Shown here: positions 1 to 64,000 of the stretch, piece by piece
Layout: each line of letters opens with the position of its first letter
How positions within the stretch are numbered: position 1 is the first letter of the stretch
DNA from: Sphaerodactylus townsendi
Taxonomy: Eukaryota
Assembly: GCF_021028975.2 (NCBI RefSeq)
Contig: NC_059429.1
Location: forward strand, 103,726,001 to 103,790,000
Direction of reading: 5' to 3'
DNA: 64,000 nt
Position numbers and translations under genes: made by a program
Notes under the pieces: generated by a model
What the model was told of the DNA's origin: nothing
The model's input: only the letters and a program-made list of their open reading frames with translations
Database searches by the model: none

Positions 1-1105
1 CAAGCTGAGTTCAAAAAATCAGTGTAAATTAAATGTTAGTGTCGTGCTTCTAAAGCAGCATATTCCAAGTTTTGTTCTAGAGGTAGAGGAATGTGGAGGG
101 ATCAAAATTTCAGTCTACTCCTCTTGCCGCTTCCCTTTAGAGCATTATTTTGCTTTGTCCGTGACATCACTAGAAGGTTGCCTAAAAGTTCTCATGACCC
201 TAATATACAATTTAGGAATAACTGGTCTACTTACAAAAGTCTTCATGTGTTTATCAAGCCAGAGATTCATATAAGGACCTAACTACACATTATTGTGATT
301 TCTGCATGCCTCATTTAGATCAAGACCATGGAAAGTGAGGGCAGGAGGCTAAAGCCTTCCCCTCTATGCCATTTTCCCAACCCTGAAATTCCTCCTGGGG
401 TGCAGTTTGCACCACTGAGGAAATCTAGGTGTAGCTCATCAGAACATGTGGAGCCCCCAAAGTGGTAAATAGCACTCCCAAAGCTGTTTCAGATCAGGCA
501 AACAGCACAAGCTGAAACCACCTCTCTTAGCACACCATGATAGTCACACAAATCTGTTCTACATAAACCTGGGATTAAATTCCCATCCAAGTATTGAACT
601 CAGAATGCATATTTGACTGTGTGGATCCAAGAAGACCTGGTAGCTAGGATCTATAAGACACTCCTGCTGGCAGTGCTGATGACCTGCTTGGGACTGATTC
701 CTGATAATTCCTTGGAGTTAGGCTTGGACCCAGACTAGCATTTCCACAGCCCAAGGACTTTCACTCACAGGACATGATTTTGCTGCTGCCACCATTCTGG
801 CTGCAGCCTTCGGGTGGGGGTGGGGGTGCTGGGTGGGGAGGAAAATCATGCTCCATGAGTGGAAGACCTTGTGCCTGTAGAAATACTAGCCTGGATACAA
901 TTCCATGCTTCCTGTTATCAGCGCAGAAGCAGTGAAATAAAAGCCAAAGAGATTCAGATTCAGTAGACATTAGGAGCTCTTTAAATCTGTGGATGATTTT
1001 CTAAGCCACACTGGAAAGTGGCCCACCCAGAAAGAATACCAAAACAGCAAAAGCCCAAAACAGAGCAAGCATGCTCTTTTCTGACCCTACTCCACTGTTT
1101 ATCTT

Positions 1106-1282
1106 AAATAAAGGTAAAGTTTCCCCTTCAGTTGTATCCGACCCTGGGGTACCACTGCGAGCAGTGATTTTATAGGCAAGCCTCTGGATTGACCATGCCA
1201 GGATATCTGACCCACAGGGGGCTCAAACTCCTGACTGTGTGAGTGGCAGTGCAAGCACTTAACCACTACGTCACGCAGCTCC
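1106..1282 (-). mobile_element. Short tRNA-headed SINE (Sauria-SINE-like)
   Basis: Minus strand has a tRNA-like head (tagtggttaagtgcttgcact...gtttgagccc) and an (accttt)-type tail; boundaries approximate. Confidence 0.55.
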
Positions 1283-2291
1283 TTGTATCTTGAGTACCAT
1301 CCCACATTCCCCATCGGTACTGCTCAAGGAATTGTGGGCTTCACCTTTTGTGATTATTATCAGGACTGGTGAACGATAGAAGCAACACAACCCTGTATTT
1401 CTCCACGAACAGCTTACAATCATTTGTCCCATTGCTTGTTTCACAATTGTTCTGAAACACAAGGTGTTGCTGCTCAAGTGAAATCGACCCCTTAAAAGTT
1501 GGTTTAATCTATTTCTGCATACCCAAGAATATGAGTAAAATATTAATATTTCTGTGTATTAAAAAAGCATTTCATTCATCATGGATGTTTGTCTTTGTCC
1601 AAAGCCAGGGCTAATAACTACTCAAGGGCAGCATCTATGCACTATTGGACAGTTCATGATAATATTCATTCTCAGCTGGATTTTCCTGCACAGACAAGAA
1701 GATCCAGGAAACGAATGATTGCACTATCCCAATTACGTGATATTGTATCCAAGGTCTAATTGGCTGCCAGCTGCATGGGGAAAAAGAAAGTCCTGCCCCT
1801 TTAATAGTGGCTTAATGAGATATTTACCAGGTGATGAAAACCTTCCCTTGCCTATTCCTGCACATGACGCCTGTTAAAGGGACAGAGCATTTCTCCAGGC
1901 TTGCTGATAACAGTAGTCTCTACACATGTGATTTCTTTTGTGGAACACGAAACATTCCATTCAAGCTTCTTCCTTGATTACAGTTGTTGATTTTTAAATT
2001 GTAGACATCTGAAGAACGACTGACAATTTCCAGCATTTTATCTAGTTGTGTTAGTAAAGTGTCTCCAGACATCCACTTTTCTTCAGTAACTGTAGCATAT
2101 TTGAGGTAACTGGAATAGTGGCAGTCATCTACAGGCTAAGCATCACCTCTGCTGGTCCCTCCCCTGATTGCTAGTTGTGTAGGGCTCAAATCACATTTGT
2201 GCTTTCAAGCACATTTATTCTGCCTCTGCCACAGATCACACACACTACCACCACACACAAATTATGCCTCCCCAGATGTCTCCAGCTAATG

Positions 2292-2608
2292 CCGTGGTGG
2301 CGAACCTTTGGCACTTCAGATGTTATGGTCTACAATTCCCATCAGCCCCTGCCAGCATGGCCAATTGGCCGTGCTGGCAGGGGCTGATGGGAATTGTAGT
2401 CCATAACATCTGAAGTGCCAAAGGTTCGCCACCACTGACTAGTGTGAGAGAAGACATGATCCACTAATCCACAGGTGTCAAACTCGCGACCCTCCATGAA
2501 CTATAGTTCCCACCAGCCCTTGCCAGTATAGCCAATGCTCATGTTGGGAGGGACTGATGGGAATTGTAGTTCATGAATATCTGGACAGCTGCGAGTTTGA
2601 CACCCCTG
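2292..2608. mobile_element. Two adjacent palindromic hAT-type MITEs (2292-2437, 2470-2608)
   Basis: Self-complementary ~140 bp units (gactacaattcccatcagccc...gggctgatgggaattgtagtc); second unit flanked by 8-bp TSD CACTAATC. Confidence 0.85.
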
Positions 2609-2621
2609 CACTAATCAATAC

Positions 2622-2912
2622 AGAAGAAGAGGAGGAGGAGTTTGGATTTACACCCCACCTTTCTCTCCTGTAAGGAGACTCAAGGTGGCTTACAAGCTCC
2701 TTTCCCTTCCTCTCCCCACAACAGACACCTTGTGAGGTAGGTGGGACTGAGTTCCGAAGAACTGTGACTAGCCCAAGGTCACCCAGCAGGAATGTAGGAG
2801 TGTGACAGCACATCTGGTTCACCAGATAAGCCTCTGCCACTCAGGTGGAGGAGTGAGGAATCAAACCCGGTTCTCCAGATTAGAATGCACCTGCTCTTAA
2901 CCACTACACCAT
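2622..2912 (-). mobile_element. tRNA-derived SINE with (CTT/CCT)n tail
   Basis: Head gtgtagtggttaagagcagg...ggtttgattcc on the minus strand; related copies at ~12650-12945(-), ~16045-16273(+), ~43330-43575(+) and ~46000-46200(-). Confidence 0.8.
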
Positions 2913-2934
2913 ATTGGCACCACACTGAACATTG

Positions 2935-3545
2935 ACGTAACTTGCCTTATACGGAGTCAGACCATTGCTCTGTCAAGATCAGAATTGTCTACTCTGAATG
3001 GCAGTAACTCTCTGGGGTCTCCGGTAGAGATCTTTCACATTACCTCTGGGGCCTCAGGTACAGGTCTTTTACATTACCTACTACCTGGTCCTTACAATTG
3101 AAGACACCAAGAAGCTGGAACCTTCGACACTGAAAGCAGATTCTCTCCCATTAAGCCACAGTTCCTTCCCTGTCCACCAGGACAGTGGCCCATATTTCCC
3201 TGTAAACAGATGCCGCTCCAATCGTACTATCACTTGTTTGGTGACTGCTTGATGGTACGTAAGCTACCTTTCAGCATTACCTACCCACTTACTCTATCGC
3301 TATTTCATTTATCATTATCTTGATGCCAGTGAAACTGACCAATTGGACACACATAACACACAGGAAGCTGCTTTGTACTGATTCTGACCATTGGCCCACC
3401 AAGGTCAAGCATGGTTCATTCGGACTGGCAGTGGCTCTTCAGCATCCTCAGGTTTCACATCATCGTCGACACGATCCTTTTCACCTGGAAATGCTGGGGA
3501 CTGAACCTTCTGCAAGTCAAGCAAATGCTCTGCCACTAAGCCATG
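2935..3545 (-). mobile_element. Two tRNA-head/CR1-tail-type SINE copies (Squam3-like)
   Basis: Motifs gaacc..cttctgca..caagca.atgctct.ccact.agcca and agtcagaccattg; related copies at ~5050-5230 and ~61165-61440; family name inferred. Confidence 0.6.
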
Positions 3546-4123
3546 TTTTTGCCCTTGCTGTGAAAAACATTCAGAAGAAAGCCTCACCCATTTCAGCTGT
3601 GCTTCATGAAATTACCATTTTCATGGGGAAACCCTAGTAATTTCACCAGCACTGAGGATTTCGTCCCTTCCAAAATGGAGCATATATACCTGGGACTCAT
3701 AACAATGTTACACACACACAAATGAGGGTTCCCCTGATCTTGTTAGTGTCACTGCATTTGGGGTGAGAGGAACATAGAGAAATAGCCAGTTGACAGATGG
3801 TCATAGAGAAACAGGAGGGGCTGAATAAGGGAGCTCTGCTTCTCTGTGAACAAAGATACTTGTGTGAGGAGGTGAATGTGGAAACCATTAGCAAATGGCA
3901 AAAATGGTGAAAAGACTTAATAGTGCGCTTCAGATACAAAGTACTTCATTAAGCTGGAAAAAAATGCAGAAAGGCTGAAATTCAATTATTAATCCACTTG
4001 ATTCACCTATCAATTTTTTTAAATCCTTAAAACGGCATATCGGTTTTTTTACAAAGACACGCCAGCTATGGGAGAAGGTGCTATATATGGTTATGAATTA
4101 AATCAGTACAAACTGTATCAGAA

Positions 4124-4285
4124 GACACAGTGTGTAACAGACTTCCTCTGTGATACACCTCTGAAGATGCCAGCCACAGATGCAGGTGAAACGTTAGGAA
4201 CAAGATCCACCAGACCACGGCCACAAAGCCCGGAAAACCCACCACAACCAGTTGAACCCGGCCGTGAAAGCCTTCGACAATACAT
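4124..4285 (+). mobile_element. Penelope-like element terminus with minimal hammerhead ribozyme motif
   Basis: cct-CTGAAGA-tgccagccacagatgcaggt-GAAAC-gtt-agg at 4158-4198; ends gaaagccttcgacaatacat; flanked by 10-bp direct repeat TGTATCAGAA (4114-4123, 4286-4295). Confidence 0.75.
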
Positions 4286-5729
4286 TGTATCAGAAAAATC
4301 AACACCGACAAGAGGGGCAGGGAGAAGCAATCATGACAGGAAACCTTTTCCAAGAGGACTGACTTCACATACTCACCCAACCCAATTTCACATCATCACC
4401 TGACCCACCCAAGAAAAGTTAAATAGATCCATCAAGTACTTTCTGTTTCAAGGCTACCATTGTTAGAGAAATTATGATCTGAAATCACCTTTGGAAAAGC
4501 AATGAGGAGAATGAAAATGAGGACTAGATCTTGAAAGAGAAACAAAAAACCTGGACTGGTTATAGGCTGCTCTGATTATGGAGATAAGGCATGTGTTAAG
4601 CTTTTGTCATTAGAAAGGTACTATGCAAAGTATTAATGGATAAAGATTATAAAAATGCTAAGCATACGGTTTTATTAAAATTCCACATAGGTGGAACAGA
4701 AATACTCAGTATTTGCAGCTGTTATAATTTTCACAACATATAAGTTTGAAAGCTTGGAGAACCAAATATACTGAGATCCCAGCAAGGTGCTCTATAGCAT
4801 TTCAAGCTGACAGGCCATCCAACAAATTTCAAATAGGAAATTCTTCAGGATTCAAACCTGAAGGATTCAAACTGATGCATACACACATGAGAACAGCTAT
4901 TGCGAAACAACTGAATACAAACACGAGGCTATGAAATTAAATATTTATTTCTTTCAGGTTTCAAAGGTTTGGAAGGGTAATAAAATACTAAACACACCCA
5001 CACACAGTTGTTTCAATTTGACCCTGATCTGGACAAATGAAGGAGAGCATTACAGCAAGCTGGATCACTGCTCTGTCAAGATCAATATGGCCTGATGAGT
5101 GAGAATAACCCTTCAGGATCTTGGAAATTGGACTTTCATATCACCTACCACCTGATCTTTTTAACTGGAGATACCAAGGATTGAGCCAGGAACCTTCTGC
5201 ATGCCAAATAGATCTCTACCACTGAGCCACACCTCTATAAAAACAGATGGTTGTGGGAACTGAGACAAGCACTTCCTTTACAAATCACTACCCAGTGTGT
5301 AGAGAATGTTTATTTCTTCTTGTCAGTCCTGAACTAATCAGCTTCATTGTGTGGGTACAGTGTAATAGTAAGAGGAGGGAAAACACACACATTTGCACTC
5401 TGCTTCAATCTTGCCTGACACACACAAGCAAAATGGAATCACTACCCTTTGCAGGTAATCCTTGACAGCCAGAGTGACAGAGTGCCTAAGAATGCTGGAC
5501 TACAGCTGGGTAATCCTGTGTTCAAATTCCCATTTGCCATGAAATGTACTGAACAACCTTGGGGCAGTATCTTGGCTTAAGCGACTTCTCTGGGTTGTTG
5601 TCAGGATAAATTGGTAGAAGGGAGAACCATAAATGATACCTGAGCTCCATGAAGGAAAGGCGGGATTAAAATGCACTAAATTAATCAATTCTGTAACAAG
5701 CCACAGAATTTGTTGGTCTTGACCACCCC

Positions 5730-5868
5730 CAGAGGCGTAGCAAGGGGGAAAAGCATCCTCTGCCCTGCCCTGGAACGCCCCTGCCACGCCCTCACCACAC
5801 ACCCACAGGGACGTGCACCCAGTGCATCTCCTTCCCCCCACCACCTCCCCCTTGGAGCTATGCCTCTG
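5730..5868. mobile_element. GC-rich hAT (Tip100-like) MITE
   Basis: TIR CAGAGGCGTAGC/GCTATGCCTCTG, 8-bp TSD ACCACCCC; relatives at 9819-9935 (TSD GTTGCATG), 50316-50468 (TSD AGTGGTGG), 53716-53864 (TSD ATGCTGGG). Confidence 0.85.
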
Positions 5869-6452
5869 ACCACCCCTGCCTAGTTTCACCTGGCTTTTGT
5901 AATGTGCAGATCTAGAAAAAAGTCTGAAAGTGTGTTCTTTGATATCAACCTATTGTTGATAAGGCATTACACTTAGTTGGACCAAACTTACTGGTGGTCT
6001 CTGGCTCAAATGTTATCCAGCTGTCCTCAGCCTCAGCCATTTTGGCCATGGTCCTTGACTTGCAGAACTGTCTGAACTGTGGGACTGGGGCCCTGCTGAG
6101 CCTGTCCCACTTATGCAGAGGCTGTAAGAGTGAGTTGTTCTGCCAGGCCCACGGTTGAAGGCCGGGATGGTTTTCATCAAGCTGACCTCCTCCTTCCCTA
6201 TGTGATATATTTTGGTGCCGTTACGAATTTTTAAAGTGTTAGCAGTAAGTAATAGTGAATATTAACTGTAAATATGTAATTTTAATTGTGTCGTAAACCA
6301 CTCTAAGCTCGACTTGGTTGGCAAAAGGCAGGTTAACAATCAAAATGAACAAATAATGTAGTGCAGATCTGCAGGATTTTGCAAGGAAGGGGGGGGGGAA
6401 TTGTCACAAAAAGATTCCACAGAAGATCACCAGAGCCTTTGGCTGGGATTGA

Positions 6453-6609
6453 CTATACCTTTTTCACCATAAAGATGACAAGCGATTTGAGAATTCATCC
6501 ACCATTTCCTGGACCTGACCCAAACACAGCATTCTAGAACAAAGACAGGTCACGAAGTGGTGCACGAATTCTCAAATCTTCTGTCATCTTTATGTTGAAA
6601 AAGGTATAG
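6453..6609. repeat. Long imperfect inverted repeat (~65-bp arms), probable old MITE
   Basis: ctatacctttttcaccataaagatgaca...gacctg pairs with caggtc...tgtcatctttatgttgaaaaaggtatag. Confidence 0.8.
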
Positions 6610-7389
6610 GTTTAGTAATTAACTTGGCAGCAAAGATCAGCATTTGGGGACATCTTGAAGCCACTCCATGAGTGAAAAAATGGGGGAATCATATGATCCA
6701 GAAAGTTTTCTTAAACAGCACTTGAGAGTTTTTCAAACGAAGGAGAAGTCTGCAAGGTGAGGAGGCTCAGGACAGGCTAGCTTCCTGGAAGTAGAAAAGA
6801 GCAGGCAGCAGGTGCATCCCCTGCTGCAAGCTTTGGAAGGACAAAAGTGGTAAAGTCACTTACTTTATTGCCCCAACAGAGGAAAACAGCAAGAAGGAGC
6901 TGAAAATGAAATGGGAGATGGAGAATGTGGAGAAGCAAAGAGAAGGGAAAGGGCAGAGATGTGAAAGGAAGAGGCAGAAACAGCAAAAGGATACATGCAC
7001 CAAAAGATGCTCAGGCATGCTCTCTTGATATAGGGAAAGGGCCAATCGGAAAAAAACACTGCTGCTGAAAAGAGAGCTTCAAATTCCTGGGACAGCCTGG
7101 CTGGGACACCAAACAGAGTGCAGCCCAAAGGATGCAGGGGAGGTCCAGCGGCTGCCTTGAGGCCTGGGATGACTGCATCACGGAAAGGGACCTGGGCAGG
7201 AGCCAAATGCCTGTGGGAAGGAGGGATGACGCAGGCGGGGAGGGGGCGTCCTGTGAGCAATGCACCGATGGAGAGAGGCAAGCGAGGGGATGGGGGAAAT
7301 GGATGGATGGGAGGCGCGTGGATGGAGTCATGGTCGGGTGGATGGAGGCAGGCAGGCAGGCAGGCAGGCAGGCGGTCGTCCGCTCTCAC

Positions 7390-7585
7390 CAGTGTCCTGC
7401 TCTGCTAGGAAAGCATCTTCCTCCTTCCTGGAGCGCAGGCAGCTCTCGGCCGCGCTGGCGCTGCCCGCCTCCTCCTCGGGCAAGCGGGGGAAGCTTGTGA
7501 TGCTCATGTAGTCCACGGGCGAGTAGGCGCCCAAGCTGCTCTGCTGGCTCGCCTCCTTCTCGGCTGCACCTGCAGCCGCCGCCAT
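7390..7585 (-). CDS. GGT7: Gamma-glutamyltransferase 7 (glutathione hydrolase 7), coding exon 1; the rest lies beyond the left end of the window
   Basis: MAAAAGAAEKEASQQSSLGAYSPVDYMSITSFPRLPEEE...RKEEDAFLAEQDT matches the GGT7 N-terminus (LGAYSPVDYMSITSFPRLPEDE...RKDEDAFLGDPDT); phase-1 GTGAG donor at 7389. Confidence 0.95.
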
Positions 7586-7850
7586 CCTGCTCTCGCCTCT
7601 CCTGCTCCGGAAGCGACTGCACAGCCCGGGCCGGAGGGGAGCCGGAGCAGGTGCTCGGCGGCCCACGGAGCGATTGCACGCTTCGGCCGATAGGGGGACA
7701 GTGGGCGGGGCTTGTCACCCCCAGGCCGCCCTTCCGATTCATGGAGCCTTTGCGCCGATGCAGACTCCTCCTCCTCACCTGGGGTGCTTCTCGCGTGCAA
7801 AAGATGAGGCATGAGGTGCACCTTCCGACTGCCGGTGGAGGACCGGAGAG
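7586..7850. promoter_or_regulatory. CpG-island promoter/5'UTR of GGT7
   Basis: CpG-dense sequence directly upstream of the ATG, GC box gggcgggg at ~7703. Confidence 0.7.
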
Positions 7851-9954
7851 AATCCCAGTTTGGGGAAAGCTCCCTACAAACAGAGAACCAGCAGGTCCGA
7901 CCGAGCAAAGAGCTGCTAGTTTTCTGTCGGTGGGGAATGGATGCAAAATACTATTTAGAGCTGGAATTCTGAGACTGCCATCTGAAGAATTGCAGCGCAT
8001 GTCGTCTCAGACTTCTGCGATCATATGAGCCAGGCAGGGTGGGGAGCAGGAAAGGGGTTCATCCTGAAAAGCTGGAGTCGGGAATGTACAGACCTTCAGT
8101 GCACAAATTTGGTAATACGCTCATCAGTGAAGTTTCTTTGATGCCCTCAAGAAAAGGAGATCCTATGCAGTTACTCTTTTTAGTGGTGTGGTTGTCACTT
8201 CAAACCAACAAGATTGTGACTTCATATGGCTACAAGAACACTTCAATTTGCTTCCCAGATGCCAGCTCCATGGCAGAAGTTGTCACACCTGAAGTGACAT
8301 TTCCCCTAAAGAGCACTGCGACTTCCCAGATGAGCTGTTTGACCCACAGGGGAAGTGTTGTGGAACTCTGGGTGAAGGGTGTGGAATTCTCCTTGAGTGG
8401 CAGCTGTTCTCCAGACTACAGCGGTCAGTTCTCTTGGAGAAAATGGCAGCTCGGGAGGGTGGATTCTATGGCATCTCATTTCCCAATCTCTGCCCTTTCT
8501 AGTTTCTACCCCCTGTAATCTCCTGTAATTTCCTAACCCAAAGTTGGCAACTCTAGCTGGTTCATGACCATGAACATCCAACTATACAGTGGCAATTTGG
8601 GGTGGGGAATTGGCCACGCACACTGCTGATCGTTAAACTGGATGTATTAAATGTCTAATGGAGAAGTAAAATGGCTGTAAGTCTGCTGGCAAAAAACCAG
8701 CAAGGGACGCAGCCAAAGTGCTGTAAGTAGCTAGTTCCAATATTGCATAATCCCATCCCCATGATTCTAACAATCTCTTAAGGGCTACTCTTACTTGCTT
8801 TTTTAAAAAATATGAAGGGCAGTTTGCACAAACAGCAGTTGTTTCTGGCCGGTATCACTTCAAACTTCAGGGAGGGTGGTGTGGTGGGGATACTGCATGT
8901 TTGAACGCTTTCAAATGGAGAAGGATGGAACCGAACAGCTCTTCTTGGAAAAGCAACAATTAGCTTCTCAGGAAGAAGGCCAAAACTAGGGCTCTTCTTC
9001 TCCCAGATATCTAGATTTCCATGTGCAATTTGGGAGAGCATTCAGTCATGTAACCCTGCTGTAAATAATCTAAACCAATCAAAGCAAGTTTTATTAACAC
9101 GATCTGCTGCATCAAAAATTTCTGCAGATTACAGAGCGGTGGTAGTGATCGTGGATTTGTACTCTAGGAGCAGAGAAGGATAATGCACAGTCTTCATAGA
9201 ACTAAATTAAAAGTGTTACCACCCAATGACACCACGTTGATGCAGTGGTCAGAAATGTATTTCATTGTGCCACCACTTTTATTAGTTGAAGGTTGCATGA
9301 ATACTACTGCAAATGTGGCAGTGGATGAACTGTCAGTCTGAAGCTTTTTAAAACAAACCTGTTGATTGTTGATTTTAAAAAATGTATTTGGAATATTTTC
9401 ACCCTATTCCTGAAGCTAAAAAGCTGCCAAAATATCTTATAAAAATTAAAACGAAAGCACAATTAGTGCAATCCTTAAACCCTCCAAAGTCTCCTTAAAG
9501 TTAAGTGGACTTAATAGGGTGTAACTGTGCTTAAGACTGCACTGTAAAACAATTGAAAACAAATAACATCAATCAACAATAAAACTGCAATATAAACAAC
9601 AATATAAAACCATAGCATAAAATCATTGTTTCCAAGCGTGAAGGGGAAGGGGGGCATAAACATAAAGCAGGACAAAGATCAGAATGATGGGACGTGTTAA
9701 AATAAAAACAGGTTAGAATAGCTAATCAATAACAATCACCATCAAACCACAAACGAATGGAGGAATAATGTTTTTATTTGGTGCCTAACAAAATTGCTAC
9801 TATTAGGATGGTTGCATGCAGGGGCGGAGCGAGGGGGAATTGCGCCCGGGGCACATGTACACTCTGCGCCCCTGCCAGGCCCCTGCAGGGGCGCGCGTCC
9901 GCGCATCCCCCCTCTTCCTTGGTGCTTCACCACTGGTTGCATGTCTGGAGTAGA

Positions 9955-10100
9955 TGGCCCACACCAACCTGATCTCATCAGATTTTGGAAGCTAAGCAGG
10001 GACAACTCTGGCTAGTATTTGGACAGGAGACAACCCAGGAAGTCCAACTGTGCAACACAGTGGCAGGCAATGGCAAACCACCTTTGAATGTCTCTTTCCT
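9955..10100 (+). mobile_element. 5S rRNA-derived SINE
   Basis: cctgatctcatcagattttggaagctaagcaggg...tggctagtatttggacaggagac resembles the 5S rRNA internal control region, followed by a non-5S tail (ggcaatggcaaaccac); minus-strand relative at ~21060-21200. Confidence 0.7.
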
Positions 10101-11556
10101 ACAACGAGCAATTTCCACCACCGTCATGAATGGAGTGCTGAAGATGAGGTGCCACACCACAAGCAGCCAAACATATAGTGGCCACTCCTCAGACTCTAGC
10201 CCTCTGGGAAAACTTGGATCCAGGTAGCTCAGCAACTCACAGCATGGAGGGATGACTCTCGCTACAGCAGACTGTCGTGTCCTGTGTCTCTGATTCTGGT
10301 TGGCAAACAAGATGGTGTCTGGGACACCCAGAGGGAAGGGCTTGAGGATGTAGTCAGTGGTGGAAAGACAGTGACAGGAAAGAAATGGCAGTAGTATCTG
10401 GCTGAGGAGACTGGGGAGCAGATTTACAAGGAATAATTCATACCGGAGAACTTCAAACAATGTAAAAATCACCTGCAATCTGAAGTAGAAGAGACCATTC
10501 TACCTCCTCAGCATCCTTTCAGTGCTGAATGTGCAGACCAGGCCTTATTTGTGAGGTGTAATCCTGGGATTCAGGACAGATTCGTGTGATAACAGCCTTA
10601 AGGTAGAGGCATTCAGAAAAAAGCCTCCTAACATTAGTTTGTCAAGCAGGGTCACAGTATTAAATTACTAGACTAAAAGACAAAAAGGGCTGTCTTCTGT
10701 ACATTTCAAGGCCGTAAACACTGAGGCAGTAGACAACAAATTCATTCTTAGTCACAGCATATAATTAGCAGTATATATGATGTTCCCTGGGTTTGTTTAC
10801 TGTTATGTAACCAACCTTCAACACATTTAAAAATTATTCAGTATGTTGTAATATTTGTAGCATATTGTTGTCCTTTTTTATTTCTTTGCTTCGGCAATAG
10901 GTTAAATATACGTAGATACACTGGGTGTCCAGTTAAAGCCAGCCAAACGAATAAAACGCTATTTAAAGGTAAAATCCCAGAATCATCCTGGCCCTTAATC
11001 ACTCTCTCAGTTAAAAGTTTTGCAACGATTTCAATAAAAGGCCCTGAGTTTGGCTAGTCTCTGTGATCTTTACATGTGTAGTTTCCCAACTTTTAAAGTG
11101 GAACCTACTTTAAAACTTATTCTCCCCGGGGGGGGGGGGGGGGGGGGATCTAGTACAAAAATCTTGTATGCTATTTCCCCCTTCACTAACATAAAACATG
11201 ATAGCCTCACATTGATTAAGAGTAAATCATTTATAGTTGTAATTTGGAAATGGCATATGGCAATATTGATCAACAAGCTGTATAAAAAATATGGCCATTT
11301 AGACACTGCAGAAGTAAAACCCAAATTTGCTAATGAGTATACAGGAGCTGCAACTAATCAGTGTGTTGCCCAGTGCTTACATTTACAAAGATATGAATGC
11401 AAATCCCACTTTATATTTTTAGGCACATGGTTAAAATATCAGGTGTACCCCTAAAATATAATATGTGAGATAGCTTCCACTGTCTGAGCAGAAGAAATAG
11501 AAAAGAGAGAGGATACCAATAAGAAATTTAAATCACTTCCCCCTTTAGAGATGTTC

Positions 11557-11690
11557 AATGTATTGTCGAAGGCTTTCACAGCCAGAATCACTGGGGTGTT
11601 GTGTGGTTTCCAGGCTGTATGGCCATGTTCTAGTAGCATTTTCTCCTGACTTTTTGCCTGCATCTGTGGCTGGCATCTTCAGAGGATCTG
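11557..11690 (-). mobile_element. Penelope-like terminus with decayed hammerhead motif
   Basis: Reverse complement of the 4124-4285 element; CTGAAGA intact, GAAA mutated to AAAA. Confidence 0.75.
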
Positions 11691-14600
11691 ATAGTTATGC
11701 TCTGTGTTTCTTGTAAAATCCCTTTAAATTTATAAATGGGATTAATTTGCTAAGGTAAGTGACTCTGCCCCACATTCCTCATTTTAAATGACCTGTTTAA
11801 AAACTATCTACGTAATGTACAGGGTACTGTACATGTATGCTAGAAACCGTAAAGAAATACAAAACCTGGTGAATGAGAATATTGTAAACAATAATTAACA
11901 TGTTCAGTACAGTACACATATTTTCCCGCTGAAACATCTGCCTTTTATCTAGTTCAGTAAAGACACATCCCATCTCAGGATAGTCTAGGAGTTGCCTATT
12001 ACTCATAACATTGCTTTGCAAATATGATGTTTTCAAAGGGAAGAGTTCCAGTGTCTCTGATGATATTTGTTCAGTACACGCATTTGAAATAGGCTTAGAT
12101 GACTTAGAACAGGGAAGGGTCAGGCATCTAGGTCAAATAGAAAGCAGAGAGAAGAATTCTGTTTTTGTTTTATCTGTCAGATGGTACTTGTGAAACAGGT
12201 TATTGTCAACTAAAGCCCAGATCAGGATATAGGGCAGCCTGTTCCAGTGTTACCACTTCACTCGCTGTGTTGACCTAAATAAGAACATTTCTATATGCCA
12301 CAAATCTACATAACAGTGAGAGAAGCAATCCTAGATGTGGTAGGCCATGAAGTGCTCTGTACATGGCACCTGGGTGTTCATGTGTGGGTGTTTGCAATGG
12401 ATAGATGAACTAGACATGAGATGCCAGCGATTTTAACTTCTGAAGATCCTCGGGAAGAAGTTGTAAAAATAACAGAGCATAATACTACATTTTACAAGGC
12501 ATGCTTAAAATGGCAAAACAGGGACAAAATAGGAGAAGTGATTTGCCAGATAATGGAAATTAGATACTATCTCTGACAAATTTGCATTCAACAGCAACGT
12601 TCCAGTTACTGCAGGAGGTGGTTCTAAGGTCTGGCACAGATGATCATTAGAGGAGGAGGAGGAGGAGAGTTGGATTTATACTCCCCCCTTTCTCTCCTGC
12701 AAGGAGACTCAAAGGGGCTGACAAACTTCTTTCCCTTCCCCCCTCACAACAAACACCCTGTGAGGTGGGTGGGGCTGAGAGAGCTCAGAAGAACTGTGAC
12801 TAGGCCAAGGTCACCCAGCTGGCATGTGTTGGCGTGTACAGGCTAATGTGAATTCCCCAGATAAACCTCCACAGCTCAAGCGGCAGAGCGGGGAATCAAA
12901 CCCGGTTCCTCCAGTACACCTGCTCTTTACCACTACACCACTGCTCCACAATAAGAGGAATGTCGTCCTTTGTGCCAAGATGTAACTAGCTCCTATTCTG
13001 AGACCAGAAGGTTATTGCTGTGTTAATGTAACAGTGCAGCAACACTGGGGCCAGGTTTGCAAAAGGACATTTCTGCAGTGTTGTTTAGCAGTTTGCCCAC
13101 TGAACATGCAATGTCAGTGATCATTAGCTGTACTTTAAAGATTAGGAGATCAGTATGATCAGGAGAAAGACACAGCAATGCTGTCTGTATTTTTAAAACC
13201 CGCCCTGGAGGCTGACCTGCTCCAGAAGAAGCAGGGCACACCCATAGAGCTATTTATGAAAACAGCAACCCAAGCTCTTGTCAGTAATCACTAAAACTGA
13301 AACCAGATCCCTCCCCAGACCAGGTACGCAAAGTTCTGCTTTGTAAAGTTATGGGATGGCAATGAAACAGACAGGTTTTGCCGTGTTCTAAGGGAAAATA
13401 GAAGGTTGAGAAATCTGGCCTATTTGGGGATAAGCTAAGTAACGTGTTCTCAATGTACATGAGCTCCATTTGAGAGGAGGTGTGTCATTAACTGAAGAAT
13501 ATTGATTCTTGTATTATGTATTTGCTTATGGCCTTTGGCTGGCAAATCTAGTTGGGGTGTGTGTGTATGTGGGGGGGGGGGGGTTATCCTGTGGCTGCTT
13601 TCTGAACTACTGCTTTTTAAGAATTTCAAAGAAAGGTAACTATCCATCATCCCTTTATTTTGGGGGGGGGGGAAACCCCAATATTTCCCCATCTTTTTAG
13701 CTGCAAATGGCCCTAGCATGCCAATCTTAATTCTCTTGTGGGGTTGAATTGACCCAGATAAGTGTGTGGAGGTTGAGCATGGTGACTGATAAAACTTGTT
13801 TTTCAGTCTTTTCACCTGCATAATTCTTCAGTTTTAAGAAGGTGTTTTATGTCTCCCTCATACCTGTATTTTTGGGTAAATTAAAGTGAATGAGAATGTA
13901 TACTCTGAAGGTGCTGGAGTAATTTATCCCCAGCAGGGGCAAACTGAGATTAGCAGGGTGAAACTGCCGAACTTTATCATACTTTTCTTGTATTTTCTCA
14001 TTGCTTTGTATTTACTTGTATTTACTGCTGTTCTATTCCTTCACTGCTAAAGGGAAGTAATTAATTAAGAACTTGGGGGATGGGCGGCTGGTAGAATGCT
14101 CATTAAAATTCCTTGGGGTTGCATTTTCTAGTACTTCTTTGGGTGCCTTTGACTCATATACTAGAACAGGATTCCCCAATGTGTGTGTGGTGTCACTCAG
14201 TGGCGTACCGTCCATGGGAACATATGGGGTCAAATGTCCCCGGGTGGAGGACATTTAGTCACATGGGGGTGGAAAATTGCCCCCACACTCCTCCTCCTTC
14301 CCCCTGAAGACCCCCCTCCCCAAGACTTCAGGATGTTGGAGGGCCCTTAATTGGACACACCTCCAAGTCAGAAGGAGCCATCCAGGCCACACCAAGTCAG
14401 CAGCATCAATCTCAATGCTTTCTCAGCAGGCCAGCTGCCACCCAAACAACCCCAATGCTTTCTGCTGGCAGCTGCTCAGTGCCTCGGGTGAGGAGGGCTA
14501 AGGAGCCCTGCATGCATTGTGGTGGTGCTGGCTTCCCGAAGCTCTGCACTGTACACACACAAGCCTCTGGAGAGAGGTGGGGGGCACAGGGCAAGCAAGG

Positions 14601-15337
14601 GGCAGGAGGGAGGACACTGGGGGCAGAATTTCACTGGCATTGGGGGGCATGCTTTTTACTGCTTGGCCTGGGCGCTATTATTTTATAAATACTCCCCTGG
14701 TACCATTGTGCCATTGAGCTATTGATATCTTTCCTGGTACCCACCAAATATTTTTAGAAAGTGGTAGCCATTAATGATTTGACTGGCTGAGCAGATTTTT
14801 TTTACATGTTTTGGCGGCAGCTGCCATCACAGAAAAGGATTTTCACTGTGTGACTGAAGGAAAGCTGCAACAGCCATTTGATGGCTGGCTCCACCTCCTA
14901 GGGCAGTCATTTTGTAGCTGCTCTCGCCACACTGTGTAAGAATCCCAAAGGTGCCCACAGGCTCAAAAAGGTTAGGGACCCATGCAGTAGATTAATAATG
15001 ACATAGATTTTTTTGTTCAGGCAAGATATATAGATAAGCTTCACTTGGTCACAAAATGGTGTTGGACAGCACCGTCAAGTTGCAGCCCATTTATGGCTGC
15101 CTCTCATGGGATTTTCAAAGTAGTATAAAATAATATTAGCTATAAAATAATATTAGTTATGCAGTGCAAAGGAACTGCAGCAGGTCTGTACATTGCAGTC
15201 CTATTTGATGCTGTGGCCAGCAATGGGGACCTCCTGTGCTGACTCTATCAATTGTATGAGGATTAAGACTGAATCTTGCATGCTTTTGAAACAACCATCT
15301 ATCATAATGTTCCATTTTTGCAGGTCTATTGACCAAC

Positions 15338-15751
15338 ATGGAATTTTCACCAGAGAAGAAAGAGGCCTTCATTGTGACTCAAGAGATCTATGCAGGCAGA
15401 AAGAGGATCCCTCTGGGGTCTATCGGATGCTTCCTTAAGGGAAAGCACAACATGGGCCGCATTGTTGACCGAAAATCTAGGCCTGTCATAACCCTGATAA
15501 GCAGCCACATAAAACCACTTAGCCACCATCAGGCTGCTCTTTTGCTCTCCATTAAGAGCCCACAAAAGCGATATAGCCTCTTTTGCAGTGAGCAGCACTT
15601 CACCTCCATTTGCTTCCTAAAAATCCATGATGTCGTACAGCTGAGATGTGGCCGGGTGTTGACAGTGGGCATTGTGAGAGGCTTCTGGGAACGGCTCAGG
15701 AATCCTGGCAACGAAGAGCTGAAAATGGTTCTCATTGAGGTGGAGCTGCTG
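15338..15751 (+). CDS. CYLD-like deubiquitinase, coding exon 1 (N-terminus, degenerate first CAP-Gly region)
   Basis: Acceptor tttttgcag at 15323, Kozak ccaacATGg; IPLGSIG / AALLLSIKSPQKRYSLF / VGIVR / VELL| parallel CYLD VPKGSIG / TELLLAITNCEERFSLF / PGVVR / VELL|; GTAAGG donor, phase 0. Confidence 0.85.
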
Positions 15752-16453
15752 GTAAGGGCGTGGTCATACTTTGTTCAGGGTATTCTGGTCAGTGTTCTGG
15801 GCCTTCCAGTAACAGGAAGCTTCTGGTAGAGTGCCTTGACCTTCCCCATTCCTCTCTCCAACCGCGTATGCATAATAATGCACTTTCAGTCCACTTTCAA
15901 TGCACTTTGCAGCTGGATTTTGCTGTTCGGAATAGCAGAATCCACTTGCAAACAATTGTGAAAGTGGATTGGAAGTGCATTATTCTGCATGTACGGAAGA
16001 GACTTTAATCTCTGGGGTTTCTGCTTCTTCCAGTTTAGCTAACATAGTGCAGTGGTTAAGAGCAGTGCACTCTAACCAGGAGAACCAGGTTTGATTCTCC
16101 ACTCTTCCACATGAAGCCTGCGGAGTGACCTTGGACTAGTCACAGTGCTCTCAGAACTCTCTCAGCCCCACCTACCTCTCAAGGTGCCTGTTGTTGGGAG
16201 AGGAAGGCAATTGTGAGCTGCTTTGAGACTCCTTGCAGGAGAGAAAAGCAAATTATAAAAACCAGTTCTTTTTCTCACCTGTGTGTCCCTCATCCTTTAC
16301 TGCACACATCTATTCTAAAATATGTCTGCAAATAGCACGGCTCTTTAAATACAACATTGCTGTTGTTGCGACAAGTCTGCAGTATAGATTTTTGCTTGAC
16401 ACAAATGCTTTACTTTCAACATTAGTCATTCTCTCTGCTTCTCACTGCATCAG

Positions 16454-16586
16454 GATCCCAGGATTATTGCTCTCAGTAACAGCTTCTCCAGACTGAAGGT
16501 TGATGCGAGTAAGATCATCACAGTTAGCTCCAGTATCACCATTTCTCCCTGCCACAAAGAAATTGAGCAAAGATGCCATCGGAAGG
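16454..16586 (+). CDS. CYLD-like coding exon 2 (linker)
   Basis: cag|GAT...AAG G|gtaaga; open frame DPRIIALSNSFSRLKVDASKIITVSSSITISPCHKEIEQRCHRK; phase 0 to phase 1 exactly bridges the neighbouring exons; no recognisable homology. Confidence 0.7.
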
Positions 16587-16932
16587 GTAAGAGGCACCAA
16601 AGGGCCCAACCATTTGACTGGATAACATTTCAGCTTTGTACCTCTCTCCCTGCTATGGGAATCTGTAGGACTGCTATAATATTTTATATACAACATAATA
16701 TAATGATTTGAAACGATTATCTTTTATTTCAGAACGTTACATTTTTTCACAGTCATCTTATTGATAAAAACTTGTGCGCAGCTTCTGTCTCTTGGAGTTT
16801 TGAGTGATGCAGCTTTAAGTGTTTGTAGTAGGGATGGGTATCAACTGAAACCCAACAATAGCTTTGATAAGAGAATAAAAATGGCTTGGCTCCTGCAGTG
16901 AATTTTTATTGGCTGAAGTGATTTCTGTCAAT

Positions 16933-17538
16933 GGCCGATTCCCCACGGTCAATTAATCATGTGATACTCACACGAAATATCAAGGATTCAGGAAGAACTC
17001 CCCGCTGCCTGATCGATGAGCAAGGATTCATCCCGGTTCTGGCGCTCATTCTCCCCCTTATCCCATGTCTTTGCCAAACCTGTTTGAAAGTACTACTTTT
17101 TCAAAAAAACACGTCTTCGATCCAGTTTGGAGGGGAGGATCGGGGGTCTAATCTTGGTTCAAATTTCCCGCCGTGGAGCGTGACACAAATGCCTTACAGC
17201 TAATCAGTGCACATGGTGCTGTTCTCGCAAGAGCACGAGAGAACGAGAACCAACCAAAAACTTGGGCGGGGGAGACGTGATGATGTTCTGACATCATAAC
17301 GTCAGCACGTTTTTGCAGGAGAAAAAAGAAGGTCCCGCCCCAACACGGCACAACAGAAGAGACCCGCCAAGCCGATCGTGTGGTAGTGGGGATTGTTACA
17401 ATTCTTGAATCCGAGATAGGCCTAGATGTCTTCACTGGAAACATGCTGTGGTGAGCAGGTTGAAACCTCGATGAAAAGGTGCAGTTTATTTTCAAACTTG
17501 GTTTGATCTAGATTGAATTTCCCGGTGGGGATTCGGCC
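16933..17538. mobile_element. Non-autonomous DNA transposon (PIF/Harbinger-like)
   Basis: TIR GGCCGATTCCCCAC / GTGGGGATTCGGCC flanked by 3-bp repeat AAT; CpG-rich interior. Confidence 0.65.
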
Positions 17539-17649
17539 AATCCAGTCCAGTGAAGCAGTCACTTTAAGTATCTAGTTATTATAGAGAAGTTGGATTGCTC
17601 CTTCTTTCAATAGGGCTGTAGTCCAATGAAGCACATACTGTTTTTCTAG

Positions 17650-17791
17650 AGGGCAGATACTTAAACCAGAACTGGGCAGAAAATAACACTGAGGCAGCTT
17701 GGAAACAGGATGTTTTGCTGAAGATGGAAGGTGCTATGAAGGGAATCCAAGGACATTGCAATTCCTGTTACCTAGACACAACCCTTTTCAG
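17650..17791 (+). CDS. CYLD-like coding exon 3 (USP Cys box)
   Basis: KMEGAMKGIQGHCNSCYLDTTLFS vs CYLD [20 protein letters not shown]; catalytic Cys TGT at 17766-17768; tttttctag acceptor, gtaggt donor. Confidence 0.95.
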
Positions 17792-17808
17792 GTAGGTGGT
17801 GTGCAAGT

Positions 17809-17911
17809 TGGTTGTTGTGAGTTTTCTGGGCTGTGTGGTGGTGGTCTAGTAGTTTTTGCTCCTAACGTTTTGCCTGCATCTATGGCTGGCATCTTCAGAG
17901 GTATGACACAG
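17809..17911 (-). mobile_element. Penelope-like terminus with decayed hammerhead motif
   Basis: Minus strand reads cctctgaagatgccagccatagatgcaggcaaaacgttagg. Confidence 0.7.
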
Positions 17912-18286
17912 TCCAATTCTAGATTGTGCCAATGCTAAATTGAGCCCAGTTATGTGGGGTATGTGTTTTTTCTCCACATTGTCTCTAACAGTGCTGCTGT
18001 TTTCAAAACCAATGTCTTCCTTTTCCTTTCCTATGTCTGCTGCTGCCTCAAAAGCAATGCTTTGGCCATTTTGGAATGTTCATTTTCCTCATCCCCTGCA
18101 AAATGGCTAACTGTAGTGGTGTTCTGTGTTCTGGCCTTGCTACTGCCTGAGAGCCATTATTATGTAGTCCAGTGCATAAGCTGGGGTGAATTAATAGCAG
18201 GCTGCTGTGGCAACCATTTTGTGCTTAATTGTGCTTAATTCTGTTTTATACATCAGTGTACATATTCTTTGTGTGTTTCTTTGCAG

Positions 18287-18394
18287 TTTATTCAGTTTTT
18301 CTTCTGCCTTGGATAGCATTCTCGATTCTGCTGAGGTACATGATGCAACAGCACAGCAAATACTGAGGGAGCAGATTGTGGAACCGTTGAGACG
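18287..18394 (+). CDS. CYLD-like coding exon 4
   Basis: LFSFSSALDSILDSAEVHDATAQQILREQIVEPLR vs CYLD LFAFSSVLDTVLL...QELLRTEIVNPLR; ttgcag/gtgagt, phase 2-2. Confidence 0.95.
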
Positions 18395-21300
18395 GTGAGT
18401 TCCACCACATTTCTAAAGTATCTGTACTGTGTGGATGAATTGTATTCTTAATGCTGTTGGGTTTTCTGTATTGGAGTATTGTGTATTATGTACTGCATGG
18501 ACATCAGTAGAGGCACTGCATGAACATCAGTAGAGGCACTTTGACTTTTGGGAAAAGAAGGTGAAAATTACACAATACCATTTAACAAATAAACAATGTT
18601 CTACAGAAAGGAGAAAAAGGGGGTTGTGTTCCAGCAATGGGAGCACATTTACTGTACAATTTAAGGGCCAGACTGAACATTACAATTTAATGTTCCCTGA
18701 AGCCTTGCAGCAGCTGTGGTGAATGGCTTTTAAAAAAGAAAAAAAGGAGACACCCCCCCCTCAAGGACTCAGAACAGAGCTAGGGGGCACCTTCCCCCCT
18801 TCTGTTTTTCTGCACAAAATCTGCACTGAGAAGAGTTATTTACCCAATCTTCCTGCTCCACATGGAATATCTTCTCACAAGGAACAGCAAAATCAAGGAA
18901 ATAACTCTCCCCAGAGTGGTTTTTATGTGGAAAACAGCTGAGGAGGGGGGAGGGAACCCTTTCATCTCCCCATGGTGCCAATCCAGACAGGTTCTCCTTT
19001 TAAAAAAAGCTGTTCCCACAGCTGCTATGTGGCTGCAGGTAATATGAATTGGACTAAGGAACCCAGACCCAAATCTCTAAAACAGCAGCGTTTAGTTTAG
19101 CCCTAAGTCTGTTTAAACCAGATCAGCCAATACTGCATGTCAGCATATGGAAGAATGATGAGTCCTGAATATTCTGGAAGTAGAAGCTCAAACAGAACAG
19201 TCTTGCTGAGTCAGACTCAAAAAATATGATCCAATCTGTTGAAATGCCATGGTTTGGGCACACTGACTTGGATCCAGAGAGCACAAGAGGAACTCAGCCA
19301 GGCTATTCAAAATTGCTCATAACCCTTCTCTGCTGCAGGCCCCTGATGATGCTTGGGGCCTCCAAAAACAGCACTGGGTGAAACATGGTGGTCTGCAGTA
19401 GAAGGGAGGTGGATAAAATGTTTCCTCCTGTGGGTGGAAAATCAGGATTTGGATCCAAGCCATTGAAGCAGTTCATTCAGCCTATTACAGCCACTGAAAG
19501 AGATCATCTTATGGATTGTATAAAATATACACAGAACATGAAAGCTGTCCAATGGACAGAGACAACTAATATACAGGAAGGTGTATAGCATCAATCAGAA
19601 TGCCAACCTGATTAATTAGCACGATCATGACAGTTTCCCAAATTTCTCATCTGTGTTTATGAGCCAAGATGAACTATAATCATTTAGAAATCTCCTGTGC
19701 TGTGAGATACCACAGTGTTTTATAGATTAATGTATCAACTAGTTGTTTGAAATCGGTGGAGTTAATTGACTAAAAAGTATTAATCAGTCAAAGCTTCCAG
19801 AAGACTGTTTTGCGATGAAGTAGCATATTTCATTATGTTGTAAGCATAAATTTTCCAGCTCACTCAGGGTAGAAATCATACTTTTATCTCTCAGCTCCAT
19901 AGGCATTCATTTCCACTGGCAGATTTTAAAGATTTCTTAGTTTTACTGAATGACTTGACTTATCAGCAAGATTTAGACTAATATTCAATGGCTCTTCTAA
20001 CTACTCTTTGTGTCCCAGTTCCTCAAGAAATCGGAAGTTGCTGTGTCAGTCTAATTGTCAGAAGAGTAGGAGTTGCTATATTAGCTACATTTTCCCCACA
20101 CATATTCCAAAGCACTCAAGGCAGTATACATCATTTTCTCTTCCTCCATTTTATCCTTGCAACAACCACCCTGCGAAGTAGGTTAAGCTGAAGGAGATCG
20201 CTCACCGCAGGCTTCCTGACAAAGCAGTGATTTGAACTTAGATCTCTCAGATCCTAGTCTGATAGCCTAATCACAACTAGGGTTGTCACTCTCCAGGTGG
20301 TAAGAAAGTACACAAAATTACACTGAAAATGGCTCACAGCAATAAAGTATTACTCAGAAGGAAAACAATTCTCAATGTATTATTTGATAAACTCATGAAC
20401 TGCACCATAGTGCCTAACAATTGAATATCATTGTATAAATCACCATAGTGTTTTACAATAAAGAATCACTGAAAATATATACAGGTACATTTATCTTCAA
20501 CCTACTGTCTACTAAACTAACCAGAACCCTGATTGTGAAATACTTCAAAAGGCTAGTGGAACATGTGAAACCTTTTAGTAATCTTTAGGGTCCATAAACC
20601 TTCTAAGTTGTTCCAAGTCAAAGTGGAATCAACTCTATGGGACCATCCTGGATAGTGGTCTTGTGCAAAGGCTCTTACTGCTGTCCTGGTGAATCTCCAG
20701 GTGATGGCTGGAGATCTCCTGGGATTACAACTGATCACCAGCAGAGATTAGGTCAACTGGATGAGATTGCTGCTTTGGAAGGTGAACTCTATGGCATTAA
20801 ATCCCACTGAAGTCCATCTCCTCCTCAAACTCTCTCAGACTCCACCCCCACCCCAATCTCCAGGTATTTCCCAACCCAGAGCTGGCAACCATAACCACAA
20901 CCCCACACTAGCTCTAACCAAGAATTAGAAGACTGTTAGCTTAGCAACAGAGAAGTGGAACAGCAGTAAAGTGTCTGCCCTTGCAATAGCCCAGGAGCAG
21001 CATAATAATAATAATTGTGCAACAGCTAGCTGTAATTGACTCATAATGAGATTTTCAAGGCAAGAGGAGAGCAGATGTGGTTACCTTTGCCTTCTTCTGC
21101 ATAGCAACCCTGGACCCTCTTGCTGTTCTTCCATTCAAATACTAACCATGGCCAACCCTGCTTAGCTTCCAAGCTCTAATATGATCAGACTGGTCAAGGT
21201 ATTCAGGCTGCTACAGCATATTATAGCAGTTCCCAAAGACTGGCTTGGGCTGTGTAGCTCCAGAAACTGAAAAACTTTTCTCTCTTTCTCTGGCCCAATA

Positions 21301-21688
21301 CCAGTTGCTTTTCCTCCCCACCCTGCCCCAACCATTCCAGGTACCTGTAATCCTGCACTCCTAGGAGACCTGCACTGCCTGTTATTTCTTTTTAAATTTA
21401 TTATTAGATTTTTAGACCGCTCTCCCCTGTTACAACAGTATCAGCTGTTTAAAAGATTTTATTTATGTAAAATCAAAAATAAACAAGGCACCCTACAATA
21501 AAACCCAGTGGAGGGTAGAACAGTGTAAATTATAATAACAATACTTGCATAATCCTGTTAAATAAAAGGGGGGGGGAGAGAGGGGAAGGGAAGGGAGGTC
21601 AGCTGAGATGGATAAATACCATAGCTGGATTCATTACTAATCACTTATAATCATAACAATATATAATCATGGAAATATTGATTGTCAG

Positions 21689-21768
21689 GCATGGCTATGT
21701 GGGAGCTGAGAACGTGATGAATTTAAGGAGATTGTTGCGATCTGACAGCTTCATTACAGAAGAGAAAG
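21689..21768 (+). CDS. CYLD-like coding exon 5
   Basis: HGYVGAENVMNLRRLLRSDSFITEEK vs CYLD YGYVCATKIMKLRKIL...GFTSEEK; gtcag/gtgagt. Confidence 0.93.
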
Positions 21769-21844
21769 GTGAGTGACAAGAGTCTGGCCTCTTTACTGGG
21801 TAGGTTACACTGCACTCCCCCCCCCACCCCGCAAAGTGCAGAAT

Positions 21845-22155
21845 ATTGCTATGGAATATGCTGCCACAGGAGGTGGTGATGGCCACTAACCTGGATAGCT
21901 TTAAAAAGGGCTTGGACAGATTTATGGAGGAGAAGTCGATCTATGGCTACCAATCTTGATCCTCCTTGATCTGAGATTTCAAATGCCTTAGCAGACCAGG
22001 TGCTCAGGAGCAGCAGCAGCAGCAGAAGGCCATTGCTTTCACCTCCTGCATGTGAGCTCCCAAAGGCACCTGGTGGGCCACTGCGAGTAGCAGAGTGCTG
22101 GACTAGATGGACTCTGGTCTGATCCAGCAGGCTAGTTTTTATGTTCTTATGTTAT
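21845..22155 (+). mobile_element. CR1 LINE 3' end
   Basis: WNMLPQEVVMATNLDSFKKGLDRFM-type ORF2 C-terminus and (ttcttatg)n tail. Confidence 0.85.
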
Positions 22156-22733
22156 TCTGAGCAGTGAGGAATTCCAAAGGTAATTCTTATCTGAGTTGAT
22201 TCCTTTTGGAAGGAAGGTTGAGCAGTCCTTTATAATTTTTGTACCATTTGTTTTAATTGCAGATACATTAGTGGAACACAAGTAGAATCGTTATTGGGAG
22301 GAGTGGGGGGAGTGTCGCATCTTTCAAGCCCTGATGGGTGCTTGGACAGAGCCATTTCCCCACCATTAAGGATAACTGAAGTAGCATTACGAAGAAATGT
22401 TACCATTCCTTTTGTCATGGGCAGTAGTTTTCCCCAGGATTCTATTTTTGGCCAATCCCATAAAAAAGAATAACCCACAATAACCAAAATACAGTACCTG
22501 TAACATAACTTTGTGGTTTCATTGTTCAAATCAGTTCTCAGATATTTGTTGAAGTGTCCTTATCTTGTAAGGTAGGTCAGCTTTGCCAGTGGAGTTGAAT
22601 ATGAGTGGCTTGCATATGACCACTTAGTGAGTTTGTAACAAAGATTTGACCTCTCAGTCACAACTCATGCTCAGCCACTATGCTGCAACAGCTTCAGGCT
22701 TTTTGCTACTCTAATGGTTGATCTGGTTTACAG

Positions 22734-22800
22734 ATCCAGAGGAATTCCTGAATGTCCTTCTAGGAGAGGTCTTGGCTATAGAGCCCTTGATCAGAATCAG
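22734..22800 (+). CDS. CYLD-like coding exon 6
   Basis: DPEEFLNVLLGEVLAIEPLIRIR vs CYLD [23 protein letters not shown]; tacag/gtaaga. Confidence 0.95.
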
Positions 22801-24341
22801 GTAAGAATTTGATGTGTTGATTGTTTTCTCTCATCCATTTGAGTGCCATTCTTGGGCCTACATGCAGTGTCAGACTTCAAGGCTTAGGGCTGAAAACTCT
22901 TACAAATAAAAAAAAAGATTCAGTGCCTAGGCAGGTCCTAGAGGTAGAGCCCATCAGTTTTTGACAAGTTGGGTGGTGGGGCCCTGAGCAGAGCACAAAA
23001 AAACCCCTGTTCATTCATTCACTTAAAGTTTAGCTTTTTAAAATGCTGAGAAGGGGGACTACCTTACCCCTTGCAGTTGAGGCAACTTTGAGAAAAAACA
23101 AAAATATCCTGCCCAATTTCTTTCAAGAGTAACCCTAATACTGACCATGAATAAAAAGAAGCAATGGAACATTGGATATGATGGGCCGATTCACAATTTG
23201 TCTTGAGATGGACTTTCAGGATGGACTTTCAGACAGACATACTTTGGGGAGATCCATACTTGGAATTAATACGCAAGCATACAGGGACTTGGTGTGGGTC
23301 AGGACCATGACACTCAGGGAGCTTTCCCAGTCAGGAGCAGCCTCTAAGCATTTGCTTTGTTATCAAAATTTACACATACAGCTGGTTACATTAGTTTCCT
23401 CAAAGAGGCAAATAACATTTCTTGGGGCCATTTCTGGTAAAGAAAATGGCATGGAGGCAGAAAGAGGCATAAGCCCCCTCTCCCCATGTGCTGCAGTCAT
23501 GATACAACTTAAGGGCAACAGGCATATTTGTATACGATCCTGTTTGCAGAGTAACGAGCAGAATGTAGCTTTGTGTGCAACTTTATAGGAACAGTTATCT
23601 AGCTAAAGAACAACCTTTTTAGCTCAGAAATCATTGGAGAGCTTTACTTAAACTGAGAGAGAAACAGACTGTATACATAAACAAAGTACCACATATATAT
23701 CGATACATTCACAGTTCATAGTTCGGTTACAATTTCAAACATAGTCTATATTAAACATTTCAGTCAGAGCTTTTTGGTCTTTCCTCAGCAAGAGTCAGGG
23801 AGCAACTGTTTCCAACTGTCACCTTTAGAATGTTCATAGAGATCTCCCAGAATTCCCTGCTGCTGCATGCAAGCAAGGCTGTAAAATCCAACACCAATGT
23901 GAGCCATCTCATGCCAGGAATTAACTTCTGAGCAGGGAACTCCCAGCCCTCATCTGTCTACAGTCTGCATAAGGCATATGTGAACTGAGTGACAGGTGAA
24001 TTGGCCTGAGGTGAGTTCACTGACTAGATGGGGATAGACTGGCCTAAAGGCTCTCCACTTCCTGGTCCAAAAGGCACATACTAGGATGGAAGGAGATGCT
24101 CACAGCTCCTCTGGGCTACACTTTGAAAACAGCTACCTTCAGAGAAAAGTCTCCTTGCCCTTTTCTCTTCAAATGCAATGGATATATTCTCGTGGCACAG
24201 CTAGGTTACTTTTGGCATGAAGAAGCTGAACTCAGAACTGCTTTCTTTATATCTCAGTGACAATGATACTAGTTGATACTAGTTGATGCACTTGTCTGGA
24301 GGAAAGGACATGTATGTTTCTAAACTTCTTTGCATTCCTAG

Positions 24342-24471
24342 GGCTGGCAACGAAGCACTCGAGTATAATTGTTATCAAATACTTGTGGAGAAAGACGGTA
24401 TGGTCCAAATGCCCACCGTGCAGCAATTACTAGAAGAATCACTTCTCTCCTATGACCTGAAGTTCGCTGAG
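24342..24471 (+). CDS. CYLD-like coding exon 7
   Basis: AGNEALEYNCYQILVEKDGMVQMPTVQQLLEESLLSYDLKFAE vs CYLD [33 protein letters not shown]. Confidence 0.95.
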
Positions 24472-24934
24472 GTGGGTAACTGAGATACATCATGTACAAT
24501 CTTTTTTTGCAGACAACAACTTGCCAGCCTCTTGTGGGGGCGGGAGCGGGGGGAGGGGGGGTAGCAGAGATCCGGAATAACAACTGATCTTCAAACCACA
24601 GGAAACAAATCCCTTGGAGAAATTGACTCCTTTGAAGGGTGGACAAGTCCCTCAAACCCTGCTGTGGCTAGCCTCCTTTGCCAAATCTCCAGGAATTTCC
24701 TAAACTGGAGTTGGCAACCTTACTCTCCAAATCTCCAACAATTACTTAGGGAAAACCAGCTCACTCTCTTTCCCCCACTCCTTCATTTAGTCTGGCTGTG
24801 CAGCCTGTTTCCACTCCCTTCAACGAAGTCAGAAACATACCAGAAAGCATTCAGTACCAGGCTTGCTAACCTCCAGGTACAGACTTCACATGGATGTAAA
24901 TAAGACACAAAATATTAAAACTTTGTTGAAGCAA

Positions 24935-25075
24935 TTTTATTTGTATGCTTACAGTCTTCTTGGTAATTTAGATGGGAAACAGACCTGTAATATTAATATA
25001 TTATTTGTATGTTTATTTATTTGTATGTTTGCAGTCTTCTTGGTAATTTAGATGGGAAAACAGACCTGTAATATT
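24935..25075. repeat. Local tandem duplication (~60-70 bp unit)
   Basis: cagtcttcttggtaatttagatgggaaa(a)cagacctgtaatatt occurs twice. Confidence 0.85.
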
Positions 25076-25491
25076 TACAGAGTTAATATTAGTGATACAA
25101 TTACAAGTTGAATCAAAACATTTTTCCAAGGTAACATGTTCCAGAGAACTCTGAGCTCTTGGTGCCAAGTAGCATGGTTCCCTACCGATTTAAGCAAATG
25201 CTGCCTCGCTGCTATGCCTCTACCAACAGCTGTCTAAAGCCCATTGTATTGTACTTTAGCACAACAGACTTTACTGCTAGTTACACATAATTTCTGTAGC
25301 ACTTTTAATATGCAATGTGCTTTGTAGCATTAATTTTTTAGTCTATGTCCCTGTAACTTGCCATTATCCAAAGTGTACAGATGGAAAACTGAAGCTAAGA
25401 TATTCTTTTCATTTGTAGTTTGCCCTCGCGGAGAACCCATGGCTGAGCTCAGATTTGAATCCCAATCCTTGTGCCAGGATGTACTACATTT

Positions 25492-25495
<4 letters not shown>

Positions 25496-25571
<76 letters not shown>
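25496..25571. repeat. Head-to-head (TG)n / (CA)n microsatellite
   Basis: (tg)n run, then tatatacacata, then (ca)n run. Confidence 0.95.
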
Positions 25572-26375
25572 GCTGCCACCAGGAATTTAATTCCAAATCC
25601 CTTTATACTTTCCCCTGAAATAGTGTGTCTGAGCTTTATAGCAGTTTCGAAGATCTATGTAGTCCTAAGGAAATACAAGTGTGGGACTCCAGGTTACATT
25701 AAACAAATTTAAATTTTTATTTACATATGTTATGTAGCTTAAATGTACAAAACTTGTACAAAAATGTACAAAAAATAAAACATACTGAGACAACAACCTC
25801 TGCAGAGGTGACTTTTCACTTTACATCAATTCACTCTCACTCCTTTACATCTTTGAGATCCTAACAGGATTTGACTCCTTTTCTAATCTCTCACTCCAGC
25901 ATAGATTGACTCAGTCTTCAGTATGGAATAATGTCTCTCTCTCCTCACTCACTCTCTCATTTCAGCACATAATACTTTCTTTCTCTCCAGTTCTGTACAC
26001 ATTCTGGTTCATTTTAGCTCAGACTGATCCTGTCAGTCTACAGCAGAGACTGCCATCTCTCTCTCAAAGTTAGCACAAACTTTCTGGCTCTCCCCCTCGG
26101 TTAAGCACAGAATCTTCCTCAGTCACTCTCCAGTGCCATCCACTCACTTCTCTCTCATCCCATTTTACTCCCCTTTCTTCTACAACTTGCGTCTCAACTT
26201 GCACATAACAGTTTTAAAAGTTACGGTCCTCTAGGCTAGAGAGGAGCATTTCTAAGATATACAGAAATATCAACAAATAACCATTCTGCAGCCCTTGTTT
26301 GTTGTCCAGTCTTTTTGAGCCAACTTCTGCAACAACCATTGGCAGTCACTCTTCAAAAAGTCTCTTCTCTTTCAG

Positions 26376-26484
26376 ATCCCTTCATGCCTTATCTTACAGC
26401 TGCCAAGGTTTGGAAAGGGGTTCAAAACATTCCCATCAGTGTATCCTTCTCTAGAGCTTGACCTGACAGACTTGGTGGACCAAG
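26376..26484 (+). CDS. CYLD-like coding exon 8
   Basis: IPSCLILQLPRFGKGFKTFPSVYPSLELDLTDLVDQ vs CYLD [36 protein letters not shown]. Confidence 0.95.
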
Positions 26485-26633
26485 GTAAGCAAGCTTGTAA
26501 GCATAGCCAAAATTTTATGCTAGTTTAATCTAAGAGTGCTCCATTGGCTTTTTATCAAAGTAAAATGTTGGTACTACAGCAAAGCAGTCATCCTTGAAGG
26601 CAGTAACAAACCTGGGTCCTTGTATTATTGTAG

Positions 26634-26749
26634 CTTCTCAGACTTGTTGTGCATGTAGTGGGCAAGCACCGTATGAATGCTCATGGTGCCACTTGGATTC
26701 CTTCCTGAACCCAAGCCACTTGAGACCATTGAGAGGAATTGCTAAGAAG
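26634..26749 (+). CDS. CYLD-like coding exon 9 (B-box insertion, degenerate)
   Basis: SQTCCACSGQAPYECSWCHLDSFLNPSHLRPLRGIAKK vs CYLD [39 protein letters not shown]; tgtag/gtagga, phase 1-0. Confidence 0.9.
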
Positions 26750-27322
26750 GTAGGAACACCATACAGTTCACCTGAGGGTGGGAATTGCAGGGGGAAAGGG
26801 AGGGCTCTGGAAAGGCATGAGGAAAGGTCACTTGCAGATATGGAGCCAGCCAAATGGCTAATTTCATCTTAGCCTCTCTAAGGCTCCAGATGCAGTTGGC
26901 TTGTTGTCTGGCAGACAAAGAATGATTAGGTACCTACCATTTTCATACAAAAGGCAGCTGCTGTTCTCAGTAGGAAATGGCATCAGTCACCTGCTAAGTT
27001 TCATATAGCTGTTACAAGTGTAGGAATCCCACCAGGAAAAGGGTACAGCCCTATTCATACAGCCACGGGGGTTGAGCAGATATGAGTTCGAACAGAGGGT
27101 GAATCCCCGTTCTACCATGAAAATGGCTGGGTGACCTTGGGCCAATTACTCTCAGTTTAACCTGCCTCATAAGGTGACTGTTGTAAGGATAAAATGGGAG
27201 AGAACAATGTTGTAAAGAACTTCGGGTCCCCATAAGGGACAAATAAAGCTTCTACAATTCTTAAATTTCACATCCCCCCCCCCCCTCGAAACTCCTGACT
27301 GTTGTCTCCTCATTTCTTCCAG

Positions 27323-27512
27323 GTACCTCCTCATCAGCCCAGACAGAAGTATTCCTGCATAGGACAGGAACTCAATAGCTCCTCTACTAAGTCGCAAATA
27401 TTGGAGTTGTTTGCAGTTTTGTGCATAGAGAGCAACCATTATGTGGCTTTTGTTAGATATGGAGCTTCCAGACAATCCTGGCTTTTCTTTGACAGCATGG
27501 CTGGCCGATTAG
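27323..27512 (+). CDS. CYLD-like coding exon 10 (His box)
   Basis: [36 protein letters not shown] vs [40 protein letters not shown]; His at 27437-27439, Asp at 27491-27493. Confidence 0.96.
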
Positions 27513-28627
27513 GTAAGGCAGCATCTTGGGGCTGGTTTTTAACAGGTCCAAAGAGCTTATGTTTTTGCAGGTTATAAAACGAAACCAACTGGCACTGACC
27601 ACTGGATATTTAATTCAGATTTGCGCCCCAGGACTCTGCCACCAGCCTTAGTTCTCCAGAATTTCACTTCAATCATTAGATGAGTCTCTCTAGCAGTGCT
27701 TGAGAACAAACATGATTAGTGCTTTACTGTAAACAAGTTTCCTCCACATTCTCAATGCAATTTAATAAAAAGAAATACAAAAGGTGAAAGGAAATAGAAA
27801 TGTAGTTGGAATACGCACACTTCAGGACAAGAAGAGTAAACTTAGACTGGGGCTTTTGGGAGAACCAGGATGGGTTCCCACACTGTATGACCTTTATGAA
27901 CAGTATAGGCTTAGTTTAGTCTGTGCTACTTCACTCACCTCCACCCTGCAAGCAGGCACAGGCAACAGGAAACCCCAACACAGACTTTACTGGCTACACA
28001 GGAAATCCAAGGTTTTTTTGATGAGTGACATTCTCCCTGCCTCCTCACACCCTTCAAGGATGAAGTAGGGATATTTCTCTAAGGACCTACGAATGCATCC
28101 AGCCACGTCTTGGGGGGATTCATATAGAACTACATTCTGATTAACAAGGGACAATCCGAGCCTTGGAGCAGCTTGTTTATGAAGTACATCCTGAATGTTT
28201 GAGCAATATTTTGCAGCATGGGAAACTTATGGAACGCTCCATTAGTGTCTAGCTCCTATTGGTATAATGCCTGAGGATGCCAAAGGAGGTACATTCCTTT
28301 ATGCTTAGCCTGGCATTAATTTATTCAGGCAAACCAGGGGTCTTCAAGTTTTCCTTTAATCAGAGCTACTTCTGAATAATGAAAATAGCCTGAGCTATGC
28401 CCCAAAGCATGTTACCAAGTTTTGTTCTGTCCTAGCAATAGGGGAGACACTTGATCTAGACTTAATTTAACTGGGTGTTTTCTAGTTTTCCTATTTAAAT
28501 TAACCCTAATATTTTCATCCAAAGCACCGATAAACCTTACTCAGCTCCTTAGTAAATGGATGTTTCTCAGCATAACAATGACCTTTTCATTATTCATACC
28601 TTTGTAACTGATCGTGTATTTCTTTAG

Positions 28628-28824
28628 AGAAAGAGAATGGATCACACATCCCCTTGGTAAAGGCATGTCCACAGCTTGGACACTATCTGGCAATGGCACC
28701 AGAGGACATTTCTGCTGTGGATATCAAGCAAATGGATCAATTTTCCAGAAGACTCTTTTGTGATTCGTATACATTCATGTACCAACGACCAAAATTCAGC
28801 TCTTACAGATGTGAATTCAGATAG
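28628..28824 (+). CDS. CYLD-like last coding exon
   Basis: ENGSHIPLVKACPQLGHYLAM...RRLFCDSYTFMYQRPKFSSYRCEFR* vs CYLD [21 protein letters not shown]...[21 protein letters not shown]; TAG at 28822-28824. Confidence 0.95.
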
Positions 28825-29260
28825 TAAGATCTCTCCTTACAGTTTCCAGCTCTTGGGAAGAGAGAAGTTGAAAGCATGTCTTTGCCACTAACACATTACA
28901 ATGAGAAATATAGCCATTTAGAGAACATGGCTTTTTCATGGTGAGATTCATCTTTATGAAAATTGCCGGGCAAATAACAAATGGATGTTTTCATGGGACT
29001 AGATTTTTTTTGTCCTTCCAGCAGCAAGTGAAGATCTATATATATTATCCAAGACCATGACGTGAAATTTGTTTGGTTTACCTTCTGTTCTACACTGCAA
29101 TTTTGAACTCATTCTGCTTTTTTTATTTGCTGTTCGTTTGACATTTTTTGTATTTTACATTTTAGTATATTTTACTTTTTTGATGTTAATTATTCTGAAT
29201 ATGTTGATAGTCATCCTGTGAATCACTTTTCTGGTTGTATGACAAAATACAAATGTTTAA

Positions 29261-29266
29261 AATAAA
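29261..29266 (+). terminator. Candidate polyadenylation signal of the CYLD-like gene
   Basis: AATAAA ~440 nt after the stop, following a U-rich 3'UTR-like tract. Confidence 0.5.
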
Positions 29267-31371
29267 ATCCACCCTTAGGTTGCTCATTAACTCACCCAGT
29301 ACATTTTCCAACCATGCAGCCCCAGGTATATGGGGTCAGGTTATAGGAGACCCCTGACAGAAAGGCATTCTTCACATACTCCACAACACTCATCCCAGAG
29401 CTAACTCTTTAGCATTCAAAATAAAGGTTTGAGTCTACACTCAAATAAAGGCCTGTGCTTGCCACAGGAAACAAAACCTCTAAAGAGGTTTTTTGGTCTG
29501 CAGATATGGTTTAAATAACGTTAACCTATTTTCTTTGTCTATATGACCCAAATACAAGGCACAGTAGGATTAAATTTCTTGGTTTTGGACAAATGCTGAC
29601 ATAATGCTAAATTAAGCACATCTATGGCTGGACATAGTTACAACCAAGCGCTTCCATTCTTTCTTGAAGTCAATAGACCCATTTAATTATCAGTCCTGAA
29701 GCTTTAATATTCAGATACGAAAGAAAGCTAATACAAATGAAAAAGCCATACCGACATTATAACCACATGACGTTTATTAGAGCATGTTCATGTATAAAAT
29801 TATCTAATATAATGGTTGAGTGACTGTAGCTTTTAGTAAACAAAATCAGATGCTGACTGAGAAATTTAATTTAAATGCTAGCAGAAATCAAGTTTTAGGG
29901 AGAAGAAGAGACTAATCCACACAACATATGAGTAGACTGAATGTAAAACTATTCAGTAAGTTGGCAACAAAGACCTGCAAGAAAAGCCCTAATAATGGCT
30001 CTCAGCACCTATAGTACTTCTGCCTTTCTTATGACAGAATTCTCCTCCGATGTTAGAACTCAGCAGTGGGGAGGGGGACAAGATAAGATTTGCAGTATCA
30101 AGAAAGTTAACTCAGAAAGCAAAGTAGGCAAAAAGAGGGTTTAACAGAGGAGCAAGGATAACGACAGAATCCATCCACAGTGTATTAAGACTCAGGTCAA
30201 ATTCTCACCATAAGGCAGTCTTAAGACAACCCTCCTTCCTCTTCCATTTAATCTTCAATTAAGATTAGAACAGCTAAGTCTACCTCTTGAAAACAGCCAT
30301 GTAGATAGTCTTGTATGTATTTTTAAAATATTCCTGGAAAAATCTATGAATAAGAACCATAAGTAGCCTAAAATACTGCATAGCCCCTTATGCATTATTA
30401 TTCTCTACAATACTTATAATCACTAAATCAAAACGGTAGCCCAATCTATTTCCACTGCGGAATAGTTCCATGTACAAGACGTTAGCTGCCTTCATTATAT
30501 TAATTTTTTTCAATTATTTATTAAAACTGGAAACTGAGTGGGTTTGTACTCCAAATACCTGTAGAAACCTCTAAGTAACTAAGTTCTTAAATATGTCTTG
30601 AGTAACTTTGTGCATTTAGACCATGGAACTCTGAGGTAGGCTCTGAGAAATTAATTAGTTGGCTAATTGAAACATTAAGGTGCTCTTAACATTGTGACTT
30701 TTTAGAGATTATACAAACAAACCAGGCATACTCAACAATCATCAATAGGAATTATAATCTCAACGTTTTTAAGAAATAATCTCAAGATTCTGGTTATAAC
30801 CAAACTAAGAAGCCCTCAATGACCCAGTTAAAAATATTAATACTTAATACAATCAGTTTACTGAAATCAAACCTTTAATTTTCTTAAAATAAACTGAAGA
30901 CAACCATCAAATTCTGTGCTCAATAATAAATTCCATAGCATTTTTCTCCTGCCAAGAACTTTATGGTGGCTACAGTTTTAAAACTGTATGTTGTCAAATG
31001 GAAGACAAGTCACAAATTGAACAGATCTCATTTGGAGAGGGCAACATAGTGGGCATAAGTTAATTACTAAGTTCCCCCTTTAGCAAACAGAGGTTGGTTG
31101 TCACTGTAGTGGATAAGGTCACAGAAAGGATTAGAAGATTGAACAGTCTTGAACTGCTTAATATTGTGATGGCTTTTTTAAGTTCCAGAAAAGCAACACT
31201 TTAAAAAAATCAACCCAGATTGAATTTCTCTTCTCAGAAGCCGTGAAGCTTGTCCCATCTCCTCGGACCTTGGGTAGAAAAGCAGGCTTATTTTACCTCC
31301 ACCCAGTCCATCAGAGGCGATTTCTTAAAGTGTTATTTGATCTCTTATGACAACTGATTTGGCTTATTTTA

Positions 31372-31413
31372 TCAATCATAATGGATGGCAGTGAAGAAGA
31401 TTATCCAGACAAC
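31372..31413 (-). CDS. RAB5IF: RAB5IF (OPTI/C20orf24) coding exon 4
   Basis: VVWIIFFTAIHYD* matches the RAB5IF C-terminus; ctag acceptor. Confidence 0.95.
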   Translation of the reverse strand, partial: VVWIIFFTAIHYD

Positions 31414-32399
31414 CTAGATGGGAAAAAAGAACAGCAACTTCAGCAAGAGCCTTTACTCCTTACCAGCACATTGTCCCTAAAACAATCCTATTTTGTTTTC
31501 CTCTGCTTTGAATAACAAAATTTTACCACAGTCCTGTGGCCAGGAAGAAACATAACAAGAGTCAGCAATCCTGCTGTTAGAAGTTACACTGTTTTCCGTA
31601 GTGAAGAAGAACTACTTCTCCTCAGGTGTCCATTTCTACGAGGTACACTGGGACAAAAAAAAAGTGTGTGTTTGTGTGTGGAGTTAGTGCCATGTTTAAA
31701 TCCAGAACTTAGCTGGAACTTAAGTGACATAATGATCTAATCTTCTTAATAACTGGCAAGGCAATACTACTGTTACTTCTGTTTAAGCCCGCTGGCCTAA
31801 TTCTGCATAGGACAGCATTATAAAACACATGAAAATCAATTTGCATCGCTTTACCATTTGTATTTTGGATACTTTGCACAGTCAGTAGAGTCAAATGGCA
31901 AAGTTTTTTTGACCTGCAGTTCAAAGAGGTACAGGACAAGGATGTCACTTTTTAACAATTCCCATCAACTCCATGTACACAGATGTGTCAAGGAGAAAAC
32001 TGGGATGAGTTTAGTATGTGCGAGCAAGTTTTTTTGACAGGAGAGCATACACACAGATATATATACAGATGAGCACAAAAGCATAATCAGCTTGAAGTGA
32101 GTATGCTTTTGTGCTCATGCATACATAAATGTGTGTGTGTGTGCTCCCCTGTCAAAAAAAACTTGCTTGCCAGGAAAATCTTTGCTTACCCAATTCTTCT
32201 AATGTACCTATCAACCACTATGACAAAAAATACATACAACTCCCTAAAGCTGCAATCATACTGTGCAACTCATATTTTTGTTGCCTCACTTCTCTGCCCC
32301 TTTCCCCACTAATTAATTCTTAAGTCTCTGAAGTGATCTGCTCCTTATTTTATATGCTAGATCTGTTCATAAGACCTTATATCTATAAATACACATTAC

Positions 32400-32529
32400 C
32401 AAAAACAGTGCAAAAGATGTCATGAACCCTTCCTTTGTTAGCTCCCATGTTCCTCCATACTCCTCTTCATCTATCTGTTGGAAGCTACTAAAATAGAGGT
32501 ACAGGACACCGGCATTTATGAGGCAGAAT
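32400..32529 (-). CDS. RAB5IF: RAB5IF coding exon 3
   Basis: FCLINAGVLYLYFSSFQQIDEEEYGGTWELTKEGFMTSFALFL; ttcag/gtaatg. Confidence 0.97.
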
Positions 32530-32618
32530 CTGAAGAGGAAGAAAATAACAGTGATTTACAGCCATCATCTTAAAATTACAGTGTGAAAATATTAAAATAC
32601 TTTAGTTATGATCTATCG

Positions 32619-32755
32619 CAGTGGTGGCGAACCTTTGGCACTCCAGATGTTATGGACTACAATTCCCATCAGCCCCTGCCAATTGGCCATGCTGGAAGGG
32701 GCTGATGGGAATTGCAGTCCATAACATCTGGAGTGCCAAAGGTTTGCCACCATAG
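32619..32755. mobile_element. Palindromic hAT MITE
   Basis: Same family as 2292-2437; further copies at 46950-47095 (TSD CCCTAGGG) and 49173-49302. Confidence 0.85.
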
Positions 32756-33672
32756 CTCTATCAGGAAGATAACCCCTGAAAACCTCACTGGAATTGGGAC
32801 CACTATTCCCGTGCATTTCAATGTGACATGTATAGGAGATTTTCCTGGTGGCCTGAAGCCCATATGGCAGACAGACAAATCGACAAGAAGAGCTACGGCA
32901 AGCACCACCTAGAAATCCTGAAACATTCTGCTTTGTAGAACTGTAAAGCTGGCTAAGTTGGATACATGAAATGCATGCAAGGTCTCTGGATACATGAAAT
33001 GCATGCTACTTTGTTTATTAACTACAGTTAGCACTCTCTACTGATTACTACTTATAACAACATGTTGCTAGAAATGGGGAAAAACACGAATTTCCAAGAT
33101 ATCAGCATAACTGCTTAGCCTAAGCTACCATTTTGAGCACAAACGTGTACGGAGTTGAAAAGTATAAAGACCTTAGGTATCAGAGTGACAGTCATCCAAG
33201 ATTTCAATTTTGCTCTTCAGACACAAGTGGTTGAATCCAAACTACACTGGCAATTTCCACTGATTCTTCTTCTTCATTACAGGCACCCCCCCTCCCCAAA
33301 TGTGTCATTCCTCAAGATTCCCTATCCTCCAGGAACTACATTTAATTGAGATCATGGGCAGAAGTTGAAGATGGGAAGCAGGAAAGTTCCATTCTGTCAC
33401 TGGAAAATTTAGGTTGGATCTGACCCTGCTTTTAATGGTTACAAATGCTACAAGAACCCACTGACATTGTGACTTCCCTGAGCAAAAAATTAGTCACCTT
33501 TTCATGCTTCTGTTATGCAAAATCCAACGCAAGAAGACCGCAGACTCTCACAATTAAAAAGTTGCTAACTTGCAGCAATTTACATAGAGGATTTCTATCA
33601 CCTTACCCCTTCAAGTGTTTAATGTACTTATTGCTACAAATGATACCTTATTTTAAAAAAGAAAAAACTTAC

Positions 33673-33776
33673 ATTGCTATGCCTATAAATCCCTTTAGCG
33701 GAACAATGCCCCAGATCACTCCCAAAATAACAGCAATGATCTGCCGGAACCAATAAATCACATCTAGAAACTCATC
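33673..33776 (-). CDS. RAB5IF: RAB5IF coding exon 2
   Basis: DEFLDVIYWFRQIIAVILGVIWGIVPLKGFIGIA; ctgcag/gtaag. Confidence 0.97.
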
Positions 33777-34714
33777 CTGCAGAGGAAAGACAAGTTCAAA
33801 ATTTGTTATTTCTGAATACGCCTATAATTCATACACATACCTTCCCAAGTGATTCCTGTGTGAACAGAAAAAAACAGGTTTTGACAATACCTGGACTCCC
33901 TTGTCTTCAGGGGATAGTTATTACAGACATCCCTTCCATATTATGACTTTCCCCACTGCAGTTCTGATATATCGCAGGTCAATTTAGGAAATTAAATGGG
34001 AATTTGGGGGGGAGTTATGTGGAAGCCACAGATGACGCACAAAGGCCCCTCTTCGTGGGGCACATTTCTAGCCGGGGGGGGGGGGTGTGAGCGGGCGGGG
34101 GGAGGGAGGGCGAGCGAGCGAGCAAGTCGGCGGGGGAGCGGACGGGGGGGCGAGCGAGTGGGGGGGGTGTGAGCCAAATGGCTCTTTGGTGGTGAGCCAA
34201 ATTTGGTAGTGAGCCAAATGGCTCTTTGAGGGGAAAAGTTTCCCGACCCCTCATTACTCAGTGTTACGGTGTGTGTTTTAGTTGGTTATAACAGGTTGAG
34301 CCTAGTTATTGTATTACATTTTAAAAGAAAAACTAACCAGCTATTCCCACAGAACTTCCCTCCATTAAGAAGTCCGTTCTTGAGGCCCTGACGAAGGTAA
34401 GAGTGACTCTCATTACCCCTCGATCTTGTTGGTCTCTAAAGCACTACTGTACTCAACTGTGGACCAACCCGGCTGCGCTCTGGGACTTCCTTAACAAGAC
34501 AGACTCCCAAGTCTCCTCCCTTCGGAGACTTCATCAAATGTCAGGACGGCCATGTGGCCTTACAATCCCTCCACTCAGCCGTCCCTTCTCCCCTTGTGGG
34601 GCGCCCAGGGCTACCACTCCCACCGCGCCCCTTCCCGATCGTGGCCCTCTCTCTGCGGAGGTCGCCGCAGGGCGAAATCTCCCCTTGCTAAATACGTCCC
34701 GGGCCCGGCCTCAC

Positions 34715-34858
34715 CTTGTCCTCCCAGGCGGAGTCGCTCCGCAGCGCCTTGCTCCACAGAGAGCCCCGCAGGACGCCGCCGTTGGCCACCGGGTGGTGCT
34801 GCTGCTGCTGCTGCTGCGGGTGCGACGTCTGATCCTCCTTCCGCCGGCCGCCGCTCAT
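34715..34858 (-). CDS. RAB5IF: RAB5IF coding exon 1
   Basis: MSGGRRKEDQTSHPQQQQQQHHPVANGGVLRGSLWSKALRSDSAWEDK vs human MSGGRRKEEPPQPQLANGALKVSVWSKVLRSDAAWEDK; GTGAG donor; four exons total 420 nt = 139 aa. Confidence 0.96.
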
Positions 34859-34879
34859 CGTCCCCCACCAGGCCCCGAA

Positions 34880-35100
34880 CGCAGCGCGATCACGGCACGG
34901 AAGCCACCCGCACACCCACGGAAGTCCCGGCCCCGCGGCCTGGCCAATTGCGGCACCTTTAGCCACGTGCCTTTCATCACATGAGGTGAGCAGACTACGG
35001 CACGCGAAGAAGGCCATGCCGAAACTGGCGTTGCTGTTTGACTTGATAAACGCCGACTTGTGGCAAGGACTGAGATGGCGACTAAGAAGGACCATCACTT
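34880..35100 (-). promoter_or_regulatory. RAB5IF CpG-island promoter
   Basis: Two CGGAAG ETS/GABP-type sites (~34898, ~34919), CCAAT (~34944), CACGTG E-box (~34964), CpG-rich. Confidence 0.7.
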
Positions 35101-35531
35101 TGCAGCGCTTTTGTATCTTTCCAACAGTCGCGCCAGGAGCCAGGAGGTTTAAAACCGGCACGTGAAGCTTCAGAGAGAGGCAGCCCCTCCATACCAGTCT
35201 TGGGAGGCAACTCTGGGGGAAGCTTCCATGCCCTATTTGTTGATCCTCCAGCCAGGGCAACTGGCTTGGTTGCTGTGTGATGCAGGATGCTGGGCAGGAT
35301 GGGTCACTGGGATGACCCCACAGGACACCTCCTGTGTTCTTATTGGTACAGTCTAAAACTACGGGCTGGCATGATGTTTACTCAGAGTCAAGATCTACCG
35401 TGTTCAGCAGGACTTTTTCTCAAGTATTTCCTGCAGTACAGGGGGTTCGACTTAATGGCCCTTGGGGTCTTTTCCAATTCTATGATTCTATTGTTCACTG
35501 TGAAGTTAAACAGATTGGGATCCCTTGAGGG

Positions 35532-35797
35532 CAGGGGTCGGGAACCCGCGGCTCGCGAGCCGCATGCGGCTCTTCCGCTGCTGTTCTGCGGCTCTATGAG
35601 CGGAGCCGCCGGCCCCCTATTCACCCGCCCTGCAGGAAGCAGGGCGGGCACATCTCTAGCCCGTGGGGGGGGGGGTGAGCGGTGGGAGGGAGGGCGAGGG
35701 AGCAAGTCGGCGGTTGAGCGGATGGGGGGGGCGAGCCAAATGGCTCTTTGGTGGTGAGCCAAATGGCTCTTTGAGGGGAAAAGGTTCCCGACCCCTG
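35532..35797. mobile_element. Non-autonomous hAT element
   Basis: TIR CAGGGGTCGGGAACC, perfect 8-bp TSD CTTGAGGG; longer inverted copy at 40614-41042 (TSD CACTAGGG), partial copy at ~34050-34251. Confidence 0.9.
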
Positions 35798-36027
35798 CTT
35801 GAGGGTCACCAAAAGGCAAATCCCACCTTTTGTGTAGCAATTGCTGATCAACCCTCAAATGGACAGGAAAGGCAAAACTGAAACCGAACACTTTGCACAC
35901 TCAGGAGCGGTCCCTAATCATTCACCCAACTGGGCACACAGGTGTAAGACACTACATAAAGCACCTGGCATCCCCCAGCACTTATGGCATAGACCTCAGC
36001 CACTAGTTCAAACACTATATGTTAACA

Positions 36028-37414
36028 CTAGCAGGGCACCCGTGCTTCCCTATGCATACTTCATCACAGACTCTCTATGGTCAAGCTCAAGACGTGTCTA
36101 TTAATGGCCCTGGGGATGGGAAATACGCCGTCCCCAGGGAGCCATTCACACGTTGCAGCAGCGCCGACCTGACTCTGCTCCCTCTCCCCCCAGGACGGCG
36201 TCAAGCCGCCCTGAAAAACAACCCTTTAAAGGGTTGTTTTTCCTTCAACAGCGTGTTCCTGGTGGCGAAAGTGCTTAACAGCACCGCTGGAACACGCTGT
36301 TTCTTCCAGTCTGACTCACCTTGTCCTCGCCGCCTGTTGAAGCCGGGCCATGCGCTGTCCTCCGACCCTGGAGGTTGGAGGGCAGCGTATGGGCTTCACG
36401 GCCAGCAGGTAGAGGACTATACCGCGTGAGTCGGACGGGAAGGGGAAGAGGCGGCTCCATGCGGAGCCGCCGCCTGCTGGTTTTCTTCAGAGGCCGTCCG
36501 CGACAAGCATACGCGAGCGGTTTCCACCTCCACGCCGGCGGAATTCTTGCCGGCGTGGAGGCGCCCTTATGGCCGTGCAGAAACGGCCTATGAATTTTGG
36601 GGTGACATTCAACATGCTTCTTTACAGCCTGTTTGTGAACTTTGGGGTGACATGCAGCATATCTTTCACAGCCTGTCTGTGGTTTGTTTTTGCATATTTT
36701 GCTGCAGCTTCCTGTAGTTGTCTTTTTATAATGCAATGTGTTATTGCTCTCTTTCACCTGGTGGGCTCCAAAAGACGTCATGTGGAAGCAGCCATTGTAT
36801 TTTCGGGATCCAGAAAGGAAGTGTTCTGCCTTTGGATGCTGATGAGTGAGAAGGCTGTGAAGAGGTTCAGAGTAGGGTTGAAGGGCAGGGAGCTGGACTG
36901 TACCGCCACTGCAGCACATTCCTGGGGACTCATCCCGCCACTTCAGAGCACAACACCAAGCACAGGGTGATCGGAGGCCGAGAGCAGTAAACTTGTCTGC
37001 ACAGCAATCAATCTGATGTCCATATGCAAAACCTGACAAATGTTTAGTAGTCAAAGGTGATAGTGTGGTTTGTAATCTGTTTTGATTGTATTTGGCTGTA
37101 GTGGTGTTTGGCTGTAGCGGTGTTGTTGAAGCTGATGGTGTTTAACTGTCACCCTTAGAATGTTCGTGCAGCATGTCTGTGGACTGAGGGGCTGGTTTGC
37201 CCTTAGAATGTTCGTGCAAATGGCCAGAGATGAGCAGTTAAAACAGTAAATGTGTAATAATTCGACTAAAACTGAATATTTTGAAAAATCCTTTCTTAGT
37301 GAGCACCTAAACCACATAATGAACTGGTGTGCCAAATTTCAGCATTGTAGGTTTGGTAGTTTTTGAGTTCTTTGCATGAGTCAGTGAGTGGTATTTCGCG
37401 TTTATATATATAGA
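36028..37414 (-). mobile_element. Internally deleted Helitron with both termini
   Basis: Minus strand: A|TCTATATATATAAA 5' end at 37414, GC-rich subterminal segment then CTAG|T 3' end at 36028, no TSD; encodes CAWCCALKWRDESPGMCCSGGTVQLP...FLSGSRKYNGCFHMTSFG, typical of the Cys-rich N-terminal region of Helitron Rep/helicase. Confidence 0.85.
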
Positions 37415-37604
37415 TTGGCAGGAATCCCAGACCCAGTTGAAATTTTGCCCCACAAGACACAGCCACTGTGGTTAAGGCTGTTCTTGTTGATTGGCTACCC
37501 CACATACCAACCAATCATTTTATCCAGCAGTCACCATTCTCCTGATGCACTCATGGGATTCATTAGTACAATAGTCCCTTTTATCCCAGTAGTCTTTCTG
37601 CTTA

Positions 37605-37920
37605 GTTACCAACTCTGGGTTGGGAATTTCTGGAGATTTGGAGGGGACAGACTGTAGACAGCAGAGTTTGGGGAGAAGAGGGACCTCAGCATGATATAAA
37701 TCCCATCCTGCAAGCTGTAATTTTCTCTAGGGGACTTGATCTTTGACAGATGGATAAAAGTTGTAATTCAACCAGAGCTACAGGCCCCATCTAGAGGGTG
37801 GCAAGCTGATACAGTCCATCTTACAAATACATTTTCTCTAGAGGAACTGATCCCTGGTATCTGAAGATCAGTTGTAATTCTTGGAGAAGTCCAGACCCCA
37901 CTGGGAAGCTGGCAGTCCTA
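37605..37920. mobile_element. GGGTTGCCA-ended MITE family (hAT-Blackjack-like)
   Basis: gttaccaactctgggttgggaatttctggagatttgg...ctggcagtccta; diverged copies at ~8380-8552, 20690-20890, 24560-24720, 48577-48795, 49660-49843, 51198-51393, 53900-54090, 58110-58330, 59000-59220; superfamily inferred. Confidence 0.65.
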
Positions 37921-39370
37921 TTTGCTACATCCTACACCCCCACCTCCACAGGCTTATTAAATGACAGCAGTGACCTGAAGATGGCGACACTTCATGACCC
38001 TACTGGTACCAGACCGACCCATGATGGCTTGGGGGAACTCTGCTTTTAAGACTGAAGTGTCTCTACTCCTCCTGCCAACTCTTGGGGTGCCTAGCCATGC
38101 AGTGTCAAAATGGGGTGCCCATTCTCTGCATTGGCTAGTGTCCCCACAAGGACAGAAAACCTGTCTGGACTTGCCCTTGCCCACACCTGCCTTGCAAATA
38201 GCCATCACACCTTTCCTGAAGGGATTAAGATAATTCAATACCCCTGCCCTGGAGAATGTTCCCATCTCCAGTCCTGGACTATCCAGCCTGTGAAGACAAA
38301 GGACTTGTTAATGTGGTTGCCCTGAGTGTTCCTGCCAGTATTGTATTAGCCTGAGGACTTCTTCCTCTGACTAACTTCTCACTAACCACCATCTTATTCG
38401 CATTGTCATTGTCCTACAGATGTCACTCAATCAGCTACCTTCCCCCTTTCAAGCACTTCCAAGCTTGGCCCATTAAGCTAATGCCTCAACCCATTACATT
38501 AATGACCCAACTCATGAAGGGTCATGACACAGAGGTAGGCAGTGGCAAAGCACCTCTGATCTTCTCTTGCCTTGAAAACCCCACCAGGGGTCGCCAAAAG
38601 TCAGAAGTGACTTGACAGCAAAACAAAATTAATAGACGTATTCCACATTTCTTCCCAAGGAAGTTAACATAAGTTTTCAGGAGGATTCATATTTAGGAAG
38701 TTACCAGGTCCAGAACTGCTCAATTTCAGCAAAACTACTGAAGCACATACTCTCTGACTATACCCTGGGGCAATACATTGGCTAAAATCTACGTATATTT
38801 TCTTGGGAATAAGTTCCATGACCTACAATAGGACTTACTTCTGAGTAGACCAGATTAGGCATTCTCCCTTTATTTCATAAGAAAAATAGCTGTTGCAAAT
38901 GCTGACATAAATTTCATACTAGTCGTGATTTCTTCATAGGTTATTTTTTTAAATCACTAAGATTATATCTCAAGAAATGTGAAACACCTGCACCATATAG
39001 GTACCATTGACAGAGAGCTAAGATTGTCTGACAGTGCCTCAGCTCAAGAGGTTTTGGGGGGTTGTAAAAGGCTTTAATCACAGGCAAATGTTTTCAGTGG
39101 TCATTCCTGGTGCTGAGCCAGAATGGTGTAGTGTTAAGCTAATCTGGGAAGACGGGTTCAAATATACCCTCTCATGTGAACCTGGATGGATGGCCAGGGG
39201 CCACGTATTTCTTCTTCTAACACACCTCAAAGCCTTCTTACAAGGATACAGAGAACCAGCTGTCTTGAACTCCTTGGGGGAAGGGAGCAGCAGGTGAAAG
39301 GAACAGAGTCATTCAACCAGTTCAGCAGGCTTTAGATGAGTAATGCATTGAAAGAAGGGAAACACATCAA

Positions 39371-40393
39371 CATAAGAACATAGAACATAAGAACAAGCCA
39401 GCTGGATCAGACCAGAGTCCATCTAGTCCAGCTCTCTGCTACTCGCAGTGGCCCACCAGGTGCCTTTGGGAGTTCACATGTAGGATGTGAAAGCAATGGC
39501 CTTCTGTGGCTGTTGCTCCCGAGCACCTGGACTGTTAAGGCATTTGCAATCTCAGATCAAAGAGGATCAAGATTGGTAGCCATAAATCGACTTCTCCTCC
39601 ATAAATCTGTCCAAGCCCCCTTTTAAAAGCTATCCAGGTTAGTGTCATCACCACCTCCTGTGGCAGCATATTCCAAACACCAATCACACGTTGCGTGAAG
39701 AAGTGTTTCCCTTTTATTAGTTCTAATTCTTCCCCCCAGCATTTTCAATGAATGCCCCTGGTTCTAGTATTGTGAGAAAGAGAGAAAAATTTCTCTCTGT
39801 CAACATTTTCTACCCCATGCATAATTTTATAGACTTCAATCATATCCCCCCTCAGACGTCTCCTCTCCAAACTAAAGAGTCCCAAACGCTGCAGCCTTTC
39901 CTCATAAGGGAAGGTGCTGCAGTCCCTCAATCATCCCTGTCGCCCTTCATCTCTTTTTTTCTATCTCTTTCAATATCCTTTTGAGATGTATGCACCAGAA
40001 CTGAACACAGTAATTCAAGTGTGTCGCACTCACAGCTTTATATAAGGGCACATCTTCTTGCAGTTTGCATTCTCAATTCCTTTCCTAATTATCCCCAGCA
40101 TAGAGTTTGCCTTTTTTCACAGCTGCTATACATTGAGTTGACATTCCCATGGAACTATCAACTAAGACGCCCAAATCCCTTTCCTGGTCTGTGACTGATA
40201 GCACTGACCCCTGTAGCATGTATGTGAAGTTTGGATTTTTTGCCCCTATGTGCATCACTTTGCATTTTGCTACATTGAACTGCATTTGCCATTTCTTTGC
40301 CCACTCACCTAATTTATCAAGGTCCGCTTGGAGCTCCTCGCAATCCTTTGTGGTTCTCACCACCCTACATAATTTGGTATCATCTGCAAACAT
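39371..40393 (-). mobile_element. CR1 LINE, 5'-truncated (RT C-terminal half plus 3'UTR)
   Basis: FADDTKLCRVV...WQMQFNVAKCKVMHIG and YEERLQRLGLFSLERRRLRGDMIEVYKIMHG ORFs, frameshifted; (ttcttatg)n tail. Confidence 0.93.
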
Positions 40394-40613
40394 ATGTGTT
40401 TGCATTAGAAATTTGTAGGTTGCTTGCCTGTGAGGATCTTCAGGCTCAGGCACAGCAGTGGATTTCTTCTACTATGTTCATTTGCCACAAGGTGGCAGAA
40501 AGGTATAATCTTCCAGGGCTTCTACAATTGTCCATTATTCTATCTTCCCCTGGCAAGCCTCTTTTTCTCTCTAGGATTTCAAATGCAGCCATTAGAGATA
40601 AAAGGCACTAGGG

Positions 40614-41042
40614 CAGAGGTCGGGAACCTTTTCCCCTCAAAGAGCCATTTGGCTCACCACCAAAGAGCCATTTGGCTCACCACCACCACCACCCACTCGC
40701 TCGCCCCCCCCCGTCCGCTCCCCCGCCGACTTGCTCGCTCGCTCGCTCACTCGCCCTCCCTCCCCCCCGCCCGCTCACACACACCCCGTGGGCTAGAGAT
40801 GTGCCCGCCCTGCTTCCTGCAGGGCGGGCGAAGAGGGGCCCGGCAGCTCGGCCTGCCTAGCCGCCGGGAGAGCGCCCGCCCCGCAAGCAGTGGGGCGAGC
40901 AGGAGCCAAAGCCTGCGGCATGGCCTCGCCGGCCGCGGGCTAGAGATGTGCCCACGCTGCTTCCTGCAGGGCGGGCGAAGAGGGGGCCGGCGGCTCCGGA
41001 AGAGCCGCATGCGGCTCGCGAGCCGCGGGTTCCCAACCCCTG
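40614..41042. mobile_element. Non-autonomous hAT element with internal duplication
   Basis: TIRs CAGAGGTCGGGAACC/GGTTCCCAACCCCTG, TSD CACTAGGG; internal repeat of gggctagagatgtgccc.cgc.tgcttcctgcagggcgggcgaagagggg. Confidence 0.9.
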
Positions 41043-42539
41043 CACTAGGGGATTTACAATATTTGCTTAACCCACTGGTGTCCTAGTCGGAACAGAACTA
41101 CTAAGAACTCAGTTGTGCTTAAGGCTCCTCTGGGGTGAAGTGTTGGACTGTTTCAACAGTTGCAACACTGACAAAGCCAAACTTTCCTGTGGGATTAGTT
41201 AAGTAAAAATATACAACCCCTTCTGGGCCAGGCTGTGGGCTGAGCTTAGAGCACGAAAGAAAAAACAAATGTTTTTCTTGTCTCTTCGTCTCTTAAAAGC
41301 CCTCTGTAGAAAAAAAAATGGAGGAATGGCAAGTTGATAGGAGGCACCTAAAACACACTTTCTGGAAAGACACATTCCTCACTCCTCAAGAACTTTGCTG
41401 CTGATATGTTGATCATGTACACATTGGTAAAGTTGGCAGAAACATTGCGCCATCCAAATAAGGCAATTCTAGAACTGAGAACCAGGGTGGAGTAGTACGA
41501 GCAGCAGACTCTAATCTAGAAAACTGAGTTCAGTTCCCCACTCCTCACCATGAAGCCTGCTGGGTGAACTTGGGCCAGTCACAGTTCTCTCAAAAGTCTC
41601 GCAGCCCATGCGGAGTCGGGCAATGTCAAATCACTTCAGCATGTCTCTTGCCCTGAAATTCCTATGGGGTTGTCATTAGTCAGCTATGACTTGACAACAC
41701 ACCCTAGTGTATTGGGGACCTAGACTTTTCCTGGTCAAATTTACCGCAGGGAGGGGGGTAAGAAGAGCTCCATCCCCTGATGATATCATCACACCCTTTA
41801 GTTGGAGGTTGAATTGAGAGTCGAGTTCTATGGGGCAAGAACTACTCCATGTTCAAATCCCACCTCAACCATCAGTTGCTTTCTCTCAGCCCAACCTACC
41901 TCACAGGATTGTTGTAAGGATAAAAGGAAAGGGCTAAGAAATGTAATGAAGAAACCTCTATTTTTTCCTAAATCTAGGCAACTTACCCAGAGTTCTATGT
42001 AAGGCAGATCTACAAAGACATGTGGTGAATAGGGTGACAGTCTAATCTACTTTTACATAACGGTTAGAGAGCCAAACTGGAGTTCATATCGCCACTGTCT
42101 CAGCCACAGCACTCACTGGATGGCCTTGCTACTCAAAATGTGGAATGGAAACGTAATACTTGGTATTACTTGGTAAAAATAGGCTCCCATGTTCAACGCT
42201 CCTGCATCGTTTGTTATAAATTCCCCTATCACCGCCACACGTGAGTGGCTTTTGGGTGGCAGCTTAGTTCACCGTAGCTGCAGTACCGCCGTCTGCCAGG
42301 AGGGGATTGATCGGGAGCTCTAAATCGGACCGAGAGAGAGGGTGAGGGGAAAGGAAACACTTTTTACCTGTTTGTTTTTAACTGTTCTGTACCAGGGAAC
42401 AGCTGAGCCCTGCAGTCAAAAACGGCGCGTAGGAAAAAATGCCAACTATGCCAATGCCCTCGCAGCCTCTGACTTAGGAAAAAACAAACTTTTCTGTTGA
42501 CATCTTTGTTCAACGTGCCCTGCGTCCAGGCTGCATCCA

Positions 42540-42860
42540 GGCGTCTCTTGCACGGCTTGTACCCTTATAAAGGAAGCTGCCTCTTGCCTGTTGCTGAGTC
42601 CCGCTGGCTGCCCCAATCGCCCCGGGACTCCCTGCCCCCCCCCCCCGCCTCCCAGGCTGTTTCATCTATATAAGGCAGAATCCTCTCTTTCCGTCCCCTT
42701 CCCTGCCTTCTCGCAGCCCCAAATCCAGAGGCGCACAGCTGGGCGGCTGCCACCCCTCGGCGCGCAGCATTCTTTCGCCTTGTATGGCCAAATCCTTTGG
42801 GGTGGGAGGGATCCGTTTGGGCCAAGTCTATCCTCCATTGGCCGCCCCTGCCCTCTGGTC
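42540..42860 (+). promoter_or_regulatory. Putative MYL9 promoter with CArG-like (SRF) boxes
   Basis: CTTATAAAGG 42564-42573, CTATATAAGG 42666-42675, CCTTGTATGG 42778-42787, MCAT-like CATTCT ~42768; CpG-enriched; MYL9 is an established SRF/MRTF target. Confidence 0.65.
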
Positions 42861-42869
42861 CGGCTCTGT

Positions 42870-42980
42870 CCCGCACTAAAACAACAGCAAGGGAATTTCA
42901 CACCTCTTGTGTGTCTTGAAGGGGCTCAGCCACCCTTGCGGCCATCTCGAAGGGTCCCAGCAGGTTTCGGTCGGAGGCAG
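42870..42980 (+). other. MYL9: Putative non-coding exon 1 of MYL9 (start approximate)
   Basis: Strong donor CAG|GTAAGA at 42980/42981 just downstream of the CArG cluster; the next MYL9 exon has an acceptor 19 nt before its ATG, so an upstream UTR exon is required. Confidence 0.6.
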
Positions 42981-43975
42981 GTAAGAGCGCGGCCGGGGCT
43001 TCTCTTTAACAGCCGCCCGGCTGGGCGAGGCTTCCCCTTGGCAGAAAAGTCAAGGCGAGCCGCGGATGGTGTCCCATGCCCTCCATCCCTCTGCCAGGGC
43101 CACGCATCCATCAGTCCGGAGTCATTGCTGCCGTCTGGTGCGGGGGCAACAGACCAGCAAGCAGACCTCGGGAATTCCCTTGATCCGATCCAGTGGGCTC
43201 TGAATCAGGAAAGTTTACGCCAGGGTTAAGAGTTTCAGGCTGTGCAGTGGGTGGGGTGGTTGTGGGGGCGGGGGGAGCATGCTGCAGAATGATAGTCGTG
43301 GTGATCTTTGGGCTCAGACTTGGTCAAGCTCCAGCGTGGTGTAGTGGGTAAAACCGCAAAAGTGACTCTGATCTGGTGAACCAAGCTTGCTACCCCACTC
43401 TTCCACAGGCAGGCTGCTGGGAGACCGTGGGCTTGTCACAGTTCTCTCAGAACTCTCTCAGCCTCACCTACCTCGCAAGGTGTCTGTTGTGGGAAGAGGA
43501 AGGGAAGGAGACTGTAAGCCCCTTTGAGATGTCTTACAGTTAAGAAAAGCAGGGTGTAAATCCCAAACTCTTCTTAATTCATTTCTGAAACATGGCAAAG
43601 GCATACATTGTGTGTCTTGAATAATTTTCCCTGTTGCCGAGTAAACTTGAACACTGGCACACTCTTCAGTCTCATTTGGGTGTCCCTATTAAAAGGGTTT
43701 CTGGGGACTGTGTTCCAATCTTTTGCATGCCTTCTTCCTTGCTCTTGAAGCGGCTGATTTTCTCCGGCTCCCTCCAGACTAAAGTTTCCATCCAGTCCCA
43801 TTTAAATGCTAAACTGTAGGGGGTGGGGGTGGGGGGGCTCAGTGATAAGAGTATTTGTTTTGCATGCAGAAGGTCCCAGATCCAACACCCAGGGCAGATC
43901 AATGGTGTGATTAAATAAAAGGCAGTTTAGAGACTGAGAATGTGGAGGGGCTGAATGACAGTCCATATCCTGGAC

Positions 43976-44616
43976 CAGGGGTCCCCAAACTTTTTAAACA
44001 GGGGGCCAGTTCACTGTCCCTCAGACTGTTGGAGGGCCGGACTAAAAAAAACTATGAACAAATTCCTATGCACAAATGATTGTAAAACGTTTGATTTCAC
44101 CTTTCAGCCTTTCTGTCATGGTCTATTTTTAGAACAGTGACCAAAGTATGTCAAGTACAGGGTGGGCTCCAAAGATTGTTGGGGAGGCTGTGGAATACCT
44201 TCCCCTGTAAAAAAAAAAAAGCAGAACTTTCCCAATGAAACATTCCATCTAACCCAGGATCAGGTATCTTCCTGGGTTCTTTCCTCCCTAGCAGCCAGCA
44301 ATCGATTCGCCAGCCTGGCTGATGCCAGTGGGAGTGAGGTGGAACAGAAAGCCTGAGAGCAACACATGGAGTAGCTGAGAGGGAAGGGCGGAGCAGGCGT
44401 TGCCACATGTAAGGTTTCCAACTCTGGGTCAGAAAATTCATGGAGATTTGGGGGTGCCATCATGTAACTACAATCAACAGCCGTTGGAGCTGGTTCCTCC
44501 TCTCCCTTGAGCCCCCACTGCACATGAATGGAGCCATCGCCGCCATGCCTGGCGGGCCGGATAAATGCCTTCAGGGGGCCACATTTGGCCCCTGGGCCAT
44601 AGTTTGGGGACCCCTG
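43976..44616. mobile_element. Non-autonomous hAT element (Charlie-type)
   Basis: TIR CAGGGGTCCCCAAACT/AGTTTGGGGACCCCTG, perfect 8-bp TSD TCCTGGAC. Confidence 0.9.
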
Positions 44617-44899
44617 TCCTGGACAGTGCCCCTCTGCAGCCTTGCCTAAACCTCTCATTGATCAACTGGTGCCTAGAGGATGGTTTGTGATCCAGTTGTA
44701 TGGAAGAAATATGCCCCCAAAGCCTCCACCTGAGAATATTCCTCAAAGCAGGTTCAGGAATGCTCTTCAACCTGGAAAGGCAGATCAACAGTACTAGGTG
44801 TGGGATTCAGGTGGAGGGAGAACACACAGATCCTCAGTGGAAAAAAGAATGCACTCTACACGTGCTCAGAGATGCACCCTTAATCTATGACTATTTTAT

Positions 44900-45105
44900 G
44901 TTTTGTAAAGAGTTGCTACAGGAATGCAGAGGACAAATTGCTCCAGCTTTCCCTTAAAGCTGAATCTGGAGGGGCAATGGATTCCGTCCACCAGTGCTTG
45001 GAGACAAAAATGGACTGGATGAGAATGAGCCTGAAGCTGCTTCCCAGTTCCTTATTTGCAGATACCACCAAGCTGTTCCTTATTTGCAGATACCACCAAG
45101 CTTCG
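44900..45105 (+). mobile_element. Degenerate LINE (L2/CR1) RT fragment next to a gap
   Basis: QCLETKMDWMRMSLKL and a duplicated LFADTTKL-coding segment. Confidence 0.5.
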
Positions 45106-45155
45106 TCTGGCTCAATTGTCCGTCGTTCGTCTGGTTCCGTCTGTCGTCTCAGTCC

Positions 45156-45528
45156 NNNNNNNNNNNNNNNNNNNNNNNNNNNNNNNNNNNNNNNNNNNNN
45201 NNNNNNNNNNNNNNNNNNNNNNNNNNNNNNNNNNNNNNNNNNNNNNNNNNNNNNNNNNNNNNNNNNNNNNNNNNNNNNNNNNNNNNNNNNNNNNNNNNNN
45301 NNNNNNNNNNNNNNNNNNNNNNNNNNNNNNNNNNNNNNNNNNNNNNNNNNNNNNNNNNNNNNNNNNNNNNNNNNNNNNNNNNNNNNNNNNNNNNNNNNNN
45401 NNNNNNNNNNNNNNNNNNNNNNNNNNNNNNNNNNNNNNNNNNNNNNNNNNNNNNNNNNNNNNNNNNNNNNNNNNNNNNNNNNNNNNNNNNNNNNNNNNNN
45501 NNNNNNNNNNNNNNNNNNNNNNNNNNNN
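45156..45528. other. Assembly gap (N run); further gaps at 51036-51173 and 62996-63164
   Basis: Runs of n. Confidence 1.
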
Positions 45529-47987
45529 AAGTTCCAAGGAAGAGTGGGGATTTGATACTGGGTCTCCCAGATCCTATTCTGACACTCTAACCACTGCTCA
45601 CACCGTTTATATCTTCAAACAAGGAACTGAGAAACACCTTCAGCCTCATCCACAGGAGCTCATAAAGTGGAGCTTAATCCAGACAACCCAAAGGATGTGT
45701 GGTCATGTGACCATCAAGGAGATCTGTGGCCTGTGCTGGGTGGAGTTTCACTCCAATCTCCAGAGGTCAGGCCCTCAATGTGGAAGGGATGTTAGATCCA
45801 GCTTTGCTTATGGACATCTGAATAATGTCTGTGACACTGGATTGCCTTTCTCCATTGCCCGTTGGGACACCACCATCTCCTGGAAAGAGATGATCTTGCT
45901 ACATGTTTCCATGTTTGTGTAATATCTAGGCAAGCACTCAGGAAGCACTAACAACTCTTTTCTGGAGATACTGTCTTGTACGAGGAGTTGCCTATTATTT
46001 ATTTGTTTTGTTATTTATTATACTTCATTACCCTGCCTTTCCCTGAAACTCAAAGCAGATCACAATCTTCTTCTTTTCTCCATTTTATCCTTACAGCAAC
46101 CCTGTGAGGTAGGTTAGGCTGAGAGTGTGCAACTGGCCCAAAGTCACTCAGCAAGCTTCCATGGCCAAGTGGGGAAACAAACCTGGGTCTCCATCAGTCT
46201 AGTTGCTGATTGGCCTGTGAAAATAGACCACATTGGCCTCTGAACAGAGTTTGGAAACTTCCACTTTTCCAGAAATACAACAGCTGGGGTCTTAACTGGG
46301 ATCCAGTATAGCAACATACTTGAACAGCTGCACTGGCTGCCAGTTTGTTTCCAAGCACAATTAAAATTGCTTTTTAACTTGGAAAAGATCTTCGTGCTGG
46401 CAACACAAGAATGTGCTGCCTGGTGCATCAAGAGTATAATGCAGCCCCCAGGTGGAGTTATTATTATTTCTGTACAGCACACGGTATATTACCAGTGCAA
46501 AATGACAGTGATAGTGAAGCAGAGAAGATCATTAGTCTAAAAAACACCCTGGAGATCCCTCAGAACCGAGAAAAGACATAAGAGTTATCAGATTCTAAGA
46601 ATCAATATTTAGGGGGCAGAAAAACATAATGTTTACTTGCACCTTCAAGTATAGTGGCAGTATCTGGTGAACTGGGCTTAAAGTGGGCTGATGAGATGCT
46701 GTGGGATTCATTACATATTTTTCTCAGTCTTTCTCCAAGGAGCTCAGGACAGCACCCTCCATCTCCCCCCTCACTTTGCACTCACAACAACAACCCTGTG
46801 AAATACGTACGACCCAAGGGCATCCAAAGCAGCAGTTTCCAATCCTTTCAGTATGGTGACACAGTATAGGCTGTCCCTTGGACCAGTCCAAATTTGCTTG
46901 GTATGGTGACTCGTCCTAAACTGGCCCAAGGTTTTTTGTCACCCTAGGGCAGGGGTGTCCAACTCTGGTGCTTCAGATGTACATGGACTACAATTCCCAT
47001 CAGCCCCTGTTGGCATGGCCAATTGGCTGTGCCAGCAGGGGCTGATGGGAATTGCAGTCCATGAACATGTGAAATGCCAGAGTTGGACACCTCCTCCCTA
47101 GGGAAACTGTGACCATGACATCCATCTGGTTCAGCATTCCATTTTCTACAACGGCAAACTGGATGTTTTTGTGAAACCGGAAACATCACAGAAAGGGTGC
47201 AGCAGCCCCCAACGTGAACCAAAGCAAGTGGTGTTCCAACATACATAGCCTTTGCATGTAGAGATCACATTCCAGCCTTTGACCACCCTCTTCTCCATTA
47301 CTTCCTCTTACTGCCCCCTGCCCCCTAAGATCCCAAGAAACTCACTTTAGGTTACATTTTACGTGATCAACATGTATATGCAGTGAAGAAAAAAACACCA
47401 GCAACTAACATATGACATGGCAGAAACTGTTTCCACGGTCTCATCCTGGTTTCCAAAATACAACACAGAGCAATGGGAAAGATAGGGGCGGCTCTTAGGG
47501 AATGTTGTTCCATTACCCACTTTCAGAGGCATTTCGGGTCCCACATGTTGGGAAATACTGATCCAAACATCCTTCATGAAGAAATGTGGATTTGAACCCA
47601 GACCTCCCTAGGCCTATCCCAGGTAAGTATTACATCACACTGGGACCATGGAAAGGTGAATCATCCCCAAGGCAATGTTATCACTTGTACCACTGAACTG
47701 TGTTGAGTTTCTTCTCCAGGCAGCATACAGAGTACTGCCCATGGACAATTCAAGCAAAGAAAGGGGTGCTGACGCTTTTGACTCAGTTTTGCAGATGACA
47801 AGAAACCCAGTTATTTCTCTTACTGCAATTTTGGGCCAGCACTTACTGGACAAAAGGCAACAACACCCGTCATCACAAAGTACAGAGAATAAAAGTTCAC
47901 CAAAAGGCTGACAGACTCGTGCTGTGGAATAGCTTTCTTCCGTCAGTCCAAGTCCAGAGATCTCCACTGGAAAGAAGGAGCATACAG

Positions 47988-48546
47988 CAGGGGTGTAACG
48001 AGGCAGCCCTGGGCAAACTGTAGCCCTAGGCAAAACCTCAGTTGGATGCCCCCCCCCCCCCATGGGCGGCCACTCCACCATGACCAATTTTTTTTTTGCA
48101 CCAGGACATTGGTGCCTGCGCGGGGAGCATTTTTAGACATATCAGCACCAAAATTTCAGCATATCATCAGGAGACTGTCCTTATGCTACTCCCCAAGTTT
48201 GGTGAGGTTTGGTTCAAGAAGTCCAAAGTTATGGACTCCCAAAGGGGGTGCCCCATCCCTCATTGTTTCCAATGGGAGCTAATAGGAGATGGGGGCTACA
48301 GTTTTGAGGGTCCATAACTTTGCTCCCCCCTGAACCAAACTGCACCAAACCTGGGGGGTAGCATAAGGACAGTCTGCTGATGATACGCTGAAAATTTGGT
48401 GCCACTAGCCTAAAAACTGCTCCCCCTGCAGGCCAAAAATGGAAAACCACTAAAAATATCCCAAAATGAACCCAGCATTTTGATGCCCCCTACAAGGTGA
48501 TGCCCTGGGCAGCTGCCCACCTTGCCCAATGGGCATTACGCCCCTG
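47988..48546. mobile_element. Non-autonomous hAT (Tip100-like) element
   Basis: TIR CAGGGGTGTAA/TTACGCCCCTG, 8-bp TSD GCATACAG, internally inverted halves. Confidence 0.85.
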
Positions 48547-51500
48547 GCATACAGCCATGAGCATGACTGGGAGATGGGTTGTCAGCTCCAAATTGGGAAA
48601 TTCCTGGAAATTTGGGGGAGGAGCTTGGGGAAGTCAGGGTTTTGGTAGGCGAGGGAAGTCAGCAGCAGATAATACCATAGAGTCCACTCTCCAAAGCAGC
48701 CATCTTCTTCAGGGAACAGATTTATGTGTCTAGAGATCAGCTGTAATTTAACAACATCTCCACCCCCATCCCCGTCCCAGACACTGGCCACCCTACCAGT
48801 GGAGGTGCTTTCTTAGGAACTGCAGCACAGTCCTACACTATGAACCAAAATGTTTGGGATGCTGACTAGCAACACCAGCAATACACTGCTGTTCCTACGC
48901 CCATACCAAATCCAGGATTAGGATGGAGCTTCCTGAGGCAGAAGCTGAAAATAATAGGCTGAGGAAGAGGCCAGTGACAGCTTTTCCACATGCAGGCAGC
49001 AAAAAACTGACCCCACTTCTGGCAAGACAAATGGTCCAAGGGCCTTATTAGACAAGGACATGAAATTAGAAAGCGGCACCCAACTGGCTAGCTGTGAGAC
49101 ATTCTCAAACCTGGTTTGCACATACTGGTGAATGAATGGGCAGAATGGACAGTACTGCCTAGGTCTGTAGGGCAAGGGTCTGCAACCTGTGGCTCTCCAG
49201 ATGTTCATGGACCGATGTTCATGGACAATTGGCCATGCTGGCAGGGGCTGATGGGAATTGCAGTCCATGAACATCTGGAGAGCCACAGGTTGCAGACCCC
49301 TGCTGTAGGAGATCGGCTGCAGTTTGGAAGGGTCCATTGCGTTTAAACAAAATCTCCATGCAAGTAAAGAACTAGGTCATCAGGAAGAAAGTTTCTACTG
49401 CATCTGCATGCTTGCTGTGCTGGTTTTGCAGGGAAATTTGAACATACAAGAACATTCCAAAATGTGATCCTCCACTGCCAGTCTGAATTGGAACAGACCA
49501 TTCTTCCACCACAAGCTCCTGCTACCTCACTGCCAATTCATTTCCCCTGCATGCATAAACTAGGACTCAGTTATTGTTCCTCAGTCTTTGTTTCTTCTCC
49601 AGTGGCAGCTCTGCGAAACATCTGTCTGACTGAAGTGAGAGCAAGGCAGGCATGGGTCCTAGAGTGGCTAACCTTCCAGGTGATGGCTGCTGATCTCTTG
49701 TGGTGACAACTGATCTCCAGGCAACAGAGATCAATTCACCTTGAGCAAATGGCCATTTTGGAAGGTGGATTCTTTCCTAAACCCCCCCTCAGGCTCCACC
49801 CCCAAAATCACCTGGTATTTCCCAACCTGGAGCTGGCAGACCTAATAGGACCACTTAGCAGGAGATTACATGAAACTGTTCTCAGTGCCACTTTGTAGAA
49901 TAATATAATTTGTAAACTCTAGCTCTGTGTGGGTTCATTTTTATCTCTAATAGACATGCAACAGGTCAAATTCCTCACATGAAGGTCTTAAACCTTCATG
50001 AAACTATGGCAACAGATAGCAGTTGCTTGCAACACCATAGCAGAAGCAGTACTCAGCTGAGCATGAGAGGCTGATGTGATGTCAACACTGAGCACAATAT
50101 GTTGCTTTCTAACATATCTGCAAAATTGGTATGAGAGGTTGGAGTCACTGGGCAGCTCCAAAGGCCCCATAACTTTGGGAGGCCCCACCATTGGGCAACC
50201 ACCACCACTACCTCCCTATGAGAGCTGCCAGACAGTGTTTCCTCATGCATTGCTTCCAAAGAGAGGGAGAGGGAAGGCAATCAATTGGCAACAGCCTTTC
50301 CTAGTGAAGTGGTGGCAGAGGTGTAGCTCCAAGGGGACAGGGTGGAGGCCGATGCACCGGGGGGCACGGTGAGGGCGTTCCGGAGCGTGGCATGATGTTC
50401 CAGGGCGGGGGCATTCTGGGGTAGGGTGGAGCGTGCACCGGGCGCTTTTCCCCCTTGCTATGCCTCTGAGTGGTGGCAGCAGCTGCATATTTGCTCTGGC
50501 AGGTGAGTGAGAGGCAGTGGCAACTAGGAATGGCAACTACCATTCACACGCCTGATCTCTCCATGTCACAGGTAGGCCCAATGGAGAAACTCTTACAGAG
50601 GAACCAGCCAAAATGTTAGGAATTTTGCATGGAATGGACTACACTACACCAAAGACATGAGCCCTTAAAGGGCTCAACTATGCTAGTGGCATGGTGCAAG
50701 AATGGGCTCTAACAGAGGCATGAGGAAATAGTTGCTATCCTGCAGATGAGCATTAGTGCTGCCACTACACTATCAATGTGACATTTTTTTCTCAGCATCA
50801 GGACTCCAGCCCCTGACCCTATCCATTGTTTTGTTGGTGCAGTCATTGTTAGGATTGTGGTGTTAGAAATTTTTTAGAAAGCATACATGCTCCCAGTTAA
50901 AACCACAAGCAATTTGATCCATTTGCACATGCATGCATGTCCCATGACTTATTGTGAACTGCCTTCACTGAAAAACATTGGCATGTCCCAAATACAACAG
51001 TAACATAATACCACTGTATGAATTAATCTGTGGGANNNNNNNNNNNNNNNNNNNNNNNNNNNNNNNNNNNNNNNNNNNNNNNNNNNNNNNNNNNNNNNNN
51101 NNNNNNNNNNNNNNNNNNNNNNNNNNNNNNNNNNNNNNNNNNNNNNNNNNNNNNNNNNNNNNNNNNNNNNNNNNCATCAAGATGGAGCCACCCCATAAGG
51201 GTTGCCAACCGCCAGGTGGTGGCTGTAGAACTCCCACCAGGTAACAGATCAGTTCACTGGAGAAAATGGCCATTTTGGGTGGTGAGCTCTATAGTATTAT
51301 ACCCCATTGAAGTCCCTCCTCTTTCCAAATCCCACTCTCTTCAGGCACCACCCCCAAATTTCCAGGTATTTCTCATCTTGGAGTGGGCAGCCCTGCACCC
51401 AGTTGTGGTTTGTGATTGCCCTGGAACTAAAATTCCCAAGCCACTGTTTACTCCTGGCTTAGAATCTTGGTTTGCAAAGCAAGCACAAGCCATGCTTTTG

Positions 51501-54500
51501 AAGGCGAACAATGGCTTGTCACAAAAGCAGAAATGGTTAGCTCGTGGGGAAGGGAGTATGGAGGTGTCTCTGGCTTGTTTGCTCACATAAAGGTCAACCA
51601 TAGTTTGGGATTAAATCTGAACTAGGTCATTGTTTTTCAGATTATGGGTTGAGAAAGGCAAATTCTGTTAGTTAAGGTTCAGCTGCAATGGCTTGCTCAC
51701 GAATGCCAGTTGTAGACTGATGAAAATCTACATGTGAACCAGTCCATTATTGGACCAGTTGGGTCAAATAATGAAGTGCTGATAAATTAGGCAGGGTGAT
51801 ACAACAGGACAGAATCTGCTGCCTCATTCTTATTGAGATATTGGAAAGCAGTGGGAGAGAAGGCGGATTTGTATGTTCAGAAAGCTATAATAGCAGAAAA
51901 ACAAACAAAAAATGTAGACTGAACCACACTTGGTTGTTGCTTTTAACCTGTCAGAGAGTTCACTCCTGTGCTCTTAAACAGCATCAAACACCATGCTATT
52001 AAAATTATCTTTAAAGCATCTCATGAGTTTAGAATCAAGTGGGGGTGTGGGGGCGGGGGGGGGGGACCCAGTCAAACAAGATTGCCAATCCTGCCGATTT
52101 TTTTTAAAAAAATCACTTTTGGTTTTTCTAGTTCACACACAGCTCGCCAAAAACAGCCAGCCAAAAGTGTTGCCAGCCAAAACAGATCCTTTGGGAGCTG
52201 TTGTCAGTTTCACAGTTGTGCCTGCCATTTTGTGAGTTGATGCAGAGATTCTCCATGCCTCCACCATTTGGTGAAGGTTTTCCATGGAGGTTCCCTCTGC
52301 TTTCAGCTCATTCACATGCAGTTTCCGCCAATATCTTAACAGCCAATAGCTTAACAGTTTAATAGCAGCTGTGATAGGAGAGAAGGCAAGAAAGGCAAGA
52401 AAGGAGGGCAAGCAATCACAGACTAAATTAAATCAGTTGGTGGACTAGATGTGACCTGTGGGCTGTACTTTGGAAACCTTGGTCTTAAAAATGCCAGTGG
52501 GCTCAAACTGTTTTTCCTGCTGCTTCAGGCCAGTACAGTTACTCACCTGAATCTATCATAAATTTGTGTATATATGATCAAACTGCATAGTTTCAGATGC
52601 AATCTAGATAGTTTCAGATGCAATCTAGGTAGGAGGTGAGGCACCAGTGCATACATGCAAAACCTTTACAAAGTGGGGCTGAAGGATCCAAGTCTGCAAG
52701 GATGCAAATCTCCTGAACACAGCAGAGAAGATGCGGAACGTTAGCATCACTTTGGCCCGTGATTAAAGTTAGTGGAAAAGAGGCAGCTGGTGACAAATGC
52801 AATGTTGGGGAATTTCCCACTTTAGGCTGGAGGACAAAAAGGCTTTTATCCTCTTTGCAAGGGGAGGTGCATATCAGCCTTGAACTAATCATCTCTCTCC
52901 CTGTCTTCAATAACAAGCCAGGCTTTGAGCTGTGCAATCATTGTCTAAGGGTTTTTTTTCTTGCTAACCAACCTCCTCCCTTCCAGGATAGTGGCTGGGC
53001 ATGTTCTTATCAGCACTATAAGGGAGGTGTGTTTTTAAAAACCAAATTGCCTGGAGTTGCCGAACAAGGAACTGGGCAGGTTGGGTCCTCGAATGTCTGT
53101 GCCTGTGAAGTGAGGCCCCCATAGGGGAAGTTTCCCACAAAGTATTTCAGGGCACAGAAGGAAACCGAACCAGGACCCGGCCAAGAATTTCCTAGGGCAG
53201 GACTCAGTGTGGGGCTCCCATCTTGAGAAAAAATGATCTTAAACTTCAAAATTAGCACAGAATTGCACATATACACACTTGACTTGTGTTGATTTCTGGA
53301 AGATGGATTGAGGATGATACAAACAACACCCTTTTTCTTCAGCCACTGGGCCACTGTTCTGTAATCCTCCTCATCCTGGCTTTGAGTTGGTCTTCCAAGA
53401 ATAGCAGTCCCCAGGGAAAAGCCAGTTAGGAGCCATTCTCTGTCTTGCAAGGAAATTGGAACACTTTGCTGGTTTATTGGGGAAGGGGATGAGAGAGAAG
53501 AGATGATACCAACACTCCCTCACTCTATCTAATGGCAACTGATAAGAATTTTTATTTTTCCTTCCTCTTTGCTGTGCTAGTCAACAAGAACTGTAATTTG
53601 TGTATAAGTAAATGTGCTGAGATTTACAAATAGGTGGTGACTGGTTTCCTGTCTCCTGTGTGATGAAATGGAGAATAAATCTGAACTCAAACCCTTACTC
53701 TACCATGATGCTGGGCAGTGGCGTAGTGCCCAGGGGATGGGGGGCATCTTGCACTGGGCGCACACGCACACTGGTGCAGGGGCGTTCTGGGGTGTGGTTG
53801 GGGCGTGGCAGGGGCACAGGGCACATACGTGTCCCGGGTGCAGTTCCCCCTCGTTACTGCTCTGATGCTGGGTGATTCAGACTCTTTAGTTGGGTCTAGG
53901 ACTGCCAACTCTGGGTTGAGGAATTCCTGGAGATGGGTGGTGTGCGTGTGTGTGTGTGTAGCTCAACAATACACCATATAGTCCTTGTCTCTGAAGCAAC
54001 CACTTTCTTCAGGAGAATTGATCTCTGTAGTCTGGAAGCCAATGAAAATTCCAAGAGATCTGCAGGTCCCAGTTGGAGACTGAGAATCCTAATTGGTACA
54101 CAGGAATATATGGGAGAAACAGTCCTTTAGGATAGAAAATTGATGGATTTGATTTTGCAGGATGTTCACATACCTGTAAAGGTCAAAGACTGAGGAAACT
54201 TGGTTGGCTGCCTTGGAATAACAGGTGTACCTCCATGGATATTTCCATTTGTTGTTTATGTTTGGACTAGACTAGATTATGAGTCCCTCCATTACTGGTT
54301 CTGCATATTGCTGGTATTAGGAACCAGGATAGCCCCTCATGTTGCCTACATTTGAATTCCATCAATAAGACCAAGTTGCTGAAATATTGTCTAAATATTG
54401 GCTTTATGCTTCTGGGTGTTCATTTGTAAAAGAAGAGATGTCCAGTCACAAGCCTGTCTGGAAGTCCCTTATTCCCAGATATGTGGACCATAAAATGGTT

Positions 54501-57289
54501 ACTATTCACACCCGAAGGAAGAGCCCTTTGCCATTTGCCCGTGCTCACAAGCACTCTCTACATGATTCCTTCAGGTCTGGGGGCTTAGCATGAGCTCTAG
54601 GGATCAGCCAAATTAAGCCCTGACTGTATTTTCTGTTGTTGTTTTGAAAACAGATACGGCTAAGGTGCCCTCATCTGTATGCATTGTGACTTTTCTTTTC
54701 CTTGACCCGAAAAACTTGCCTATCACATTTTAAACATGAACATCATAAAGCTAAAGTCTCATTTGCTCTGCGTGGTTCTTCTTTCCAATTTGCTTCTGTT
54801 TGCGGACCCTGAAAAGAAGTTCGATATATCCAAGAGATCTTTTTGTATCGATTTTTCTTTCTAAGTATGCGGCTCCAGGGCAGTCAAGCAGTCCCAAAAG
54901 CATTAATGTGGAACACTGCTCAGACAGAGAGAGGGAGGGAGGCCCTCCAAGTTCTTTCCCCTCCAACATTGTTGAAAGTGCTAAGAAACAGGTTGTGGAT
55001 CATATGCATGATATGTGCCCTCGCATTTGTTGTGGTGTGACCAGGAAGCCTGGTGTGCAGCTTTTCAATGGTGCAGTGCTGCCTCTTGGAACAGCAATAT
55101 GCATCACCCCAGCCCTGCATGTTCAAGTCAGCCTTTGCATAGGATCTGAACAGATGTGGCATCGGAATGGCAGGAGGGATTGCAGCTCAGTAGCAGAATA
55201 CATGCGTATTCACAAAATAAGTCCCAGCCTGGAAAAACCTCCTTTAGGCCATTTATGCACAGGGCTTCTCCACATGGCAAGCCTAGCTTCTTGTTGGAGC
55301 ATATTTTCAATTATGCAACATATTCACTACGTTATCTAGCTTGGGTTTTCACTTATGTAGCGGTCCCAATGCAGCTGTGCTTAAAATTTGACAGGCAAAA
55401 TCCCAGCTCTTCCAGATTTGGGCAAACTGCAACCCTTTCCTCCAGTTCACTGGGAATCTGAACCTGTGCCATACCTGCCTTGCGTTCATATTACTCACCT
55501 CTCCCCACTTTCCCCCTCCTATGATACTCTTCCCCTCCACCCAGGAAGAAAGGACATTACTCAGCTCTCCTCATAGGCAAGTGCCGGTGACCAGCACAAG
55601 AGTGTAGCTTCAGAGCTGCGCAGATGTATTCATTTAACTGCACGCAAAAAACCTTCACATCCTCATGACCAGTGTCATGGGAACTTGGTGGAAACCTGGG
55701 CCCTCGAAACCCAAAACCCCTGCAAAAAGTAATTGCCATCCCACAGCAGATGTCAGGAAAAAGGAAAGGGGAAAGGGGGGAAAGGGGAGTGGCTAATTGA
55801 TCTCCTGGCGCCCTGGCGGAAAAAGCTTCAGAAGCAAAATACTGCAAATTTAAGGGGAGTCGTTAGTGCATAAATGGCCTTACAGAGCTGCTGATCTTCA
55901 GAGTAGGCCATACTGGGCTAGATGAACCAGTAGTCTGATTGAGTGGGAGGTCATTTCACATGTTTATAAGGGCATAGATGCCGGGTAAGGTGAGGTGGGG
56001 AGAGAGATGAGTAATTGCATCAACTTTCTCTCCAAATAACTTCTGCAAGAATTGTTTTCCCTTTAATTGTAAGCTCTGGAAAACATTTCCCCCTCTCATT
56101 GTGAATTTTTAAACCATCTCAAGACAGGTTAAAAACAAACACTAAGTTAAAAACAAAAAAAATAAGATCAAAGAGATTTTACTTTTTAAAAAAGACTCTC
56201 GATGCCCTCAGAATAGATCTCCATCTTTGTTTGAACTTTGGGAAAGGCTGAGCAGGTTTCACTCTCTGTTTGAGAACTCCTGATGTAACCAAACTCCATT
56301 CCAGGGTGAGATCAAAGTTGTATTTTTTTTTAATGAATATCTAATTCTTGCTTATTCTTATTCTTCCTCTTCTCTTCATGATGGGTGCCTCTAATCCTGA
56401 TTACCAAGCTGTGGCTCAAGGAAAGAAATACAGATTCACATGCCCGCCTTGCTTGGCTAGACAAAGAAAGGGGGAAGGAGGGGAATGGAATGCAAGGAAT
56501 TTGCTAGGAACAGATAACCAATTTCCTGCTTATTCCTGAGTAGGCCCGGAGCTTGTGTTCTTGTTTGTGAGCCTGTCTTTGTGCAAGCAGAAAGTCGGTT
56601 AACCGAGGGTGGCTCATTCAGAGGAAAGGATCCCGGTGAGAACTGTCATGATTTTCTGAAGACATTTTCATCTCTTTCTTAAGAAATTGGACACTAAGTG
56701 GAGTGGCTGCCTTTGTTTCCCCTAGCTGTCTCCTGCGCCCAGCGAGGCAGAAATAGAAATGGAGAAAAATAGCTTCCTATTTTTGTATTTCCTGGGCAAC
56801 TCACCTACCATTTACAAACCTTGTTGCGCAGACTTTGCAGATGAGAGCAGTTCTTGAAAGCAGCCACATTAATGCACTTCAGCTCCATAATCATATTTTT
56901 ATACCCAGACTCAGAATTTACATCTGATTAATGGAAATTGTAGTGACCTGCCATGACGAGTTGTTGTGTAATTTCCCAGAATTCATCCAGATGTACTTTT
57001 TCTATTGCTTATTTATTTATTTTTACTATATTATATTTCTACTCCTGACAATAGCCAAGCTTGGGACAGCTTACAAAACAACTAGAACATTATATAAATA
57101 CAGTTCTTAAAATAAAATTAGGGTATCAAAATCTAAAATTACATTTATAGTTGGCAATAAATAGCATCTCCTTCAGCCTATAAAATCTTGATTTCATTGT
57201 GGGGAGGCAAGATATAAACATAAGGAGGGAGACACACAATTTAAATATAATCGAGGCACTTGATGCTGTTGGAATCAATGACCAATGGA

Positions 57290-57700
57290 TATAAATAATC
57301 AAATGGCCAAGATCGTCAAGGTGGTTGAGATGGTTAGGAGACTGGCAGGATGCTACAAGAACGATGAATGGATGGATGGCCTCAATCGAAAGCCCAGTGG
57401 AACATCTCTGTCTTGCAGGCCCTGCGGAATTTGGCCAAGTCCAACAGGGCCCTGGTGCCAGCTGACAGAGAGTTCCACCAAGCTGGAGCCAGGGCCAAGA
57501 AGGCCAACCTAATGTCATTAAGGCCAGCTGATTTCCATCAGAGGAAAGGAGTAACCTCCATGGGCAATATGGGGAGATCTGGTCTTGAAGATATGAGGAC
57601 CCCAGGCCGCTCAAGACCTTAAAAGTCAGAATAAATAAATAAATACCTTGAACATGATCCAGAATTCAACAGGTAACCAATGCAGCTAATGTAAAATGGG
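57290..57700 (-). mobile_element. L2 LINE 3' fragment
   Basis: GLGSSYLQDQISPYCPWRLLLSSD resembles the L2 ORF2 C-terminus; degenerate. Confidence 0.6.
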
Positions 57701-58428
57701 AGTGATTGACAATATGCTGTTAACTGCTGGCCTTCACCAGCTGCGAGAGACACAGATCAAGAGAGCAAGTAGTAGGTCTTACAGCTGCAAGTGTTCTGTC
57801 TACATTGGAGTGGGAGAGTAGGATGAAGTGGTCCAATATAAGACTAGTGTCCTGCATCAATTGTAGCAGGGAGGTCATGGTGGAATGACAAAGCCTTTAT
57901 CTGCAAAAAAAAGCTCGCAGAAGACTCACAACAAACAGCCAATTCCCTGTTTTTAGATCCCCTCAGTAAGGATGTCAGTGACCAAATTACTTTAAATAAT
58001 TGTGCTGGGTGTGAGCTAGTCAAACATCTGATGCATGTTGTAATGACATAAACTTTGGTAAGATGATTAGAATGTTGTTGTCATCAGCAAGCAGCTACTG
58101 GATCTGGGAAGGGTCGCCATCTCTTGGTGAGGAAATTCCTGGAGATTTGTGGATGAGCCCTAGGGAAGCAGAGTTTGAGGAAGGGAGGGAGATTAGCAGG
58201 GATGGGATGCCATACAGTCCACTCTCTAAAGCTGCCATTTTCTCCAGGGGAACGGATCTCTGTAGTTTGGAGATCAGATGTAATTCAGGGAGGACTCCAG
58301 ACCGCACCCCCACCCCTGGAGGTTGGGAACCTCTCGTATCTGAATTGTGAACTGTGTGGATTAGTTTACAGATTATAACACTGTCATTTTTAGAGGGGGG
58401 GGGATTCAAAATGTAGTATTGGTAGGCC

Positions 58429-58820
58429 CAGTGGTGGTATCCAAAAATTTTAGTAACAGGTTCCCATGGTGGTGCGATTCAAACTGTGGCGCAGCGCCAA
58501 TGGGGCTGGGTGGGGCACGACGGGGGCGTGGCTGGGCATTCCAGGGATGGGGCACTCCTGGGCGGGGCTGTGGCAAGGACGCAGCCGCTACGCCGGTCCT
58601 TGGGCGGGAAACGAATGCACACAGGCGCAGGCTGCCACGCACATTGGTGCACCTCCTGCTAGACTGCTTCAAGTTCTGTGCGCTACTGCTGAGAGGAGGG
58701 GTGTAACTAAGGCAAAAATCACACGGCAAAATCACCAATTAGTAACCCCCTCTCGGCACACACAAATAATTAGTAACCTACTCTCGGGAACCTGTGAGAA
58801 CCTGCTGGATACCACCTCTG
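58429..58820. mobile_element. Non-autonomous hAT element
   Basis: TIR CAGTGGTGGTATCCA/TGGATACCACCTCTG, 8-bp TSD GGTAGGCC. Confidence 0.88.
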
Positions 58821-60103
58821 GGTAGGCCTCATCCTATTTGAAGTATTCAAGCATCCATTGTTGAACGTTCAAAAATAAATGTCCAAGATTTGAAATGATA
58901 AAAGGTTAGGCTGACTAGATTCAAAGGAGGACAACTTGTTCTGCACATTTGAATCAAACTGCTTCCTGTGAGGAACTCAGGATGAAATCATGGCCATACA
59001 TAGTTTCTAATCTCCAGGTGGCACCTGGAGATCTCCTGCTATTACAAATGATCTCCAGATGACCAAGAACAGATCCCCTGGAGAAAATGGCTGCTTCGGA
59101 GGGTGGAGTCTTTGGCATTACACCCTGCTGAGGTCCCTCCACTCCACTCCCCAAACCTTGACCTCTCCAAGCTCCAGCCCCACAGATCTCCAGGTATTTC
59201 CCAACACAGAGCTGGCAACCATAGATCTCAAGTGTATATTTAGTGAGAACCTATTTAGATCTTCATGTGTGTCTTCAGTGAAATTTGCAGTGTCCAGGCT
59301 GTGTCACAAAAAAACCCCTGAAAGTCCTTCCATTCTCCTTCACTCCTGATATGAAGAAAAAAGAATAATACGTAGTTTAGATGACACAATAAACTGCAAT
59401 TTTTTTCCAAACCAGCAAGTTTTTAGTCAGTCCCATATACCAAACTAATAAACTAGTGTTTGTTATTTTGTAAAACCTAGTTTATTCCTAGCTTTGGGAT
59501 CCATGCTTTGTAGGCAAGTGAGCGAATCACAGTGCCATTTCACTCAAACTGGACATCACAACAAACTGCAGCTAATTCCAAACCAGGGGATGTCAGCCTC
59601 TATACTGTGGATGAAGGGAAGAGTGAGCATGCAGAGCTGAGAACATCCTGGTTCATTCTCATCACAAGCAAGCCAAAGTTTGCATATAAATTCAGCTCAC
59701 TGGCAAAGACCAAGTCTAGAATGCTGTGACATATCCTCCCAGGTCCCACATTTTTTTCCTACCACATAACAATTGGGTGTTAATTAACATGGAGTTGATT
59801 ACTGGAACAAAATGTAGATGACTGAAAAAGGCAATGGCAAACCACTCCGTAAACATAGTCTGCCTAGTAAAATTTGTGGTATGATGTCAACCTATGAATA
59901 AGTAGACCAGGTGTTTGCACCTTTATTTTTTAAAAGTCTGGCAAATATTTACACTGATAAACTGCACACCTGTGAAGCTGAGGTCCAGATAAGTTTCAGA
60001 GATTCACTGCATGATAATTGGGGAAGAGGGAGACTCCCGGTTGCCAGCTCTTGCAGAATTAATTTGTTCAGCCTTCTCTTGTATCCAATCAACCCCTGTT
60101 TAA

Positions 60104-60370
<267 letters not shown>

Positions 60371-60684
60371 TGAACGGTAACTTGGGGTTTCCTAGCTTTG
60401 AATATCACCTTGGCCACAAGCTGTTTAAGCTATGCACCTTTCCAAAATGGGTGTAATGGTACCAACCTACTTTGCAGGATTGTTGTAAGGGTTATGGAGA
60501 TAATATAGGTGAAGACCTATTTTGTAACAGCTAATTCTTCTTTATTCCATGTATTGTGCATGGATGAAGTCTATGACTGCCGATTAAGAACATCTAAAGT
60601 CAGGTCATGTATGCATAGAGGCATCCTAGGTTCACAGTGCGACCATTGAAAAATGTATGTGGCGGAAGATAGGAACAGATAGAC

Positions 60685-61072
60685 CAGCGGTGGCGAACCT
60701 ATGGCATGGGTGCCAGAGGTGGCACTCAGAGCCCTTTCTGTGGGCACACGCAAACAGAGTCCAGCATGTGGAGGAGTGGAAAATCACACCCCCCCAACAC
60801 ACACATCTAGGCTGGCCTGGGCACAGTCGTTTACCTGGGAGTAAGCTTGGTTGCTGGTAATGGGGCTTGCTCCTGAGTAAACCCTCCTAGGGTCGTGATT
60901 CACCCATTCAAAGCATTGCACGGTTGCTTCACCAAGCTTACTCCCGAGTAATGCATTTCTAAACTATAACCTCAATATTCAGATTAAATTACCGTGTTGG
61001 CACTTTGTGATAAATAAGTGGGTATTGGGTTGCCATTTGGGCACTTGGTCTTGAAAAGGTTCGCCATCACTG
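60685..61072. mobile_element. Non-autonomous hAT element
   Basis: TIR CAGCGGTGGCGAACCT/AGGTTCGCCATCACTG, perfect 8-bp TSD AGATAGAC. Confidence 0.9.
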
Positions 61073-62699
61073 AGATAGACTCATGAAATACATACCAAGA
61101 AGTCAGTGCTCCTGCTTATTTAACAGTTGTAGAAAAGTGAAAACTTTGAAAAGGCAGGCTCTGGGATCATGAAATTACTTTGCATGCAGAGGATCCCTGG
61201 TTTATCTCCAGTTAAAAAAAGATCAAATAGTGATATGGAAGATTTTTCCCTTAGATGGAGGAGAAATGCTCAGATTTCCAGTGGTTATCTAGATTCTCAG
61301 ACGGAGGTCTTTCATTTCTCCTGTTGCCTGATTTCCAGCTAATCTCCAGTTAAGAGATGGAGGAGAGGGGGAGATGAACCTGGAACCTTCTGTATGCAAA
61401 GCAAATGTATTTCCACTGAGCCACAGAAGATGCTCTACCATTGGGACTTGGCCCCTCCTATATGCAGGATGGTGTGTACATTTTTTGCAGATCCAAAAGC
61501 CAGTTTGTGCTCTGCAGGTCTCAGAGACTTCTAGATCTGCCCTGCCTTGTCTCATCTAGCAGCTAACTAATTCCAACAGTAACCAAAAGTCCCAGGGATG
61601 GCCGGGCCAGGCATTCAAACTGCTGTCAGATGTCCCTCGTTTCCTGCTTTTCTCTTAATTTCAAGTTATGGATCAGCTTCCTCCTTAAGCAATGAATCAT
61701 TTATTCCTTTCAGTCTGTAGGTTGAGGGTCTGCCCTTAAATGCACCCTAACGTAACAGAGTGTAAAACTAGGATCTGGGAGGCCAGAGTCAATAACAACC
61801 CTGTGAGGTAGGTTAGTCTGGGGAACTGTGATTGGTCTAAGGTTATCCAGCCAGTGTGGGTGGCAGAGTGAGGACTTGAACCTTGGGTTCCCAGAGCGAA
61901 GGCTTCTGCTGAGCTAAACCACACAGGTTGGGGTGATGTGAGCAGCTAATATTTGATCCAACCACCACTGATTTTCCCACTAGTTGCTAAAAATCCATCA
62001 GAACCTCCTATTCTGGTGCGGCTTGTGGTGTCTAGGAAATGGAACGCAGACCCATCCATAATGGTGCTGCAGCTTCCCATAATGCAATTAGCCAATATGT
62101 CAGTACTTCTTTTTGGAAATACCTACTATGAAGTAGGCTGTGTCTGTGGTTAACCCATTGACTAATGGCTGAGAAATGCAAAGCAGCATGTGCCATTTGG
62201 AGATTGCGCTGCAGTGACGAGAAAAATATATATATCTGACATACAGAATGCGAGCCATATGGATGTTGTGCGTGCCTCAGAGATGAACCAAATTTCACTC
62301 CCCATGTGAATATGAGTGCAGATTCTTACTGTTCATATCTCCCAGGCTTTAACGGTCCTCTTTGTCCCAGTATTTAAGATTGTCAGGTCCTTGGGAAAAA
62401 CACTTTGTACTCTATGAAACCATCACATAGTGTGGCACAATCATTATTGAGAATGGGAGCAAGACACCCAATGATTGCCAGAGATTAACTTCAGTAACAC
62501 CATGCAGAGATACACCCTGCCTGTAGGGCTGTCAAGGCAACTGATGTTCAGAGGAGCTTATCCATTGCCTGCCTCTGTGTGTCAGAAGTTGGGGGGTGTC
62601 ATTTCAGTGCTTGCCCCAGGTGCTATTTTCAGCAGATATGCCCCTGCATGTGCTAAATTGAGCCCAGACTGACTGATCAATCACAACTGCAACACTTTT

Positions 62700-62840
62700 G
62701 GCCCCTTCCACACTTGCAGAATAATGCACATTTAATCCACTTTCACAACTGTTTGAAAGTGGATTTTGCTATTCCGCACAGTAAAATCCACCTTCAAAGT
62801 GCATTGAAAGTGGATTGTTCTGCATGTGCAGAAGGGGCCT
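62700..62840. mobile_element. Short palindromic MITE
   Basis: ggccccttccacacttgcagaa...ttctgcatgtgcagaaggggcc; relative at ~15855-16003. Confidence 0.75.
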
Positions 62841-63806
62841 TTGAGCAGTTGCAATCAAGTGTCAAAAGTGAATCCATGCTGATTCACCATGTGGTGTCTG
62901 CTTTCAAACAAGGAACGAACACAAGAATGACACGGTGACATCCGACTCAAGGTTCACTGAGTCCAGTATTCTGATTCAGACAAGTCTGCAAGGAGNNNNN
63001 NNNNNNNNNNNNNNNNNNNNNNNNNNNNNNNNNNNNNNNNNNNNNNNNNNNNNNNNNNNNNNNNNNNNNNNNNNNNNNNNNNNNNNNNNNNNNNNNNNNN
63101 NNNNNNNNNNNNNNNNNNNNNNNNNNNNNNNNNNNNNNNNNNNNNNNNNNNNNNNNNNNNNNNNAATTACAAAGTGCAGCGCCAGCATAGCAGAACAACA
63201 CACGGAACACACGGAACACACGGAATGGAACAAAACAATCACTTGAGAGACAATCCTCTATTCCTATGAACAATACCTAATATTCCTTATATTATATTAT
63301 ATATTATATTCCTGTATAGTTGTATATTGCCCATTTGAAGTTCCAAACATCAAGATAGAGGGTAAATAAGGTGAGCTCACAGACAAGTTTACAGCTTCCT
63401 CAGAGCAGTCTCTGTTCTTGGCAGTCAATGTCTGAGTGATGACTTCCACTTGTCCTGTGATAAGATTAACCATTTGGGATTGCTTCTATTCAAAACTCCT
63501 GTCTAATTGGCAACTGGATTAATAGGACGTGCTTCACAACTAGGGCAGGATATAAATGTAAAAATAAACAAACAAACATTTCTCAGAGTCTTCATCAGTT
63601 GACAATATATATGTGGGCCAGGCTCAATTTAGGAAGGTAAATATCAAGGAGTTAACCTGTATAACCTCCCCTCTGGCTCACCACGTCATATTACTGAGCT
63701 AAGTAATGGGAGAGATCACAAGTCGTTAATCTTATCACAGGATGGTTGGCAGAGGCCAGAATGAAAAGACATGTTTTAAGTATTTAAATAGTTGCATTTG
63801 TACATA

Positions 63807-63825
63807 TGACCACTAGAGGGCACTT
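63807..63825 (+). promoter_or_regulatory. Candidate CTCF site in a MYL9 intron
   Basis: tgaCCACTAGAGGGCACtt matches the CTCF core consensus CCASYAGRKGGCRS. Confidence 0.55.
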
Positions 63826-64000
63826 GATTATACACTTGTATAAATACTTGTTTGTAAATTGAGCCAATGAGCAGTTTGAGACTAGTTCATCCATAAACTG
63901 AACTTGGGTGTGGGCATGTAACAACCTGACCACACTGGAATTCCTCTCCTGCCATTTATTAAGTTAATGAGTTATATGAACTTGGCAATATTTGTTCCAC

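Follow-up and report, generated by a model that had tools for sequence, protein, structure and literature searches.

A CYLD-like gene of the gecko Sphaerodactylus townsendi as a probable member of a third jawed-vertebrate CYLD lineage

Within the window (the whole 64-kb stretch of Sphaerodactylus townsendi DNA analysed here), eleven exons very probably make up the gecko copy of a third jawed-vertebrate CYLD paralogue, a functional gene predicted to encode a CYLD-type cysteine deubiquitinase of 561 aa. By its match to the UCH/USP profile and its catalytic triad, the predicted product belongs to the USP (peptidase C19) cysteine deubiquitinases, and by the similarity of its USP domain to that of CYLD, to the CYLD subfamily. 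Judged from its sequence, the gene is an ortholog of the ~700-aa forms of fishes and the ~555-aa forms of amphibians and other lizards, and is distinct from canonical CYLD, with which it neither groups in the tree nor shares the CYLD phosphorylation region (PF16607).

The exons (414, 133, 142, 108, 80, 67, 130, 109, 116, 190, and 197 nt), joined between positions 15338 and 28824 of the forward strand, yield a frame of 1686 nt, or 561 codons, with one stop codon at the end. All internal exon borders are of the AG...GT(A/G)AG type with a pyrimidine tract, and the start codon at 15338 lies in a strong Kozak context (ACCAACATGG). Exon lengths and GT-AG borders are insufficient to fix this model because, when exon chains were enumerated by length and phase, 36358 were found to be possible in the stretch, of which 5156 have the same lengths, an open frame, and all three catalytic motifs. 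The chain is fixed because it is identical to two public protein models of S. townsendi. RefSeq XP_048353935.1 ("CYLD-like", 432 aa), which is truncated at the N-terminus, is a suffix of the 561-aa model, and residues 30-590 of UniProt A0ACB8F5G5 (590 aa) coincide with it completely. The 29 extra residues of the latter come from an upstream exon (14415..14487, forward strand), included only in the GenBank/UniProt model, and from the initial 14 nt of exon 1, the acceptor of which is at 15323/15324. These residues have no aligned counterpart in other species, the alignment placing the conserved initiator methionine at 15338, and the 561-aa model is the version that agrees with other lizards, amphibians, and fishes. 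Local joining thus reproduced the eleven GT-AG exons, their exact lengths, and the 1686-nt frame that an earlier note on this DNA had proposed, and the three catalytic motifs it had listed were located as well (see below). The novelty which that note implied for the paralog does not hold, given that the gene is already known: the databases for S. townsendi carry it as a "CYLD-like" entry. For the whole-protein analyses, the public 590-aa protein A0ACB8F5G5 served as the query; otherwise, exons were searched one by one. An Rfam search of the window produced no match.

All exons are on the forward strand. Exon 1 (15338..15751) encodes the N-terminal domain common to all CYLD paralogs, through the first half of CAP-Gly 1, and exon 2 (16454..16586) encodes the end of this domain and a linker, occupying the place of the CAP-Gly exons of the fish orthologs. 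The catalytic domain follows, with the Cys box GIQGHCNSCY in exon 3 (17650..17791; Cys222 codon, 17766-17768) and USP domain sequence in exons 4 (18287..18394), 5 (21689..21768), 6 (22734..22800), 7 (24342..24471), and 8 (26376..26484, with IPSCLILQLPRFGK). Exon 9 (26634..26749) encodes a B-box insert in which the first zinc site (CxxC...CxxC) is retained and the second (CxxC...HxH) is gone. Exon 10 (27323..27512) carries the His box and the Asp of the FFDSM motif (His472 codon, 27437-27439; Asp490 codon, 27491-27493), and exon 11 (28628..28824) completes the USP domain at its C-terminus and contains the stop codon.

The conserved N-terminal domain of about 165 aa is homologous to the N-terminus of CYLD. 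In hhalign comparisons, it matched the N-termini of CYLD and of the ~785-aa paralog described below with 97.7-98.1% probability, and, of CAP-Gly 1, the gecko protein aligned with the first half only. Exon 1 alone had no match among solved structures. The AF2 model of the domain (pLDDT 88, pTM 0.82) matched only generic small SH3/Tudor-like barrels, the best of these (Z 7.8, rmsd 2.1, 64 residues) being within background. In Pfam searches, the CAP-Gly domain (PF01302) was detected neither in the gecko protein nor in the amphibian and Paroedura orthologs, against one copy in the fish orthologs, two in the ~785-aa paralog, and three in canonical CYLD; PF16607 had no match in the gecko protein either. 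The B-box insert is present with its first four Cys ligands; each of the five aligned squamates has other residues in place of the CxxC...HxH half, which the amphibian and fish orthologs keep intact, so that four of the eight zinc ligands are lost in squamates. Thus, as read from the sequence, the predicted gecko protein has neither the CAP-Gly domains nor the eight-ligand B-box of the CYLD subfamily.

The catalytic domain was recognized in the whole protein by the UCH profile PF00443 (residues 214-490, 29.3 bits; gathering score, 23.9); Pfam searches with individual exons returned nothing useful. Exon 10 on its own matched the CYLD USP structures 3wxe, 3wxf, and 2vhf (E ~1e-13; 3e-13). The AF2 model, with a whole-model mean pLDDT of 60 and low confidence in the USP part, matched the CYLD USP domain 3wxf with E = 1e-23, a TM score of 0.74, and 43% identity, and the next-best family was USP7 (E ~6e-3). 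With 43-44% identity to the CYLD structures, the predicted USP domain appears closest to CYLD in both sequence and modelled fold. The triad consists of Cys222, His472, and Asp490. In the counted Cys column, every alignment row with sequence at that position has Cys, and the Cys-box and His/Asp blocks retain the catalytic residues in all rows shown, the single gap being in the Cys box of the S. townsendi ~785-aa paralog. Two substitutions stand out in the gecko protein: in exon 4, it has Asp at a position that is Leu in canonical CYLD only (which we take to be human CYLD Leu622), and, in a clade-specific change, it has Gly in place of Asp after the catalytic Asp motif (FFDSMAG versus FFDSMAD elsewhere).

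Besides canonical CYLD, the phylogenetic analysis covers tetrapod forms of ~555 aa (clade A), fish forms of ~700 aa (clade B), and CYLD-like proteins of ~785 aa (clade D). In a tree obtained by quick search, with canonical CYLD represented by fish sequences only, clades A and B are united with an SH-aLRT support of 100, and clade A is recovered at 99, with the lungfish form of B as its sister (88). The tetrapod forms, from amphibians and lizards, accordingly nest beside lungfish, inside the fish forms. The AU test rejected the grouping of clade A with canonical CYLD (delta lnL 132, p-AU 3.9e-42). The squamate branch is long (0.55). Full-length open frames of the third-lineage gene were found in geckos, a lacertid, and iguanians, and Megalops and Callorhinchus each have a canonical CYLD along with a third-lineage member. 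Among the database matches, the third lineage had no member from mammals, birds, turtles, crocodilians, tuatara, or snakes; the first four of these groups appear to have lost it, and with such repeated loss in amniotes, the lineage appears to be dispensable in many animals.

Nine of the 10 introns have the same position and phase as in the genes of clade B, clade D, and canonical CYLD, and the tenth differs within alignment slop; a retrocopy is ruled out because the introns are common to the paralog lineages, as the earlier note had argued from retained intron positions. Upstream, head-to-head with the CYLD-like gene, is a gene of the gamma-glutamyl-transpeptidase (GGT) family with a 666-aa product, the first coding exon of which (7328..7585, reverse strand) was identified by PF01019 and its ORF. 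Downstream is an EMC6/Rab5ip-family gene (31372..34858, reverse strand; PF07019; 139-aa product). The arrangement GGT(-)/gene(+)/EMC6(-) is the same in the elephant shark, the EMC6-family neighbor has the same orientation in Paroedura, and the order in the teleost Myripristis is GGT/gene/TOP1. The tree, the AU test, and the microsynteny from shark to gecko all bear out the suggestion that the gene is an old CYLD duplicate.

Comparisons among lizards gave dN/dS values of 0.21-0.28, the confidence intervals staying far below 1 (0.25 against Paroedura, CI 0.19-0.35; 0.21 against Phrynosoma), compared with 0.11-0.20 in the sister paralog D. These values, which answer the call of the earlier note for dN/dS across squamates and are not near 1, indicate that the gene is under purifying selection. 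The USP core has the lowest values (0.12-0.24), exon 1 has 0.18-0.26, and the B-box region (0.55-0.70) evolves nearly neutrally. In three RNA runs labelled S. townsendi and aligned to 14300-18500, exons 1-4 were covered about 0.5-1.5x, no splice joints were present at the listing threshold, and almost all of the reads fell on intronic repeats (15851-16273 and 17825-17965), which they matched at 90-95%.

Three other readings of the locus were weighed. That the gene is the true gecko ortholog of CYLD, badly diverged or partly assembled, could be suspected from the USP identity to CYLD structures and from the plain "CYLD" label that RefSeq gives to some third-lineage members. This possibility, the phylogenetic check on which had been called for in the earlier note, is refuted and retains hardly any probability: the AU test rejects it, PF16607 and CAP-Gly domains are absent, the GGT- and EMC6-family neighbors are those of the shark third paralog, and Megalops and Callorhinchus hold canonical CYLD alongside the third-lineage gene. 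The locus might instead be decaying, either as a unitary pseudogene of recent origin or as a gene whose constraint is strongly relaxed and whose frame has stayed open by chance. The loss of the second B-box zinc site in squamates with the elevated dN/dS there, the long squamate branch, the RNA reads without splice joints, the lack of matches from birds, turtles, crocodilians, mammals, and snakes, and the fragmentary Gekko kuhli model, in which the exon-4 equivalent is read in a different frame, all point this way. However, geckos, a lacertid, and iguanians have the full-length open frame, dN/dS is far below 1 and near that of paralog D, both the triad and the USP core show conservation, every splice site is canonical, and the start codon has a strong Kozak context, so that we consider decay improbable.

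We hold it equally improbable that the product, although expressed and under selection, serves chiefly for binding without catalysis or prefers linkages other than the K63/M1 linkages of CYLD. The absence of CAP-Gly domains, the loss of half of the B-box zinc ligands, and the clade-specific FFDSMAG motif are consistent with such a divergence, whereas conservation of the triad and its surrounding residues across the clade is unexpected in a pure scaffold, and it is in the USP core that dN/dS is lowest. Under the preferred reading, a functional deubiquitinase of the third lineage, ubiquitin chains would be hydrolysed as in CYLD, with Cys222 as the nucleophile, His472 as the base, and Asp490 orienting the His. 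Recruitment and regulation would differ from those of CYLD, given that the CAP-Gly domains, the phosphorylation region, and the canonical Leu are missing. Because the triad is intact and dN/dS is low, and because CAP-Gly domains are absent and the B-box is half lost, the product is putatively an active but differently regulated deubiquitinase.

Canonical CYLD (human CYLD; zebrafish Cylda; structures 2vhf and 3wxe/f/g) resembles the gecko protein in the USP fold, the Cys, His, and Asp motifs, the USP-domain introns (in both position and phase), the N-terminal region through the first half of CAP-Gly 1, and the placement of the B-box insert. In contrast to the 561-aa gecko protein, it is ~950 aa long, has three CAP-Gly domains and PF16607, keeps the second B-box zinc site lost in squamate third-lineage proteins, has Leu rather than Asp at the exon 4 position, and comes from another chromosomal neighborhood and a separate clade. 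The fish third paralog (~670-750 aa, annotated as "CYLD" or "CYLD-like", as in Callorhinchus and Protopterus), orthologous to the gecko gene by the tree, shares with it the N-terminal domain and introns and, in the elephant shark, the flanking genes and their orientations. Unlike the gecko protein, it has one Pfam-detectable CAP-Gly directly before the USP domain, with an extra intron there, and an intact eight-ligand B-box, and it is ~170 aa longer than the tetrapod forms. The ~785-aa "CYLD-like" proteins of clade D, from birds, reptiles, amphibians, and fishes, are likewise CYLD duplicates, without a mammalian member among the matches, and share USP architecture and introns with the gecko third-lineage gene, but form a separate, well-supported clade with two CAP-Gly domains and persist in birds, turtles, crocodilians, tuatara, and snakes, groups from which no third-lineage member was found. 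S. townsendi has its own clade D copy besides the third-lineage gene.

A CYLD duplicate lost in mammals and present in non-mammalian vertebrates, CYLDL, is described in Vlasschaert et al. 2017 (PMC5381560). This description fits the third lineage, yet there are two such lineages, the third and clade D, and CYLDL is probably the ~785-aa paralog of clade D. The reported loss of a duplicate in mammals (PMC5381560) and the lack of mammalian members among our matches agree with the expectation of the earlier note that the gene has no human counterpart.

The finding leaves the understanding of the CYLD mechanism unchanged and is of modest interest, given that the gene is in public databases. For the family, it means that the ancestral vertebrate complement of CYLD-type genes numbered three rather than two, and that the third lineage shed accessory modules stepwise, losing its one Pfam-detectable CAP-Gly in tetrapods and then half of the B-box in squamates, under purifying selection throughout. 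We offer only tentatively, as a somewhat doubtful proposal, that the tetrapod form is a naturally minimal CYLD, without CAP-Gly domains, with half a B-box in squamates and Asp for the canonical Leu in the gecko, and that amphibians and squamates other than snakes are the only groups in which it survives. Should this hold, and should the protein prove an active enzyme that has substrates or a linkage preference of its own, the gene would amount to a natural experiment on the contribution of the accessory modules to CYLD, and the single "CYLDL" of the literature would be two distinct ancient paralogs with differing histories of loss.

In the ORF list the CYLD-like gene is visible as fragments only, as the earlier note had said. 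Filtering on the exon lengths given there, AG/GT borders and open phase yields many candidates for each exon, and 5156 complete chains combine these lengths, borders and phases with all three catalytic motifs, so that lengths, borders and motifs alone cannot prove the exon model. The chain was settled by homology and by exact mapping of public protein models onto the window (Sphaerodactylus townsendi assembly GCA_021028975.2, chromosome record CM037618.2). All exons lie on the forward strand: exon 1, 15338-15751; exon 2, 16454-16586; exon 3, 17650-17791; exon 4, 18287-18394; exon 5, 21689-21768; exon 6, 22734-22800; exon 7, 24342-24471; exon 8, 26376-26484; exon 9, 26634-26749; exon 10, 27323-27512; and exon 11, 28628-28824. 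Their lengths are those first read from the sequence; joined, they make 1686 nt, 561 codons with a single terminal stop. Donors are of the GTAAG or GTGAG type, and pyrimidine tracts precede the acceptors. Exons were searched singly, and whole-protein analyses were run on the UniProt model A0ACB8F5G5 (P0151, 590 aa). Exon 10 (27323-27511) matches the CYLD USP-domain structures 3wxe/3wxf/3wxg and 2vhf (E about 1e-13); among 1.84 billion representative proteins, its first match is the RefSeq model XP_048353935.1 (P0001, 432 aa), 100% identical, followed by CYLD-family proteins. A long (GT)n/(CA)n microsatellite in intron 7 (25480-25590) gives rise to spurious open frames, and to GT "donors" that match the listed exon lengths by chance.

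The gene is already annotated in S. townsendi: P0001 is named "ubiquitin carboxyl-terminal hydrolase CYLD-like". The joined product equals residues 30-590 of P0151 exactly; P0001 is identical to its C-terminal part and begins at an internal Met close to the 3' end of exon 1. P0151 has an additional upstream exon (14415-14487), which joins exon 1 at the acceptor 15323|15324. When 34 orthologues ranging from sharks to lizards are aligned, the conserved start Met is the one at 15338 (start context ACCAACATGG), and nothing in the other species matches the N-terminal extension of P0151. Exon 1 is coding, given its dN/dS of 0.18-0.26. The 561-aa model is therefore preferred as the best of the three; the corrected start codon is new and improves the RefSeq N-terminus. 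The orthologue model from Gekko kuhli (KAL8179355.1, 267 aa) is fragmentary: it skips the Cys-box and B-box exons and reads the exon-4 equivalent in a different frame (WIAFSILLR), oddities that could reflect poor annotation or a damaged gene.

Two protein searches returned four length classes of CYLD relatives: class A, about 555 aa, from lizards and amphibians, with Pfam UCH only; class B, about 670-750 aa, from cartilaginous fishes, lungfish and ray-finned fishes, with one CAP-Gly domain; class D, about 785 aa, from birds, turtles, crocodilians, tuatara, squamates including snakes, amphibians and fishes, with two; and class C, canonical CYLD, about 900-960 aa, with three CAP-Gly domains and PF16607. 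S. townsendi also has a class D copy, P0321. It lies on the unplaced scaffold JAHVXK020000029.1, lacks aligned residues at the Cys box and has no recorded Pfam UCH match; a gap in assembly or annotation could be the cause, or a real lesion.

The earlier note had proposed an old CYLD duplicate with retained intron positions, as opposed to a retrocopy or the true CYLD orthologue. In a maximum likelihood tree of 56 proteins (quick search, LG+C20), jawed-vertebrate sequences form three clades, C, D and A+B, each with support of 100. Branching within A+B agrees with the species tree, chondrichthyans and actinopterygians splitting off first; tetrapod clade A is monophyletic (99) and groups with lungfish B (88). 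Constraining A to a clade with canonical CYLD lowers the log-likelihood by 132 units and is rejected (p-AU 3.9e-42). Of the ten introns in the 561-aa model, nine fall in the same alignment column and phase as in the B, D and canonical genes, and the tenth lies within a few columns. This marks the gene as an old duplication at the DNA level and rules out a retrocopy.

Microsynteny agrees with the tree. The gecko gene is flanked by a GGT-family gene and an EMC6/Rab5ip-family gene, and the elephant-shark B gene has neighbours of both families in the same orientations; Paroedura shares the EMC6 neighbour, and a teleost B gene is flanked by a GGT gene and TOP1. The GGT-family gene and the CYLD-like gene are arranged head-to-head: the 5' end of the former is at 5725-7585 (reverse strand; 666-aa product, PF01019), and its first coding exon starts at 7585, within CpG-rich 6000-8000. 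The EMC6/Rab5ip-family gene (31372-34858, reverse strand; 139-aa product, PF07019) starts in a GC-rich stretch (34000-36000). Farther along, an ORF at 40085-40453 (reverse strand) encodes a reverse-transcriptase-like peptide (FADDTKL...) and looks like a LINE fragment. By its N-terminal peptide the GGT-family gene looks GGT7-like, and the EMC6/Rab5ip-family gene is probably the RAB5IF orthologue; human GGT7, RAB5IF and TOP1 all lie on 20q11-q12, which is not known to hold a CYLD-like gene, in keeping with the earlier note's remark that no such human gene is known at this locus.

A CYLD duplicate lost in mammals is already in print (Vlasschaert et al. 2017, PMC5381560); the names CYLDA and CYLDB are used in zebrafish (PMC8201528) and Cyldl in catfish (PMC9095985), and database names indicate that fishes carry more than one CYLD gene besides the canonical one. 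The placement of the gecko gene in a third paralogue lineage, not the widespread ~785-aa one, is new. The gene model and evolutionary reading of the earlier note are right.

The catalytic motifs reported from the sequence were located at Cys222 (17766-17768), His472 (27437-27439) and Asp490 (27491-27493), all forward strand, and are kept in every printed alignment row with sequence there. After the Asp, tetrapod members of the lineage read FFDSMAG (FFDSMAS in 2 of 13 aligned) and all other aligned CYLD-family proteins FFDSMAD (FFDSMSD in two sharks), a change specific to this clade and close beside the active site. The whole-protein AF2 model (mean pLDDT 60 overall) is of low quality in its USP part; compared with structures, the model matches the CYLD USP (E = 1e-23) far above any other USP (USP7, about 6e-3). 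Where canonical CYLD alone has Leu, which we take to be human Leu622, needed for SPATA2 binding, the gecko gene has Asp and relatives have His, Arg or Tyr.

The N-terminal ~165 residues are predicted with confidence to fold as a domain (pLDDT 88, pTM 0.82), which is conserved from sharks to lizards and homologous to the N-terminal regions of canonical CYLD (hhalign 97.7%) and paralogue D (98.1%); homology ends at the first half of CAP-Gly 1, at a shared phase-0 intron. Its second half is modelled as a small SH3/Tudor-like barrel, for which structure comparison found no specific relative above background (Z 7.8). In fish orthologues one CAP-Gly domain directly precedes the USP domain. All tetrapod forms lack it, and in the gecko gene a 133-nt exon takes its place. 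All eight B-box ligands are kept in amphibian and fish orthologues; all five aligned squamates have lost the second zinc site (CxxC...HxH half), most keeping the first four cysteines.

Pairwise dN/dS (Nei-Gojobori) across three lizard pairs, a comparison the earlier note had called for, is 0.25 for Sphaerodactylus and Paroedura (bootstrap CI 0.19-0.35), 0.21 for Sphaerodactylus and Phrynosoma, and 0.28 for Paroedura and Phrynosoma; paralogue D gives 0.11-0.20 in matched lineages. The USP core is at 0.12-0.24, and the B-box and following insert at 0.55-0.70, raised because the second zinc site is lost in squamates. RNA evidence is weak: in three RNA runs labelled as the same species, cover is about 0.5-1.5x on exons 1-4 and essentially nil in non-repeat intron bins, with no splice junctions at the listing threshold at this depth. 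Most placed reads are 90-95% matches to intronic repeats; those at 15851-16273 and 17825-17965 draw hundreds, with loose ends, and presumably belong to an interspersed repeat family that is expressed.

With the caecilian orthologue as query, matches came from amphibians, squamates other than snakes, and fishes; none came from birds, turtles, crocodilians, tuatara, snakes or mammals, in line with one of the two protein searches above, though a gap in protein sets need not be one in the genomes. Paralogue D was found in birds, turtles, crocodilians, tuatara and snakes, not in mammals. Set against D over hundreds of sauropsid genomes with annotation, this pattern points to repeated loss of the third lineage in amniotes. 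Snakes are well represented for D, with none listed for the gecko gene's lineage; an extra loss may have occurred within squamates.

Also new is the record of modules lost step by step while constraint persisted. The gecko protein is most likely a papain-like USP hydrolase that would cut ubiquitin isopeptide or peptide bonds via Cys222, His472 and Asp490. Its N-terminal domain would provide targeting in place of CAP-Gly-mediated contacts, and the protein would be uncoupled from partners that bind the accessory modules of CYLD.

What the first reader, a model, noticed from the sequence alone, without database searches (positions are those of the whole stretch)
15752..17649. CYLD-like gene lacks CAP-Gly2, CAP-Gly3 and the TRAF2/NEMO-binding region
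Between the VELL-ending exon and the Cys-box exon there are only 1.9 kb with no gap, mostly a SINE and two MITEs. One 133-nt exon bridges the phases exactly. In CYLD this interval encodes roughly 390 aa: the rest of CAP-Gly1, CAP-Gly2, the serine phospho-cluster, the PVQES TRAF2 motif and CAP-Gly3. No GFTDG/GKNDG-type CAP-Gly signature is visible. Inference: the enzyme has lost microtubule, TRAF2 and NEMO tethering.
Basis: partly seen in the sequence, partly recalled or inferred. Interest (0 to 1): 0.7.

Follow-up and report, generated by a model that had tools for sequence, protein, structure and literature searches.

The report
Stripped-down CYLD paralog in a gecko
This is an intact second copy of the immune-signalling enzyme CYLD that lizards and amphibians share in a shortened form; it likely shed its docking and activating parts step by step and would work as a weaker, untethered ubiquitin-chain cutter, while the normal CYLD gene sits elsewhere in the same genome.

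Summary
One 133-nt exon (44 aa) replaces the 389 aa that canonical CYLD encodes in this interval. The gene is an intact 11-exon, 561-aa USP with its catalytic triad. It is not a damaged CYLD: canonical CYLD and two further paralogs lie elsewhere in the genome. The short form is shared with other lizards and amphibians (537-592 aa when complete). Fish relatives in the same tree clade keep CAP-Gly3 but already lack CAP-Gly2 and the phospho-patch. The loss was therefore likely stepwise and compatible with whole-exon deletions. New here: squamates also lost two otherwise near-invariant B-box cysteines, and the gecko has Asp at Leu622, the change that blocks SPATA2 binding in human CYLD. By analogy with published truncations, the enzyme is predicted to be weak, Met1-leaning and uncoupled from LUBAC and IKK. 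That is untested. A CYLD-like duplicate lost in mammals is already in print. Verdict: new variant of a known kind, moderate interest.

The parts
15338..15751 (+). Coding exon 1 (aa 1-138): N-terminal SH3-like barrel, helices and first half of CAP-Gly1; ends in phase 0 at the same intron position as the first coding exon of canonical CYLD
   Evidence: HHalign of the clade's N-terminal profile to CYLD 15-210: probability 98.6, E 5e-16
15862..16013 (.). Palindromic dispersed repeat (MITE-like), 61-nt arms, 79% complementary
16037..16286 (.). SINE-like high-copy repeat (class name by resemblance, recalled)
   Evidence: up to 62 hits in 346 kb of held DNA
16454..16586 (+). Coding exon 2, 133 nt, phase 0 to 1 (aa 139-182): short loop, closing strands of barrel 2, linker; no glycine hairpin
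16932..17538 (.). About 610-bp element with terminal inverted repeats and AAT target duplication (Harbinger-like MITE; class recalled)
17650..17791 (+). Coding exon 3, 142 nt, Cys box; catalytic Cys at 17766-17768 (human C601)
18287..18394 (+). Coding exon 4; Asp codon at 18324-18326 at the position of human Leu622, followed by a 5-residue shorter loop
21689..21768 (+). Coding exon 5 (USP)
22734..22800 (+). Coding exon 6 (USP), 67 nt as in canonical CYLD
24342..24471 (+). Coding exon 7 (USP)
26376..26484 (+). Coding exon 8 (USP), 109 nt as in canonical CYLD
26634..26749 (+). Coding exon 9, degenerate B-box: C788, C791, C799, C802 kept; C817 and C820 positions are Arg (26732) and Ala (26741); I790 position is Ala
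27323..27512 (+). Coding exon 10, His box; catalytic His at 27437 and Asp at 27491; D893 position is Gly
28628..28824 (+). Coding exon 11 to the TAG stop
7405..7587 (-). Upstream neighbour, first coding exon of a gamma-glutamyltransferase gene (GGT7 by recalled sequence; bounds approximate)
   Evidence: PF01019 exons on the same strand just left of the window
33673..34859 (-). Downstream neighbour, first two exons of an EMC6/Rab5-interacting family gene (RAB5IF by recall)

Best explanation
This is an intact, 561-aa CYLD paralog with its catalytic triad, shared in short form by lizards and amphibians, that likely arose in the early vertebrate genome duplications, likely lost its accessory exons stepwise, and is predicted to act as a weak, Met1-leaning deubiquitinase uncoupled from the usual CYLD partners. 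Shown: gene structure, four CYLD-family lineages in this genome, domain content by clade, residue changes. Inferred history: (1) the ancestor shared with the C962 paralog had a hairpin-less CAP-Gly2 and no phospho-patch; (2) early in this lineage the phase 0-0 exon carrying the second half of CAP-Gly1 and the first half of CAP-Gly2 was lost, leaving one chimeric bare barrel (about 65% likely; the alternative is internal shortening of that exon); (3) in tetrapods the two CAP-Gly3 exons (together phase 1-1) were lost; (4) in squamates the B-box lost zinc ligands. Inferred mechanism: the USP domain cuts Met1 and Lys63 chains much as the isolated human USP domain does, without the CAP-Gly3 and Ser568 boost; it dimerises and binds SPATA2 poorly, so it is not held at LUBAC; the conserved N-terminal two-barrel module is the remaining candidate for targeting.
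For: Open 1,686-nt frame with GT-AG at all 10 introns, identical to the last 561 aa of an independent public model, P0269. All USP intron phases match canonical CYLD on C14. CAP_GLY by Pfam scan: 0 of 5 lizard and 0 of 4 amphibian proteins, one domain in 7 of 7 fish proteins, three plus CYLD_phos_site in gecko CYLD. In the listing, PF01302 is shown for 0 of 29 tetrapod rows (some have no precomputed entry) and for 50 of 50 fish rows that I grouped with them, none with PF16607. IQ-TREE, 55 USP sequences, 349 columns: tetrapods 100, tetrapods plus bony fish 100, this clade plus the C962 clade 100, CYLD plus C15 100, the four together 99, with lamprey and hagfish outside. Exon phases allow each step as a frame-keeping loss, and the sister paralog has a 76-nt phase 0-1 exon with a hairpin-less CAP-Gly2 end. 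AlphaFold model of Paroedura residues 1-159: pLDDT 91, pTM 0.86; exon 2 gives the last two strands. C601 is kept in 11 of 11 squamate rows, H871 and D889 in all 7 rows that reach them. C817 and C820 are kept in 0 of 10 squamate rows against 19 of 19 amphibian, 50 of 50 fish and 14 of 14 CYLD rows (the window and P0009 are the same gene). Human data, passages read: isolated USP prefers Met1 and is barely active, and CAP-Gly3 reverses this (PMC8511506); L622D and B-box deletion lose SPATA2 binding, and the B-box dimerises (PMC5031558); B-box deletion disturbs cytoplasmic retention (PMC5584213). A 572-aa amphibian-type relative lies on a 2,264-nt Logan contig, which implies a spliced transcript (inference).
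Against: No biochemical or transcript evidence for this gene; all function is transferred from human CYLD at about 43% USP identity. Support for including cartilaginous fish in the clade is only 64 in IQ-TREE (0.989 in FastTree), and lungfish groups with ray-finned fish, against the species tree. Synteny of the fish genes was not tested. Leu622 is not universal: among 35 outgroup rows the commonest residues are Phe 9, His 8, Tyr 7, Asn 5, Leu 2, and lamprey and hagfish have His, so a non-Leu residue need not mean no SPATA2 binding; only the gecko Asp matches the tested mutant. Profile tests could not assign exon 2 to CAP-Gly1, 2 or 3 (all E above 0.1). D893, invariant in 50 fish, 14 CYLD and 35 outgroup rows, is Gly in 18 of 19 amphibians and most squamates, so chain preference may differ from the human USP domain. 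The squamate stem is long (0.45 against 0.07 for amniote CYLD) and several gecko models are truncated (P0001, P0008, P0030), which also fits decay.
Confidence: 0.7

Rival explanations
1. A redundant paralog under relaxed selection, decaying towards loss; the missing parts are tolerated damage and the protein has little or no job.
For: Progressive loss of modules; long squamate branch; truncated models in three geckos; no bird, turtle, crocodilian, snake or mammal row for this clade among the best 120 of 1,915 hits; a CYLD-like duplicate is reported deleted in mammals (PMC5381560).
Against: Frame and triad intact; 65-68% identity between gecko and lacertid or iguanian proteins and 43-47% to amphibians over nearly the whole length; N-terminal module has residues invariant in 75 of 75 aligned sequences.
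Confidence: 0.17
2. A neofunctionalised enzyme: the reduced barrels form a new binding module that replaces CAP-Gly3, so the enzyme is fully active, with altered chain preference or a new compartment such as the nucleus.
For: Compact, confidently modelled two-barrel module; changes at D893 near the proximal-ubiquitin loop; B-box loss linked to loss of cytoplasmic retention in human CYLD.
Against: Fold matches are generic SH3/Tudor-like barrels, best Z 7.8, rmsd 2.4 over 64 residues, below the tool's own level of trust; no partner identified.
Confidence: 0.1
3. Artefact or recent truncation: exons are missing through mis-assembly, or this is the species' CYLD that lost its middle.
For: The interval is repeat-rich, and short-read contigs break at those repeats. 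A nearby family member on contig C962 does look badly assembled or broken.
Against: The same junction is present in other lizards and 19 amphibian proteins; canonical 952-aa CYLD is intact on C14.
Confidence: 0.03

Closest known systems
CYLD (USP-family Lys63/Met1 deubiquitinase; PDB 2VHF, 3WXE-3WXG)
   Same: USP fold (Foldseek E 1e-33, target TM 0.89), catalytic triad, loop insertion of the same length after the catalytic Asp, homologous N-terminal module, identical USP intron phases.
   Different: 561 against 952 aa; no Pfam CAP-Gly, no phospho-patch, no conserved Ser568, Asp at Leu622, B-box missing two cysteines, much faster evolution.
CYLD-like duplicate 'CYLDL' of Vlasschaert et al. 2017 (PMC5381560, passages and one supplement search)
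   Same: A CYLD duplicate discussed with the vertebrate genome duplications and reported absent from mammals.
   Different: The passages read give one duplicate and no architecture; this genome holds three non-canonical lineages, and I cannot tell which one they meant. The fish gene called cyldl lies beside kank4 and dmrt2b (PMC9095985, passages), not the neighbours seen here.
Short CYLD (sCYLD) splice form lacking exons 7 and 8 (PMC10320722, passages)
   Same: Natural catalytically complete CYLD without TRAF2- and NEMO-binding sites.
   Different: A splice variant of the canonical gene; here the loss is larger, genomic, fixed and in a separate gene.
Fish members of the same clade (about 680-775 aa) and the C962 sister paralog
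   Same: Same N-terminal module, no phospho-patch, shortened loop after position 622.
   Different: Fish members keep CAP-Gly3 and a full B-box; the C962 clade also keeps an intact CAP-Gly1 and a hairpin-less CAP-Gly2.

Membership tests
CYLD subfamily of USP deubiquitinases | USP domain closest to CYLD, with Cys-His-Asp triad | tested here: met
   phmmer of the ortholog P0002 to 2VHF E 4e-93; triad codons at 17766, 27437, 27491
CYLD subfamily of USP deubiquitinases | Shared exon-intron structure of the USP domain | tested here: met
   Phases of exons 3-11 equal those of the last nine exons of canonical CYLD on C14
CYLD subfamily of USP deubiquitinases | Cleaves Met1 and Lys63 chains | not testable with these tools
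   Needs a diubiquitin panel assay
Canonical CYLD ortholog | Three CAP-Gly domains and CYLD_phos_site | tested here: not met
Canonical CYLD ortholog | Groups with vertebrate CYLD in the USP tree | tested here: not met
   Groups with the C962 clade at 100; the ortholog is the C14 gene
Canonical CYLD ortholog | Intact zinc B-box and Leu622 | tested here: not met
   C817 and C820 positions are Arg and Ala; position 622 is Asp
CAP-Gly domain (PF01302), for barrel 2 | Glycine hairpin motif and Pfam score | tested here: not met
   No motif match and no Pfam hit
CAP-Gly domain (PF01302), for barrel 2 | Descent from CAP-Gly1 and SH3-like fold | tested here: inconclusive
   First half matches CAP-Gly1 (HHalign probability 86, E 5e-6); fold matches are generic, CAP-Gly chains only at Foldseek E 0.15-0.17
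Ohnolog of the vertebrate genome duplications | Four jawed-vertebrate lineages with invertebrate outgroups outside, in paralogous chromosome blocks | tested here: inconclusive
   2+2 topology met; neighbours fit the human 20q11 and 16q12 blocks only by recalled gene names; no multi-genome synteny

The most novel reading that the evidence does not exclude
Lizards carry a naturally 'bare' CYLD that rebuilt two half CAP-Gly domains into one new barrel, dropped every known activator and tether (CAP-Gly3, Ser568, B-box dimer, SPATA2 site) and works as a monomeric, LUBAC-independent Met1-chain editor aimed by its own N-terminal module, possibly outside the cytoplasmic receptor complexes. The fish, amphibian and lizard proteins would form a natural deletion series for CYLD regulation.
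Probability: 0.25. Interest if true: 0.65.

Novelty: new variant of a known kind. Interest (0 to 1): 0.45.

Why it matters
CYLD regulation has been dissected with engineered truncations and point mutants of the human enzyme. This clade offers the same series made by evolution: fish with CAP-Gly3, amphibians without it, lizards also without a full B-box, and geckos with the equivalent of L622D. It makes directly testable what the isolated USP domain is good for in a cell and what the little-studied N-terminal module does. It also shows that databases give one name to four jawed-vertebrate CYLD lineages. It does not change CYLD biology in mammals.

Tried and rejected
No RNA holder was listed for 15300-18450; the four runs laid were genomic-type contigs and gave no splice joints. 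Neither says anything about expression. Complex prediction of the N-terminal module with ubiquitin gave no answer (score 0.00, alignment not used); it is not evidence either way. The ESM Atlas gave no result. No CYLD CAP-Gly chain appeared among the 50 rows shown in either VIA search; this does not exclude the fold. Profile tests to assign exon 2 to a CAP-Gly half were all non-significant. A region search with the caecilian N-terminus found only 4 amphibian proteins; it missed known relatives, so it cannot show absence in birds, turtles or mammals. First exon models had off-by-one donors and a wrong exon 9 acceptor (fixed). In the FastTree run two rows (P0089, P0136) were mis-cut; fixed. No upstream coding exon was found by tblastn with eight ortholog N-termini. 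dN/dS was not run, as no ortholog coding DNA was at hand. Earlier findings of the scan: none for CYLD. Literature searches listed no paper whose title or abstract start describes this architecture; I saw listings only, apart from passages of PMC5381560, PMC8511506, PMC9095985, PMC5031558, PMC5584213, PMC10320722 and PMC5135002. Figure 1B of PMC5381560 could not be seen and may show which paralog was meant.

Full report
Observation. The interval 15752-17649 has no N. It lies between a phase-0 donor after the VELL codons and the phase-1 acceptor of a 142-nt Cys-box exon. A scan for splice-site pairs gave two candidates with one shared donor; only 16454-16586 (133 nt) is open in phase 0. With it the gene is 11 coding exons, 15338-28824, 1,686 nt, 561 aa, with GT-AG at every intron and no internal stop. 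The product equals the last 561 residues of the public model P0269. Repeats cover 1,043 of the 1,898 nt in three blocks. Pfam CAP_GLY has no match in the window among 21 listed in the genome. Custom HMMs scored at most 6.2 bits over 7700-29000 against 50-145 bits on the canonical locus.

The canonical gene exists. Searches of the own genome show four CYLD-family lineages: C14, C15, C962 (two copies, one partial) and the window. C14 gives an open 952-aa frame, 924 of 952 positions identical to leopard gecko CYLD. Its six exons between the VELL exon and the 142-nt exon encode aa 169-557, 389 residues, against 44 here. From the 142-nt exon onward all intron phases agree, and three exons have the same length (142, 67, 109 nt).

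The short form is old. Exon 1 found 8 lizard proteins at 69-90% identity. The Paroedura protein found 10 squamate and 19 amphibian rows, 537-592 aa where complete, followed by fish proteins of about 680-775 aa (best 120 of 1,915 hits). Pfam scans gave no CAP_GLY in 5 lizard and 4 amphibian proteins, one in each of 7 fish proteins at the CAP-Gly3 position, and three plus CYLD_phos_site in gecko CYLD. In the IQ-TREE tree of 55 USP domains, tetrapods (100) join bony fish (100); cartilaginous fish join at 64; this clade pairs with the C962 clade (100), CYLD pairs with C15 (100), and lamprey and hagfish lie outside the four (99). FastTree on 89 rows gave 0.989 for the whole clade. Lungfish groups with ray-finned fish, so dating rests on the species tree, and fish synteny was not tested. 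The neighbours are a gamma-glutamyltransferase gene, an EMC6/Rab5-interacting family gene and, 27 kb past the window, a TALE homeobox. I recall these as GGT7, RAB5IF and TGIF2 of human 20q11, a block paralogous to 16q12, where CYLD lies (16q12.1). That fits an ohnolog but rests on recall.

What exon 2 does. The N-terminal profile of the clade matches CYLD 15-210 (probability 98.6). AlphaFold of Paroedura 1-159 with 75 aligned sequences gives pLDDT 91 and pTM 0.86: a first barrel, three helices, and a second barrel whose last two strands come from exon 2. Fold searches return only generic SH3, Tudor, chromo and BAH barrels, best Z 7.8. So CAP-Gly1 is predicted to be reduced to a closed barrel without the glycine hairpin, not left half-built. 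All three CAP-Gly domains of C14 are split by a phase-0 intron at the same point. Loss of the 303-nt phase 0-0 exon would fuse the first half of CAP-Gly1 to the second half of CAP-Gly2. The sister paralog on C962 has such a second-half exon, phase 0-1, 76 nt, already without the hairpin. This is the simplest path, but sequence profiles could not confirm it; I put it at about 65%. The two CAP-Gly3 exons together are phase 1-1 and can drop out between exon 2 and the Cys-box exon, which fits the tetrapod state.

Changes in the USP domain (human numbering from 2VHF). The triad is kept. C817 and C820 are present in 19 of 19 amphibian, 50 of 50 fish, 14 of 14 CYLD and 34-35 of 35 outgroup rows, and in 0 of 10 squamate rows; H825 and H833 are eroded, and the full-length model is unconfident there (pLDDT under 50 at 403-443). 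Position 622 is Leu in all 14 CYLD and both C15 rows, Asp in 4 gecko rows (two are this same gene), Tyr or Asn in other lizards, and mixed in outgroups. D893 is Gly in 18 of 19 amphibians. Ser568 is not conserved in the clade; alignment there is loose. The gecko's own CYLD has no PxQx[ST] motif.

Mechanism, inferred. In human CYLD the isolated USP domain is barely active and prefers Met1; CAP-Gly3 binds ubiquitin, raises activity and reverses the preference; Ser568 phosphorylation boosts Lys63 cleavage; CAP-Gly1 and 2 bind microtubules and CAP-Gly3 binds NEMO (PMC8511506, passages). The B-box dimerises, and L622D or B-box deletion loses SPATA2 binding (PMC5031558, passages). B-box deletion disturbs cytoplasmic retention (PMC5584213, passages). 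The window protein lacks or alters each of these parts. I therefore expect a weak, Met1-leaning, probably monomeric enzyme that is not held at LUBAC or IKK and is aimed, if at all, by its N-terminal module. None of this was measured. The main rival is slow decay of a redundant gene: the squamate stem is 0.45 against 0.07 for amniote CYLD, and three gecko models are truncated.

Comparison and novelty. A CYLD duplicate deleted in mammals is in print (PMC5381560, passages), databases already label these proteins CYLD-like, and a splice form without TRAF2 and NEMO sites is known (PMC10320722, passages). CAP-Gly number also varies from 0 to 3 among 48 distant family members scanned, so loss of these domains is not rare. 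Five literature searches listed nothing on the four-lineage set, the stepwise losses or the squamate B-box; only listings were seen. Verdict: real, conserved, a new variant of a known kind; interest 0.45.

Noticed in passing
G000:C962:201000-223200 (minus) and 96900-102800 (plus); loci L036-L038, L041-L042: Third CYLD paralog in two copies on one unplaced contig. The longer copy's Cys-box exon is out of frame relative to the partial second copy; assembly error or pseudogene.
   Followed up: partly
G000:C15:34065700-34085000 (minus); loci L027-L029: Fourth CYLD-family gene with three CAP-Gly-like domains, sister to canonical CYLD, keeps Leu622; groups with an axolotl protein.
   Followed up: partly
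window 36318-36460, minus strand: GC-rich stretch ending in the same nine bases and donor as exon 1 of the Rab5-interacting family gene at 34713-34859; possibly a partial duplicate of that exon (seen).
   Followed up: no
G000:C14 canonical CYLD, exon encoding aa 376-502: Gecko canonical CYLD lacks a PxQx[ST] TRAF2-type motif that the seal protein has (tested on P0105, P0089 and P0092).
   Followed up: partly
proteins P0133, P0160, P0171 (unnamed): CYLD-type USP domains fused to two or three Death domains in distant relatives.
   Followed up: no
proteins P0126 (lamprey), P0128 (hagfish): Cyclostome CYLD models show two CAP-Gly domains by Pfam, without a recognisable CAP-Gly2.
   Followed up: partly
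proteins P0030, P0001, P0008: Models of this gene in three other geckos are truncated; may be annotation errors or lineage-specific decay.
   Followed up: no
window 16932-17538: MITE family with at least 39 other copies at 87-90% identity and 13,001 first-look candidates in the genome.
   Followed up: partly
G000:C14:290000-292300 and C14:25043000-25044500: Two SPATA2-like loci besides the main SPATA2 match on C5; one more than the SPATA2/SPATA2L pair I recall from mammals.
   Followed up: no

What the first reader, a model, noticed from the sequence alone, without database searches (positions are those of the whole stretch)
18309..18335. Natural Asp at the CYLD Leu622-equivalent position (SPATA2/LUBAC interface)
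Ungapped counting from the catalytic Cys (CYLD C601) aligns VLDTVL-L622-RP with ALDSIL-D-SA; the Asp codon is 18324-18326. From my recall of the literature, L622D is the engineered CYLD substitution that abolishes SPATA2 binding and hence recruitment to LUBAC. The following loop is also about 5 aa shorter. Inference: the paralogue is uncoupled from SPATA2-LUBAC signalling complexes.
Basis: partly seen in the sequence, partly recalled or inferred. Interest (0 to 1): 0.72.

Follow-up and report, generated by a model that had tools for sequence, protein, structure and literature searches.

The report
Stripped-down lizard copy of CYLD
A gecko gene encodes an intact but pared-down sister copy of the immune deubiquitinase CYLD, and its aspartate does match a known binding-dead laboratory mutant, but the site varies freely among relatives, so the match is likely coincidence in a protein that had probably already lost its SPATA2 link through older changes.

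Summary
Codon 18324-18326 is Asp243 of an intact 11-exon, 561-aa CYLD-like gene, 21 residues after the catalytic Cys. Human numbering (L622) and the L622D literature check out. The loop after it is 5 residues shorter. But among 73 orthologues from chimaera to lizards the site holds His 32, Arg 13, Gln 12, Tyr 6, Asn 4, Asp 2 and Leu 1. Asp occurs in two geckos only; a third has Asn and 6 of 6 other lizards have Tyr. The Asp is therefore likely drift, not a conserved switch. The gene is one of four ancient CYLD-family genes in this genome; true CYLD, with Leu622 and a full B-box, lies elsewhere. Uncoupling from SPATA2 remains likely (about 0.7, untested), for older reasons: a mostly polar residue and short loop across the clade, no detectable CAP-Gly domain in tetrapods, and loss of the second half of the B-box in 8 of 8 lizard sequences against 0 of 64 others. 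A B-box deletion cripples SPATA2 binding in human CYLD. Modest interest.

The parts
18324..18326 (+). Asp243 codon (GAT), positional equivalent of human CYLD Leu622
18324..18353 (+). 10-residue loop after the helix, 5 residues shorter than in CYLD; the short form is shared by the orthologous clade
   Evidence: 10 residues in 60 of 72 rows parsed
15338..15751 (+). Coding exon 1 (138 aa): homologue of the CYLD N-terminus and first half of a degenerate CAP-Gly1-like barrel; no Pfam hit
   Evidence: (E 1.7e-5 to cod CYLD; same exon end as the CYLD gene on C14)
16454..16586 (+). Coding exon 2: end of the N-terminal barrel and linker
17650..17791 (+). Coding exon 3 with the Cys box; catalytic Cys222 at 17766-17768
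18287..18394 (+). Coding exon 4, holding the site in question
21689..21768 (+). Coding exon 5 (USP core; 4 residues shorter than CYLD)
22734..22800 (+). Coding exon 6 (USP core)
24342..24471 (+). Coding exon 7 (USP core)
26376..26484 (+). Coding exon 8 (USP core)
26634..26749 (+). Coding exon 9: B-box remnant; first four Cys kept, second CxxC replaced, Ile790 equivalent is Ala
27323..27512 (+). Coding exon 10: rest of the B-box remnant without the CYLD His pattern; catalytic His472 (27437-27439) and Asp490 (27491-27493)
28628..28824 (+). Coding exon 11 to the stop codon

Best explanation
The gene is the gecko member of an ancient CYLD sister lineage with an intact catalytic triad, and its Asp at the Leu622 position is likely neutral drift on a surface that had probably stopped binding SPATA2 long before. 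Shown: across the lineage the site is variable and mostly polar and the following loop is short; tetrapod members have no detectable CAP-Gly domain; lizard members lack the second half of the B-box. Inferred, by analogy with human CYLD mutants: without a folded B-box the enzyme would be monomeric and bind SPATA2 weakly at best, so it would not be recruited to LUBAC, and without CAP-Gly3 it would have low activity on Lys63 chains. It would act as a free-standing, modest deubiquitinase placed by its conserved N-terminal barrel module, while the intact CYLD gene on another contig keeps the LUBAC role.
For: Site states in 73 orthologues: His 32, Arg 13, Gln 12, Tyr 6, Asn 4, Asp 2, Cys, Leu, Ser, Lys 1 each; entropy rank 49 of 347. 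His, Tyr, Asp and Asn codons differ at the first base only (genetic code). Clade support 99.7/100, spanning chimaera to lizards (69 rows). Full B-box pattern in 64 of 64 non-squamate rows and 0 of 8 squamate rows that reach it. The B-box remnant diverges faster among lizards (37-65% identity) than the USP core (77-87%) or N-terminus (71-82%). CAP_GLY in 45 of 73 members, the number of non-tetrapod rows, and absent from 5 of 5 tetrapod proteins scanned singly. Human delta-B-box is monomeric and binds SPATA2 only weakly (PMC5031558). CAP-Gly3 is needed for full activity (PMC8511506 passages). The genome keeps CYLD with Leu622 and a full B-box and SPATA2 with the Tyr-Thr pair and a DLY motif.
Against: No binding or activity was measured. 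Human I790D, a monomer, still binds SPATA2 at 518 nM, so loss of dimerisation alone need not abolish binding. His is at this position in the two closest outgroup proteins and in 10 of 73 distant relatives, so the ancestral His may have allowed binding, and Tyr in other lizards is hydrophobic. Arg641 of the conserved CYLD surface is kept here. Only three geckos were sampled, so a gecko-wide role for Asp or Asn is not excluded. Three tetrapod rows are N-terminally short and say nothing on CAP-Gly loss.
Confidence: 0.68

Rival explanations
1. One reading: the Asp is itself the switch, a natural L622D that uncouples the paralogue from SPATA2-LUBAC.
For: Register and numbering are right. L622D is the published binding-dead mutant. 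Three of three geckos carry a small polar or acidic residue (Asp, Asp, Asn) where other lizards carry Tyr.
Against: Asp is in 2 of 73 orthologues. The B-box defect is shared by all sampled lizards and so predates the Asp. Leu is absent from 72 of 73 rows, so there was no Leu-type contact to switch off in geckos.
Confidence: 0.1
2. The paralogue still binds a SPATA2-family adaptor (SPATA2L or the third PUB-like protein in this genome) through a remodelled surface, so the human mutant does not predict its behaviour.
For: The genome has three SPATA2_PUB-like genes. The helix before the site and the Leu-Arg after the loop are conserved across the clade (entropy 0.1-0.5 at Asp110, Leu127, Arg128 of P0010). 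Many distant CYLD relatives lack Leu622.
Against: Human SPATA2L co-purification also depended on the B-box (PMC5031558 passage). The conserved helix residues may be structural. The loop columns are among the most variable of the domain.
Confidence: 0.15
3. The gene is decaying: accessory domains are lost because the whole protein is under relaxed selection on the way to loss.
For: Long squamate stem branch, 0.41 substitutions per site. Successive domain loss. No turtle, crocodilian, bird, snake or mammal row falls in this clade among the best 120 of 2191 hits (a word-limited search).
Against: Open frame over 11 exons with 10 of 10 GT-AG introns and a full triad. USP core 77-87% and N-terminus 71-82% identical across lizard families, well above the linker at 39-55%.
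Confidence: 0.07

Closest known systems
Human CYLD USP domain (PDB 2VHF) and its L622D, I790D and delta-B-box variants (PMC5031558)
   Same: USP fold (Foldseek E 6e-27; VIA Z 30.6, rmsd 5.0, 293 aligned, next chain Z 18.4, on the Paroedura orthologue model); Cys-His-Asp triad; Asp at the 622 position as in L622D.
   Different: A separate paralogue; loop after 622 five residues shorter and a second four-residue deletion; half a B-box; no CAP-Gly hit and no CYLD phospho-region; residues after the catalytic Asp changed (Asp-Arg in 44 of 44 fish rows, 0 of 24 tetrapod rows).
Database proteins labelled 'ubiquitin carboxyl-terminal hydrolase CYLD-like' in lizards and amphibians (P0010, P0002, P0003, P0012-P0030)
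   Same: P0010, labelled Sphaerodactylus townsendi, is 100% identical over residues 130-561. The gene is already annotated by similarity.
   Different: P0010 starts at an internal Met and omits 129 N-terminal residues that the window and other lizards encode. No functional study appeared in my searches.
CYLDL of Vlasschaert et al. 2017 (PMC5381560)
   Same: A CYLD duplicate of non-mammalian vertebrates reported as deleted in all mammals (passages).
   Different: The passages I saw name one duplicate; this genome has three besides CYLD. I could not tell which one the paper means; its figure was not visible to me.

Membership tests
CYLD-type USP deubiquitinase | Catalytic Cys, His and Asp in CYLD register | tested here: met
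   Cys222, His472, Asp490 align with 2VHF
CYLD-type USP deubiquitinase | USP fold closest to CYLD among solved structures | tested here: met
   AlphaFold2 model of orthologue P0002 (mean pLDDT 66.6): best Foldseek and VIA hits are CYLD chains
CYLD-type USP deubiquitinase | Complete B-box inserted in the USP domain | tested here: not met
   First CxxC-x7-CxxC kept; second CxxC and His pattern absent in 8 of 8 squamate rows, present in 64 of 64 others
CYLD-type USP deubiquitinase | N-terminal CAP-Gly domains (three in CYLD) | tested here: not met
   No PF01302 hit in exon 1, P0010, P0002 or P0003; only about 200 residues precede the USP domain. A degenerate CAP-Gly1-like barrel is likely
CYLD-type USP deubiquitinase | Preference for Met1 and Lys63 chains | not testable with these tools
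   Needs a DUB assay; the loop after the catalytic Asp keeps its length but not its sequence
CYLD orthologues (SPATA2-LUBAC-coupled) | Falls in the CYLD clade | tested here: not met
   Groups with the Phe-bearing paralogue (97.9/100), apart from CYLD and the C15 gene (99.2/100); true CYLD is on C14
CYLD orthologues (SPATA2-LUBAC-coupled) | Leu at position 622 | tested here: not met
   Asp here; Leu in 1 of 73 clade rows
CYLD orthologues (SPATA2-LUBAC-coupled) | Binds the SPATA2 PUB domain | not tested
   No complex prediction was obtained and no experiment exists in the papers searched
CYLDL (Vlasschaert et al. 2017) | The vertebrate CYLD duplicate that mammals lost | tested here: inconclusive
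   Three candidate paralogues in this genome; no mammalian row in this clade, but the paper's passages do not identify which duplicate is meant

The most novel reading that the evidence does not exclude
Jawed vertebrates kept four CYLD ohnologues, and this one was dismantled in steps into a LUBAC-independent minimal CYLD: SPATA2 surface remodelled early, CAP-Gly3 lost and the proximal-ubiquitin loop rewritten in tetrapods, B-box broken in lizards. The lizard enzyme is then a natural monomeric deubiquitinase with its own chain preference and an N-terminal targeting module, a ready-made series for separating the SPATA2-dependent and independent functions of CYLD.
Probability: 0.35. Interest if true: 0.55.

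Novelty: new variant of a known kind. Interest (0 to 1): 0.3.

Why it matters
The Asp alone matters little: it is a recent change at a variable site. The lineage is more useful. Human work needed engineered mutants (L622D, delta-B-box, CAP-Gly3 loss) to separate CYLD catalysis from its recruitment; lizards appear to carry a gene with natural counterparts of all three, kept alongside normal CYLD, with fish and amphibian orthologues as intermediates. If uncoupling is confirmed, the series would show what a CYLD-type enzyme does away from LUBAC and which surface features SPATA2 needs. No CYLD-SPATA2 complex structure turned up in the PDB sequence search (one search lists four CYLD chains only) or in the search listing.

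Tried and rejected
Expression: no RNA holder was listed, so splicing and expression are unconfirmed and the gene model rests on splice signals, the open frame and identity to P0010. A computed ancestral state for the site was not obtained; 'ancestral His' is read by eye from tip states. Single-sequence fold of exon 1 was unusable (mean pLDDT 33); the N-terminal fold rests on the P0002 model, whose residues 79-157 match Tudor, chromo-barrel and BAH chains only weakly (Z 7.4-7.8), and no CAP-Gly chain was listed among the 50 rows. Low pLDDT over the B-box remnant in that model (383-443) fits an unfolded remnant but could come from the mixed alignment, so I give it little weight. Assembly error at the codon: rejected (orthologue P0002 also has Asp). 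Pseudogene: rejected. Pairwise alignment as the test of homology: rejected as ambiguous. Rows dropped: 61 of 265 CYLD-family proteins lacked a whole USP domain by my filter and were left out of the tree; five of them (P0001, P0005, P0007, P0035, P0082) were added back to the 73-row alignment by similarity; P0008 (lacks the exon) and P0054 (aberrant) were not. Literature searches for the paralogues and for L622 found one evolutionary paper and one biochemical paper. Results for the other surface mutants in Figure S3D of PMC5031558 (E635K, R641E, W736A) are in a gel image I could not read. Earlier-findings look-ups returned nothing.

Full report
The gene. The finding lies in exon 4 of an 11-exon gene on the + strand, 15338-28824. 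The joined frame is 561 codons without an internal stop, 10 of 10 introns are GT-AG, and the catalytic Cys222, His472 and Asp490 are present. Residues 130-561 are 100% identical to a database protein labelled CYLD-like from the gecko Sphaerodactylus townsendi (P0010), which supports the exon model independently of my splice choices. Pfam gives UCH only. An AlphaFold2 model of the Paroedura orthologue, which also has the Asp, matches CYLD chains best (Foldseek E 2.5e-29; VIA Z 30.6 against 18.4 for the next chain).

The observation. Codon 18324-18326 is GAT, 21 residues after the catalytic Cys. In 2VHF the Cys is residue 601 and the residue 21 on is Leu622, taking the construct start of 583 from the paper. 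PMC5031558 (I saw passages, section 10 and supplement passages) reports Leu622 as essential for SPATA2 binding, L622D as not activated by SPATA2, and only weak SPR binding for L622D and for delta-B-box. It was the only paper returned for these terms. The 5-residue shortening is real (spacing 41 against 46). Because the deletion begins at this site, pairwise alignments leave L622 opposite a gap, and the window protein alone cannot decide. The orthologues can: 52 of 64 amphibian and fish rows keep the Pro found two residues after L622, and 55 of 60 rows with a 10-residue loop score best with the first loop residue on L622. Four DNA contig sets show no other letter at the codon.

Family context. 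A search of the genome with the His-box exon finds four CYLD-family genes. A tree of 204 of 265 retrieved proteins plus the four genes gives four vertebrate clades. A 44-sequence IQ-TREE run supports the window clade at 99.7/100, its pairing with a Phe-bearing paralogue at 97.9/100, and CYLD with the C15 gene at 99.2/100. The window clade runs from chimaera, sharks and rays through ray-finned fish and lungfish to amphibians and lizards. The gene sits between a gamma-glutamyltransferase-family gene and an EMC6/Rab5ip-family exon at 33636-33761, on the same contig as SPATA2, while CYLD shares C14 with two other SPATA2-family genes. Origin in the vertebrate genome duplications is my inference from this pattern; PMC5381560 (passages) names one such duplicate, CYLDL, lost in mammals.

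In 73 clade members the site holds His 32, Arg 13, Gln 12, Tyr 6, Asn 4, Asp 2, and Cys, Leu, Ser, Lys once each. The two Asp rows are this protein and Paroedura; Euleptes, the third gecko, has Asn; 6 of 6 other lizards have Tyr. The column is 49th most variable of 347. His, Tyr, Asp and Asn codons differ only at the first base, so these states interconvert by single changes. Leu is confined mostly to CYLD (3 of 3) and the C15 clade (3 of 4); the sister clade has Phe in 52 of 59 rows; 73 unnamed distant relatives have Leu 4 times. So the Asp is not a conserved feature, and the likeness to the laboratory mutant is probably chance.

What is patterned. Three other changes follow the tree. The short loop is clade-wide (10 residues in 60 and 9 in 9 of 72 rows parsed). 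CAP_GLY is found in 45 of 73 members, the number of non-tetrapod rows, and the precomputed domains and single scans place the hits in fish, sharks and lungfish and none in tetrapods; the shark domain matches the exons just before the USP domain of CYLD, so it is likely CAP-Gly3. The full B-box pattern is present in 64 of 64 non-squamate rows and 0 of 8 squamate rows: the first four Cys remain and the second CxxC and His pattern are gone. From recall, B-box zinc sites are cross-braced, so losing the second half would damage both. The remnant also evolves faster than the flanking domains among lizards. In addition the Asp-Arg pair after the catalytic Asp is kept in 44 of 44 fish rows and 0 of 24 tetrapod rows; I take this stretch, from recall, to be the loop that contacts the proximal ubiquitin (described in PMC5135002, passages).

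How it likely works. Shown: intact triad, conserved USP core and N-terminal module, missing accessory elements. Inferred from human CYLD: a broken B-box would leave a monomer with weak or no SPATA2 binding; lack of CAP-Gly3 would lower activity, most on Lys63 chains, and remove the NEMO site (PMC8511506, passages). The protein would then be a free-standing deubiquitinase placed by its N-terminal barrel module, which is 71-82% identical across lizards and folds with high confidence in the model. The canonical axis is intact in the same genome: CYLD on C14 has Leu622 and a full B-box, and SPATA2 keeps the Tyr-Thr pair and a DLY motif. I put uncoupling from SPATA2 at about 0.7 and the Asp as its cause at about 0.1.

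Results against this reading. Monomeric human I790D still binds at 518 nM. His occurs at the site in the two nearest outgroup proteins, so a non-Leu residue may be compatible with binding. Arg641 is conserved. The genome has a third PUB-like gene that could serve a paralogue. Only three geckos were seen. Nothing here measures binding, activity or expression.

Verdict. Observation confirmed; interpretation partly supported, for reasons other than the one given. The gene is annotated in databases by similarity; its stepwise loss of recruitment modules did not appear in my paper searches, which cover open-access PubMed Central and bioRxiv only. New variant of a known kind, interest 0.3.

Noticed in passing
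G000:C14:290046-292290 (L025, L027): A third SPATA2_PUB-like gene besides SPATA2 (C5) and a SPATA2L-like gene (C14:25.04 Mb): 524-aa open exon, 33% identical to SPATA2 over the PUB part, with a DLY-like motif. A possible adaptor for one of the CYLD paralogues.
   Followed up: partly
G000:C15:34065744-34084946 and G000:C962:200991-223233: Two further multi-exon CYLD paralogues, each with the B-box Cys pairs and CAP-Gly-like exons; the C15 gene keeps Leu and the long loop at the 622 site, the C962 gene has Phe and a loop 4 residues shorter.
   Followed up: partly
window 15338-15724: The database protein P0010 starts at Met130 and omits 129 residues that are in frame here and conserved in other lizards and amphibians; the annotation is likely truncated.
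   Followed up: yes
window 7386-7585 (-) and 33636-34862 (-): Flanking genes: a first exon that I recall as GGT7-like, with G_glu_transpept exons just upstream of the window, and an EMC6/Rab5ip-family gene that I recall as RAB5IF-like. The gene names come from memory.
   Followed up: partly
clade distribution: No turtle, crocodilian, bird, snake or mammal protein falls in this clade among the best 120 of 2191 hits, although weaker paralogue hits from birds are listed; suggests repeated loss in amniotes, but the search is word- and length-limited.
   Followed up: no
window 17800-17912: Fragment of a very high-copy interspersed repeat just inside intron 3.
   Followed up: no
window 18394: One contig set from a second organism code has G>A at the last base of exon 4, which would turn the junction Arg into Gln, the residue in most other lizard orthologues.
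   Followed up: no
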